From: Octopus bimaculoides
Taxonomy: Eukaryota
Assembly (NCBI RefSeq): GCF_001194135.2
Contig: NC_068988.1
Span: 21,079,432 to 21,143,431 of the forward strand
Reading direction: 5' to 3'
DNA length: 64,000 bases
The notes below the pieces were generated by a model. It had not been told where the DNA came from, made no database searches, and worked only from the letters and a program-made list of their open reading frames with translations. Position 1 is the first letter of the stretch, and every line of letters starts with the position of its first letter. Shown here piece after piece: positions 1 through 64,000 of this stretch. The position numbers and the translations under genes were made by a program.

Positions 1-217
1 TACTCGTTCGCTACATTTCTCATGCTGAACGTGACAAAGAAGTGCTTAACTCAATGCAGAACAAACTTATCAGGAAACTCCTTTCAGAAAGCACCATTAT
101 TTTGCTTTTGTTACCAATTTTATATCTTTTGCTGATATACATTCGCAAAAGATATATTCAGACACGTATATTCAGATTCCATCTACCATAATAATTTATA
201 TGAATGTTATTTTAGAT

Positions 218-541
218 CATAGGTTCTCAAAGTGGGCACTGCCACCCCCTGGTGGGTGTTGAGACGGTTCAGGTGGGTGCTGGAGCCTAAAGGGGAAGAG
301 TAGAGAAAAAGGAGGCGTTGGGATGAAGGTAGTGGTTTGGGGATGCTATGAATTTATTATAATATTATTATAGTATTGTATACAAATTATATAATATTAT
401 ATTAAATATCAAATGATTCATAGTGTATATAAATTAGTAAAATATCAAATATTTATTTATACATAAAAATAAGGGTGGGGGCGCTGAGGGTATTATGTGG
501 CTATGAGTGGGGCAGTGGCCCAAAAAGTTTGAAAACCTCTG
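218..541. mobile_element. hAT-type MITE
   Basis: Imperfect TIRs CATAGGTTCTCAAAGT / AGTTTGAAAACCTCTG; perfect 8-bp TSD TTTTAGAT (210-217, 542-549); no ORF. Confidence 0.85.
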
Positions 542-965
542 TTTTAGATTACACAACCTTCAAATGGCCTGCTCAGTGTCCATTTGGAGAAGCCTACCAG
601 TATAAAATGGTTTTATTTTGATTCTCTTCTCTTAGAACACAGATGTAGTTTAAGGTCAAAACTACTGCCCCCAATAGTTAAATCTGTGTTAACCTATTTA
701 GCACAGGAAGCATTAAAAAGCTGTGGGTGACGAAAAAGAAACACTATTAGTCAAGGATTAATATTATTTAAATTATTTCCGCAAGTGTAGGAGATAGTTC
801 TGGACTTGTTTCTGTGTCATATGACCTCATCAGCAAAGCATCGACTTTCACTTACTTGCCAAAATATTTCACGTATCCCGACTACTGTTCCTTACCACTA
901 CCTCCTCCTTACACTTCCCTCTTCCCCCTGTATCCACCTTAATCCTCATCTCTGATCATCTGTGA

Positions 966-1278
966 AGGCATGTGGCTTAGTCGTTAGGGTATTCAGCTCA
1001 TGGTCATAAGGTCATGAGTTCAATTCTCAGTGGCACATTGTGTCCTTGAGCAAGACACTTTATTTCATGTTGCTCCAGTTCACTCAGCTGGCAAAAATGA
1101 GTTGTACCTGTATTTCGAATGGCCAGCCTTGGTGCATTTTTGTGTTACACTGAATCTTTGTGAGAACTACATTAAGGGTACACATGTCTGTGGAGTGCTC
1201 AACCACTTACACATTAATTTTGCAAGCTGGCTGTTCCATTTATTGTATCAACTGGAACCTTCATCGTTGTAACCAACA
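966..1278 (+). mobile_element. Diverged tRNA-derived SINE (family A-like tail)
   Basis: Pol III A/B-box-like head, body GTGTCCTTGAGCAAGACACTT, tail ...GAGAACTACATTAAGGGTACAC... shared with 6610-6946; similar copy at about 42305-42590. Confidence 0.75.
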
Positions 1279-1390
1279 GTTATATGATCATGTCACACTC
1301 TAGTGCATTTACCTACCCATCCAACTTACCTGTTCCTCTCTATTCTCTTTCTCATATTCACCTTCTACCTCGAAGGTACACTCTCACTTC

Positions 1391-1800
1391 CCTCTCTCTC
1401 TCTCTCTCTCCCCTTCTCTCTCTCTCCCCTTCTCTCTCTCTCCCCTTCTCTCTCTCTCCCCTTCTCTCTCTCTCCCCTTCTCTNNNNNNNNNNNNNNNNN
1501 NNNNNNNNNNNNNNNNNNNNNNNNNNNNNNNNNNNNNNNNNNNNNNNNNNNNNNNNNNNNNNNNNNNNNNNNNNNNNNNNNNNNNNNNNNNNNNNNNNNN
1601 NNNNNNNNNNNNNNNNNNNNNNNNNNNNNNNNNNNNNNNNNNNNNNNNNNNNNNNNNNNNNNNNNNNNNNNNNNNNNNNNNNNNNNNNNNNNNNNNNNNN
1701 NNNNNNNNNNNNNNNNNNNNNNNNNNNNNNNNNNNNNNNNNNNNNNNNNNNNNNNNNNNNNNNNTCTCTCTCTCCCCTTCTCTCTCTTTCCCTCTCTCTC
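1391..1800. repeat. CT-rich minisatellite (about 16-bp unit CCCCTTCTCTCTCTCT) spanning an N gap
   Basis: Direct tandem units either side of the N run. Confidence 0.9.
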
Positions 1801-4800
1801 ACTAGCTGAGGAAGCTATGTATTCACTTCTTCAGCAAGACACCTATTCCTATCCTTCTATCATACTTTCACATCCCTCATTACTACACCCCTCTCAACTG
1901 AGGAGGGGAGTCGTGTCTTGTGAGTACTTGGTGACCTCACTTGTGCAGGCGCCACATGAAAAGCACTCAGTGCACTTTGTAAAGTGGTTGGTGTTAGGAA
2001 GGACATCCAGGTGTAGAAACCATGGCAAAACAGACATTGGAGCTCATCATAGCCCTCTGTTGTATCGTCCAAGCCATGCTAGCATGAAACACGGGGCATT
2101 AAATGCTGCTACTGAAGTATCATGAAATAAACGTACGATATTGTACAATGATTAACATAAAAATATATAGAATTGTGTGGAGAATAATTCAGATATGCTA
2201 TGAACATAAAAAATAGTACTTAATTTATTGTTAAAATTTTTATGCTGCACACATTAAATATATTTACAATAACTTAACCATTTCTTTTTTCATGCAGATT
2301 GTGTTGCTAAGTTACTGTTCTTAATGAATGACGATTTCTCTCAACTGTACAAAACAACTTAGTTACCATTTATTTCTAATTACCATTTCTTAATTGACCA
2401 CAAATATCTAATGAATAGTTGAATGTTAATTTGTTTCTTATGAAAGCTTTCAGAGTTAGGACTTCCAACGTAATTTCTGTCGCAATAATGAAAGTGCTGT
2501 CCTCTCAGATGTTTCACTATAAAATTTGATTGGTATAACTGTTGTAGTCATTGTGTCAGCAATTAACTGTTCCAGAATACTGCTTACAATAACAATAAAG
2601 CCTCCAAGAAATTGTTGTTTTGTTTAAAATACTTTTGTTCTTGTTGGCTTACATTAGAATCTTAATGTCTGAATGGATAAAGAACCAATCCAGCAAGTTC
2701 AAATTCTGTCAAGATTGACTTTGCCTTTCATCCTTTCGGGGTCAATAAATTAAGTACCAGTGAAACACTGGGCTCAATATAATCAGCTAGTCCCCCTCTC
2801 CTCAAATTTCAGGCCTTTAGAAGAAAGGAATTGGTCCAGCAATTGGAAGGTGAGGTATTTGAGTGACATTTGACCATAGGCAGTGCAATTTCTAACCTTG
2901 GTTTACATAACAAAAATTATTTATAAAGCATGAGAAATAGTTCACTAATGGTTTTTACTAGTTAATTGATATGTTGCTAGTTAACTGACAATTCTGGGTT
3001 CAGATACAGGGTCTATCATAGCTTTAACTAAGCTCCATTATAGGTTGTTGCTGAGTCCCATGTCAGCTCTTATTTACCAAACTTACAATCAAAATTATAC
3101 CAGTCATGACCATCCTGTCTTTCCAACATGTCTATGGGATGTTACCCAGTATGTCCTATCAGTTTTTTTTTTTTTTCTTTAGCTAGTAATCTATGATTAT
3201 AAAGACATCTGTCTGATATTTCCAGTAACTTCAGTGACCGTATAGATGATTCCTCATTTTGATCAAATTCCACTATTGATTCTAGTGTTGTAGAAATATT
3301 TTCTGATTGTTGTGAGCAGTGTCTACTTGAAATAGAGAACTACATGTGGGTATTATGAGTAGAAGCCTTGCTCCATGTTTAAAGCATCCAGATAATATAC
3401 CAAGATCTGTCAGTTGGAAAGTTAACCCATGAATAAAAATAACTATTACTTATATAAGCACCAAGATCTTTATGTATTTAGAGATAAAGGGACATAATAC
3501 TATGATGTTCATGTCTTTTCGAGAGATTTATTGGTACACACAAATAAAACTAGTTTGTTCTACTCAGGAATGAAATGTGAGTGTACTTTAATTTCACAAT
3601 GCCTGTCATAATGCATGGGTGATTAATGAAAGATAAAAATAGATAGAACCTGTTCTCAGGTTCATTCTGATATACCCTATAGAAGAAACTATTGAATGAG
3701 GAAATGAGTATTAAATTGGATTGTAGGAGTTCCCATTAACTTGGATTCCTCTGAGATTGTTTTTTGTCATGAGTCTGAAATGGCCAGCTCATTCACTGGA
3801 AAAATAATTAGAGCTTTGCTTGAACCTAGCTGGCCGTTACAAAAGGTATGGAATATTGAATGGTAGAGGAAATGGTTGTAAGATGTATGATGGTATAATG
3901 TGACCACAAATTGACTTTAGTTCTCGGCTGTAAGCTACAACACTTTTTGCCACTTGTTTTCTTGACAGAAAGATATGAACAACACAAATCTTGAGTCCTT
4001 GCAAACTGCATAAAAGTTATTTCCGACTGTTTTATCATGGTTAAGATGTTAGGAAGCAATTCATGATATCAATGATGCTGATGAGAACATCGTCTTTCTC
4101 TTCTAAGTATCCATCCATCCTTCCACCCATTTATCCACTGAATCAATCAATCAGTCACACTAGTTGGAGCTAACAGAAATCTAATATACAGATGCATAAA
4201 TTTGCCTTTTGTCTTTGTGAGGTTGATGAAATAAAGTCCCTCCAAATCCAGGGCAGTGGATAAGTGGAATTGTTAGATAGGATGCCTCATGGAATTTATT
4301 CTGAGTTTTTAGTTTAATCCATCTGTGAATTTAATATTACCACTTTGGGTCCTTTTATATGCCTTTAGCAAAGTTCTTTCCACTACAAGAATTTGGGCCA
4401 GATGTTCAGTTTGATGATAGTTGACTACCTTTCATCCTCCTTATCTTGGAGGCCCTAAAAAAAAAAAAAATTAAATAAAGGCTTCAGAGCTGTTGTCCTT
4501 TTCCTGACTAAATGATAAATAAGAACAAAAGGAGAAACTGAATAATTTTTCTTCTTAACTATTAATTTCTTTCCTTCCATGTTGGTTTTTGTTGTTGCAA
4601 TTAGTGACTACCTAACAATACTTTGTTTGATGTGTTGTTGTTGCTGTTATTGTAGTCTTCTGCTGTTTTATAATTCCCAACATGAGCAGTGCTTATTTGT
4701 TTTTTGTTCATATTTAAATGCTTACATCTGTTGAGTGACTCTGGAAAAAATAGTAAATTTGCATGAATAATTGTTGGAAGTAATGCACTTACTTCATACA

Positions 4801-6609
4801 CCCATATTCAAATTCATAAAAAAAAAAAAAATTAAAAAAAGCCCTTTCCTAAACAGAGAAGTAGAGGTCATTTTAGTTTCAGAAGAACATGCTGATGGAA
4901 CAACTAATAGACTGGTATAGTGTTTCCCAAGGTGGATTCCATGAAAAAATTCTGGGGTTCTACGAGAACCCTAGACTTTACTGAAATTTAATAAAAATTT
5001 ATTTTGTAAGAAATTCATTTTCACCATTGTCAAAATAATGTTGTCACATGTCTTTTTATGTAAATAATTTTTCTCTTTAACCCATTAAAATTTAAACCAA
5101 TCATATCCAGCACAAATATTCTACTTGTTTTTTATGTTCAAATTGATCAGATCCAACCTTTTCCACCTACCTTACAATGTCAGTCTAAAAGTACACAATC
5201 ACACGATCACATCACCAAAATCTCAAAGTTACAAGATTACATAAGCTCAATTAATGCGAAACAATATGGATAAATAAGCATTTACATTTGACAGAGTAAC
5301 CTGAAGGCTAAAGGATTAAAGCAATTATTAAAATTAGAGTTAATAGCGTTTTCCATAAAATACAGGTATGGTTTTTCCATAATTTTTGGAACATTGTGAA
5401 ATGGTACCTTGTGGAAACAGCTTGGGAATTCATAGTCCATTAGGTACTTCCAGCAGAAAGAGTAGATGGAGAATGCCCATCTGATTATTAGCTCTTCCAT
5501 CTGCTGCTTCTACTGTAGCTAAAATGACCTCTACTGCCATGAGTTTATCAATTTCACCTTAAACAGAATCAATACATTGATCACTTATGTCACTCCATAG
5601 TGAACACTCTTCAATCCTAGCTTTCCAGGAATTGAATATTTCTGGATTTTTTTTTTTTTTGCTTGTTTTTCACCTATATTTTTAATTTAATATCAACTAA
5701 ATTGACTATTTGGTTATTGCGATGATGGCTCTCATACCCTCACTGCCACCACCACCACCACCACCACCACCACCACCACAATCACCTGAAGCACCTCAGA
5801 AGGCCACGCTCACTGGTTGTTTTGATTTCCATTGTATCGAGTGGCTGAGTGATTAATTTCCTTAACCCCAAACATACATTGCCAATCTTTTGCAGGTTAA
5901 CCTTCTCCCAAATGGATTGGAGCCTTTTTCTTTCTTTCTTTTTTTTTCTTAAATAAGGTAAGGAAAATTGATTGAGGGCCTTGTTGGAGGAGTCAGTGTA
6001 ATATTTATAACAAAATAAGTTAAAATTCTGTGGACCTAGTATCTTCGATGTATATTCTTTGGTCAGTACCTTTTGAAGACATTGTGTGAGGCATGGACCA
6101 ACAAGAAATCAAGCGACAAGATGGTCAAGGTTAGATTTATCATAGATCTGTTCAGTTAGGACTGATCAGGTGCTTAATCAACAGTGGCAGCATGAAGCTT
6201 TCATAAATAGGAGTGGGAAAACCCTGGTGCTAAAAGCTGGCACGAAAATGGTGAACATGATTTATTTTCCTTCTAGATGCTATCAGAGAAATTACTTGAA
6301 GCAAGAGACTATATACTATATCACTTGTCACTGTTTGTAAAAGAGGTCATCTAGTAATTAACTCTTCGCTTGCTGTCCATCAGTTAATTCACTCCCTTAT
6401 CAACTGTTATCTTTAGCTACTTCCTACTGGCATTTTTTTTCTCATTAAGTCAAGCCAAGACAAGCCACATTAGGTCAAGGCCTGCTGCAGTTATTTATAC
6501 ATAGTAGTTACTCTATTAACAAAATCTCATCACAATGATGTAAAGTCTTCCTTATTCAGTAAGTAATTTCACAAGCTACATAATGCTGCTTGCTTATTAC
6601 ATTTATACT

Positions 6610-6946
6610 GTGGAGGCGCAATGGCCCAGTGGTTAGGGCAGCTGACTCGCGGTCGTAGGATCGAAGTTTTGATTCCCAGACCGGGCGTTGTGAGTGTTTA
6701 TTGAGCGAAAACACCTAAAGCTCCACATGGCTCCGGCAGGGGATGGTGGCGAACCCTGCTGTATTCTTTCACCACAACTTTCTCTCGTTCTTTCTTCCTG
6801 TTTCTGTTGTACCTATATTTCAAAGGGCCAGCCTTGTCACTCTGTCACGCTGAATCTCCCTGAGAACTACGTTAAGGGTACACGTGTCTGTGGAGTGCTC
6901 AGCCACTTGCACGTTAATTTCACAAGCAGGCTGTTCCGTTGATCGG
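6610..6946 (+). mobile_element. tRNA-derived SINE family A, 3'-truncated
   Basis: A box TGGCCCAGTGG and B-box-like TTTGATTCC; near-identical to 29869-30520 and 50088-50465; 14-bp TSD ATTACATTTATACT (6596-6609, 6947-6960). Confidence 0.9.
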
Positions 6947-7281
6947 ATTACATTTATACTAAAAGGAAGTTTATACATACATTCTTATGTCTTTTGTATG
7001 ACAGCAATGGGCTTATATGCCACACCTAGGATTCAAGTAAAATATGAAAAATTTGGTTCATTGCTCACAACTATTCCAATCACATAAAAATGTGTTCGTG
7101 ACTATTATAGGTGCGAGCATGGTTGTGTCATTAAGAAGTTTGCTTTGTAACCATGTTGTTTCAGGTTCAGTCTTACTATGCGGCACCTTGGAGCAAATGT
7201 CTTCTGCTGTAACCCTAGGCTGACTGATGACTTATGATGAGTGAATTTGGTAGACGGAAACTGTGTGGAAGCCTATCATAT

Positions 7282-7630
7282 GGGGTAAAGAGTAAAGACC
7301 CTCCCCCCACCCCTTCAGTCATGAATGAACATAGGATTGCACCTAGAAAGTTCCCCACCGATGTACAGATCCAGGCAAGGTTGTTTATGGAAGACCAGCA
7401 ATCGCCCATGCAACCCAGCCTTACCCTCTCCATGCCACCAATGTTATCCAGGGGAAAGGCAAAGGCTGATACAGCTTGGCACCAGTGATGTCACAACTCA
7501 TTCCTACAGCTGAGTGAACTGGAGCAACCTGAAATAAAGTGTCTTGTTTAAGAACACAACTCAATCTGGTCCAGAAATTGAATTCACTACCTCATGATTG
7601 TGAACCCGACGTTTTAAGCACTGAGCCATG
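7282..7630 (-). mobile_element. tRNA-derived SINE with the A-like body and a different tail
   Basis: Minus strand reads tRNA-like head, then TGTGTTCTTAAACAAGACACTTTATTTCAGGTTGCTCCAGTTCACTCAGCTG as in 966-1278, then an unrelated 3' part. Confidence 0.7.
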
Positions 7631-7637
7631 CATCTAT

Positions 7638-7669
<32 letters not shown>

Positions 7670-8913
7670 NNNNNNNNNNTTGAAAATGCAATTTTAAAGA
7701 TGTTTATTCACTTAGGATGGTGTGTGTATATGTGTGCGCATTTAACATCCCCCACCAACACACACACACACACACACACAAATGTGCACACATATACACA
7801 CACCATCCTACCAAATATAAAACACACACAGACCCATATACACAATAAACTCTTGGACCAATCAAAAACGGCCCACACACACAAACACAAGTATATACAC
7901 ACACACACACACACACTCACACCATTCTGACCTCTAAGACCAGTCCCATAAACCACTGAACCATGACAGACTAGCCCAGAAACAAAAAAAATCCTTTTAA
8001 TTCCACATTGCTCTTCCTTCTCACCCCCAACCAACCTCTGGCACTGTCCCTTAAAATAGCAAACATTCCTTAGCTACACACAAGACAGAAAAATTTCTCC
8101 AATTTTTTGTTAATTCTTAAATATGTCTCCTTCTGTGTATATACATACTACCAAACAAACATGGTTTATATTGAACTCCTAATACTTTTTGTTGAATACT
8201 TTCTTAAATACTTTCTTGTAAACTGTTTTTAACATTTTCTTATTATTATCAAAGAATGTATAACTGTATTTTAATACTTTTGTGACCACCAGTACTTAAC
8301 ACAACAAAGCTTATACAAAGCTAAGCATTTTACTTTTGATAATCTTTTTCTAAAAAAAGTGAAACCGGTCAAGTGAATAAACATCTTTAAAATTGCATTT
8401 TCACACCTTCTTTCATATATATTTCCACTTGTGCGGTATCTTACAACTTTACTTTGTTATATATATATATAGATAGATAGATAGATAGATGTGCATGTGT
8501 GCGTTTATCCTCCCACTGCTCCCACCACTTGACAATTGCTGTTGACTTGTTTATATCCCTATAATTTAGCAGTTCAGCAAATGTGACTGATAGCATACGT
8601 ACCAGGCTTTAAAAAAAAAAGGCTAAGTACTGGGGTCCATTTTTTTTTTTTNNNNNNNNNNCAAAACCATTCAAGGTGGTGCTCCAACATGGCCACAGAC
8701 CAATGACTGAAACAAGTAAAAGAAATGAAAGAAATCCAGTTCCCAAGATGCATTACTTGTTTTGTTGTTTTGTTTTGTTTTGTTTTTTTTTAACCAAAGG
8801 CATTCTTTTTAAGCCAGTCATTTACATTGAGTGATTAGTTTAGTGTGTCTCAAAGTTATTTTAGTGTATTTATTTTTTTTTACATGTCTTTTACGCAGTT
8901 GCTGTGAAAGAGT

Positions 8914-9117
8914 ATGGGCCAGAGACGCAGTAAATGTGCACCAGATCATTTGCAGAATTCTTCATCAGATAGTGACCTTGATACTGACACAGGTGCTTCA
9001 AGCAGTTCTCGGAAACAATCGAAATCCTCTCTTCCTTCCCCAACCGATAAAAAGATGTCTTTCTTCCGGAAGCAAAGTGATGAGGCAAAGCGGCGGTTTG
9101 AATATCAGATGCATTTA
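8914..9117 (+). CDS. LRSAM1: LRSAM1 coding exon 1 (MGQRRSKC...KKMSFFRKQSDEAKRRFEYQMHL)
   Basis: Acceptor ttacgcag ends 8898; in-frame upstream TGA at 8905; ATG 8914; second ATG 9055 matches the vertebrate start; donor GTGAGT at 9118. Confidence 0.92.
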
Positions 9118-12100
9118 GTGAGTATTTCTGACACATTGTTATTTTTACTTCTTTCACCTTTGACCTTGTAATCAGTGATGTTCGTTTAACTAATAGAATT
9201 AAAAGGTTTTGGTTTTCGTGCCTGTCTTCACTTATGGTCACGAACGTTGAGTAATGTCTGAAAGAGTATGATCATGAAGACAAGTGGCTGAATTAGGGTT
9301 CTTCCAAAGGATCTCTAGAGCAAAATTAGGGGTTTTCAAACTTTTTGACTTGCGGACCCCTTTATATTTCAGGCTTTACCTTAGGGAACCCCTTATAAAC
9401 GCTTATGAAATTTATACATAAATATTTGCTTAAAATAACATATATTTTTGCATTTATTTATTTAACAGTATTTAACAAATAGGTTTATTGTCAATTAAAA
9501 GATTTCGATTAAAAAACATATATAAAATCAAATTGCCCATAAAAAGTATTTGCTGTCTACAGACCTCTTGTCTTGTCCTTGCGGACCACAGTTTGAAAAC
9601 CCCTGCTCTAGAGCATGCTGCTATTGCTCCACATTGAAAAGTCATAGCTCCAATACGATGGACATGTGATTATAGTGCCATGGGTACGAATTGTATGACA
9701 GATTCTTCAAGGTGAGCCAACCAGCAACAGACATAAGGGTAGACCAAGAATGAGGTGTTGGGATACTAACCAGAGTCTCAGTTGGTCATCCTTTGGAAGC
9801 CAGCCAGAAGGTCTAATGACAGTTGCTTCTGACAGGACCCTATAGAGGAGATGCCTAAGGAATCTACTTCCATGACACCTTCAAGAATAGTGGGTAGGGA
9901 AGATGTATGGATTATTTGAATTTCATGTTGTTGTTTGAATTGTTAGTGTTGGAGAAAATATTTTGAGTATTTCTTTTGGTTCTTTATGATCTGAATCCAA
10001 ATTCCACTGAGGTCAATTTTGCCTATCATCCATTTGGCACTGATAAAATAAAGTACCAGTGAAATACTAGGGTTGAAGATATTGACTAACCCCACCCCTC
10101 AAAATTCCTGGCCTTGTGCCTAAATCAGAAACAAAGTTGGTGGGCTGACAAAATTGTACAAGATACTTTGCGTTGTTTGCTTTGGCTCTTTATATTGTGA
10201 GTTCAAATTCAGTTGCAGTCAACTGTGATCATTATTCTGTTGGGATTAATGAAATAAAGTGCCAGTCAAGTACTGGGGTTGATTGTATTTGCTACCCCTC
10301 ACCCTTCAATATTGCTGATCTTGCGCTTAAATAAGAAACTACCATGGTTATTATTTTGAAACTGAGGACTCTAAGATGCTGTGTAAGTTAGTAATAACAC
10401 ACCAGCCCATGCAGTGTCACAGAACTTTTGTCAGTGAATTGCGAGGGTCACAACAAACATATTGGCAATAACTAACTATTGATTTGTCATCACTTTTGGG
10501 GCACAGTATAAGCAGGTAATGTGTACCAAAGTAACCAGGAATGGCAAGTAATTGAATGAGGGCTAATGGACTGCTGAAGATTTCAGAACCATACCAGAAT
10601 GGTATCCCATCAAGGACACAGATGGAAAGAACATAGGAGTGGTGTTAGAGGCTTAGCTGAGGGTTTCTGTCCAGAAAAACTTGAAAAGCACATTTAAGGG
10701 TTTCTGCCCAAAAGAACTTGTAAAGTAGAGAGAGAGAGAGCAGGTGTCAGAGGGTTTTGTTTCAAAAGCACCACAACTAACGCTTCTGGTTGCAGCTTCA
10801 AAGATGGCCAAAAGACTTGTTTTGACATCAAAACCAGAATTTCAGTGACTGGGTGTCCTCTCTCCTGGCCACAACCAGTAATGCTACATCTTATTGAGAC
10901 CAGGAGGAGATTATGCAAAGTAAACTATTATAGCTTGGTAAACTACCTGGGACATTGCAAAGGGTAGAAAAAGGAAGAGGATTTTCCCATCTAAGAAGAA
11001 AAGCCAACTCTATGAGAAAGCATGCAAAACAGGCAAAGAAATGTTGACCCTGCCACCCCCGACCTGCAAATTAACAAAACCCTTTGCTCTGATAGACTCT
11101 CAATGAAAGAATTTGTTTAACCAATTGACACCTCTCTCTTGATTAGCTTTATTCATATTCTGACAGGTATATAAAATTAACAGAAACAAAAAAAATTATG
11201 GAACTTGTCTATAGAGAGATGAATTTGTTGAGAATTGAGTGAAGCAGTGATGGAATTTGAACTACTGTACTTTAAATTACTAAACCATCACAGCTGAGTT
11301 GATCTACTATGATTTTTATTGTAAGAAAGGAACACAAGCTGGTGGAATCATCCAAAGGGAAGCTGACAGAACCATTAGTGTGTTGGGCACAATGCCTGAT
11401 AGCATTTCTTCCAACTCTTTATGTCCTGAGTTCAAATTCTGTTGAGGCCAACTTTGCCTTTTATTCTTTCAAGGTCACTAAAATAAGTAGTAGTTGAACA
11501 CTAGAGTTGATTGTCCCCTTCTCCCAACTTTCAGGCCTTGTACCTATATTAGAAACAATTGTAAGAAAAGAAGATTGTTCCTCAATATTATTTTTTTTTT
11601 TTACACTGGCATAAACAAGTCCTGAAATTTCTACATTAGATTGACACAGTACTAAAATATCTTGTATTTATTTTATTGGCCATGGGTGCAGAAAAGCAAA
11701 ATTTGATTCCAAAAGGACTTGAACTCAGTACATAGGAGTAAGGGACTAAATTCTGTAAAGTGTTTAGTCTGATACTACACCCACTGTAATACTTGGTCAA
11801 GTTAAATATCAAAATGTATGTATATGTATTTAAATTTTTATAGGTGTTTGTAACCTGCAAATCTCTTCTTTTCATAGGCAGAAGATAATCCAGAACCTAT
11901 CTTTGATATTTCCAACAGTCAAATTAGTGAGGTAAAGGAAGATTTTCTTGTTATTGTCATTGCTTGAAAATGCCATTCCCTTCTTCTTGTGTCATTGCTG
12001 ATGTTAACTAACTTAGAATCAATCTGTATTTTGTGACCTTGAGCATATTTTCTTGTCAACAACTCATTGTTTAACTTGAATACTTAATACTTTGTGGTGT

Positions 12101-13050
12101 TTTTTTTTTCTACTACCACATGTGTGTGATTTACTATCAACAAATAAATTGTTATGTTTATAAAAAAAAAGATATTGCCTTCTGATATTTCTTACATCCT
12201 TGTAAACACTTATATCCGAAACCTTCTTACATACACACTATCCTAGCCAATGTGGTATTGTCTTTCTATTTTCTGACCTGTGACGATACACGTCTAACTG
12301 TAGAAACCAGGCCAAAGCAGACATTGGAATGAGGTGTAGTCCTCTGGTTCACCAGCTACCATTGAACTGTCCAACCCATGCTAGCATGGAAAACAGATGT
12401 TAAATGATGATGATAGTGATGATGATGACTCATTAGAATAGGTGCAGCACCAAACATTGAAACTCTATTGTCTTTGATACAATCTGTACTATGACAAGCT
12501 ACCAGTTATGTCGAAACACATTGAATTCCATGAAATACTTTGCCTGCTAAAATAACCACTGTTCTGCTCCAGTAAATAACTGACAGCATGAAAGAAAAAT
12601 GTTCAAACTATCACACACAGATCTCTAATATGATAAATCACTGCATGTAGCTGTACAAAATAAGATCTGCTGCCAGAAGAAAGCAATTTATCTGATCAGT
12701 TAACTTTGTTCTCTAGATATACTTGATATGAATCATTTTTCATCAATTTTTTTTTTTGGGGACTTCATGATGTACCTTAGACCAAACAAAAACTATTGAT
12801 AGTTTTTATATAGTAAACTTTATAAAAAAAAAAAAAACTATTTTAAAATTTAAAATTTAGCAAAAATGTTCAAAACTATCGCTTATCTTTACTTTGTTAA
12901 TTATAGACACAGGTATGATTGTGTGGTTAAGAAGCTTGCTTTCCAACCACATGGTTCTGGGTTCAGTCCTACTGCATGGCAGCTTGGGCAAGTGTCTTCT
13001 ATTATAGCTTTGTGAGTGGATTTGATAGAAGGAAACTGGAAGAAGTCTGC

Positions 13051-13098
<48 letters not shown>

Positions 13099-14556
13099 AA
13101 TACTAATAACATGAGGCTTTTGCCCAATGTCTGTTGTCCATGCTGGCGTGGGTTGGATGGTTTGACTGGGCTGGCACACTGGAAAGCTGCGCCAGACTCC
13201 AGTTTGATTTGACATGGTTTTCTACGGTTGGATGCCCTTCCTAATGCCAACCACTGCGAGAGTGTAATGGGTGTGTTTACGTGCCAATTTGCGTGACATC
13301 AGTATCTGCCACGACTGCGATTTTGCTTGGCTTCATGAGTCTTCTTCTCAAGCACGACATAATGCCAAATTGTCTATTGCCTCCGTGAGGCTCAACAAGG
13401 GAATGTTGGGCCTCACAGAAGCAATAACCCCCCAGCATGGACGCAGTCTAATGACTGAAACAAGTAAAAGATAAAAGATACTTGTGTGTAAAAAATTTTT
13501 GAATATTACATTTTTCAAGACATTCAAGTACAGATTTTTCTAAATCCTTAAATGATGTTTTTAAAAATCTAAATTATATCTATATACCCCTTGTGGCACA
13601 CTAATGCACCATGAGGCACCAACTGAAAACCACTGATGATTTGAAGTGGGTCTAAACGATAACATTAACCACATGATGGCACCACCGTTCGAGCATGATT
13701 GTTACCAGCGTCGCCTTCCTGGCACTTGTGTCGCAGCTTCGCCTTCTTGGCACTTGTGCCGCAGCTTTGCCTTCCTGGCACTTGTGCCACAGCTTCGCCT
13801 TCCTGGCACTTGTGCCGGTGGCACATGGAAAGTCATTCGAGCGAGGTCATTGCCAGTGCCGCTGGACTGGCTCCTGTGCAGGTGGCACATAAAATACACC
13901 ATTTTGAGCGTGGCCGTTGCCAGTACCGCCTGACTGGCCTTCGTGCCGGTGGCACGTAAAAGCACCCACTACACTCTCAGAGTGGTTGGCGTTAGGAAGG
14001 GCATCCAGCTGTAGAAACTCTGCCAAATCAGATTGGAACCTGGTGTAGCCATCTGGTTCGCCAGTCCTCAGTCAAATCGTCCAACCCATGCTAGCATGGA
14101 AAGCAAACGTTAAACAATAATGACTAATGTAAAAATGTGTAAGGCAATGTTCTAACATTTCTTAAGGCATACAGAAGTGTCAGATGTTGGGGAAATGGTA
14201 ACAAGTGAACTGACGAATATAGTAAACACCTTATTATCTGGCACCACTGAGATGGTGGTGATGATGATGATGATGATGATGGTAACTTCATTGCTGACAA
14301 TCATCCAGTTATTAATGTCACTTTGAGTTTACAGACAAAATATTTGTGCTGTTGTTGTTTTTGTTGCAGTGGCTTAGGCTGTTTATAATGACATTTCATG
14401 TTACAGTTGGTTGCTATGGTGACTACTAATATTAGCAGGAATTCAGTAGCAAAAAAAAAAAAAAAAAGAAAAAATCAATGTGAACAGAAATAAACATTAT
14501 CTGAATCGGAACAAGATGCTGATGATGGGTGATATTAATAAGGACAGTGATGATGA

Positions 14557-14588
<32 letters not shown>

Positions 14589-15254
14589 ATGGTAACTATG
14601 GCTTTGAGGATAATGGTGATGAGTATAGTTATGATGATGATGAAGATTATGTGCAAATATGTTGCTAGTGACAATAGGGATAACAGTAATGATGATAGGA
14701 AAAATGTGACAGCAACAATGGTTACCCCTCCTCCTCTTCTTCCTCTCCTCTTCTTTCTCCTTCCTTCTCTTTTTCATCCCTCCACCTCTTCGTCCTCCTC
14801 TTCCTCTTCCCCGCTTCTTTCTCCTTACTTCTCTTCTTCATCCCCTTCTCCTCCTCTTCTTCATCTCCTCTTTTTCTTTGTCCCTCCTCTTCTTCATCCC
14901 CTCTTTTTTGTTCCCTCCTATTCTTCTTTGTCCCCTTCTCCTCTTCTTCATCGTTTCCTCCTCTTCGTCTTCATACCCTCTTCTTCTTCATCTCCTCTTC
15001 TTCTTTGTCCCCTCCTCCTTGTCTTCGTCCCCTGTTTTTCACCCCCCCTCCCCTCTTCCTCCTCTTCTTTCTTCCCTTCCCCCTTTTCTTCCTCCTCCTC
15101 CTCACCATCCGACTTTGCCTTTCATCCTTTCAGGGTCGATAAATTAAATACCAGTTTCATACTGGGGTTGATCTAATCGACTGGCCCCCTCCCCAAGAAT
15201 TTCAGGCCTACTGCCTAGTGTAAAAAAAAAGAAAAAAATAGCAATGATAATAAT

Positions 15255-15291
<37 letters not shown>

Positions 15292-18200
15292 CATCATTCT
15301 GACTCTTACAACGTCTATTTCCAGATCCCTTCCAATGTGTTCTCTCTCTGTAAAGTCCTGAACAAAGAGGTAAGACATGATTTGATCAGCTTAAGGAAAT
15401 ATTGAGTAAAGTTGTTACTGTATTTGCTGTTGCTGTTCAGCTCAGACCAGCCTTGCTTTCAGCTGACCTATGACTAGGCCTTCAGCATTCAGCTTACTCT
15501 GTCAAACGTAATACTTATTTATTCCTGTTCTTTTTAATTAATTATATGATAATGAAATTACTCTGTATTGTGCTCGGGTGCACTACAATTCATCATTATC
15601 TTGCTTTGAGTGTCAGTTATAGATTAAATGAAAAGAAAAAAAACTTTATTGTATTGATGTATTTTCCAAGTTCTATTTAGATTTTTTAATTTTGTTTTTA
15701 CTTTCTAAAAGAATATTTTTTTATCACTTCAGATTTTGTTGCTTCATGATAATTGGTTAACTTCTCTAAAAGCTGGTGATTGTGGAATGAGTGATTTGGT
15801 AAAAATTCGGGTAAGTCATGCTTTCGTATCTTTTGTATATAATGTGTACGTGGAGAGATAGAGAGAGAGAGAGTGTGTGTGTGTATGTGTACTCTAGCTC
15901 TTGGCCTAGAGTTTCTGTGAATCCTACTGAATTTCTATACCTTCAATTTTTCAGTTTTAATAACTTGCAATTCTTGAGATGTACTATTCATAATCCATAT
16001 GAGTTAATTTTTAGTGTACAATACTTGGGATATAGTTTGTAGCTTAAGAAAACCATATTGTACTACTACTAAAAATAATATTAAAAGATATACAGTGTTG
16101 CCTTCCTGGCACTTGTGCCGGTGGCACGTGAAAAGACATTCGAGTGAGGTCGTTGCCAGTGCCGCCGGACTGACTCCTGTGCAGGTGGCACATAAAATAC
16201 ACCATTTTGAGCGTGGCCGTTACCAGTACTGCCTGACTGGCCTTCGTGCCGGTGGCACATGAAAGCACCCACTACACTCTTGGAGTGGTTGGCATTAGGA
16301 AGGGCATCCAGCTGTAGAAACTCTGCCAAATCAGATTGGAGCCTGGCGTAGCCATCTGGTTCACCAGTCCTCAGTCAAATCGTCCAACCCATGCTAGCAT
16401 GGAAAGCGGACGTTGAACGATGAACGATGATAACCGTGTATCTCCTTTACTCCATGACACCTATTATGACCCTGTATTCATACTCTAACTTCTCATCACC
16501 TGGCACAAAGCGACCTCCCTCAATACAATTCTGAGCCCAATTGAGCGGGTCTTGTCTTGTGAGTTACTTGGTGACCTCACTGGTGCTAGTGCCACCAGCA
16601 CAATGAAGTAGGGTTCAAGGAAACAAAACAAAAATAAAACACACACACACACACACACATTGCATCTATTTAATATCCAATGTGGGTACTTTGAAAATAC
16701 CCACCAGAGTCACAACCATGTCCTACATACTTATAGGCTGCCCTTTGGTATAACATAACACCCATTTAGCTATCCTGCCAAGGATACAGTGAAGTCACGG
16801 GACTGCAGTACTGCAGATTGTGAAGAGGAAGTGGAAGAGATAAACTGATTCATTCTTATATCAATGCTGAACAGAGGGATCCTAGGAGCTCAATGCTCAC
16901 AATCACCAAGCTCTATCGAGAGAGTAACTGCAGTGCTTATATAGCGGTGGCATCCACGGTTGTGTAATCAGCTAATGAAGGAGTCATTTGGACTCAAGCT
17001 CCCTATTCAAATAATGAAATTAGATGAATCGTGACAGAGAGTCATGGGAGTCTGTGCAAGCAGCTTGACTGGATAGATATCCAACACACTTCTACTACAC
17101 TTACCACTACTCAGCCTTATATGATGTGGGGTAGCCATGTATCTCTTCTATAGCAAGACACCTCTGTGTGTCCCTCTATTATATTTTAGTCTCTCAAACC
17201 TGGCATTCAGCCTCCTCCTCATTTCTAATACTCCCCCTCACTTAGTCATAGGCTCTTTTTCGTTTTCTATTCTTTTATTGTTTTGCAACTTAGTGACTTC
17301 ACTTGTGCTGGTGGCATGAAAACAGAGCACCCAGTACACATTGTAGGGTGGTTGACATTAGGAAGAGTATCCAACTGTAGAAAACATGCCAAAGCTTTCA
17401 TATTTCTGTATTGCCCACAAGGGGCTAAACATAGAGGGGACAAAGAGATTAAGTTGATTACATCAACCCCAGTGCATAACTGGTACTTAATTTATCGACC
17501 CCGAAAGGATGAAAGGCAAAGTCGACCTCGGCGGAATTTGAACTCAGACCGTAAAGACAGGCAAAATACCGCTAAGCATTTCGCTTGGCGTGCTAACATT
17601 TCTGCCAGCTCGCCACTTTCATTGAAGCTTGATATGGCCCTGTAGCACATCAGATCTTATCAAACTGTTCAACCCATGCCAACAGGGAAAGCAGACATCA
17701 AATGATGATGATGATTCTCTCCTGCCATCATCCATAACACCATGTAGTGATGCTTGCTCTCATGTGGTCTTTCACTCAACACTTTACTTCTGTCAACATC
17801 CTGACACACAAATAGAGAGATCTATTTCCTTGATGCTCATTCACTCATAACTAATTCTCTAACATTCCACAGTAACTACCCTGCATTCTGAAGGGAAAAA
17901 TTGTACATCCCTTTCTTTCGCTAACATGACAAGCTCTCAGAAAGTATGTACAACTCGGCAAATTATGTATTTAGCCAAGCATGTGTAAGTGAAGAGCTAC
18001 ATCTCCTATGTTTAAATTGTTGTTGTTTAGTCCCGAGTCAGTCCTGACCAAGTGGATCTATAGTCAAAAATATTCCAACAATAACCATCTATTTTATACA
18101 TTTATACATATATATCCTGCGAAATCGTGATGGCACCTGTGCCCAGCATCGCCTTCCTGGCACTTATGCCGGTGGCACGTGTAAAGACATTCGAGCGAGA

Positions 18201-21200
18201 TCGTTGCCAGTGCCGCTGGACTGGCTCCTGTGCAGGTGGCACGTAAAAAATACACCATTCTGAGCATGGCCGTTGCCAATACCGCCTGACTGGCCTTCAT
18301 GCCGGTGGCATGTAAAAGCACCCACTACACTCTCGGAGTGGTTGGCATTAGGAAGGGCATCCAGCTGTGGGAACTCTGCCAAATCAGATTGGAGCCTGGT
18401 GTAGCCATCTGGTTCACCAGTCCTCAGTCAAATTGTCCAACCCATGCTAGCATGGAAAGCGGACGTTAAACGATGATGATGATGATGATCCTTCACTACA
18501 ACGTTCCCTATTTTCTTCCTTTTTTGAAAAACAAGATAGCCGGATATAATTTGAGGGAATTTCTTTGCTATTTCAAACAGATTGAATGACCATGTAAAGG
18601 TTCTATCATTGATTTGAATGTATGTATATCTAATTGTTTATCTTCTTCACCATTTACTCCCAGGTACTTGATGCACACAATAATTCTATCAAACATCTAC
18701 CAGAAAATATTGACCAGGTTCGCAGCTTACAGGTAAATAGAAATGTTACTGTTGTCTTTTTAGGAATTCGAATGATTACATTATAATATTCTTTATGTTG
18801 CTGTTAAGCCCCAAGTGAACTGTGACAGAACAGACCTATAATCAAAAAGTATTCCAGCCGTGGCCATCCCATCCTTTTAGAGATATCTAATACTTCTTTA
18901 TCTAATGTGTTCATTAGATGGCAGGATGTAATTAAAAAGAGATTTGGCTGGTATTTCTAGCTTCTTGAGCAGCTGCATTTATCATAATAGTGTTATTGTA
19001 ATACAGGTTGGTTTACAAAATTGGCATTGTGCCATTTGAGAAATTTGTGTCATGCACACAAACTAAATCACGTAGAAGCTTTACTCAAATAGTTTGGTAT
19101 TCAAATGTAAGAGAGTATATTCAGCATTGTTCTAAAATAATTTTGGTATTAGTCCAAATGCATACAGGTGACAGTTTCAGTTGAATTGGACTTCAACAGC
19201 TCCAGTGCAATGAGGAACATGCATGCCATTTCTCATTCACATTATTTATGCTTTAGTTGATATCCAGGTTAAACCATCTGGTGGTATGGATTTAGCAAGT
19301 AGTTTTTACTGAAAACTATGTTACTCACCATAATCATCACAGGGATCAGGTTGAGCTTGCTTGGGTTCTCATGATTCTGATCCTCCACCCATCTCTTGTC
19401 TTCCATGATATATGGCAGTTTTTCTCAGTGACATCCTGTATCATCTGTAAACGAATTGACATACGTTTTTGCAAGGGGGTCATTGCATATATGACTATTT
19501 CGAAGTGTCCATTGGAAGTTCTTGACTTAGTAACTCCTCCTTATGTGTCCAGCACTGCTCAGCAAAGTCAGCTCTGTTTTTTCTAATGATGTTTGCTACT
19601 TTAAGAAGTTTATTGTATCTTCCCTTGGTGATGTTTTCTTTCCTAGGTACATTATAAATGGCACCATAGCTTGGCTCCCGGACCGATGGCATGTGAAAAG
19701 CACCATTCGAGTGTGATCGTTGCCAGCATTGCCTTACCGGCACATGTGCCGGTGGCACGTGAAAAACAACATTTGAGCATGGTCATTGCCAGTGCTGCTG
19801 AACTGGCTCCCTTGCAGGTAGCACGTAAAAAAACACCTTTTGAGTGTGGTTGTTGCCAGAACTGCCTGACTGGCCCTCATGCCGGTGACATATAAAAGCA
19901 TCCACTACACTCTCAGAGTGGTTGGTGTTAGGAAGGGCATCCAGCTGTAGAAACTTTGCCAGATCAGATTGAGCCTGGTGCAGCCTCTGGCTCACCAGTC
20001 TTCAATCAAACCGTCCAACCCATGCTAGTATGGAAAGCAGACGTTAAACGATGATGATGTAGTGTACATATGTAGGTGCCACCCCAACATAGTTTCGAAG
20101 CTTTTGGTTAGTGTTCAGATGAAAGAGCTAGAGATAAAGTGCAAAAGATTTTGGCTAGCCTATGGAACCCTCTGAGAAACAGTAGATACAGTAGTGATGT
20201 TCTACAAAACCACTTGAGCTAAAATGCACTCATCTGATGGGGCCACAGAATTTTCTAATAATATACTTATGGATGTTTTACAAAAAGACACCCTTGCACT
20301 TTTCTTTTTATTCTCTTAACTGTCCTCTGCAACTCAGTAGAATACAACAAAGAATATGGCTTTACCCTCACAAAATCAAGAAGCTCCAGATATCCAGCCT
20401 TCACAATAACAGATGCAGAATAAACATGCTGATGAATTAGTCTTAATGTGAGATACAAATGCTGAGGCTACTACCATACTTCACAGTCTGCAAGGTGTTG
20501 CAGTTGGCATTGGTTTGTGTGTTAGTGCTAGAAAAATGGCATTTATTTGGTACAACCTGGAAATTACGGTTGCCTCATTATCTGGAAACTTGATAAAATC
20601 AGCAATTTTTTTCATGTACTTAGTAGCTTAATTACAAAGGCAGAAATTAAGTTACTTATACATATTGGCTTCAAAATTTGGCAAGCTCAGTGGAGGGGTT
20701 AAGTCAATTACATTGACCCCCAATGTTCAACTGGTACTTATTTTATCAACCCTGAAAGGTTGGAAAGACAAAGTCAACCTCAACAGAATTTGAAATCAGA
20801 TCATAAATACTGACAAAATGCCACTGAGCATTTTTCCCAGCATGCTATAGATTCTGCCAGCTCATCACCTGAAGCTACATATACATAAAGCTAAAGTAGC
20901 ATTATATAGAAATCTAACTTGAAAGAAAATCTGCAAAAGAACTTCTGCTGTACAATGGTTGACTCTATTGCTTTGAGGCAGACCTGAACACACACCATAG
21001 AGCATTGAATTTTATTTATTTATTTGGTCTTGCTCTGAAATAATCTACTAAATCATATTTCTTTCTCATTCTCTTCTAGGTCTTAAATTTAGAAGGCAAC
21101 AAGTTGAAGAAAATCCCAGAGTCCATTGGAAATTTAAAGTTTTTACAGTCTTTAAATCTCAAAGGTAATTTTTCTTGTTGGTCGTTATTAATTTTTTTTG

Positions 21201-23162
21201 TTTTTGTTTTGTAATTATTAATATTTTCTTTGATTTATGTTGTTCATATACAGTAACTTGCACCAATGTACCTTATGCATATGTAAATACTATGCACAAA
21301 ACTCCAACTAATGAACACCTACCTCAGAAACAGCTGTAAAGAGTTTAACATAATATTACTTATTAAGAGTTTTAGAGAATACTATGTTGTGTGTTTGTAG
21401 ATGTGTACTCAAACATGGGTGTATGTATTTTTATGAATGTGTGTATTGTGTGATCTGATGAATATGCCTCTGAATATACTTACATGTGTGTGTGTTGTTG
21501 CATGAAACACTCTTTGTTTCATATGTTTATATAGATATCACTGCTATATATATGGATTTATTATTAAAACACAAATATACTATAGGTGCAGGAGTGGCTG
21601 TGTGGTAAGTAGCTTGCTTACCAACCACATAGTTCCGGGTTCAGTTCCACTGTGTGGCACCTTGGGCAGGTGTCTCCTACTATAGCCTCAGGCCGACCAA
21701 AGCCTTGTAAGTAGATTTAGTAGGCAGAAACTGAAAGAAGCCCGTCGTATATATGTATGTATGTTTGTGTGTGTGTGTGTGTGTGTCCAACATTGCTTGA
21801 CAAACGATGCTGGTGTGTTTATGTCCCCGTAACTTAGCGGTTCGGCAAAAGAGACTGATAGAATAAGTACTAGGCTTACAAATAATAAGTCCTGGGGTTG
21901 ATTTGCTCGACTAAAGGCGGTGCTCCAGCATGGCCACAGTCAAATGACTGAAACAAGTAAAAGTAAAAAAAAAGTAAAACAAATTCGTAAATGTAATTTT
22001 AACAGAATATTTCCATACACATTCTTTTTTATGTGATACATTTTTTTTTTAAGATGGCAGGGTGTGATTTGTGAGAAATTTAATTAGTGTCTCTAGCATT
22101 GCTAAGTCTTTAGGCTCGTTGCTAAGTTAGTTGTTAGCATCTGTATTGATTATATTCTATGTTGTATTGATGATGATGGTGATGTATGTTCTGCTGGCTA
22201 GGTCAGTGGTTCTAACAAATGCATGTTTTCTTATGTATTGCAGGAAATAAATTAAAAGAAATCCCCACCAGTCTCAGCAATTTATCGTCCCTCCGAACTC
22301 TTGACCTCTCCAACAACCAATTAACTAATCTGCCAACTGAATTGTGGAAATTGCGTGCTTTAGAGAACTTGCTTGTGGATGCTGCAAATATGGTTCATCC
22401 ACCTGCAGGTGAGACATCAACTACATCCTTTTAGGGTCAATGAAATAAGAACCGGCCTAATGTTGAGATTGATTTCATTTACTGATTGTTTCCAGAAAAT
22501 ACATTACCTTATGCATCGTTAGAAAATAATCACCATTATCATTATCATCATTGTCATTGTTATCATCAGCACCACCACCAGCTTCTTTTCTTCTTCTTCT
22601 TCTCATTGTTATTGAGTGAGAGAGCAGTGCATACCATCAAAGTGAAACTGGGGTAAAATATACGAAGCCCAGTATATCCATCATGACTACCCGTCTGATA
22701 AGGGTGCACTAGGCACATGCATCACAACCATATGTACGCGACATGGCGATCTCATATCAAGATTAACAGCGCATGACCTTGCAGATGGGGCCCAGTTAGA
22801 ATTATCTTCAGATTGAGTAGCCCATCCCTTTCAAAAGGTCCCTGAATAAGGNNNNNNNNNNNNNNNNNNNNNNNNNNNNNNNNNNNNNNNNNNNNNNNNN
22901 NNNNNNNNNNNNNNNNNNNNNNNNNNNNNNNNNNNNCCCCACTACTTCTGCTCGTGATCAGAGATGCACATATGATCAACCACCAAGGGACATTTCTCAA
23001 CTGGTTACGGTCAAACAACTGACAAGCAAATCTGTGGTATTGAGCAGAATATTTGCTGTAGCCCATCTTTTATACCAAGACAAAGCAATGTACATGATAA
23101 CACTTCCAATCAGTTAAGATGAGAAGCCATGAAAGCCATTGCCTGGTACTGCATCAGAGCAT

Positions 23163-23221
<59 letters not shown>

Positions 23222-25277
23222 TTTATTAAGGCAGTGAGCTTGTAGAATCATTAGCATGCCAGGCAAAATGCTTAGTGGCATTCCATCTTAATGTTCTGAG
23301 TTCAAATTCCATGGAGGTTGACTTTGCCTTTCATCTTTTCAGGCTCGATGAAATAAGTACCAGTTATGCACTGGGCTTGATGTAATTGACTAGTCTCCTC
23401 CCTCCATATTTCAAGTCTTGTGCCTATAGTAGAAAGGACTATTATTATTATCATTATTATTATTTCATTTTACAGAGGTTTGTTCCCAAGGTACTGAAGC
23501 AATTATGAAATTCCTTTGCTCAGGTGAGACTAATCTTCAATTTGTTTTTTCCCCCCCCATTTTCTTTTTCCAAATTTCAGTTTATAATTTCAAATAAAGA
23601 ATTGAAATAGACAAGGAGATGCAATGTCACAGCCCACCTCCTGGATCATTAATAGTAAATTCTCTTATCATGCAAACAAAGATTTGGACTCTTTCTACTG
23701 TTTTCAATACTAGTTTATAATTAATTTTGTTAGCATTTGCTATTAGAGAGCAACAGTGTCATAATTATCTTAACCCATTACCTCCCATAATTCTATTAAC
23801 TGGAATTTTTTTTATGAAACTTTGATTTCTAGCATAAAACAGCCTTAGAAACACGCTGGAATGATCAAAATAACATTTCAAAATAACATTTTAAATAGAA
23901 ATAAGCGAGATATTGGGTGAAAAATTAGCAAACCTCATTTGAATATCAGAGAAATCTACTTAGTAGATATAGCAAAAAGGTTAGATATGTGTAAATATTG
24001 ACAGATAATTACGAAATTTGTAATTTTTAAGTGATCTCATATGAGATCATTGGTAGGTAATGGATTAATAAGATGAGTGGTTAACATGTGAGAGACTGTT
24101 TGTAGAAGTGGTCATAGTTACCAGAATGATTTTGGAAAGAAACAACAGGATTAACTGCAAAATAGATGCCACTGTCACTATGAGAGCAACTGCTAGCCGA
24201 AAAGGTGCCCTTTAAATGTCATGTATATGGCCTAGGTCAGGGGTTTTCAAACTGTGGTCCGCGGACCACAGGGGGTCCGTAAGGACAAGACAGGGGGTCC
24301 GTGGACAGCAAATACTTTTTATGGGCAATTTGATTTTATATATGTTTTTTAATTGAAATCTTTTAATTGACAATAAACCTATTCTGTTAAATACTGTTAA
24401 ATAAATAAATGTAAAAATATATGTTATTTTAAGCAAATATTTATGTATAAATTTCATAAGCCTGAAATATAAAGGGGTCTGCAAGTCAAAAAGTTTGAAA
24501 ACCCCTGATATAGAGATATGTATTGCTTAATCTTTTTGATACCAACAGATCACCTCATGGTTCTATGATACAAACTTTTTAAGTGGTATAAATTAGAGCC
24601 TTCAAAATTTCATGTTAATTTATGTTCCAAACACCAATGACAAGGTAGTTTACTAAATTCTTCATTATTTTCAAAATTAATTGAAACAAATTCAGTGTAT
24701 TAAAAGGGTTGAAGTGAGTGTATCTATTCCTCTTGAAATATTATTTAACCGAATCTGTTATTTCCAATTTCATCAGAATCTGGAGAAGAATACATACCTC
24801 CATCACAGTTTCTACTCCAAGTGTTGGATTCCTCAGAAAAGAAACACCAAATGTCCAGTACATTTAGTGACCATTCTGTAAAACTTTTACAAGAAGATGC
24901 ATTGATGATGGTCAGTATTTAAGTTCTCTTGATTTCTGTGTGCGTGTATTATAAATGTATATGGGTATATATGAGCATATTTTAAAACAAAAAATGCAAA
25001 TATTTAAAAAAAAATTACAAAGCAAAGACACAAACTGACGCCTTTGAACAAAAATACCGTTTGCGCTTTTGTTTTGCCCGAGTTACATAGCCAATCCTTG
25101 TTACTTTTGTGGTATGTTGTAAATTCAGAGAAGCAGTGATTGATCCACTGTAAACATGTACCCAACAATGGTTTTGTTCTCAAAATGCAATATAAAATAT
25201 ATAAATAATTCACACATACATTATTTACATTTGACGGATATTTGTCCTCATCTTGTTTGCTGTTAACACAACGTTAA

Positions 25278-25329
<52 letters not shown>

Positions 25330-28300
25330 TACATTGAAAAATACGTTAGGAATGAGAAACCAGGTTTGAAATTTTCCCAAGGCACCTGATGAAGGCTGGA
25401 GGGTATATCAACCAAAACGTTGTGTTAACAGCAAACAAATTAAGGACAAATATCTGTCAAATGTAAATAATGTACATAATTCCTCATCTCTTAAATATAG
25501 AATTGTAATACACACATACTCATACATACACCTCTCTCTCTATTTTCCATTTTCCTCATCTGTTTGTCAAAATTCAACATCTGAATATACTTTCTGTATA
25601 TTATACATATGTTTTGTGTTTGTGTTAAGCTGAGGCATAAATCAGTTTGTAAAAAAATATATATTTTAAGTACCATTGAGTAGCACCACGTTTCTGCACT
25701 AGATTCTTCAACTCAATTTCATTTCTCAGTCTTTTAATATTTCACTTCATATGTGAATTTCTTAACAACACAGCCATTTCTATACTCTGTCTAGTCACCA
25801 ATTTATATTTTTTTCTTATCATAAATGGTCTAGCTGCTAATGCTGTCTCCCCATTTTGCATTGGATTAATAAATGTTGATCATTTATTAACTTTGACGTA
25901 TATTTTTTTGTGTCAAACTCATAATATTAGTAGAGACTTGTTCCATCTTTCTGACATTGTTTGAATTCATCTCATTCTGTGGTTTCTTTTACTTACAGCA
26001 AGATATTGAGAAATACGCTAACTTACAGGTGAGTAAAACGTTACTTCTATTTGTATTATTTACGAGCCACTGATAACTGAATCACTTACTGAATGACAAG
26101 CTGATGTCAGTGGGTGGGTTTGGTCATCTACATGATGACTAGACATGGTAGATATGGCAGATAAATCTCTCACTCTCAAGTCACACATCATATTGTTTGA
26201 AAAAGGAAGGACACTTTAGATAATGTAGTATCTAAGAGCAAAGGTGGGCACTGTTAATTGAAAGCTTAACTTTGTTAACCATTAAACCATTAACCAAAAA
26301 GTGAACTTCGATAACTGTTAACCAGTTAATTCTTTAAAAATGTAACAGAAGTTATCGATAAATGGTTAACATTAATTTTTATTATAGAAAAAAACAAAAA
26401 ATCAGTTTTTGCTCTAAAACCACCTAAAAACACCTTTTAAAAGTGCCAAAACTATAAAATCAGCCTTTTTTGGTCTTTTTAAGAGCTTCAGAACTCAAAA
26501 ACTATAGTTTTGTTTTGTCTTAGAGTTAAAAATGCTGATTTTATAGTTTTAACTTTTAAAAGACCTAAAAAAAGGCTAATTTCATAGTTTGGGCCCTTTT
26601 TAAGGTTTTTAAATGCTTTTAGAGCCAGAAAAGGGTAAAAAAAGAAACTCAAATGCAACGCTATTAGTATTAAACTAAAAAAGTTTATTGATAAAGTGGC
26701 CATAAAATTTTTTTGTTTTTAAATGAAAAACATGATATATACATAATTTAATTTTTCGTCTTCTCATTCTCCATTTTGTTCATGAGATGCATGTTTCTCT
26801 TCATGAAAATTACCATGTCAAAGTTTTTCATCAGACAGGGATGATCTCTTGACCCTCAAGATGTCCTTGCCCACAGAGAACAAATGCTCCACTGCAGCAC
26901 AGGAGGGGTTGGCTATGTTAAACTTGATGAACAAGTCCACTAACACTTGCTCACCCATGAAAACAGCATCTGTCAGGAAGCCCTTGGAGTTGGTCTCCAA
27001 CCAGGTCTTGATCAGATTCTGGGCCTTGTCCTTGAGTGACCTGTGGCTCCTGCTGCTCTCTTTTGGCTGGGTGACACCATTGAAGAAATTTCCTCCTCCT
27101 CTTCATTGTTGCTGCCTCCACTGTTGCTGCTCACTTCATCAGACTGCTCCTTCATGGCCTCCTCGATCTTACCCTCCGTGTTTAGTGAACTTGGTGTTGT
27201 CATATTTATCCAACCAGATGAGACGAAACCTGGGTTGGAAGGCAGCAGCCAGCTGGCATTCCTCATCCCTCAGGAGGGTCCTAAACCTTTTGTCAAGAGT
27301 AGGTTGACCAAGGGGCTGCAGTAGACAAGGCCCTTGGACTTCAAGTCCTTGAGCCTAAAGATCGTCGCAGCAACTTGCGTTAACAGAAACTAAATGTAAT
27401 GGAAGTTAACTAGTCTGATAATGATTTCCAAAGTCAACTTAAAAGTTATATCGTTAACGAAAATGTTAACTTCATTAATTAATGATTAATGGATTAATGG
27501 TTTGGTACCCAGGTTTGTCAGAGATACCACAATATCTGAAAATAAGACAGAATAAGCCTAACTTGAGTGCTTTTGACTAGAGGACTGCTTGATCAGGGCT
27601 GACCTGGGATTGAACAACAACAACAACTTATTGATTGAGTCATAGGGAGCTGCTGTATATTTGCTTAACCAGCTCGATATAGCAGCCAATGCTTCTTTGA
27701 TAAATATCTTATAATCTTATATCATTATAATGTGGGTGAATGTTAGAATTACATAAATACACGTATTGTGTTTATTAAATGATATTTATCTCTTACCAAA
27801 TGGAGTACTTTTTTTGTTGATCTTACCATCACGGAACAATACATTATAAAGTAATAACCTTATAATGTGCACTTCAAAGGTCCTCTACAGTTATTGGCTA
27901 CCATATGCTACCTTACAGCAGGCGTACTCCTTTTACTGGATACACATGTGGAAATCTGTTAGTGTACACAGAATTCATACAAAAAAATTATAAAACAAGA
28001 AGATGAAATGAACAGTCTTTAACCCAGACCTACATCAAAGTACCTATCTATAGTCATCTAGTCCTCTCTTGTGTACAACTATTGAATATGTTCAATAAAT
28101 TTTGCTATTTTGTGAAAGGCCAAACACTAAAAATAACATTGGTCAATTTTCTATTTGCCACAGGAAAAGAAACGTCAAGAACGAATGGCATTTAACCGCC
28201 AGTATGAGGAGGACGAGAAGAAATTTGCCAAGATGGCAGCTTCAGCACTAAAAGAGAAAGACCATTTAGTATCAACTATTGCACAAGTAGGTCTCATTTG

Positions 28301-28556
28301 TCCTTAACATTTCTTAAATGGTCATTCTTTTATTCTTTTTACTCATTTCAGTCATTTGACTGCAACCATGCTAGAGCATTGCCTTGAAGGGCTTTTTTTT
28401 TTTAGTTGAACAAATTGACCCCAGAACTTATTTTTTTAAAGCCTAGTACTTATTCTATCAGTCTCTTTTGCTGAACTGCTAAGTTAGAGGGACATAAACA
28501 CACCAACGCCAGTTGTCAAGCGCTGATGGAGGAACAAACACAGACACAAAGACAAT

Positions 28557-28610
<54 letters not shown>

Positions 28611-31600
28611 TGATGATATATGACAGGCTTTTTTCAGTTTCCACTCTTGAGGCTTTGATTGGCCCAAGCCTGTAGTAGAAGATACTTGCCCAAGGTGCCA
28701 CACAGTGGGACTGAACCTAGAATCATGTGGTTGGGAAGCAAATTTCTTACCACACAGCCACACCTGCATCATTCATTTAATTTTTCATCTAATTGCATAT
28801 GTACAGTCTAGGCAACTGTACATATACAGATATGTGCTTCATCATCATCATCATCATCATTTAAGGTCTGTTTTTCATGCTGGCATGAGTTGGATGGTTT
28901 AACAAAGGCTGGCTAAGCAGAAGACTGCACCAGGTTTCACTGTCTTTTTTAGCAGGATTTTTACAGCTGGATACCCTTCCCAATACCAACCACCTTACAA
29001 AGTGGACTTTTTATCACATCCACTTACAAGGCTTTCGTTGACCCAGAACTGTAATAGAAGACACTTGTCCAAGGTGCCTTGCAGTGGGTCTAAACCTGGA
29101 ACCACATGGTTGTAAAACAGTCCAACTTGAATTATGTCACCGTATGACAAATCAATGAAGTCCGTGTTATGTATTTTTCAGAAAATTCAAAGCTTTCTTT
29201 ATCACTTTCTCCTCCTTCAAGGAACAGATTAAACTTAATGAAGACCTGGCAGAACTCAGCAACAAAAAGGAACTTGACCGGCAGAATTTGGTCACGTGTC
29301 TAGAGGACAGTAAGTTGGTTTATTGAATTAACCTTGATGGACCCTTACCTTCACCCTAAATTTGTCACTGCATTTGTTGCTAACTCTCACTTTATTTATT
29401 GCATCTTTGTACATAGCTTGTACAACCCTCACAAACCATTTGTCAACACGAGCTTCTTGAGTGACCACCAAATTACTGAATACAGTACAATGTCAAATGC
29501 TTTCACCAAGTCAACAAATTCCAGGAATGGTAGATTACTTTCAGCCGAGTATTTCTCCTCCTGCTGCCTCACTGGAAAGATTGCATCCTTGGTAGTTCTT
29601 TCACACATGAAGCTAAACTGCATCTCTTTTTTGTCACAGATCAATTGTGCTATGACTCGCTCTCTACATGACCATTATAATCTCATGTAGTATTTTGATT
29701 TCCCTATAATTTCCTCTTTCTAACACATCCCCTTTGCCTTTGTAGCAGTTTATGATGATTCTGCAGGTTTGTAAATGTTTTCCGCAGAGCTTGGTGAAGA
29801 CATTTCATAGAAAACTTTGTGAGAGAAAAACTTATTTACTGTTTTGCCATTATTATTGTATATACTCAGTGGAAGCGCAATGGCCCAGTGGTTAAGGCAG
29901 CGGACTCGCGGTCAGAGGATCGCAGTTTCGATTCCCAGACCGGGCGTTGTGAGTGCTTATTGAGCGAAAACAGCTAAAGCTCCACGAGGCTCCGTCAGGG
30001 GATGGTGGCGAACCCTGCTGTACTCTTTCACCACAACTTTCTCTCACTCTAACTTCCTGTTTCTGTTGTGCCTGAAATTCAAAGGGTCAGCCTTGTCACG
30101 CTGAATATCCCCGAGAACTACGTTAAGGGTACACGTGTCTGTGGAATGCTCAGCCACTTGCACGTTAATTTCACGAGCAGGCTGTTCCGTTGATCAGATC
30201 AACTNNNNNNNNNNGCGTTGTGAGTGCTTATTGAGCGAAAACAGCTAAAGCTCCACGAGGCTCCGTCAGGGGATGGTGGCGAACCCTGCTGTACTCTTTC
30301 ACCACAACTTTCTCTCACTCTAACTTCCTGTTTCTGTTGTGCCTGAAATTCAAAGGGTCAGCCTTGTCACGCTGAATATCCCCGAGAACTACGTTAAGGG
30401 TACACGTGTCTGTGGAATGCTCAGCCACTTGCACGTTAATTTCACGAGCAGGCTGTTCCGTTGATCAGATCAACTGGAACCCTCAACGTCGTAAGCGATG
30501 GAGTGCCAACAACAACAACAATTGTATATACTCAATGTTATTGTATACACTGTCAAAGACTATCAGGTGTTACTGTTTCTATGTTGTCATTTAAAAACCT
30601 GTTGTATTCCAGTTGAGGAAAGGACCAACAGGCTGCTCAATGACCTCATGCAAATGAATGAAAAAGCCAGAAAACAAGAGGAATTAATGGAAGCCATTGA
30701 GAAAGAGAAGTAAGTAGTTTGCTCTATTTAATCTTATATTTCATTGTCTCATGTGGTTTTCTTCTTAACACACAGTATTTATCAGAAGGTCTGTGGTGGA
30801 AGAAGAGAGGTTTGTCTATGTATATGCGTGTGTGTGTGTGTTTTATCTGCTTATCTGTGTTTATGTGTCTATCTACCTGTATTTGTATTTGTCTGTCAAC
30901 GTGTAAGTGTATCTGTGTGTCTATGTATGTCTATATGTCAATGTGTAAGTGTATCTGTGTGTCTATGTATGTCTATATGTCAATGTGTATCTGTCAGTGT
31001 ATGTGTTTAGNNNNNNNNNNNNNNNNNNNNNNNNNNNNNNNNNNNNNNNNNNNNNNNNNNNNNNNNNNNNNNNNNNNNNNNNNNNNNNNNNNNNNNNNNN
31101 NNNNNNNNNNNNNNNNNNNNCGTGTAAGTGTATCTGTGTGTCTATGTATGTCTATATGTCAATGTGTAAGTGTATCTGTGTGTCTATGTATGTCTATATG
31201 TCAATGTGTATCTGTCAGTGTATGTGTTTAGACATTGCATAATACTCAGACACATGGCATATCATTTTTATACCATATGTTTCTGAACCTCTGCTATCTA
31301 TGTTTAAGAAATATCATGAATTTGAAGCCGATACGGTATGGAGATTGCAGGCTCTGGTTGACAGTGGACCTTAACCCTTTAACATTTAAACTGGCCATAT
31401 CTGATCCTAATATTCTACTTGTTATATGTTCAGACTGGCCAGATCCAACCTCTTACACCTACCCTACAATGTCATTCTAAAAATAAATAATCTCATCATT
31501 GAAATCCCAAAGTCATGAGATATGCATGATTAATTGAAAACAATGTGAGTAAATATGCATTAGATTCGTCAGAGTAATCTGAATGCTAAAGGCTCAAACT

Positions 31601-34600
31601 GAGGCTCAGTGTCTTCACCTTGTGACTTCTTTTTGGTTGCATCAAATGTAATCAACATTTGATGCAGTTGAGATGGTTGGGTGGTAGTTTGAGCAACTAC
31701 AGTTAGAAAGGAAACAATGCTGTTTAGGGTGGATATTGAGAACTGCAATTATGTTTCATACTAATGTATTCACTCTCCTTACACACTCTTGAGAACTTAC
31801 TTACCTACCAGTCAACTAGTCCAACCCTCTCTATCACTCCTTTCATATTTGCCGTCCTGTAACTTGAGGACATATGCTGACACATTATCTTCACCATCTT
31901 CTCTCTTTTCCAACTAGGGTAACCAGGTAGCTCACCTACTGGAAGACATCTGTTCCCATTCCTCTGTCATACTTTATCCTCTCATCACTTGGCATAAAAC
32001 CACCTCTCTCAGTACTATGCTCCACTCAGCTGAGGGGTCTCGTCTTGCAAGTTACTTAGTGACACCACTACTGTTGGTGCCACATAAAAAGCACCCAGTA
32101 CACTCTGTAAAAGCGGTTGGCATTAGGAAGGTCATCCAGCCTAGAAACCATGCCATGTAGACATTAGAGCTTGGTGCAGTCCTCTGGTATGCCAGCTCCT
32201 GTTGAACCATCCAGTCCATGCTGGCATGGAAAACAGATATTAAATGGTGATGTATTCAGTAGTTATTCATGAGTAGGATTGTAACCATCTATAATCATCT
32301 ATAGATACTTCCTATATTTCAAGGTTGGTTTTACACCTGCACATCATCATTATCATTTAATGTCCACTTTCCATAGTCTTTTCTGGGTTGGTTTATACAG
32401 CTGGATGCCCTTCCTAAGGGCAACCACTTTACAGAGTGCATTGGGTGCTTTTTATGTGGCACCAGCTCCAGTGCTTTTTCCGTGGTACCATCACCCTTCA
32501 TGAGCAAGCATTACCAAGGTGGATATCGTATCACATATTGATATTCTGAGTGTTATTTTAGCAAGTTTAAAGTGATTTCTTTTGTACCATAAACCATTTA
32601 CCTTTTCTATGGTTCACCCCCACTTCTTGATGTCCTGAGCACGTGCTTATTTTGCTTAATGGTTAATCCAATGTTGTTCTCCATCTATCATACTTTAGCC
32701 TTCAATACTTGGTATTAAGCCACCCTCACCCCCATTCGAATACACTCCTACTTACATGAGGGAGCTTTTTCCTTTTCCTTAAGGCTGGTAACATGGAAAA
32801 AAAGCACTGTAAAGTGCTTGGCATTAGGAAGGTTCTTCAGCTGTTGAAACCAAGCTGAAGCTGACATTGTGGTCTGAAGCTGCTCTGCTGTTCACCAGAT
32901 CCTGTCAAACTGTCCAACCTATGCCAGCATGGAAAATGGATGTTAAATGGTGATGATGGTGATGATGATACAAATGTATTTGCTCCAGTTTACCTGATTG
33001 TCCAATGAACTCCACTTCAAGTTCATGAAAGAGAAGTACAGTGGCTAGAAGTTTCAAAGAGGTCCCAAAAAACACTGTCTCATAGAAAGAATGGCTATAA
33101 AACAGTAAAAATAATAAATAACTATATCAAATATACTTCTTTAATTATGAATAAGATTCAACTTTTGTTATTGTTTGATTATATTTTATTAAAAGCATAT
33201 TATAATCTGCTATGTCTTATAAAAGTTATCCAGTCTCAAGCATGTTACAATCTGAAATTGCATTTCTCATTTTTGTCAATACTGTGTTGTAGGGATGAAC
33301 AAGACCAATATTACATTGTGAGGTATGAAGAAATAGCCAATTTACGGAGAAAAGAAGTGCTGAGTAAGTTGTCTCATTATTTTTTTAATTGTAAATATGC
33401 ACATACATCTGATACTCCGTCAGTTACAACAGGGGTTTTCAAACTTTTTGACTTGCAGACCCCTTTATATTTCAGGCTTTACCTCATAAACGCTTATGAA
33501 ATTTATACATAAATATTTGCTTAAAATAACATATATTTTTACATTTATTTATTTAACAGTATTTAACAAATAGGTTTATTGTCAATTAAAAGATTTTGAT
33601 TAAAAAACATATATAAAATCAAATTGCCCATAAAAAGTATTTGCTGTCCACGGACCCCCTGTCTTGTCCTTGCGGATTCCCTGTGGTCCACGGACCACAG
33701 TTTGAAAACCCCTGGGTTACAACAATAAAGAATCCGATCAACAGAACAGCCTGCTCATGAAATTAGCATGCAAGTGGCTGAGCACTCCACAAACACGTGT
33801 ACCCTTAACGTAATTCTCAGGGAGATTCAGCATGACACAAAGTGTGATAAGGCTGGCCCTTTTGAGAAGACCCAGCAAGCCAAGTGAAACCATAACCCAT
33901 AATCCGATGCCAGTGGTGTAACCAGCCCACTTATGCATATCTTTCCTTCATTGGACACTAAACTCTGCTTGCGAAGACCTGTTGAAGCAAATGAAATTGA
34001 AATCAAATTCGATGACAGCACCGCTTGACTGGCATCCGTGCTAGTGGAGCGCTAAGAGCACCATCTGAGCGTGATTGTTGCCAGGGCCGCTGACTGGCTC
34101 CTCTGCTGGTGGCACATAAAAAGTACCATTCGAGCGTGATCGTTACCAGCGTTGCCTTACTGGCACTTGAGGTCAGTTTTGGCAAGGTTTTTACAGCTGG
34201 ATGCCCTTCCGAATATGCCATGTAAAAAATATTCAGTTCACGCTGTAAAGTGGTTGGCATTTAGAAGGGCATCCAGCCGTAAAAACCATGCCAAAACTGA
34301 CCTCACCTATGCTGGTGCCACGTAAAAAGCACTCAGCCCACTCTGTGGGGTGGTTGGTGTTAGGAAGGGCATCCAGCCATAAAAACCATACCAAAGCAGG
34401 CACAAAACTCTAGTGCAGTCTTCTGCCAGGTCATGGCAGGCAGACACTAAATGATGATGATGATGATGATATATATGTTGAGGATGATACTGTTTTGCTT
34501 TCCTTTAAAGACCGCATGGAAGAAATATTGAATAGTTCTGCCTACTTGGAGACTTGTCGAAGGAAACATGATGCTGAGAAGAAACATGCTGCCAGAAATG

Positions 34601-35283
34601 CACTAGAAAAGTAAATATTCCTGAATTTTACCTGTCATTTAATTTTGGATGTTGTTATTCCGTATTCTCAGCCCTGACTGAACTAGAAAAACTGTGGCTA
34701 TTCATTGTTATACCTGTAAAGTCAACCCGCCATTCACTACCTGTAAAGTCAACCCGCCATTCACTGCCAATTCTTTTATGTTGTTGTGTTTTAATAAAGA
34801 TTTATTCCTGTTTCTTTTTTTTTTTACCCAGAGAGATGAATTCCACTGTGTTGAATGATATCTTGCAATCAAAGTCAGCAGAACAGGATGAAATGGTCAA
34901 AGTTCTTACTCAGCAGGTTTGTTGTGGTATTTCTTCCGACAACTCTATATTAGCCAGTCTCATGATCTAGTATATAAAACACTTTTTTTTGTCTTTGATT
35001 CTGGAGATGTCTTTGAAGTAACCACTTGATACGGTCATCTTGGATTTGTAGGGGCTGAGGTCAAAATAATGTTTCAAGTAAATGTAGATAAGGAGGGGAT
35101 GCTTTACAATAGTATTTATGAATGGGGAATTTTTTTCTCTGGAAGTAAGCATCCAACCCTTATCTTGATGAGGGTTGTATTTGTAGAGTTTCAAATGGGT
35201 ACCCAATTGACGGGAGTAAGTTCAGGTAAGATTTCTGGAATTGAATTATGTTTTGTGTCCGACATATGAGAAATGATGAGAAA

Positions 35284-35314
<31 letters not shown>

Positions 35315-38300
35315 GATTAGGATTAAAATGTACCTAGATTTCCAAGAAGTAGGGCGAGTTTTGAGATAGTTTACTGATTAGCTGAAAGACCTTTTGAATT
35401 TGAATAAATATACTCTTAAATAATGCAGGTTTTACAATACATCTGAAGTAAGGGAAAATTGGACTTCAAATATGATGTTTTTTTGTTTTTCAGGGTCAGT
35501 ATAATTCTTGGGTTTTTAATAGAGACTCCCTAATTTTTAAAGGAGAATGTGAATAATATTATGTAGTCATAGTCACTGAAATGGCTAATCCTCATTAAAT
35601 GTTTTCCAACAACATCTGGTAGTCCTCATATTACCTTTGATAGTTTCTTAAATGTCTACTTATGTACATGTTTGTCTGCATGTCTATTTGGGTTTTTGTT
35701 AGTGCCATGATGGTATTTTCACTGGGTTTTTTTTAAAATTATTTACCTTCCATGTTTGCAAAGATAGATTGAGTTTGGTAAATTCATATTAAAACAGTTG
35801 TGTTTACAGCTGAATAAACTTTCAACTGCTAATCAGTCAGCTGTAAAAATAAGAACTCACTTATCAGGTGTATAAACTAATACAAGCAAAATTTTGTATC
35901 TTATTTTGGGGTACAAAAAATAGATATGATATCTGAACTCCGAACCATCTTGTCAAAAGTCTTGACTCAGCAGCTACAGTGCATTTTGAATGTTTAAAAG
36001 TCTAGTATCTGAATTATTAACCTTTATATGAAATAACATTTACATATTTATAAGATAAAATAGTTACATGCTAATATTTCATGTGCATAGAGGTAATGAT
36101 TTTTTTTTTTATTATTATCAGGAAGAACTTCAGAAAGCAGCTTTTGAAGCTCTGCTTATGCAGAAAGACTCACGTCACAGTCGGGTTTCCTCCCAGATTG
36201 CTCTGATTGAGAAAGAATTGGCTCAGTTGACGGCAATTGAAATTGAGAGGAAAGAATTACGAATAGACATGGAAAAGGTAACAAAAAACATTCTCCTTCT
36301 TTATTTTAAGCTGAGCAAAATAGCAGCATCATTTTATCATCATTTTATCTTCATCTATGGTCATGAATGTTGGGTAACAACCAAAAGAATGCAATCCTGA
36401 ATTCAAACTGCCAAAATGGGGTTCCTCCAAAGAATCTCTGAACTAATGTTACTTGACAGGGTGCGTAACTCAAAGATCAGGGTGTCTTTCCCGGTTGAAC
36501 TGCTACTTCTCTGCATTGAGAGGTCACAGCTCTGGTATTATGGACACGTGGTTAGAATGCCCCAGGAAAGGATCGCAAAATGGATTCTTGAAGCCAAGTC
36601 AATCAGCTGGAGACCTCGGTGTAGGCCAAGAGCAAGATGGTTGGATGATATCCATAATCTCAGTTAGTCATGTTTGGGAATCCAGTAAGAAAGTATGATA
36701 GTTGCTTCTGGCAGAAATCTTTGGAGAAGGTGCCCGAGGGCTCTTTTCCCACAACCCTCCCAAGAATTGTGGGCAACAAAAATGGATACTTTTAATTGTT
36801 TTATTTTCATATGGTTTCGGTTGAACAGATCTATAATATGGTACATTACTATTGGCTATGCATCATGACGTCAATCAAGCAAAGGGTTCTTAGCTCATAC
36901 CTCACCATTATTTCTTTATACATGTGATGTGTATGTATACATACACACATATGTATGCACCATTGTCTAGACCTCATGTAATGGTTGTAAATGAGTGTCG
37001 TTATCATAAATTTGTTTCCAGTCTTCTGTGAAAAACATGTCTGTACATGGGTAAATATTACCTTACTCGGAAACAGACAAGGGTTGGCCACAGGAAAGGC
37101 ATCCAGCCATAGAAAATCCACTTCAGCAAATTCAGCATGGAATAGTGTATGTTAAATGATGATAATGATGACTACAACGATGCTGGCTGCTGCTGCTGTT
37201 CAGGTTTTTACCTTAAGTATGGTATATGTGCTGTGATATGACTAGCAATACAATAGAAGCCATATTACCATCTGTTTAACACTAGCATCCTTACTGATTG
37301 GCACTGTATATGCCTTCATGTTCAAATTCATCATCATCTTCATCACTATCATTTAACATGTTTTCCATGCTTGCATGGGTTGGGTGGTTTGACTGTATCT
37401 GATGAGCTGCAAGACTGCATCGAGCTCCATTGTCAGCTTTGGTATGGTTTCTATGGTTAGATACCCTTGCTAATGGCATAGAATTCCTAACAACACAGAG
37501 AATGTAAAAGTAAGTCTAGTTGAAGCATTCATAAATGTCTGTATCGGTTGATCTTTGAAACATTTCTTTATAATCTGCTCTGATCTTGTTTTCATCTTCC
37601 TGTTTCTCTCTTACAGAATATTCTGGCTGACAAGAGGATAGCTCTAACTGGTATGTTAATGCAGCTCATTGCTGAGCGAGACAAGCGAGAGGAACAACTG
37701 AAGATGAGGCTTGTGAGTTAGCTACTCTTTCTTTTTTTCCGGCCACTTGGTGTTGTTTGGTCATTTTCTTGTTGCTCTGCTTACTTAGTGCTTTTCAATG
37801 ACTCCCATAATATTTCACTTATGACTCTTTACTCTCTATCTGTGCTACTAAAGTGACACTACTCTGTTATTAACCATATCAGTTATTACTGTTAACACAG
37901 CTACAACATTCAGTAGGTTACTCTTGTTTAATACCAGGTCAGTCTAGCTGTGGCAATCATGTTTTTTTTTTCCCTATGCAGCATGCACCAAGGACGATAT
38001 TGTCTGTGTTCTTTTCTGAGATGGTAAGGTTTCATTTCAGAAACACTTAACTGCTGTTTTTACCATGTTGGTTAGCCTCACACAGGCTTCTTCCATTGGT
38101 TTGGTTGATAACAATTTTACTCTGGTGGTAGTTCAGCTGTTCAAAACCATAATTTGTAATTTTAGTATAGCATCTCAGTGCTGTAGATTGTTAGATCCTT
38201 TTGGCTGGTTTCTATGTTTGGAGACCATCCTAACACCAACCACTTTACAGCATGTATTGAGCACTATTCTTGTGCTACCAGCACTAGTGAGGCCATTATG

Positions 38301-41300
38301 CAGTTTGCAAGAATAAAACCCTGTGAGGGTAACTTTATGCTCAGTTAAAAAATGAGTAAAAGTATGAGAGAACGGGCCAGAGGTGAACAGGTTTCTTGTT
38401 GTAAAGGAGCTACATGTCTACTCACATTTTAGAAGAGAGTGTTCGCAAAAGGTTTATCACACTTGTATATGGCATAAACAAATGATTTATCACACTTGTA
38501 TATGGCATAAACAAATAATTATCCTGTTCCTGACACATGGACAGAAACAGAGTCAGGAATCAGAGATATATATTGAAAAATTCTTGTTCTTGACATTGTT
38601 TAGATTTTGAATACTTGAATTGATCTATGTTTCATGACCTTTGAACTAATTTTCCAAATGTATCACTTCAGAAAAAATCCCTGAAGATTCTTGTGTTTTT
38701 TTGTTTGTTTGTTTTTTTTTCTTCTTTTATTTGTGTTTTTCATTTGTAGACGGAAATGGAAGAGCAACGGCTGCAAGACCAAACAGATTATTGGTTGGTG
38801 CAGTACCAACGCTTGATGGACCGTAAACCACAAGCACTAATTGACCAAGTAAGTGTGTGTGAAGTCTGGGTGGATATTCTCTGCACCAAACGGTTCTTTA
38901 TATAAGCAATGGTATCTTAGATTTCCTTTTCCACTGCAATTTTTAGTCAAATCAACAGCTTCAGTCGTTGCAATATATGTGTTTTAAATTTCGAAATTAT
39001 CCAATTCTGTATCTGTTGTAATATATTTAAACAAATTCTTGTTGCTTTTTAATATTGATCTTTACATGTTTTGTAGGATTCATTTGAAGATGGCTTGTTC
39101 CAATTCTTCTATTTTTTTTTTTTAATTAATTTCTTTTTAATTCATCAAAAATAAGGTCAGATTTATTATACAAAATACAAATTATAAAATGTTACCAACA
39201 GTTGTTTATTTGAAAAAATTGACTTTAAAGAACTTAAACATTAAAAAATTTGGTCTTCTAGGAATGGTTGCTAGAAATTCCTGTGCTTAAGATTCTGGAA
39301 CAAACGGGTGCTCAGGATTACATACCATTGTTTGCACGTCATCGTATCACTTCTGAGACTCTTTGCCATATGACAGAAGATGATTTGAAACAGGTTGGTA
39401 TATATTTATATCGATCTAACCATTCCACAACATTTTCATGCAAACCTTGTTACATTTGGTGTTGAATCATCAATCTCTGTTAAACTACAGGGTGTCCACA
39501 AAGTCTGGGTACATGGAGTAAATAAAATCATGACATAAACAATTAAACATAAGAAATAATAATTTCTTAAAGTATGCGTTAATCCCCATGTGGGTACATG
39601 GAGTAAATAAAATCATAACATAAACAATTAAATATAAGAAATAATAATTTCTTAAAGTATGCGTTAATCCCCATGTGGGTACATGGAGTAAGTAAAATCA
39701 TGACAAACAATTAAATATAAGAAATAATAATTTCTTAAAGTATGCATTAATCCCCATGTGGGTACATGGAGTAAATAAAATCATAACATAAACAATTAAA
39801 TGTAAGAAATAATAATTTCTTAAAGTATGTGTTAATCCTCATGTACCCAGACTTTGTGGACACCCTGTAGAATTGTCCGGTTATCTTTTCTTTTTTTTTG
39901 TATTTTGGGAAGATCACTATGCCAATAAGAAACAAATGCACTGGTTCTATTTTACTTCTTTTATAATAATAATAATTATTATTATTATTGAGGGAGTGAG
40001 CTGGCAGAATCATTAGCACACCAGACAAAATGCTTAGTGGCATTTTGTCCATCTTTACATTCAGTGTTCAAATCCTTCTGAGGTCAACTTTGCCTTTTAT
40101 CCTTTCAGGGTTGGTGAAGTAAGGACCAGTGAAACACTGGGGTTGATGTAACCAATTACTCCCCTCCCCACAAATTTCAGGTCTTGTGCCTTTAGTAGTG
40201 TTGTGTGGACGCTCCCAAGCGAAGAAGTAGGATCTTCCAAGACATATAAATGGAGGTAGTCTGGCCATGGTAGAGTGTTGAGTAGCAGTTGTGTAGCGGT
40301 TGAGTAGAGATCATCCGAAGGTGCTAGATAGCAGTAGCGTTGAGACATAACAAGTAGAAAGGATTATTATTATTATTATTATTAGTCAATTAGTTAATCA
40401 TTTAACCAATTAACTCATCACTTGCTTGATTAATCATTTGGTCAATCAATCAGCTAGCTTTGTCAAAATTCTTTCATTGTCCTCTCTACTCTAAGTCTGT
40501 TTCAGACCTGAAAAAAAGTGAAACAGAACCAGTGCATTTGTTTATCATTGGCATAATGACCCTCCCAATATGCAACATACAAGTTTACAACAAGGATTTT
40601 CTAAACAAAATATAAAAACATTTGATTATTTCTTTCAACAGATGGGTGTTCATGAACTGGGTGTACGGCGTGCTATCATGGTACGTCTGCAGGAATACCA
40701 ATCAACAAAAAAAGTCGACATGCTGCCACCAGTAAGTTCTAATTTGACATATTTTGTCTTTTCTTTCTTATTTCCTGGTCACATGACTTCAGGACAGTTT
40801 GTTGAAGTTGGAGATTTTCCATATTTTGTTGAAGTTTCTTTTACAAGTTTATGTTGTATTTTCCAACATACAAGTCAACCTAGTACAACATGTAGTGTAA
40901 ACATGCAAACATTGTCACTATCTATCCAAATCCTGCTGCATTTCACATGGAATTTCTAAGGCGTAGGAGTGGCTGTGTGGTAAGTAGCTTGCTTACCAAC
41001 CACATGGTTCCGGGTTCAGTGCCACTGCGTGGCACCTTGGGCAAGTGTCTTCTACTGCAGCCTCGGGCCGACCAAAGCCTTGTGAGTGGATTTGGTAGAC
41101 GGAAACTGAAAGAAGCCTGTTGTATATATGTATATATATATATATATATATAAATGTGTGTGTGTGTGTGTATATGTTTGTGTGTCTGTGTTTGTCCCCC
41201 CAACATCACTTGACAACCGATGCTGGTGTGTTTACGTCCCCGTAACTTAGCGGTTCGGCAAGAGAGACCGATAAAATAAGTACCAGGCTTCCAAAGAATA

Positions 41301-44300
41301 AGTCCTGGGGTCAATTTGCTCGACTAAAGGCAGTGCTCCAGCATGGCCACAGTCAAATGACTGAAACAAGTAAAAGAGTCAAAAAGTAACCCTCCAGAGT
41401 CATTTTGGTGGTAAGTCTCCCTGCCTTTTTTAGCTGTAAATTTTGGCCTGAAAAATTCAATTTGTATGCTGGAAAACATGGTAGATGTTCTTGGCTCTGT
41501 TTCTAACATATCAAGGGACAATGTAGAGATTCTGTCTTTGATTTGACCTTAAATATGTTGTTTAACTTCAGATTGACCATAATCATTTAGACAGGTGTTC
41601 ATATCTACATGATCATAGACATTTCAGCCATGACCATCCTGCCTTTTATATATCCAAAAACTACAGTGTCTGATATGTACATTATTAAGACAGTAGGATA
41701 TAATATGAAGGATATATATAGCTGCTATTTCTAGCAAATTGAATAACCATATAAAGGATTAACCAAGTGAAGTATAAGATCATTATCATCTTCATCGTTA
41801 TTTAATGTCCGTTGTCCATGCTGGCATGGGTTGGATGGTTTGACCAGACCTGGCAAGCTGGGTGGCTGCACCATACTCCAGTCTGATTTGGCATGATTTC
41901 TACAGCTGGATGTCCTTCCTAATGCCAACCACTTTACTGAGTGTACTGGGTGCTTTTACATGGCACTTTACAAGTACTTCTACAAGGGGCCATACAGACA
42001 CTTTTATATGTCACCCTAATTTTTAATTTAAAGTAGATTCTCTCAATCTTCCCTGCCACACACAACTTGTTTGTTAAATGTTTGATATCTCAGCGGTGTT
42101 GCCCCTCACCAGATATTCTTCCTCATATCACCATTCTTTTATAAATCCATAATATCACTCCTCCGCCTTTCATTTTCTATCTTTATTTTAACATTAACGA
42201 ACCTGACAACCTCAGAATCCTCTACGTGGTCTCTCAATTTTATTAAAATAGCAACCATATATCCCTCATATCATCCTCTTCTGTTTTAATGAAGAAAGTA
42301 TATATTGTGGTTTGTGCATCCAGCTCATGATTGTAAGGTCATAGATTCAATTCCCGGTGGTACATTGTGTTCTTGAACAAGACACTTCATTTCATGTTGT
42401 TCCAGTCCACTCAGCTGGCAAAAATGAGTTGTATCTGTAGTTCAGTGGGCCTTGTCACATTTGGTGTCATGCTGAATTTCCTTGAGAGCTACATTAAGGA
42501 TATATGTATCTGTAATGTGCTCAGTCACTTGCACGTTAATTGCATGAGCAGGCTGTTCTGTTGTCATAACCAACAGAGTGCCCAACCACATGTTGGACAA
42601 TGTAGTTTTGAATAGGGTGGTCATGGTTCAATGGTCTTTGATCACGTGTCTACATGGTCGAGTCCATGAAAGTGTTTCTACATCATCTCTTGATTTGTTA
42701 GAAAGTGAAACCAAGAACATCTATAAATTTGTACGAGAACTGCTGCTTGCAAGTCATCAATGCTTGTGTTAGACCTACAGTGTCTGCTCACAACTTACAA
42801 ACCAATGAATGAGACTATACAGTCATTTGACTTGCTGAAATGGTAGCCAAGTTTCCTCCTGTTATCTTAGAAGTGAAAGGGCACATTAGATACAAAGCTG
42901 AATGGTATTTAATCTTAGGTCAATTTAATGAGGCCTGACTTGGGAATAAACATCTATAAGCTTATTTATGGAAGAGAATTCTAGCATTGTATGTTAATAG
43001 TATTTTACTCTTGTATTCAGAATACAGTTTATAATAAATTTATACAGATGCATAACGAGCTAGCATGGAGAGAAGTGATGTTACATAAATACTATATCAT
43101 TTATCATTGTTTTAATTCCATTCTGACTTTGAAATACATTATCTTCTTATGCACTGACCCTATGTCATTTCAAATGAGATATCTTATTGACTGATTGTAG
43201 TAGTTCACATCTCTATTTCACAATGTTTTGATATAAGACTGTGAATTAAAATATACAGTGGTTCCATGTTTGAATCTATTCAGCAGATGCAGGGGTGGAT
43301 AACTCCAAGATTTTTGTAATGAGTAAGGAAAAAAAATAATTAGATATGTACATACTAAGCGTCTTTGCTTTTAGTTTAAAATTCAAACTTAAAATAACTG
43401 ATATATCTGAGTGTATTTAAAAAAAAGAAATAGCAACCAAGATAGGTTGAATGTTGACATACTGAAATCATCAGCACCATCTTATATCTGTTTCCCAATG
43501 CTGGTACTGGTTGCAAGTCATCACAATCTTAAGTCAGTTCTTTGCGGAGTTACTGTCCTCATAGACATATCAGACAAACATGTCTTACTTGGATATTCCA
43601 TTTTGACATGGTTTCTATGGTTGGACACCATTCACGGTGTTTTGAGTGCATTTTGTAGCACCAGCACTGGTGAATTTAACTTGTCCTCTGCAAGACTAAA
43701 GAGTCTTCTCTACTATACATTGCCTGTTTGTTCAAAATAAACATGAGCTACTGGGTGAATAAAACACGAGTGTGATGGAGAAAACAGTAATCAAAGCAAG
43801 AGGAAAATTGGAAATAAGCACATAGTAAGGTGGGGCAAACTTAATCCAACACATTAACAGCTTTTGGACAGGTTTCAGTTTTCCCTTATTCTAGGTTTAT
43901 CTTTCTTCTTCATTGTGAATAACACTTGATTTGATCAGCTATAACAACTTCTGAATTGCCCTTTGAAATGGATAGATACCGCTTGCTTACTGGCAACATT
44001 TAAACATCTGACATCTATTTTTTTATTTTCAGGACGTTTGCACAGGTGAAGCAGTACGACCTCTGCCCACTGCTCCTGCTCCCGAGCCATCACCATCTGA
44101 AGAGAACCCGACATCTAGTACCCAACCAATTGTTACAGCTCGTGGACTCTATACAGAATGTTCTATATGTCTTGACCGAACAGTAAGTCTCTGGTTTAGT
44201 TCAAGTGTTGATACCTGGAGAGAATGTTTCACAAAATTGTCAATTGAGGTTTAAAAACAACAACAAAATTCTTTGTGAATCTTCCGTTTGAAGCAACATC

Positions 44301-45600
44301 ATCATCATCATAATTTAATGTTGGCATAAGTTTCACAGGATCCTCTGGGTCCAAGGACTGCATTGCAATCCAGTGCTTGCTTTGGTATGGCTTCTACAGC
44401 TGGCTGCCTCTCCTAATGCCAACCACTTTATAGTGTAAAAAAATATTATTTCCTCTCTTCCAACTACCTTTTAAATTTAACCCTCAGATTTGAGCCCGTG
44501 TCTCTGCATTGCCGCTCTACCAGGAATCCAGCAGTGATGACATTTACCCTATTCATGCCTTAGTGGTAACGCAGCATGACCGGGTTAAAATAGCATTTCA
44601 ATTGAAGGTTTTAATTTAAAGCCTGGTACAGCCTACTGGCTTGCCAGTCCTCAGTCAAACCGTCCAACCAATGCCAACATGAAAAGTGTATGTTGCCTGA
44701 CTGGGTTTGCAGATGACGACCTATGGCAAGGCACAGCACTCACTCAGCCACCCTGCCAGGGAAATGGCATAGTCATGGGAGTGCAGCATGGCAGATTGTG
44801 AAGAGGTAGTGGAAGAGCTCAACTGAGCCAATGGTGCTCCTTACATTGAAGCTGAGTAAAGAAATCCTAGATCATGATGGTCAAGATCACCAAGCCCTGT
44901 CAAGAGTATCTGCAAGGCATCTATAAGGGTGGTGCCATGATTATGTAATCAGCTAATGAAAGATTCACTATAACTCAAGTTCCCAATTCAAATCCATAGT
45001 AATGGAATTGGATGGTGACAGTCATGAGAATCTACAAAAATAAAATTTAAAAAAGTTGCTGTTCACACACACCAAGCATGTCTTTATTTCATTTAGTTTA
45101 ATTAGGTTAGAAAGAGACGATGAGCGATCACTAGAGAAATATTTAGCTTTGTTTTTAATAACCAGTTGATCTAGCAATCGGGGCTTCATATCAGTGAGGG
45201 GGTGCCAGTGCGCATTGATGCCGCCGCGAGGTAGGCCCTGAAACGGCGCGCATTCTCTCCTGATGACCCCATACACCTGCTGGCTTCCGGTATGCGGAGT
45301 TCTCGACTGGTAGCACTTGCATGTACGAGTTGTTTGCAAGACATGCTTGATAAAGCTAAAATAATGAATAATTTTATCCAAATTTCTCATAAGTTGCTTT
45401 ATCAGTGTTATTTTTTTTTTTTAACATACATCTTGGTGATTTAGTGTAAAATAATTTTTTCTTTTCTATTTCAGACTAACATCATTTTCCTCAACTGCGG
45501 CCATGTTTGTTGTTGTACTGAATGTTCCGTTGATCTAGAGTTCTGTCCTCTCTGCCGATCAAACATTTTACAGAAAATCCAAGTCCAGCAACAGAGCTGA
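8914..45600 (+). CDS. LRSAM1: LRSAM1 E3 ubiquitin ligase (LRR, coiled-coil, SAM, PTAP, C3HC4 RING); spliced CDS of 23 exons, 2325 nt, 774 aa
   Basis: All 23 exons have GT-AG boundaries and chain in frame without stops. Peptides match recalled human LRSAM1 (FFRK..SDEAKRRFEYQM, QKAAFEAL, DYWLVQYQRLMDRKP, IFLNCGHVCCC..C....CPLCR). Confidence 0.96.
9175..9900 (+). mobile_element. Decayed RTE-clade (Rex3/Expander-like) LINE 3' fragment interrupted by a hAT MITE
   Basis: Translates VFVPVFTYGHE..VMSERV...VAELGFFQRIS, and after the MITE LLLLHIEKS.LQYDGHV; homologous to 36305-36780. Confidence 0.75.
9321..9605. mobile_element. hAT MITE (CAGGGGTTTTCAAACT TIR family)
   Basis: TIRs; 8-bp TSD CTCTAGAG (9313-9320, 9606-9613); sister copies at 24238-24507 and 33430-33714. 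Confidence 0.9.
11878..11931 (+). CDS. LRSAM1: LRSAM1 exon 2 (AEDNPEPIFDISNSQISE)
   Basis: ttcatag acceptor, GTAAAG donor, 54 nt; matches human AKEAGADDILDISKCELSE. Confidence 0.9.
12905..13480 (+). mobile_element. SINE family B head and tail with an antisense RTE 3' end (about 13130-13395) between them
   Basis: Head matches 21584 and 40960 copies. The inner segment on the minus strand has the GGAAGGGCATCC tail and an LSLTEA..YVVLEK ORF remnant. Confidence 0.7.
13680..14122 (+). mobile_element. 5'-truncated RTE LINE 3' UTR (family D) with hairpin units and a 28-bp minisatellite
   Basis: GTGCCGGTGGCAC units followed by the GTTGGCGTTAGGAAGGGCATCCAGC...CCCATGCTAGCATGGAAAG tail; homologous to 16097, 18121, 19665, 33864, 48857 and 54100 copies. 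Confidence 0.85.
14520..15105. repeat. (GAT)n/(GGT)n microsatellites followed by about 380 bp of pyrimidine-only low complexity
   Basis: Directly visible. Confidence 0.9.
15325..15369 (+). CDS. LRSAM1: LRSAM1 exon 3 (IPSNVFSLCKVLNKE)
   Basis: tttccag / GTAAGA, 45 nt; human IPFGAFATCKVLQKK. Confidence 0.9.
15733..15810 (+). CDS. LRSAM1: LRSAM1 exon 4 (ILLLHDNWLTSLKAGDCGMSDLVKIR), LRR
   Basis: cttcag / GTAAGT, 78 nt. Confidence 0.92.
16097..16431 (+). mobile_element. Family D RTE 3' UTR copy
   Basis: Near-identical to 13800-14122 and 18150-18489. Confidence 0.85.
16780..17065 (+). mobile_element. Old interspersed repeat, probably a LINE ORF end; second copy at about 44700-45030
   Basis: Two diverged copies share GCAGATTGTGAAGAGG(A/T)AGTGGAAGAG and TGTAATCAGCTAATGAA; ends MNRDRESWESVQAA*, resembling non-LTR C-termini. 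Confidence 0.5.
17402..17615 (-). mobile_element. tRNA-derived SINE family C nested in an older GGAAGGGCATCC-tail element (17285-17715)
   Basis: Head GGCGAGCTGGCAGAA..GAGTTCAAATTCC; TSD CTTTCAT (17395-17401, 17616-17622). Confidence 0.85.
18121..18489 (+). mobile_element. Family D RTE 3' UTR copy with (GAT)n tail
   Basis: Homology to other D copies. Confidence 0.85.
18664..18732 (+). CDS. LRSAM1: LRSAM1 exon 5 (VLDAHNNSIKHLPENIDQVRSLQ), LRR
   Basis: ctcccag / GTAAAT, 69 nt. Confidence 0.93.
19665..20059 (+). mobile_element. Family D RTE 3' UTR copy (more diverged)
   Basis: Hairpin units and GAT tail. Confidence 0.8.
21080..21164 (+). CDS. LRSAM1: LRSAM1 exon 6 (VLNLEGNKLKKIPESIGNLKFLQSLNLK), LRR
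   Basis: cttctag / GTAATT, 85 nt, ends phase 1. Confidence 0.93.
21584..21980 (+). mobile_element. tRNA-derived SINE family B, full length
   Basis: Head GGAGTGGCTGTGTGG..GGGTTCAGTTCC, body CACCTTGGGCAGGTGTCT, internal (TG)n, tail CCAGCATGGCCACAGTCAAATGACTGAAACAAGTAAAAG. Confidence 0.88.
22244..22408 (+). CDS. LRSAM1: LRSAM1 exon 7 (GNKLKEIPTSLSNLSSLRTLDLSNNQLTNLPTELWKLRALENLLVDAANMVHPPA), LRR
   Basis: attgcag / GTGAGA, 165 nt. Confidence 0.95.
22610..23165. mobile_element. Unclassified interspersed-repeat-like segment ending in (ATT)n, with internal N gap
   Basis: Compositionally distinct non-coding block abutting a microsatellite; single copy in this window. Confidence 0.4.
23228..23463 (+). 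mobile_element. SINE family C (ATT-tailed variant) following a long (TAT)n run
   Basis: Homology to 61757-61993. Confidence 0.8.
23476..23523 (+). CDS. LRSAM1: LRSAM1 exon 8 (EVCSQGTEAIMKFLCS)
   Basis: tttacag / GTGAGA, 48 nt; human EVCGAGTAAILQFLCK. Confidence 0.93.
24238..24507. mobile_element. hAT MITE, inverted relative to 9321 and 33430
   Basis: Same TIRs; TSD degraded (GCCTAGGT / ATATAGAG). Confidence 0.88.
24777..24910 (+). CDS. LRSAM1: LRSAM1 exon 9 (ESGEEYIPPSQFLLQVLD...EDALMM)
   Basis: tcatcag / GTCAGT, 134 nt; human ESGLEYYPPSQYLLPILE. Confidence 0.92.
25999..26028 (+). CDS. LRSAM1: LRSAM1 exon 10, 30-nt micro-exon (QDIEKYANLQ)
   Basis: acttacag / GTGAGT; phase 0 on both sides and fills the expected gap; weak sequence similarity. 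Confidence 0.8.
26239..27517 (-). mobile_element. Internally deleted hAT DNA transposon with a transposase C-terminal remnant, nested in a (CAA)n-tailed repeat
   Basis: TIRs CAAAGGTGGGCAC / CAAACCTGGGTAC; GTTAAC/ATTAAC subterminal repeats. Minus strand 27357-26800 encodes frameshifted KRFRTLL..AAAFQPRFRLIWL and LFIKFNIANPSCAAVEHLFSVGKDILRVKRSSLSD (hAT dimerisation motif). Degenerate TSD TCTAAGAG / TC--AGAG. Confidence 0.85.
28164..28286 (+). CDS. LRSAM1: LRSAM1 exon 11 (EKKRQERMAFNRQYEEDEKK...STIAQ), coiled-coil
   Basis: ccacag / GTAGGT, 123 nt. Confidence 0.9.
28345..28790 (-). mobile_element. SINE family B, full length with internal (TA)n
   Basis: Reverse complement of the 21584 and 40960 copies. 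Confidence 0.85.
29222..29309 (+). CDS. LRSAM1: LRSAM1 exon 12 (EQIKLNEDLAELSNKKELDRQNLVTCLED)
   Basis: AAG acceptor after a pyrimidine tract (a CAG 6 nt downstream is an in-frame alternative); GTAAGT donor; 88 nt. Confidence 0.87.
29332..29745 (-). mobile_element. RTE-type LINE reverse transcriptase fragment (decayed)
   Basis: YKGKGDVLERGNYREIK, QFSFMCERTTKDAIF.VRQ..EKY, FVDLVKAFDIV...IWWSLKKL, MYKDA.NKVRV...VHQG: the early RT motifs of RTE elements. Confidence 0.92.
29869..30520 (+). mobile_element. SINE family A, full length (internal duplication across the N gap is probably artefactual)
   Basis: A/B boxes, (CAA)n tail, 14-bp TSD ATTGTATATACTCA (29855-29868, 30521-30534). Confidence 0.9.
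30613..30709 (+). CDS. LRSAM1: LRSAM1 exon 13 (IEERTNRLLNDLMQMNEKARKQEELMEAIEKE)
   Basis: attccag / GTAAGT, 97 nt. Confidence 0.92.
30900..31231. repeat. 42-bp GT-rich minisatellite flanking an N gap
   Basis: Unit GTGTAAGTGTATCTGTGTGTCTATGTATGTCTATATGTCAAT. Confidence 0.85.
33293..33363 (+). CDS. LRSAM1: LRSAM1 exon 14 (KDEQDQYYIVRYEEIANLRRKEVL)
   Basis: ttgtag / GTAAGT, 71 nt; human EETESLRRRDV. Confidence 0.9.
33430..33714. mobile_element. hAT MITE
   Basis: TIR CAGGGGTTTTCAAACT; TSD AGTTACAA / GGTTACAA (7 of 8 match). Confidence 0.92.
33864..34470 (+). mobile_element. Family D RTE 3' end retaining the ORF stop (EKTQQAK*, TGA 33885) and complete hairpin UTR
   Basis: GAG AAG ACC CAG CAA GCC AAG TGA, then UTR units and (GAT)n tail. 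Confidence 0.85.
34511..34610 (+). CDS. LRSAM1: LRSAM1 exon 15 (NRMEEILNSSAYLETCRRKHDAEKKHAARNALE)
   Basis: tttaaag / GTAAAT, 100 nt; phases compatible with neighbours. Confidence 0.87.
34832..34916 (+). CDS. LRSAM1: LRSAM1 exon 16 (KEMNSTVLNDILQSKSAEQDEMVKVLTQQ)
   Basis: poly-T..acccag / GTTTGT, 85 nt. Confidence 0.9.
36122..36277 (+). CDS. LRSAM1: LRSAM1 exon 17 (EELQKAAFEALLMQKDSRHSRVSSQIALIEKELAQLTAIEIERKELRIDMEK)
   Basis: tatcag / GTAACA, 156 nt; strong match to human QKAAFEALQVKKD..QIKLIETEL. Confidence 0.95.
36305..36780 (+). mobile_element. Decayed Rex3/Expander-like RTE LINE 3' fragment
   Basis: YGHECWVTTKRMQS*IQTAKMGFLQRIS..LLDRVRNSKIR....ELLLLCIERSQLWYYGHVVRMP....RPRCRPRARWLD. 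Confidence 0.88.
37617..37712 (+). CDS. LRSAM1: LRSAM1 exon 18 (NILADKRIALTGMLMQLIAERDKREEQLKMRL)
   Basis: cttacag / GTGAGT, 96 nt. Confidence 0.93.
38750..38848 (+). CDS. LRSAM1: LRSAM1 exon 19 (TEMEEQRLQDQTDYWLVQYQRLMDRKPQALIDQ)
   Basis: tttgtag / GTAAGT, 99 nt; human NYWLIQYQRLLNQKP. Confidence 0.95.
39262..39393 (+). CDS. LRSAM1: LRSAM1 exon 20, SAM domain N-terminal part
   Basis: cttctag / GTTGGT, 132 nt; GAQDYIPLFARHRITSETLCHMTEDDLKQ. Confidence 0.95.
39488..39867. mobile_element. Tc1/mariner-type MITE with four internal tandem units of about 85 bp
   Basis: Perfect TIR CAGGGTGTCCACAAAGTCTGGGTACATG; TA on both sides; units start at 39509, 39594, 39679 and 39762. Confidence 0.92.
39990..40383 (+). 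mobile_element. SINE family C (ATT-tailed) interrupted near its 3' end
   Basis: Homology to 61757-61993; tail AGTAGAAAGGATTATT resumes at 40353. Confidence 0.85.
40199..40352. mobile_element. 154-bp solo-LTR-like insertion
   Basis: TG...CA termini, TGTTGTGT / ACATAACA inverted ends, 5-bp TSD AGTAG (40194-40198, 40353-40357), TATAAA at 40245. Confidence 0.75.
40642..40731 (+). CDS. LRSAM1: LRSAM1 exon 21, SAM C-terminal part (MGVHELGVRRAIMVRLQEYQSTKKVDMLPP)
   Basis: ttcaacag / GTAAGT, 90 nt. Confidence 0.92.
40960..41378 (+). mobile_element. SINE family B, full length, low divergence
   Basis: A/B boxes, internal (TA)n(TG)n, standard tail; CpGs largely intact. Confidence 0.9.
44033..44182 (+). 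CDS. LRSAM1: LRSAM1 exon 22 (PTAP motif and first RING cysteines, ...PLPTAPAPEP...TECSICLDRT)
   Basis: ttttcag / GTAAGT, 150 nt. Confidence 0.93.
45475..45600 (+). CDS. LRSAM1: LRSAM1 exon 23, RING C-terminal part and stop (TNIIFLNCGHVCCCTECSVDLEFCPLCRSNILQKIQVQQQS*)
   Basis: atttcag acceptor; TGA ends 45600. Confidence 0.96.
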   Translation, partial: TNIIFLNCGHVCCCTECSVDLEFCPLCRSNILQKIQVQQQS

Positions 45601-46290
45601 TCACTGCCAATTTTCTTGATAATCATCATCCAAAACATTATCTCATATCCAGCCCCATTTCAGCTACTCTACAAATATGGCTAAATTGAGAATATAACCT
45701 TTCTTGTTATTGCACTTGCTTCTGCTTTACCGAAAAGTTATTGCTGCTAGCCATCTTATATTCTTCATAATCCTAGTAACTGTCATGTTTTGACATTTCT
45801 TCCAAATTGCTTTTACCATAATTCCATTTTATATATATATAAATATATTATGTGTATTTATACTTTATATCTTATTCAATGAGAACTTTCTTTCGAAAAT
45901 TAAATTAACTATTAGAATTTCAAATAACAAAATCTGAAAAATACTCGTTCTACCAAAAGTTTGAACCTGGCTGGAATTTCCTTCCATGTTTAAATATGAT
46001 TTTGGTCACATTATTAAACCAATTGTTATAAATAGCTGCCAGAACTTGAAATAGCTGCAGTATGACAATTGGAAAGAATGCAACATTGGTACACTGGTGT
46101 TTATTTCTTTGCATGTGTTATGTGCCTTTTTTCCAGCTGTTTGTTTACATTTTTATCCACTACATTGTATTTCATATATATCTTCTATGAACTTGAACTT
46201 GCTATGATAACTTTCAAAACAACAAATATTGAGAAATCAAATAATCTGTGATAATTCATTTTGAAATACAACTTTCCAGAAATTTTTTCT

Positions 46291-46389
46291 AATAAATGCA
46301 GCAAATATATATCAAACAGTTAGTTGAAATGTAATTAAATAACTCAAACTAAATAAAAAAAAAATGATTAATTTATTAATTCATTTATT
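46291..46389. terminator. Cluster of candidate polyadenylation signals on both strands
   Basis: AATAAA on + at 46291 and 46352; on - at 46372-46377 and 46384-46389. The region is AT-rich, so chance matches are possible. Confidence 0.4.
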
Positions 46390-46665
46390 CAAAAAGTTGT
46401 TCCTTATGAAAATGGTGCATGCTAGTGAGTGCACTAGCATCTTTTGAATGATCAGGTCTCTCTGCCAATCTTGGCAACCAACAGGGCGAGCAAGTCCATC
46501 AAATGGCTTCTACTTATATATAATATATGTACACATACAATAACTGTTCTCGTTAAAGGCGGTCACAGTTTTCAGCTTCTCTCCTCAATACTCCTTCAGC
46601 TAATTTACAGTCAGAACAGGCTCTTCTGTAGTAAAAACATGGTTCCCACAGTATCAGCAGTTTTT

Positions 46666-46680
46666 TCAACCAAGAGCCTC
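46666..46680 (-). CDS. POLE3: Candidate POLE3 distal terminal exon (EALG*)
   Basis: Strong acceptor (T)n-CTCGTAG ending 46681; phase 0, matching the GAG|GTAAGA donor at 48063. Confidence 0.5.
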   Translation of the reverse strand, partial: EALG

Positions 46681-48039
46681 CTACGAGAAAAAAAAAAAAC
46701 ATTTACTTGAGGAAAAAATGTATTCCAAAGGAGGTTTGTTACATCTATAAATCGTCTTAGTTTTCTACTCGGTAGCAGTTAACAGAAATGGTTTTCCACC
46801 TGACGTCTTTCATTTCTACAGATATTAAGAATCATTCAAGAGAATAAACTTAGGAAAAACTTTGTAATTGACTTCTTTAAAATGTTCAGAAAATAAATTC
46901 TATTATCCATAATAATAAAAAGTTTACCAGTTATTTTTTTTTAATTGTTTGAGTTATTTTTTTTTTTTTTGAAGAGTCCGAGTTTTGATCAAGCCAACAA
47001 ACTGGAACAGGCCACCAAGTCAAGTCTGTGATCCACTTGGGTTCAAAAGCTTATTACTACAAATATCAATAGTATTGTGCTTAGTCCTGAAGAAAGCAGT
47101 GGCACTATTACCATAAATTTTGGTTTATACAACTATATATGAGTCATTGTAGTCTGTAAGTGAGAGAGATAAATCTAACCACCTCAGCTAATTCAATTAT
47201 GAAATTCTCTTGAGATATTCTAGAACAAATGATGCTAATTATTTTATTTGCTAGGAATATATACAGGAAGTGAATCAAACATGCTTCTAGTTTTTAGCTG
47301 TTGCTGTACCATAACCCTGTCAGCTGTTCAAATTAAATATCAACTTTCACATTCTTAGCAGCCTAATGCCTGCAAAAGTCATGGCCCCCACCTCTTCACA
47401 CCGAACTAGAATTAAAATTTTTTTTACATGAAATAATGTTTTATTGTGTCAGGTATAATACACAATGTAAAATTAGTTTTATGCCAATTATTGTTTCTTA
47501 ATATGTATTGTCACACCACATGCTACTGAACAGAACATTTAGACCAAATTAAGACTCCCAGATATTCCAAAGACCTACCAAATATTAATTTTGTTACACA
47601 CTATCTTAGTAGATTTATTACTATGGTGCAATAGTTCCATGACATTCCTTGTACTGCAGAGAAAAAACTAACACCTTACCAGTAACAAAAGATGTAAAAA
47701 TGAATTGCATCCTAATGCCAACAGCCTTCAGCAAGTGGCATGTTGTACTACACCTGGTGTCAATAACAAAGAAAAGCTGTTCTCAGGGATTTTTCATTGC
47801 CAATGAATGCTCACTGAGCTGGAGCTGAAATTCACAGCTCAGATCACAAAACCAGCAACTAATGCAGCATGGTTCACTCTGGTACTAAAACTACTTTTGA
47901 GAAGTAGTGTTCACCCTGCAAAACTGGAACTACAAGTATCTCAAGTGCTGCATCTTTCCATGCATGCCCTACACATGGCAAAAGATTCTTGGCATAGATA
48001 TCCATCAGATCAAATACACAATCCAATCCTAAATCAAGG

Positions 48040-48248
48040 TCATTTTCCAACAATAAATCTTACCTCATCATCTGTTTCAATATAGTCTTCATCTTTAGAG
48101 TCCAGTTCTTCTTCCTCCATACTTCCATCTTCTTCTTCATCCTCATTCTCATCACCTTCCTCTTCATCATCTATCACAATAGTCTCCTCTTTAGCTTTCC
48201 TCCTCTTCTCAGAGGCTTCCTTCTTTCCTTGTTGTTCTCTGCGGAATG
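48040..48248 (-). CDS. POLE3: POLE3 coding exon 4 ([18 protein letters not shown]...acidic tail...DDE, then VRFIVGK* if unspliced)
   Basis: tttgcag acceptor; human AYRREQKGKKEASEQKKK; internal donor at 48063. Confidence 0.92.
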
Positions 48249-49561
48249 CTGCAAATACAACCAACCCAATAATTCAACTGAGGCATAAATTATTTTTCAT
48301 ATTCATCAACATATTTTTGATAACTGTAAAGGTCTCAGGCCATTAGAAAATTTGCCTCAACTAACTCCATCTAACCCATGCAAGCATGAGAAATTGGACG
48401 TGAGAATGATGGTAATCAAAGGCTCAGCATGAAGGGGCAAAAGGTGTTTTAAGTTACTTTTTTCAATTTAGTAAACAACCAATCACAAAGACAGATTTGT
48501 TGATAATAAATTTATCAAACTCACATGTTCAACCCTTAAAGATTTAGGACTTATGTTCACCTCTGCAATCCCTTAGGCCCTTATGACAGAATATACCATT
48601 TAAGATTTTTAAAACATCTGCAAATTTACAAAACTTGTAGATAATCATTTCCCAATGCTTCAATTCTAACAATTACTATAAAATTTCAGCAATAAATACA
48701 AAATAACTGTTGTTAATTTCCTTCGTTTCAACTTTTAATTCGCTATTTGCAAACAACTATGATAAATTACTGAAAGGAATATTTAAATATTCCATACAAG
48801 ATAGTTTTTAACAAGCTTTTATTTATACGATTTTCTCATTTCATGTCTATTTCATTCATCATCATCGTTTAACGTCCGCTTTCAATGCTAGCATGGGTTG
48901 GACAATTTGACTGAGGACTGGTGAAACCAGATGGCTATACCAGGCTCCAATCTGATTTGGCAGAGTTTCTACAGCTGGATGCCCTTCCTAACACCAACCA
49001 CTCCGAGAGTGTAGTGGGTGCTTTTACGTGCCACCGGCACGAAGGTCAGTCAGGCGGTACTGGCAACGGCCACACTCAAAGTGGTGTATTTTATGTGCCA
49101 CCCGCACAAGAGCCAGTCCAGAGGCACTGGCAACGATCTTGCTCAAAAGTTCTTACACATGCTGCGGGCACAAGTGCCAGAAAGGCGACGCTGGGCACAG
49201 GTGCCATCACGATTTCGCTTGCCCCAACAGGTCTTTGCAAGCTGAGTTTCGTGTCCAATGAAGGAGACGACGTTGGCATGGGTGCCAGTTGTTGAATTTA
49301 GTTCGATTTCAATTTCACTTGCCTCAACAGGTCTTCGCAAGCGGAGTTTAGTGTCCAATGAAGGAAAGGTACGCATAAGTGGGCTGGCAGAGGCCTTGGA
49401 TTTAGGTCTCACTTGGCTTGCCGGGTCTTCTCACGCACAGCATATTTCCAGAGGTCTTGGTCAGAAGTCATCGCCTCGGTGAGGCCCCACTTCTTTCTCA
49501 CACATACACACACTCACACGTTTTTGTACGTACGTTTGTATACATTTATGTATGTATGTAT

Positions 49562-49596
<35 letters not shown>

Positions 49597-50662
49597 TCAG
49601 TCAGTCAAGGGGTGTGTTGTCATGTATATGTACATACATCAATACATATGCATACATCTATTTTGTATGTATGTATGCATGTATGTAAGACAGAGAGAGA
49701 GGGATGTCTAAGTGGCACTCACTCTATCACACACACATATTTATTTATGTATGTACGTATACATACATACATAAATCTCTCTCTTTCCCATGTCCATTTC
49801 ATCTGATGTTTGATACTGTGTATGTGTGCACACGTGTGTGGGGCATTCCCCAATTACCATTTCTTTCAATCGCTCTTGTGAAGATATTCACATAACTCAT
49901 TTTTTCATTTAAATTCCCAATGTTCTCACTCTCTCCAAGAGGAGTCAGGGTAGATGTAGATGATCAGTATTCTCCAGTGAAGCAAAGACGAGTACAGGTA
50001 GCCAGAGTCAATGTTAGCTTCTATAAACAAAGGCTTAGATGCTGCAACATACACTCCTATGCAGAATGGCTGCCTGAATTGGAAAGTTGTTGTTGTTGGC
50101 ACTCCGTGACTTACGACGTCGAGGGTTCCAGTTGATCCGATCAACGGAACAGCCTGCTCGTGAAATTAACGTGCAAGTGGCTGAGCATTCCACAGACACG
50201 TGTACCCTTAACGTAGTTCTCGGGGATATTCAGCGTGACAAGGCTGGCCCTTTGAATTACAGGCACAACAGAAACAGGAAGTAAGAGTGAGAGAAAGTTG
50301 TGGTGGAAGAGTACAGCAGGGTTCGCCACCATCCCCTGCTGGAGCCTCGTGGAGCTTTTAGGTGTTTCGTTCAATAAACACTCACAACGCCCAGTCTGGG
50401 AATCGAAACCGCGATCGTATGACCGCAAGTCCGCTGCCCTAACCACTAGGCCATTGCGCCTCCACGAATTGGAAAGTACAACAGATGTTATTACAAGAAA
50501 GGCTCCTAGTTTGAGACTAGCTTGAATGGATATATATATATNNNNNNNNNNGTATGACCGCAAGTCCGCTGCCCTAACCACTAGGCCATTGCGCCTCCAC
50601 GAATTGGAAAGTACAACAGATGTTATTACAAGAAAGGCTCCTAGTTTGAGACTAGCTTGAAT

Positions 50663-50698
<36 letters not shown>

Positions 50699-53600
50699 GG
50701 CCGAAGTTCAAACAGATTAAAATGCAGTGTAAATGTAAACACTGGAAGTTAAATTTTTACATCTCCAAAGATAAAGTTCATCATCTTCAGTTTTATGCCT
50801 ATGTCCACTTTTTCCATACTGCTTACAAGTTAGACAAGACATCTTGAAGCAGTATTCTACAATCAGATGCCTCTACTGATGCCAGCTTGTTTTCAAGTAA
50901 GATATTTTACATCACATCTTTGCATGTCAGGCTGTTGTTAAAGGTTTTATTTAACTTATGAGGGTTACAAACATTACTGCTGCCAAATGGAATTAATGTG
51001 GAGAAGTGTGAAAACACACAAATCACACATGGGCTTCCATGCAGGTTTTGCCAACCAAATTTCATTCACTAGTGATTGGTCAATCTGGGGTTACAGAACA
51101 AGACGTGCAAGGTGCCATGCATATGTCTTCTATTATAGCCTCAGGCTGACCAATGCCTTGTAAGTGAAGTTTAGTAAACATATACTGAATGGAATTCCTT
51201 TTTAATACATCCTACATACTAAATGAAAAGTTCTGTTGATGTCTCTGTCCATTACACTACATGGATCTTAGTGAACCCTAATCAGTTGGTGACCACTTGA
51301 CCCTGTATAAATTTCTATTACATAATATAATTTATATCTACCTACCTACATGCACATTCATGATGTGTTGGAGCAGGTGCCCCCACCTTACAGACACGAT
51401 AATATCACAATAAATTGTATTAAGATGATAGTAATAATAATGGTTTCAAAATTTGGCATAAGGCCAGTAATTTTAGGGAGGAGTGGTCAGTTGTATGAAT
51501 ATATATTTTATGATTAAACTAGGTCATTATCCATCACTACCGGTATCAGTAAAAATATTTGTTAATCATGCATGTACCTTCATAAACTGTCCAAAGAGAA
51601 AGTCTTTTACTAACGCCTGTCCAGTACAGCCAGTAGACTATTATACAGTGAAAGACTTTTTTCAAAGTCAGTGTTGCATTGTGTTGATAGACTTGTACTT
51701 AAAATTCCAGCATTTTCATCAAAACTTGTTACTATGGTGACAACACTACCTAGCTATCTTTCACACACACACTCACTGTATTTCTTTCTCAACAACAGCA
51801 ACTTTTTCTCTTCCCTTTCCACATGTCTTTTATAACATAAGTTTTAAAAATAACTATGAAGTTAAAATAAAGATTCATATTATATGTTTGAGAGGATTTA
51901 TAAAGTTCACTGATTAGTTATTGTTAGTTGTGTTTATGCAACCTCTTGAAAGAAGCAAAAAAAAAATTTGATGTTTTCCCCAGTGCAGCATAGCAAGTGA
52001 CCTTGCTAGTAATACAAACAGAACAATGTTTTACTTACAATCTAGACATAACTTCAAAGGGTCTAAAAACTGATCAAACTCCATGTCCTGCATGGCTGAC
52101 AACACATCCTGAGCATTGATGGTTTTCCTCTTTGACCTTAATGCAAAATTATTGGAACTGAAACAGTAAAGAAAGAGTTTCAGGTTCAAAAGGCAGCGGG
52201 CTGGAAATGGGAGAATAAATAACAAATAAGACAAACGTCTGATACAATGCTTACCAAGATGTAGCATAGAGAACAAAAACACTGGCTGCTTTGGAAATGG
52301 CTAATCGAGCCTCTTTTGATACATTCACACCGTCAGGTATCTGAAAAAAGAATATAGTAGGAATAAAGAGATGAAACTACCTCCGACAAATGTTAGTCCT
52401 TCAGCATTCAGATTACTGTCAAAGGCAAAATTACTATTATAACTATTATTATTATTATTATTATCATTATTATTATTATCATAATAATTATTGGACTTAT
52501 TTGCCAAAAAAAAAAAAAAAAAANNNNNNNNNNAAAAAAAAAAATCATTGTTATTTTTTTTTTCTATTCTCTTTCGATGATGCAGTTATTTTTTTGTACA
52601 CCTGACAATAAATAGTGTTGATGTTGCTATCGTTGTTGTTGACAATTTGATGCTGTTAAATTATATTGCTATTATTATCATTCTTGTAATAATTGTTATT
52701 GGTTGGCGTTAGGAAGGGCATCCAGCTGTAGAAACTCTGCCAAATCAGATTGGAGCCTGGAGTAGTCATCTGGTTTCACCAGTCCTCAGTCAAATCGTCC
52801 AACCCATGCTAGCATGGAAAGCGGACATTAAACGACGATGATGATGATGATGTTTATCTATTTAGATTGTTTTGAATTAATCATGGCTGATCACATAGCT
52901 TTGATATTTCAATATGATTGCTAATTTTTAGCATGACCAGTTTACAGTTTACATGGTCATTGCCAGTGCTAGTGGCACGTAAAAGTACCCACTACACTCT
53001 AAGAGTGGTTGGCATTAGGAAGGGCATCAAGCTATAGAAACTTTGCCAGATCAGATTGAGCCTGGTACAACCTACTGGCTTGCCAGTCCTCAGTCAAACC
53101 GTCCTACCCATGCCAGCATGGAAAGCGGACGTAAAACGATGATGATGATGTGATAGCATGCCATGTTTTGAGCACAACAAACCTCACCAGAACGTATCTT
53201 CATTAGACAAAAACTGTGTTGTATAAACAGAATAAACACTTCGCTATTGATACTTTGATTTTCATTAGTAATTCGAACAAAAATACAGGAAAACCTTGTG
53301 CTAAAATGGCGATGGTTATATATATTTTTTTTAATGTTAAATCCAGGTGATAGTATAGTTTCATTTTGAAAGTTTCCACACTATTTCTGATGGCCCAATT
53401 TTCACTCAAAATGTGGAGTGCAACAGAAACGAAACCTGAATCATGTAAACTTTCCAACTACGGGGCTACATCTGTCTTAATGAAATGCAATAACTGCGAG
53501 GGTAAACAACTGGGCTTGTGACCAAATGGTCGCAAGATCAGATTCTGGAATATATAGTCCAACCCATGCAAGTTTGGAAGGCAGACATTAAATGATGAAC

Positions 53601-55261
53601 GAAAAAAATTAATAGCTAAATGGCGGTGCTCCAGCATGGCCACAGTCAAATGACTGAAACAAGTAAAAGAGCTCCTGCAGTGTGATTGTGAAGAAGGGTA
53701 CATAACTCTGATTGCGCTAATCTTCCACAGGCAGCATCCCCTTCCACAGTCATGGGCATCAAAACCTACTCACTCCCACAAAGCTGATCCTGATTGATTA
53801 GATCTGATTAAAAGCACTCCTACCATGACCATCTCATCTTTATTTCCAGATATAGTATAGTTCATACTACATTATCCAATATGATCTTCATTTTAACAGG
53901 TAGTAGTGAATGTCTAGAGACAGCTCTGGTTACTATTTCTAGAAGACCGATAAGCTGCACAGAAGATCCATCATCGGTTCTAAGTGGCTAGCAGTAGGAA
54001 TGACATACCATGCTGTCAAAATCAATCGCTCCAATAAATAAACCAGATCCACCCAAGCAGTAAATGTCGAAAATAATTTAAGCTCTTTACAGATTTCCTC
54101 AATGGCACTAGTATGGTCATGTGTTTCATATGGATGAAGACAGCTGTATGATGAAGCGCACATGCTAACTGTGGAAAGAACCTGTGGAAGCAGTAGACCC
54201 AGGAAGACATGGAATGAGGTGGTGAAGCATGACCTTCGAACATTGGGCCTCACAGAGCCAATGACAGGAGACAGAGACCTTTGGAGATATGCTGTGATTG
54301 AGAAGACCCAGCAATTAAAGTGAGATCGCAGCTGTGGCCAATGCCAGTGTTGCATGTCTGGCCCATTTAAAAGTACCCTCGATGCGTTGGATGATATGAT
54401 ATGCTTGCGAAGACCTGTTGAGTCAAGTAAAATCAAAATCGTAGTTGTGGCCTGTGCTCCCTGACTGGCTCCTATGCCGGTGGCACGTAAAATGTACCAT
54501 CTAAACATGGTCGATGCCAGTGCCCCCTGACTGCTTCTCGTGCCGATGGCATGTAAAAAGCAGCACCCAAATGTGGTCAATGTCAGTGCCCTCTGATTGG
54601 CTCTTGTGCCAGTGGTACGTAAAAAGCATTATTCAAACATGATCGATGCCAGGGTTGCCTGAGTGGCTCCTGTGCCGGTGGCACATAAAAAACACCCACT
54701 GCACTCCTGAGTGGTTGGCATTAGGAAGGGCATCCAGCTGTAGAAACATTGCCAGATCAGATTGGAGCCTGGTGCAGTCGCTGGCTTTCCAGACATCAGT
54801 CAAAACGTCCAACCCATGCCAGCAAGGAAAACGGATGTTAAACGATGATGATGATATATAAATATACATGACAGGCTTCTTTCAGTTTCCATCTACCAAA
54901 TCCACTCACAAGGCTTTGTTCAGCCCAAAGCTACAGTAGAAGACACTTGCCCAAGGTGCCATGCAGTAGGACTGAACCCGGAACCTTGTTGTTGGGAAGC
55001 AAGCTTTTTACCACACAGCCACATCCATTTCATTATGTATTAATGAAAAATTACTTCACAATGCCTGACTCAAAATTCAAACCCTATTTTTTTATATTAT
55101 CTTTGTGAAACTGGATGATGGGAGAAGGGCATAAAATATAATTGTATAAAATGAAATAAACATCACATGAAAACGTTAAGTAATGAATAACTCACGGCTT
55201 CCTTGATAATTCTTGTAATAACAGCATTTGGCAAATTTAGATCTTCAGGTCGCTCTGCCAT
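48040..55261 (-). CDS. POLE3: POLE3 / CHRAC17, DNA polymerase epsilon subunit 3 (histone fold plus acidic tail); 159 aa, or 156 aa with the distal exon
   Basis: Four exons chain in frame; the first 22 aa [22 protein letters not shown] are identical to recalled human POLE3. Confidence 0.96.
48857..49487 (-). mobile_element. Family D RTE 3' end with ORF terminus ([25 protein letters not shown]) and hairpin UTR
   Basis: Minus-strand translation; includes an internal duplication of about 105 bp in the UTR; (GAT)n tail. Confidence 0.9.
50088..50465 (-). mobile_element. SINE family A, full length
   Basis: 12-bp TSD GAATTGGAAAGT (50076-50087, 50466-50477); (CAA)n tail; CpG-rich head. Confidence 0.92.
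52039..52157 (-). CDS. POLE3: POLE3 coding exon 3 ([40 protein letters not shown])
   Basis: gtttcag / GTAAGT, 119 nt. Confidence 0.95.
52255..52340 (-). CDS. POLE3: POLE3 coding exon 2 ([28 protein letters not shown])
   Basis: tttttcag / GTAAGC, 86 nt. Confidence 0.95.
52702..53152 (+). mobile_element. Two short family D tail copies in tandem
   Basis: GGAAGGGCATC..CCCATGC..GATGATGAT at 52702-52853 and about 52955-53152. Confidence 0.8.
54100..54856 (+). mobile_element. Family D RTE 3' end with the longest ORF remnant and 5-6 UTR hairpin units
   Basis: [12 protein letters not shown]..., [51 protein letters not shown]. Confidence 0.9.
55196..55261 (-). CDS. POLE3: POLE3 coding exon 1 ([22 protein letters not shown])
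   Basis: ATG at 55261; acceptor tttgcag ending 55288 implies an upstream non-coding exon; donor GTGAGT at 55195. Confidence 0.96.
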
Positions 55262-55537
55262 TGTACACTAGGGCATCAATTGTTTACCTGCAAACATAAA
55301 CTGTATATTAGCATTCTGTATAGGACACAAGATAGAGAAATAAGGCTGTAGCTTCCCTGGAGCTGAAATAACTTTACCTGAAAAAAAAAAAATTTTTTTT
55401 TGATTTATTACAAGTAACATAATAATTTAATAAAAGAACAGCCCATTTGCTAAGCAAGTGCCAGAGAAACATTTATGGAAGTAATTTGCTTCTGGCTGAT
55501 CTGAAAATGGTAAATGAAGGGACACCAAGAAAAATTT

Positions 55538-56126
55538 GGGATCTTTCTGATTTGGCGGGCGCCACTTTTTATTTATGTTTTATCTACCAAACGCCTTTAA
55601 AACTTCGTATACTTGTATATTTTGTCTTATAGAACATAGAAAAATTTTTATATTTGAAGTTATTTCATGTTAAAAGTTGTCGACAAATCGGTAATTTCAA
55701 CCAATCACTGACATCTATTCAGCTGAATACGGTTACTGCTGTTCTTTGTCAACAATAATTTGTGGCAGTGTATATATCGTTAGTCCCTGGTAATCCTTTT
55801 GAATTAAGCACCAACCCTAACTCTAAAACCCGAACCCTAACCCTAAAACCAGTACAAACGCACGAACAATGTCATAAATAACAGTACCGCCGATAATTGT
55901 TGTTGACAAACAACGGCAGTAATTGTTTTCACCTCAATAGACGTCAGTGATTGGTTGAAATTAGCGAAATACGACATCTTTTAACATGAAATAACTTGCA
56001 ATATAGAAACTTTTCTTAACAAGGCTAAGAGAAAAAGATGTTTTATATGACACATTCTACCAGTATCCCAAGTTCAAAAGTGCTTCGTTAGAAAACAAAT
56101 GGTGCCTGCCAAATCAGAAAGATCCA
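55538..56126. mobile_element. Foldback / long-TIR non-autonomous DNA element with a central CCCTAA-like tract
   Basis: About 230-bp imperfect inverted arms: outer GGATCTTTCTGATTTGGCRGGCRCCA on both ends, inner 55657-55719 versus 55936-55997; centre AACCCTAACTCTAAAACCCGAACCCTAACCCTAA. Confidence 0.8.
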
Positions 56127-56391
56127 AAATCTGTAATGCATAGATCTATGCATGTGGTTTGTCAAATATGTAACTCTTGGAATATCAACAGAATGTAATG
56201 TCACCTTTCAGTAAGTACATTAACATTCAGTGCTTCAACAGGTATTGTGTAATTACTAGATTTCATACATTTGACACAGTCCAAGTATAGAAATAAAAAC
56301 ATCATATGATGAATGATGCAATAGAAGTAATGTAACCAAGAACAAACAATAAAAGAAATAATACATCATGTATTTGCTAAAGTATCCGTTG

Positions 56392-56450
56392 AGCAAAGTG
56401 GCACAGTGAAAGCATGCTGGGCCCATAACCCAGAGGTTCATAGATCAAAA
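56392..56450 (+). pseudogene. Decayed initiator tRNA-Met(CAT), 3' end missing
   Basis: AGCAAAGTGGCACAGTGAAAGCATGCTGGGCCCATAACCCAGAGGTT aligns to eukaryotic tRNA-iMet (anticodon arm intact, CAT at 56424). T arm mutated; 3' acceptor strand absent. Confidence 0.85.
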
Positions 56451-57349
56451 GTACACAACAAAAAGATTAGTTTTGGATAATTGAAAATATTTAATAGTTA
56501 ACTTGTTTTTTAAAAATCTTTCTTTTACAGATTTCAATTAATGTTCTGTAACTACACTGGTAACACCTTCGAGGCTTTTAGAAGACTATGTCAACTTCAG
56601 TGCGTTGATGTTTGATTTATCAACTTTTGAAGAGGACAAAAGACGAGTCAACCAGATGAAGGGGAGGCAATACTTAATACTACAAGGTATATCTATTCAA
56701 ACTTGTTTGCATCACTGAACACCAATACATACAGACAAATATAATTGACTTATGCACAATTTCTTAGACATCAAATTTCCCACATAAGATGCCAGATAAT
56801 CTGAGACTATAGTAAAAAAAATTTAAAAAAAAAAAAACCACTTGGCCAAGAGACCAACCAGTAAGATTTTTCAACTTGGAACCTCATAGATACAAAGCAA
56901 ACTGATAACACTTTACAATTGATTTTGAAAATAATCAGCTATTAGTAGGAATATCACAAAGTGACAAACATGTTGGTTATCAGGTTAGTATTTTGGAACA
57001 TAGCTTTAAGAAAACAGCAAATGGAGCTATTACTTAAAACAGGAAGATTTAAAAAATAAGAGTTTTCTATCTTGGAACCAGAAGTGGTCTTTGACAGGTT
57101 GGTATTAAAAGGGTTTTAAATAATGAATGTAAACAGTGAAGGAACTTGTACACAAGAGACCTGTTGATCAGTCTAAGAAACACGTAGGTGCCAGAAATTG
57201 ACATGAATGCTTGCAAGTGATGGCAACATATGGGATGATGACATCAGCAATGTGTAAAATAAAGGGAAATGATTATTATCAAACAATGTACAACTTATGC
57301 AGTTATCTCTATTTAGTGCACATAACACACAAACTATCATATAAAAGTG

Positions 57350-57700
57350 CAGGTGTGGCTGCATGGTTAAAAAAAATGTTTTACAACCACATGGTCTTGG
57401 GTTCAGTCCCACTGCCTGGCACCTTGTACAAGTGTTTTCTATTATAGACCTGGACCAACCAAAGCTTCATCATCATCATCGTCGTTTAATGTCCACTTTC
57501 CATGCTAGCATGGGTTGGACGATTTGACTGAGGACTGGTGGACCAGGAGGCGACACCAGGCTCCAATCTGATTTGGCAGTTTCTACAGCTGGATGCCCTT
57601 CCTAACGCCAACCACTCTGAGAGTGTAGTAAGTGGATTTCTTAGATGGAAACTAAGAGGCTAGCTGTGTATATTACATGTGCCTGTGTGTGTGCGTATAT
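57350..57700 (+). mobile_element. SINE family B interrupted by an antisense family D tail (57470-57628)
   Basis: B sequence CCAAAGC(C)TT|GTAAGTGGATT is split by CATCATCAT...GAGAGTGTA. Confidence 0.8.
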
Positions 57701-60619
57701 ATATATCCGCATATGAATATATATGTGGTTCACACATTTTGTCTTGACATCGTCTGATAGTCGTAAATGAGCGATATTATTATACGAGCAGTGTCATTCA
57801 TTTTCAATACTCTGTGAGAACAGAAAATATTACCTTGCTTGGAAACAGGTGAGGGTTGGTGACAGGAAGGGTACCCAACCATTAGAAAACTACATTCAAT
57901 AAACTTTCATTTTACTCAGTAGTACAAGACAATAATTATGACAGTGGATCCTTTGTTGGTTTGTCATTTAATTACCTGGAACTGTCTACCCATTGAATTA
58001 ACATGCAAATGGTTGAGTATTCCAAGGGGACAAGTACCCTTAAAAGAATTCCCAAGTAGAATCAGCATAACTATGTGAAAAGGCTGGACCTTTGAGTTAC
58101 AGATGCTATATATCTGATGGGCTTCAACAGTTTCCCTCCAATGTCATTCAAAGATTGGGTTGACCCAAAGCTATGGTAAAAGATATTTGTTTAAGGTGCC
58201 ATGCAGTGGGATTGAACCAAGACCTCATAATTGTAGATTAAACTTGTTAACCACTTATCTATGTGTGTGTATATCATCATCATTTAATACTTTTTCTATG
58301 CTGGCATAGGTTGGATGGTGTGGCAGAAACCAAGATGCCACAGGGATGCAACACGCTCCAGTGTCTGCTTTGGCATGGTTTCTACAGCTGAATGCCAACC
58401 ACTTCAGAGGGCGCATGGGTGCTTTTTTTTCATGGTGCTGACAATAGTGAAATCACCAAGTACTCATAAAACCTCCTAAAGTATGATAGAGGAATAGGTG
58501 TATTGCCAAAGAGGTAAATACATAATTTCCCCAGCCAGAAAATGAGAGAGAGATTGTGAAAGGGCATACACACATGTAAACAAATATAGAGGGATATAAA
58601 TCATACCTATTTAAATCCTGAGGAATTCATTAACCTGATTGGATCCAGTCTACTGGATTCTAATTCCAGATATATCAAATGTGGATCAGCTAACTTTGAC
58701 AGTGCTATGTTTTGCCATAAGGATCAGTTAAACAAGCTATGAAGCTTTCTTTTAAAAGGTCAACTTCAACAAACCTGTCCAGGACTGATTCGTGTCTTTT
58801 CACAGAGGAGATTAATCTCATCTGCTCAATAAGAGGCTAAACACTTATGAGTCATTGTTTTACATTTATAAATCATGCTTAGTTTTAGCTAGATAACACT
58901 CTTCTATTGTCTAAGCTACACCTTATATCATAAATAGTATCTATCGTTACCTGACTATTTTTATGTAAACGACGATCTGAACAAAATTCACTCACTGCAT
59001 TTTGCCAACAAACTCTAAATGTTAACCTCCTTGTACAATTATTACAATAACAACGGTCTGTTTTAAGCTACTCTAAAGCCCCAACTATGTATGAAATCAA
59101 GAGCTGGGGCCATAACAGAATACACCGTGTACCAATATAAACTCAAGCACAAACTAAAATACCCAACTGTTTCGTAAGTAAAATGTAATATTTACGAAGA
59201 GAATCTCCAAACAGCTGCACCTCTTTCTTTTGCTTTTTGATGTGTCATTATCAACCACGGCAATAGATTATATATTCCTATTATAATAAATGGGGCAGCT
59301 GGATAAAGAGACAGCGCTGAAAAACAGTCACACGAACATAAAACACATTAAAGAAAGAGGGGGAGACAGAAAATATTGGAAGTAGGTGTAGAATTCGTTT
59401 TTTTTTTTTTTGTACAGAAGACTATCCAAAGCAAGGTTGTTAATGAATGTGGTTGTAATTGGTGTAACAGTTATACTAGTGACAATTATTTCGCCTGCAG
59501 CAAATTTCAAATCTTTTAGTAAAACAATAAAATATATACACACAGAAATGGGTACTAATTTCAGTTGAAGACAAGCCTATCAATAAATAGGGCGCCATAG
59601 AATCGGTTAACAGTACAAAGTAATGAAAATTCTATGACTCTTATATTACTCATACGAAGCAGCGTTAGATTATAAACTCTGCGTCTTGCATGCTTTAATT
59701 TATAGAGGCACCATAATCTACTATAATCTTCTGAGCGATACAATGCAACGACTAAATCCGTTTAATCAGTGAATGTTTTAATAAATTAATGTCTAGCACA
59801 TATGAAACATTCCATTTAAAAAGTTAAGGAGTCTTCTTATGGTACTACAAATATGATTTAGACAATATGCAGTTTGATGTGGATATCTTGCCTGCTAAAG
59901 ATAGCCAGCAAATCTCTGTCTTAGAACTCAAAGCAATATTTCACTCTATACGAAACAACATTTTACCAAATATTTTAAATTTGTTAAAACACTTTTAAAT
60001 AATATTTGTGTTGTAATTTGCTTTCGTTTATTTTTTTGGGTTATTTTTTGTTTTGTTTTGTTTTTCGTATTGAAGTATCTGATTCTATAAGACGATTCCT
60101 ATCTAATCTAATAACGAATTGCAATTATCGACAGTTTCTATCTACTGCACAATCATTCTAACGAAAATTATTGGTGTGAGCAAGAATATCGATAAATTTC
60201 TAGTATCGGACTACCTTAACAGTCCTGTCATTAACTATAAAGATAGGTAGGCGAAGGTTTTCGCAAATTGGGGAAACAGACGCTGTAAATATTTTTTTAA
60301 GGTTTGTGTATTTTTGAAATTGGTAAACAGAAATTAAAAAACACAAAAACCCATCCGTAGTAAGGCAACTAGCATGATCCCACTTGTCATGTGTTATGAC
60401 AAGTTATACACTACCCTTTTTTTTACTAACATAAATAAATAATCACAACACGCACACACATATACACACGTGCCAATACATGTGTGTGTGTGTATATATA
60501 TTATATATATATATATATGTCTCTTTCTGGTGTGTGTATGTGTGCGGAAATCATTTGTAACGAAATCTCCATTCTAACAAAACATCACAAAGAACTGCCT
60601 ACAGAAGGATCACCACAAT

Positions 60620-61560
60620 ATTTATAAACCGAAACCGCTGTTCCTATGATTATTTGGTATCGTTGTTTTCGGTAACCTTTGACCTCGTATATTTTGTATA
60701 GTTCTAATTTAAATTTATCAACCTAGACAAAGAAGTTTGATGTATTTCTTACCGTGTTGGGGGGCAACAAGGAGCCCGGGATGTTGAATAGAAAGAGAAA
60801 TCAATAGAGTTCACACGAGAGAAGACTTCTTTCTTACAAACGGAAGTGATGTTTGGCGGGAAAATGATAATCTCGCCACCAATGAAATATTGGCATTTTT
60901 TTCCTTTTTCAAAACAAATCTTTTTAGAAATACAAAATATATTTTAAAATATCAACATAATATTTTAAAAGGAATTATTAAAATTATTTAAAGGTTAATT
61001 GAATTAAAATCAAGGGACACTCATACCGCACCTACGCATGCGTAATAGTTACGGCAGGTAGATCTTATTTCCTAATTCCTTACCTTTGTGTTTTGTGTCT
61101 CTTGAGTAGCAGAAATTCTAAAGCTATTTCGCTCTATCTCCAATATTTTAAGGCATTCTAGTTACCTCGGTAAGCATCTATAATTATTTACCAATCTTCA
61201 AATTTCCTTAATCCATTCATGAAACGTAATATTGTCTCGAATCCTCAGCCTCCCCTCTGCCTTCACTGCAATCGACATCGGTTAAGATGGCCGGATGCTC
61301 TTCAGAGAATTTCGCCAAAATCTCTTGTATTCTTACCATTTAGAAATTACCTACGCACTTTTACACGTAATTTCTTTGCAGTCACTGATTTTAGAATTTC
61401 ATTTTTTATCTCATAATAATAATATTTCTAAATGGCTTTTGGTAAGTGCCATATATAATCCCAAAAGACTTCTTGTCTCTATGATTGTCCTTTTTCTGAG
61501 CTGTCTTCTTCATAAGAGATGAATCACTGTTTCGCGAGGATTCCTCGTTGTTGGCGGGCA
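60620..61560. promoter_or_regulatory. Candidate bidirectional promoter for POLE3 (-) and CSNK2B (+)
   Basis: CpG-retaining region between divergent genes. ETS-like CGGAAGTG 60841, E2F TTTCCCGCCAAA (minus, 60852-60863), NRF1-like palindrome TACGCATGCGTA 61033-61044, YY1-like AAGATGGCCG 61284. Candidate first-exon donors on - (60752, 61083, 61336) and + (61170, 61442). Confidence 0.65.
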
Positions 61561-61707
61561 CTGTTCTTGCTCTTAACTCGACTTTTGTTAAATATCTTTC
61601 TATTCTCTTACTTTGCTTTTAACGAGACGATCAAAAAAAGTCATTGAATTAAATATACATTTAAGTCAACCTCCCAAACATTATTATTATCATCATCATC
61701 ATCATCA

Positions 61708-61756
<49 letters not shown>

Positions 61757-61757
<1 letters not shown>

Positions 61758-61993
61758 AGGCGTTGAGCTGGCAGAATCGTTAACACGCCGGGCAAAATGC
61801 TTAGCGACATTTCCTCCGTTTGCACGTTCTGAGTTCAAATTCCGCCGACGTCGACTTTACTTTTCATCCTTTCGGGGTCGATAAATTAAGTACCAGTTGC
61901 GTACTGGGGTCGATTTAATCGACTGGTCCTCTTCCCGAATGTTTCTGGCCTTGTGCCTAGAGTAGAAAAAAAAATTATTATCATTATTATTAT
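61757..61993 (+). mobile_element. SINE family C, full length, low divergence, inside an (ATT)n run
   Basis: A/B boxes, intact CpGs, (ATT)n on both sides. Confidence 0.9.
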
Positions 61994-62374
61994 TTCCATC
62001 GTGACGAATATTATTTCAGCCACTGCAGTACCGGTCGCACTAATTTGTTATATTTCTGTGTTACCAATTAGTATTTATCTTTGTATAAATGCTTGCTATA
62101 ACTATTGCGTATTTTATCCATTTAAAATTGCGTCTCTGCTTACTGAAACAATTCAGTATAAACCCTCGAGTAGGGAATTGAAATGTTTTCTACTTGTGGA
62201 TTCAATGTATATATATATATATATATAGCAGAGTTGTGTTTTTATCAGGGTTTATAAACTTAGCTCGTTTAACCAATCTTAGTTGAAATATGAGCTATTG
62301 ATTTAATTAATATTAAAAGTAAGATGGAAGTGATGAGATGACGTTACACCCATTTCAGAGAATATAGAATCACT

Positions 62375-62558
62375 TATTTCTTTACTGCCCACAAGGGGCT
62401 ACACACAGAGGGGACAAACAAGGACAGACAAACGGATTAAGTCGATTGTATTGACCCCAGTGCGTAACTGGTACTTAATTTATCGACCCCGAAAGGATGA
62501 AAGGCAAAGTCGACCTCGGCGGAATTTGAACTCAGAACGTAAAGACAGACGAAATACC
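62375..62558 (-). mobile_element. SINE family C, 5'-truncated, alternative tail
   Basis: 13-bp TSD ATATAGAATCACT (62362-62374, 62559-62571). Confidence 0.9.
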
Positions 62559-63189
62559 ATATAGAATCACTATTCTGTCCAATATTTCACTTTATATCTT
62601 AAATTGCCTGTAGGAAAGAAATTGATGTCTGTTTAGTAAAAACTATTGCTTGTAACGTTGTTTTCATAACATTTCTTTTAATTCTAACTGAATTCTGGGA
62701 GTGAAACATTACGTCTGTTGAATTCCACAATTTTAGAATATTTATTTTTCTCCATGTCTAATTAATTTCAAGTGATCTAATCAGTATATTGTGAAAATAT
62801 TCTTTTTTTTTTTTATCTGATGATAAGTTTATTATGACGTATAAAGTTATTGTTAAATATCTTTGCTGTTAAACATAAGTATCGAATCGTGCACACATGG
62901 TGATGACAAAATTTAACAAAAATCATATTTAGGACATTGTTATAAAAAATAGATTTGGTACCTCCATCATATAATCGGATGTACTATTTTACTATTGTTA
63001 CATTAACTGTTTTGTGTACAAACTGATTATTTGTTGAAACTTATATCGATCATTTTGAGAAAACCATCATTGCTCTCATGTGGAGGCAAATATTCGGTAA
63101 ATAATTTAATTACATATTTTAAACGAGTTTTACATGAATTGCTTATCTAAAGTTTTCTGTTTTTTCGTTTTTCCACTTCAGGATCTGAT

Positions 63190-63261
63190 ATGAGTAGTTC
63201 AGAGGAAGTCTCTTGGATTTCCTGGTTTTGTGGATTGCGAGGAAATGAGTTCTTTTGCGAA
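63190..63261 (+). CDS. CSNK2B: CSNK2B (casein kinase II beta), first coding exon; the gene continues beyond the window
   Basis: [24 protein letters not shown], identical to the recalled human N-terminus; acceptor cttcag ending 63181; donor GTGAGT. Confidence 0.97.
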
Positions 63262-63702
63262 GTGAGTAGAGCTGATTCTATTGTCATTCTTTGTTAATTT
63301 GTTTAACAGTAATATTTAAAAAAAATATATGCCTCTCTGTAGGTGCTCGTTAGTAATTCTTTTAAATCACCCATTTTACAACATGACTTACTGCTTGTTC
63401 AGGGTTGGCCCTGGTGCCAAACGAGATAGAAAAAATTTTACACATATGCAAGACGAGAGATTCCTATGATGAAATAATTCCTAATAAGAGGAATTTTTCA
63501 TTTGTATCGTACTTTCCATGTATAACACACAGGCATAAACTTTGAGCAATGAAATCTTGTCTTGGTGAGGAGTTTTGATATAATAATAGCAGATATAATT
63601 GTTGGTTGATTTCTCCAGCCATGCTTTACACCTTATAGAGAAAGCGGCAGTGCAGGATGAGTGCACATTGGTTTGGTGGCAGGCAATGAGTAAAGGAACG
63701 AT

Positions 63703-63900
63703 CATCTATATTCTTTTACTTGTTTCAGTCATTTGACTGTGGCCATGCTGGAGCACCGCCTTTAGTCGAGCAAATCGACTCCAGGACTTATTCTTTGTAA
63801 GCCTAGTACTTATTCTATCGGTCGCTTTTGCCGAACCGCTAAGTAACGGGGACCTAAACACACCAGCATCGGTTGTCAAGCGATGTTGGACACACACACA
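63703..63900 (-). mobile_element. SINE family B 3' half
   Basis: Reverse complement of the B tail. Confidence 0.85.
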
Positions 63901-64000
63901 CACACACACACACCCAATGACTGGTGTAGCAGCATCATAGTCAACTGCTACAAAGGTAAAGGTGACGCTTTAGATACAAATAATTACAGAGGCATCAAGC

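Follow-up and report, generated by a model that had tools for sequence, protein, structure and literature searches.

The LRSAM1 gene of Octopus bimaculoides raises the question of where its protein begins and what its first residues do. In a window of 64,000 nucleotides (the whole stretch of DNA that was analysed), the methionine equivalent to the vertebrate start is preceded by an in-frame extension with a putative N-myristoyltransferase (NMT) recognition sequence. In this study, the extension, 8914-9054, was judged likely to be the true N-terminus of LRSAM1, predicted to be myristoylated and membrane-tethered and probably ancestral in bilaterians.

The window corresponded to O. bimaculoides chromosome CM046608.1 (GCA_001194135.2), with 100% identity across 42,687 bp. 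A tblastn of the window with human LRSAM1 as query revealed LRR, coiled-coil, SAM, PTAP and RING exons on the plus strand, up to approximately 45600. When the concatenated exon translations were used as query, LRSAM1 orthologues were retrieved, and the best match was O. bimaculoides LRSAM1 (P0001, 774 aa). Pfam analysis of P0001, which is identical to the window, assigned LRR (PF23598/PF13855), SAM (PF00536/PF07647) and RING (PF13920, zf-C3HC4_3) domains. The PTAP motif sits between SAM and RING, and its residues P695, A697 and P698 were at least 90% conserved in the orthologue alignment A1. The octopus gene is an LRSAM1 orthologue in which LRR, coiled coils, SAM, RING and P(T/S)AP are all present. 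No exon encoding AEDNPEPIFDISNSQISE was found in the window. Intron 1 contains a CT-rich low-complexity tandem array with periods of 17-77 (14529-15176 and 14728-15103), which gives a spurious 215-aa ORF and lies shortly before the next detected LRSAM1 exon (15322-15372). The downstream neighbour of LRSAM1, on the minus strand at 46666-48600 (40753-42687 in L004), encodes a histone-fold protein (PF00808 CBFD_NFYB_HMF and PF00125). Elsewhere in the window, large ORFs and tandem repeats were dismissed as artefacts of low complexity or of gaps.

Table 1. Positions of the LRSAM1 features in the window.
Feature	Position	Strand	Basis or remark
LRSAM1 coding region, 774 aa (LRR, coiled coils, SAM, PTAP, RING)	8914..45600	+	tblastn; gene range of L004 maps exactly there
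5' UTR end within the first coding exon, last 15 nt	8899..8913	+	sequence; Argonauta comparison
In-frame TGA, 9 nt before ATG 8914	8905-8907	+	sequence
First LRSAM1 coding exon, CDS	8914-9117	+	translation, orthologue comparison
47-codon N-terminal extension (M1-K47)	8914..9054	+	identical to RefSeq XP_014774266.1
Predicted N-myristoylation motif GQRRSKC, codons 2-8 (Gly2, Gln3, Ser6, Lys7; basic R4, R5, K7; Cys8)	8917..8937	+	
Acidic Ser-rich cluster S16-D25 (SSSDSDLDTD)	8959..8988	+	three S-x-x-D (CK2-type) sites
Conserved N-terminal core M48-L68 (MSFFRKQSDEAKRRFEYQMHL)	9055..9117	+	equivalent to chordate residues 1-24 (human MPLFFRK...YQMCL)
Splice donor GTGAGT, opening a phase-0 intron	9118..9123	+	intron position common to Bilateria
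Predicted PTAP late-domain motif, TSG101-UEV binding type	44066..44077	+	sequence; P-[TS]-A-P in orthologue alignment

The earlier note had described an in-frame ATG 47 codons before MSFFRK, in a strong context and behind an upstream stop, and each of these features was confirmed. The start codon occupies 8914-8916; position -3 (8911) is A, and position +4 (8917) is the G that opens a glycine codon (ATG GGC, 8914-8919). The extension reads MGQRRSKCAPDHLQNSSSDSDLDTDTGASSSSRKQSKSSLPSPTDKK; it is directly followed by M48-SFFRKQSDEAKRRFEYQMHL, encoded by 9055-9117, and the translation of 8899-9117 is LL-stop-KS-MGQRRSKCAPDHLQNSSSDSDLDTDTGASSSSRKQSKSSLPSPTDKK-MSFFRKQSDEAKRRFEYQMHL. A 3' splice acceptor (ttttacgcag, a pyrimidine tract and then cag) is predicted to end at 8898, so that an internal exon would begin 15 nt before ATG 8914. 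The exon holds three ATGs, at 8914 (frame 0), 8934 (frame +2) and 9055 (frame 0). That at 8934 has a weak context and opens a 12-codon ORF, and that at 9055 has A at -3 and T at +4. By alignment, Met48 (9055, MSFFRK) is the vertebrate-equivalent start, and its column was at least 90% conserved in A1.

Several lines of evidence argue that the extension is real coding sequence. O. bimaculoides P0001 starts with exactly these 47 residues, which are already part of the RefSeq model, and the four RefSeq accessions of this species give a single long LRSAM1 protein. In O. vulgaris/sinensis the extension differs by one residue (H12R). Spliced Logan mRNA contigs from two decapodiform cephalopods (L001-L003, L005-L008) carried an uninterrupted CDS of 770 or 777 codons starting MGQNRSKC or MGQHRSKC, with A-3/G+4 at the ATG and an in-frame TGA at -9, as in octopus; one of these contigs included 650 nt of 5' UTR. 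The Argonauta equivalent reads ctgcag followed directly by CTGTGAAAGAGT-ATG. Neither frameshifts nor stops were found in the extension of O. vulgaris/sinensis, Argonauta or the decapodiforms; indels between cephalopods comprised 1 and 3 codons and were always in frame. Moreover, Nei-Gojobori estimates of dN/dS were 0.19 for the extension and 0.04 for the core of the exon between Octopus and Argonauta, and 0.27 for the extension and 0.077 for the remaining 725 codons between the two decapodiforms. Codons 2-8 showed synonymous changes between cephalopods and 0-1 non-synonymous changes. Dependence on the conservation of the extension and its Gly2 in relatives had been built into the earlier note; the values of 0.19-0.27 indicate purifying selection on the extension, which stayed in frame among cephalopods, and Gly2 was kept in all extension-bearing lineages. 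Judged from these sequence comparisons, the extension is translated, with a constraint that is clear but weaker than that on the folded body.

DNA similarity between Octopus and Argonauta was limited to 8901-9124, so that only the exon is conserved, and neither a promoter nor a 5' UTR exon further upstream was located. This search was limited by N gaps near the first exon. At 8653-8662, approximately 250 bp upstream of the first coding exon, the assembly has a gap of 10 N bordered by poly-T; the window has 526 N in total, with further N runs near 1480-1780, 31000 and 50550. In one decapodiform species, contigs with different 5' UTRs converged 14-16 nt before the ATG, a pattern that agrees with the predicted acceptor (8898) and with the use of alternative promoters or non-coding first exons. 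In this species, L005 and L006/L008 encode an identical protein behind 5' UTRs that are unrelated over the first ~130 nt, and the four transcript accessions with one protein in O. bimaculoides match the same alternative-first-exon pattern.

The first residues of the extension resemble an NMT substrate. GQRRSK matches PROSITE PS00008, G-{EDRKHPFYW}-x(2)-[STAGCN]-{P}, at the N-terminus, and R4, R5 and K7 bring a charge of +3 within 8 residues. For 28 extension-bearing lineages aligned from the N-terminus, per-position entropy was calculated. Gly2 was present in all 28 (0 bits). Position 6 was Ser in 21 and Gly in 5 (26/28, 1.1 bits), the exceptions being Val in one sequence and Asp in one, and position 7 was Lys in 19 and Arg in 3 (22/28, 1.6 bits). 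Position 3 (2.1 bits) was restricted to Q, S, H, V, A or T, and many bivalve orthologues carry His3 and fail the old PS00008 pattern. Positions 4, 5 and 8-11 varied freely, at about 3-3.7 bits. Structures of NMT have revealed pockets for residues 3-6 and a salt bridge between Lys7 and Asp471 (PMC7048800); conservation at positions 2, 3, 6 and 7, with 4, 5 and 8 onwards free, thus matches what NMT reads. The NMT-type start proposed in the earlier note (Gly2, Ser6, Lys7) was thereby borne out as a set of selectively conserved positions across the 28 lineages that also fits PS00008. Cys8, which might serve as a further membrane anchor, is conserved in cephalopods, and elsewhere only one bivalve sequence (P0168) has it. 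Insect LRSAM1 has Cys3 next to Gly2, and the other phyla lack a Cys. A Gly2-Cys3 start is the classical signature of dual acylation. The motif pattern, which recurs across phyla and is under purifying selection in cephalopods, is, on this comparative evidence, far beyond chance, and octopus LRSAM1 is predicted to be an NMT substrate with a textbook motif.

The distribution of the extension was surveyed with the N-termini of 120 orthologues, further distant representatives and an exhaustive HMMER search. The 68-aa exon peptide and the first 150 aa, when used as queries in word-indexed searches, returned almost no matches although the identical RefSeq protein was indexed, because the word index covers such a low-complexity sequence too sparsely. 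Cephalopods begin with MGQ[RNH]RSKC, and an MG start was present in about 20 bivalve genera, from Solemya to oysters, scallops, mussels, clams and unionids. It was also found in the chiton Liolophura (MGTNASK), nemerteans (MGSSPS), a barnacle (MGSNVSK), three hemichordates (MGSKPSR and others) and a brittle star. Mosquitoes, a skipper butterfly and a hoverfly begin with MGC; these three insect lineages, found in a later search, are additional to the 28. Among annelids, Ridgeia has an MG start and Capitella has MG after a probable mis-called start. In Capitella, the priapulid Priapulus and Logan contig L009, MG is internal to the annotated model and depends on the ATG used. L009 (100-120), a mollusc-like Logan transcript, has a called start at MSEIL followed by MGARSGK, and both of its ATGs have a poor -3 context. 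No MG extension was found in vertebrates, amphioxus and a tunicate, in corals and a jellyfish among cnidarians, in Schistosoma, krill and starfish, or in most gastropods. The statement of the earlier note that human LRSAM1 starts MPLFFRK without such a motif agrees with mammalian and reptile orthologues, which begin MPLFFRK and have no extension. In heterobranch gastropods (P0313, P0322, P0043, P0054, P0087), LRSAM1 carries an extension of ~25 residues without an MG start, in which the core motif recurs (MSFFRKKKK... or MPLFGKKKK..., then MPLFRRQ). This hydrophobic and polybasic start is similar to that of vertebrates (MPLFFRKRK) and may itself be a weak membrane-binding element that took the place of the lipid anchor.

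The exon structure suggests a common history. In Ptychodera, Ostrea, Amphibalanus, Argonauta and Octopus alike, the first coding exon began with MG and had an in-frame stop 3-24 nt upstream. The extension and the conserved core shared one exon in four of the five species, the barnacle Amphibalanus being the exception. The phase-0 intron lay at an identical position in all five (after ...Y.M.L/V, before A.E.PEP), and vertebrate exon-skipping isoforms have the same exon boundary (...EYQMCL/IP...). The shared MG-start exon and intron position favor one ancestral exon with several losses, whereas the extensions of different phyla cannot be aligned past ~7 residues, which leaves room for repeated independent gain. 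Either history implies selection for the motif. MG-start LRSAM1 was most likely the ancestral bilaterian state and was most likely lost in chordates, most gastropods and starfish; since MG first exons occur across protostomes and ambulacrarians, the chordate condition would be the derived one. The MG-start first exon is specific neither to octopus nor to cephalopods and is the sole N-terminus in the O. bimaculoides RefSeq models. The earlier note had envisaged a lipid-anchored isoform, and this reading was partly supported: the NMT-type motif is present, a disordered hydrophilic linker follows it and chordate LRSAM1 lacks the extension, but the MG-start form is not a special isoform.

Behind the motif, the extension is predicted to be flexible. 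An AlphaFold2 run on a 45-sequence alignment gave residues 1-50 a pLDDT of about 33 (<50) without secondary structure. Confidence exceeded 80 from about residue 51, where a helix (56-71) caps the LRR and leads into the solenoid; the LRR, long helices, SAM helices and RING were visible in the model. The extension is, according to this model, a flexible disordered tether, as expected behind a lipid anchor. Ser makes up about 28% of its residues, and the three S-x-x-D sites that had been pointed out earlier were confirmed as S16/D19, S18/D21 and S20/D23. The extensions of cephalopods and bivalves have similar Ser/Asp/Glu clusters at a corresponding position, although their sequences do not align.

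These features can be combined into a proposed mechanism. Translation would begin at the strong ATG 8914, methionine aminopeptidase would take off Met1, and NMT would add myristate co-translationally to Gly2, reading Gln3, Ser6 and Lys7. A single myristate needs a second membrane contact, which might be provided by Arg4, Arg5 and Lys7 and possibly by a palmitoylated Cys8. The remaining ~40 residues would form a disordered, Ser-rich and partly acidic tether that keeps the folded body (LRR, coiled coil, SAM, PTAP and RING) on the cytosolic side of a membrane, near ESCRT-I/TSG101. Membrane binding may be tuned electrostatically by the S16-D25 cluster, which may be phosphorylated and thereby regulated, and by the basic residues ahead of Met48. 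We infer the lipid attachment, the membrane location and the role of Cys8 from the primary structure. In the literature, no paper was found that links LRSAM1 to its own myristoylation, and the papers containing both words were unrelated.

Other readings of the extension must be weighed against this one. The annotation could be an artefact, with the real start at 9055 as in vertebrates and 8914-9054 a 5' UTR left open by chance, and a stretch of just 47 codons with low complexity lends itself to such a view. Nevertheless, the indels are in frame, dN/dS is well below 1, the start context and upstream stop are conserved, the sequence recurs in the same exon across phyla, and a scanning ribosome would reach the strong ATG 8914 first. 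We regard this reading as having almost no chance of being correct, and the open 5' UTR was rejected on the selection data. It is somewhat more conceivable, and still very improbable, that the extension is translated and not lipidated, with Gly2 kept for the Kozak G at +4, as an N-terminal glycine degron or for acetylation, and with the tail serving as a phospho-regulated disordered region. The tail is indeed rich in Ser and CK2-type sites, and a G at +4 favors initiation and biases residue 2 to Gly, Ala, Asp, Glu or Val. However, such a bias cannot give Gly in 28 of 28 lineages and none of the other four residues in any. Nor does it explain the joint constraint at positions 3, 6 and 7 with 4, 5 and 8 onwards free, which matches the NMT pockets, and insect orthologues carry Gly2-Cys3. 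A Kozak-only explanation of Gly2 was rejected on this position-specific conservation across the 28 lineages.

A different alternative concerns the number of products. The gene might yield an anchored form from the MG start and a soluble, vertebrate-like form from Met48 (9055), by leaky scanning, re-initiation or transcripts that start within or downstream of the extension. The junction Met is kept in almost all extension-bearing orthologues though not needed as a start, and the Met48 ATG has A at -3 in four of four cephalopods. RefSeq models of the chiton Liolophura sinensis start at MG (X1/X3, P0319/P0121) or at the internal Met (X2, P0049), and long and short N-termini also occur in Physella and Biomphalaria. 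The long form in the latter two begins not with MG but with MSFFRKKK..., which copies the core motif, and the short forms in all three are separate transcript models. The soluble isoform by leaky scanning that the earlier note had suggested found no support in octopus. Leaky scanning calls for a weak context at the first AUG and no AUG between the two starts, but the first ATG is strong (A-3/G+4) in all four cephalopods, and all four have an intervening out-of-frame ATG at +20 (8934), which arises from the Lys7-Cys8 codons AAA TGT. Furthermore, both starts lie in one exon and therefore cannot be separated by alternative splicing; all four O. bimaculoides RefSeq accessions represent one long protein, the Met may be kept for the hydrophobic M-P/S-L/F-F motif before the LRR cap helix, and the barnacle lacks a junction Met. 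A dual-product gene was consequently considered unlikely, and the single MG-start, predicted myristoylated protein is the preferred reading.

To our knowledge, LRSAM1 has been studied in mammals only, in connection with ESCRT/TSG101, the ubiquitin coat on cytosolic bacteria and Charcot-Marie-Tooth 2P. The mammalian protein is treated as soluble. If invertebrate LRSAM1 is lipid-anchored, the ligase would have begun as a membrane-tethered E3 beside ESCRT-I, like MGRN1, and a G2A mutation would be a simple handle on where it must be. We tentatively extend this to a wider proposal, which is possible and clearly more speculative than the prediction itself. Myristoylation would be the ancestral bilaterian membrane hold of LRSAM1, lost in chordates, and the vertebrate form would be derived, soluble and recruited by other means; the Ser/acidic cluster and internal Met would give a switchable anchored/soluble pair in invertebrates. 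With a conserved internal Met in place, an N-terminal targeting signal may have been lost cleanly more than once. The protein sequence is already in public databases and myristoylated RING E3s are a known class; what appears to be new is that LRSAM1 is predicted to join this short list as an added candidate, with an anchor that looks ancestral and lost in chordates. The idea is a prediction and mechanistically unsurprising, yet it lends itself to simple tests and puts a disease-linked ligase in a new light.

Vertebrate LRSAM1 (TAL/RIFLE) is an E3 that ubiquitinates TSG101, acts in antibacterial autophagy and is mutated in CMT2P. The octopus protein shares with it the order of LRR, coiled coil, SAM, P(T/S)AP and RING, the N-terminal core (MSFFRK...EYQMHL in octopus, MPLFFRK...EYQMCL in vertebrates) and the position of the first intron. 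It differs in its 47 extra residues headed by the NMT motif, whereas vertebrate, amphioxus and tunicate LRSAM1 start at the core Met without Gly2 or an extension. Src-family SH4 N-termini combine myristate with basic residues or Cys palmitoylation, and ZNRF1/ZNRF2 are myristoylated E3s. These proteins resemble octopus LRSAM1 in an M-G-x-x-x-S-K start, in basic residues and/or Cys and in a disordered linker, but their Cys lies at positions 3-6 rather than at Cys8 and their downstream domains are different. MGRN1 (Mahogunin RING finger 1) is an N-myristoylated, membrane-tethered RING E3 that binds and ubiquitinates TSG101 via P(S/T)AP (PMC13161197). A myristoylated RING E3 acting on TSG101 is the very logic proposed here for octopus LRSAM1, although MGRN1 is unrelated outside the RING, has no LRR or SAM, and is described as myristoylated in the literature, whereas myristoylation of the octopus protein is predicted.
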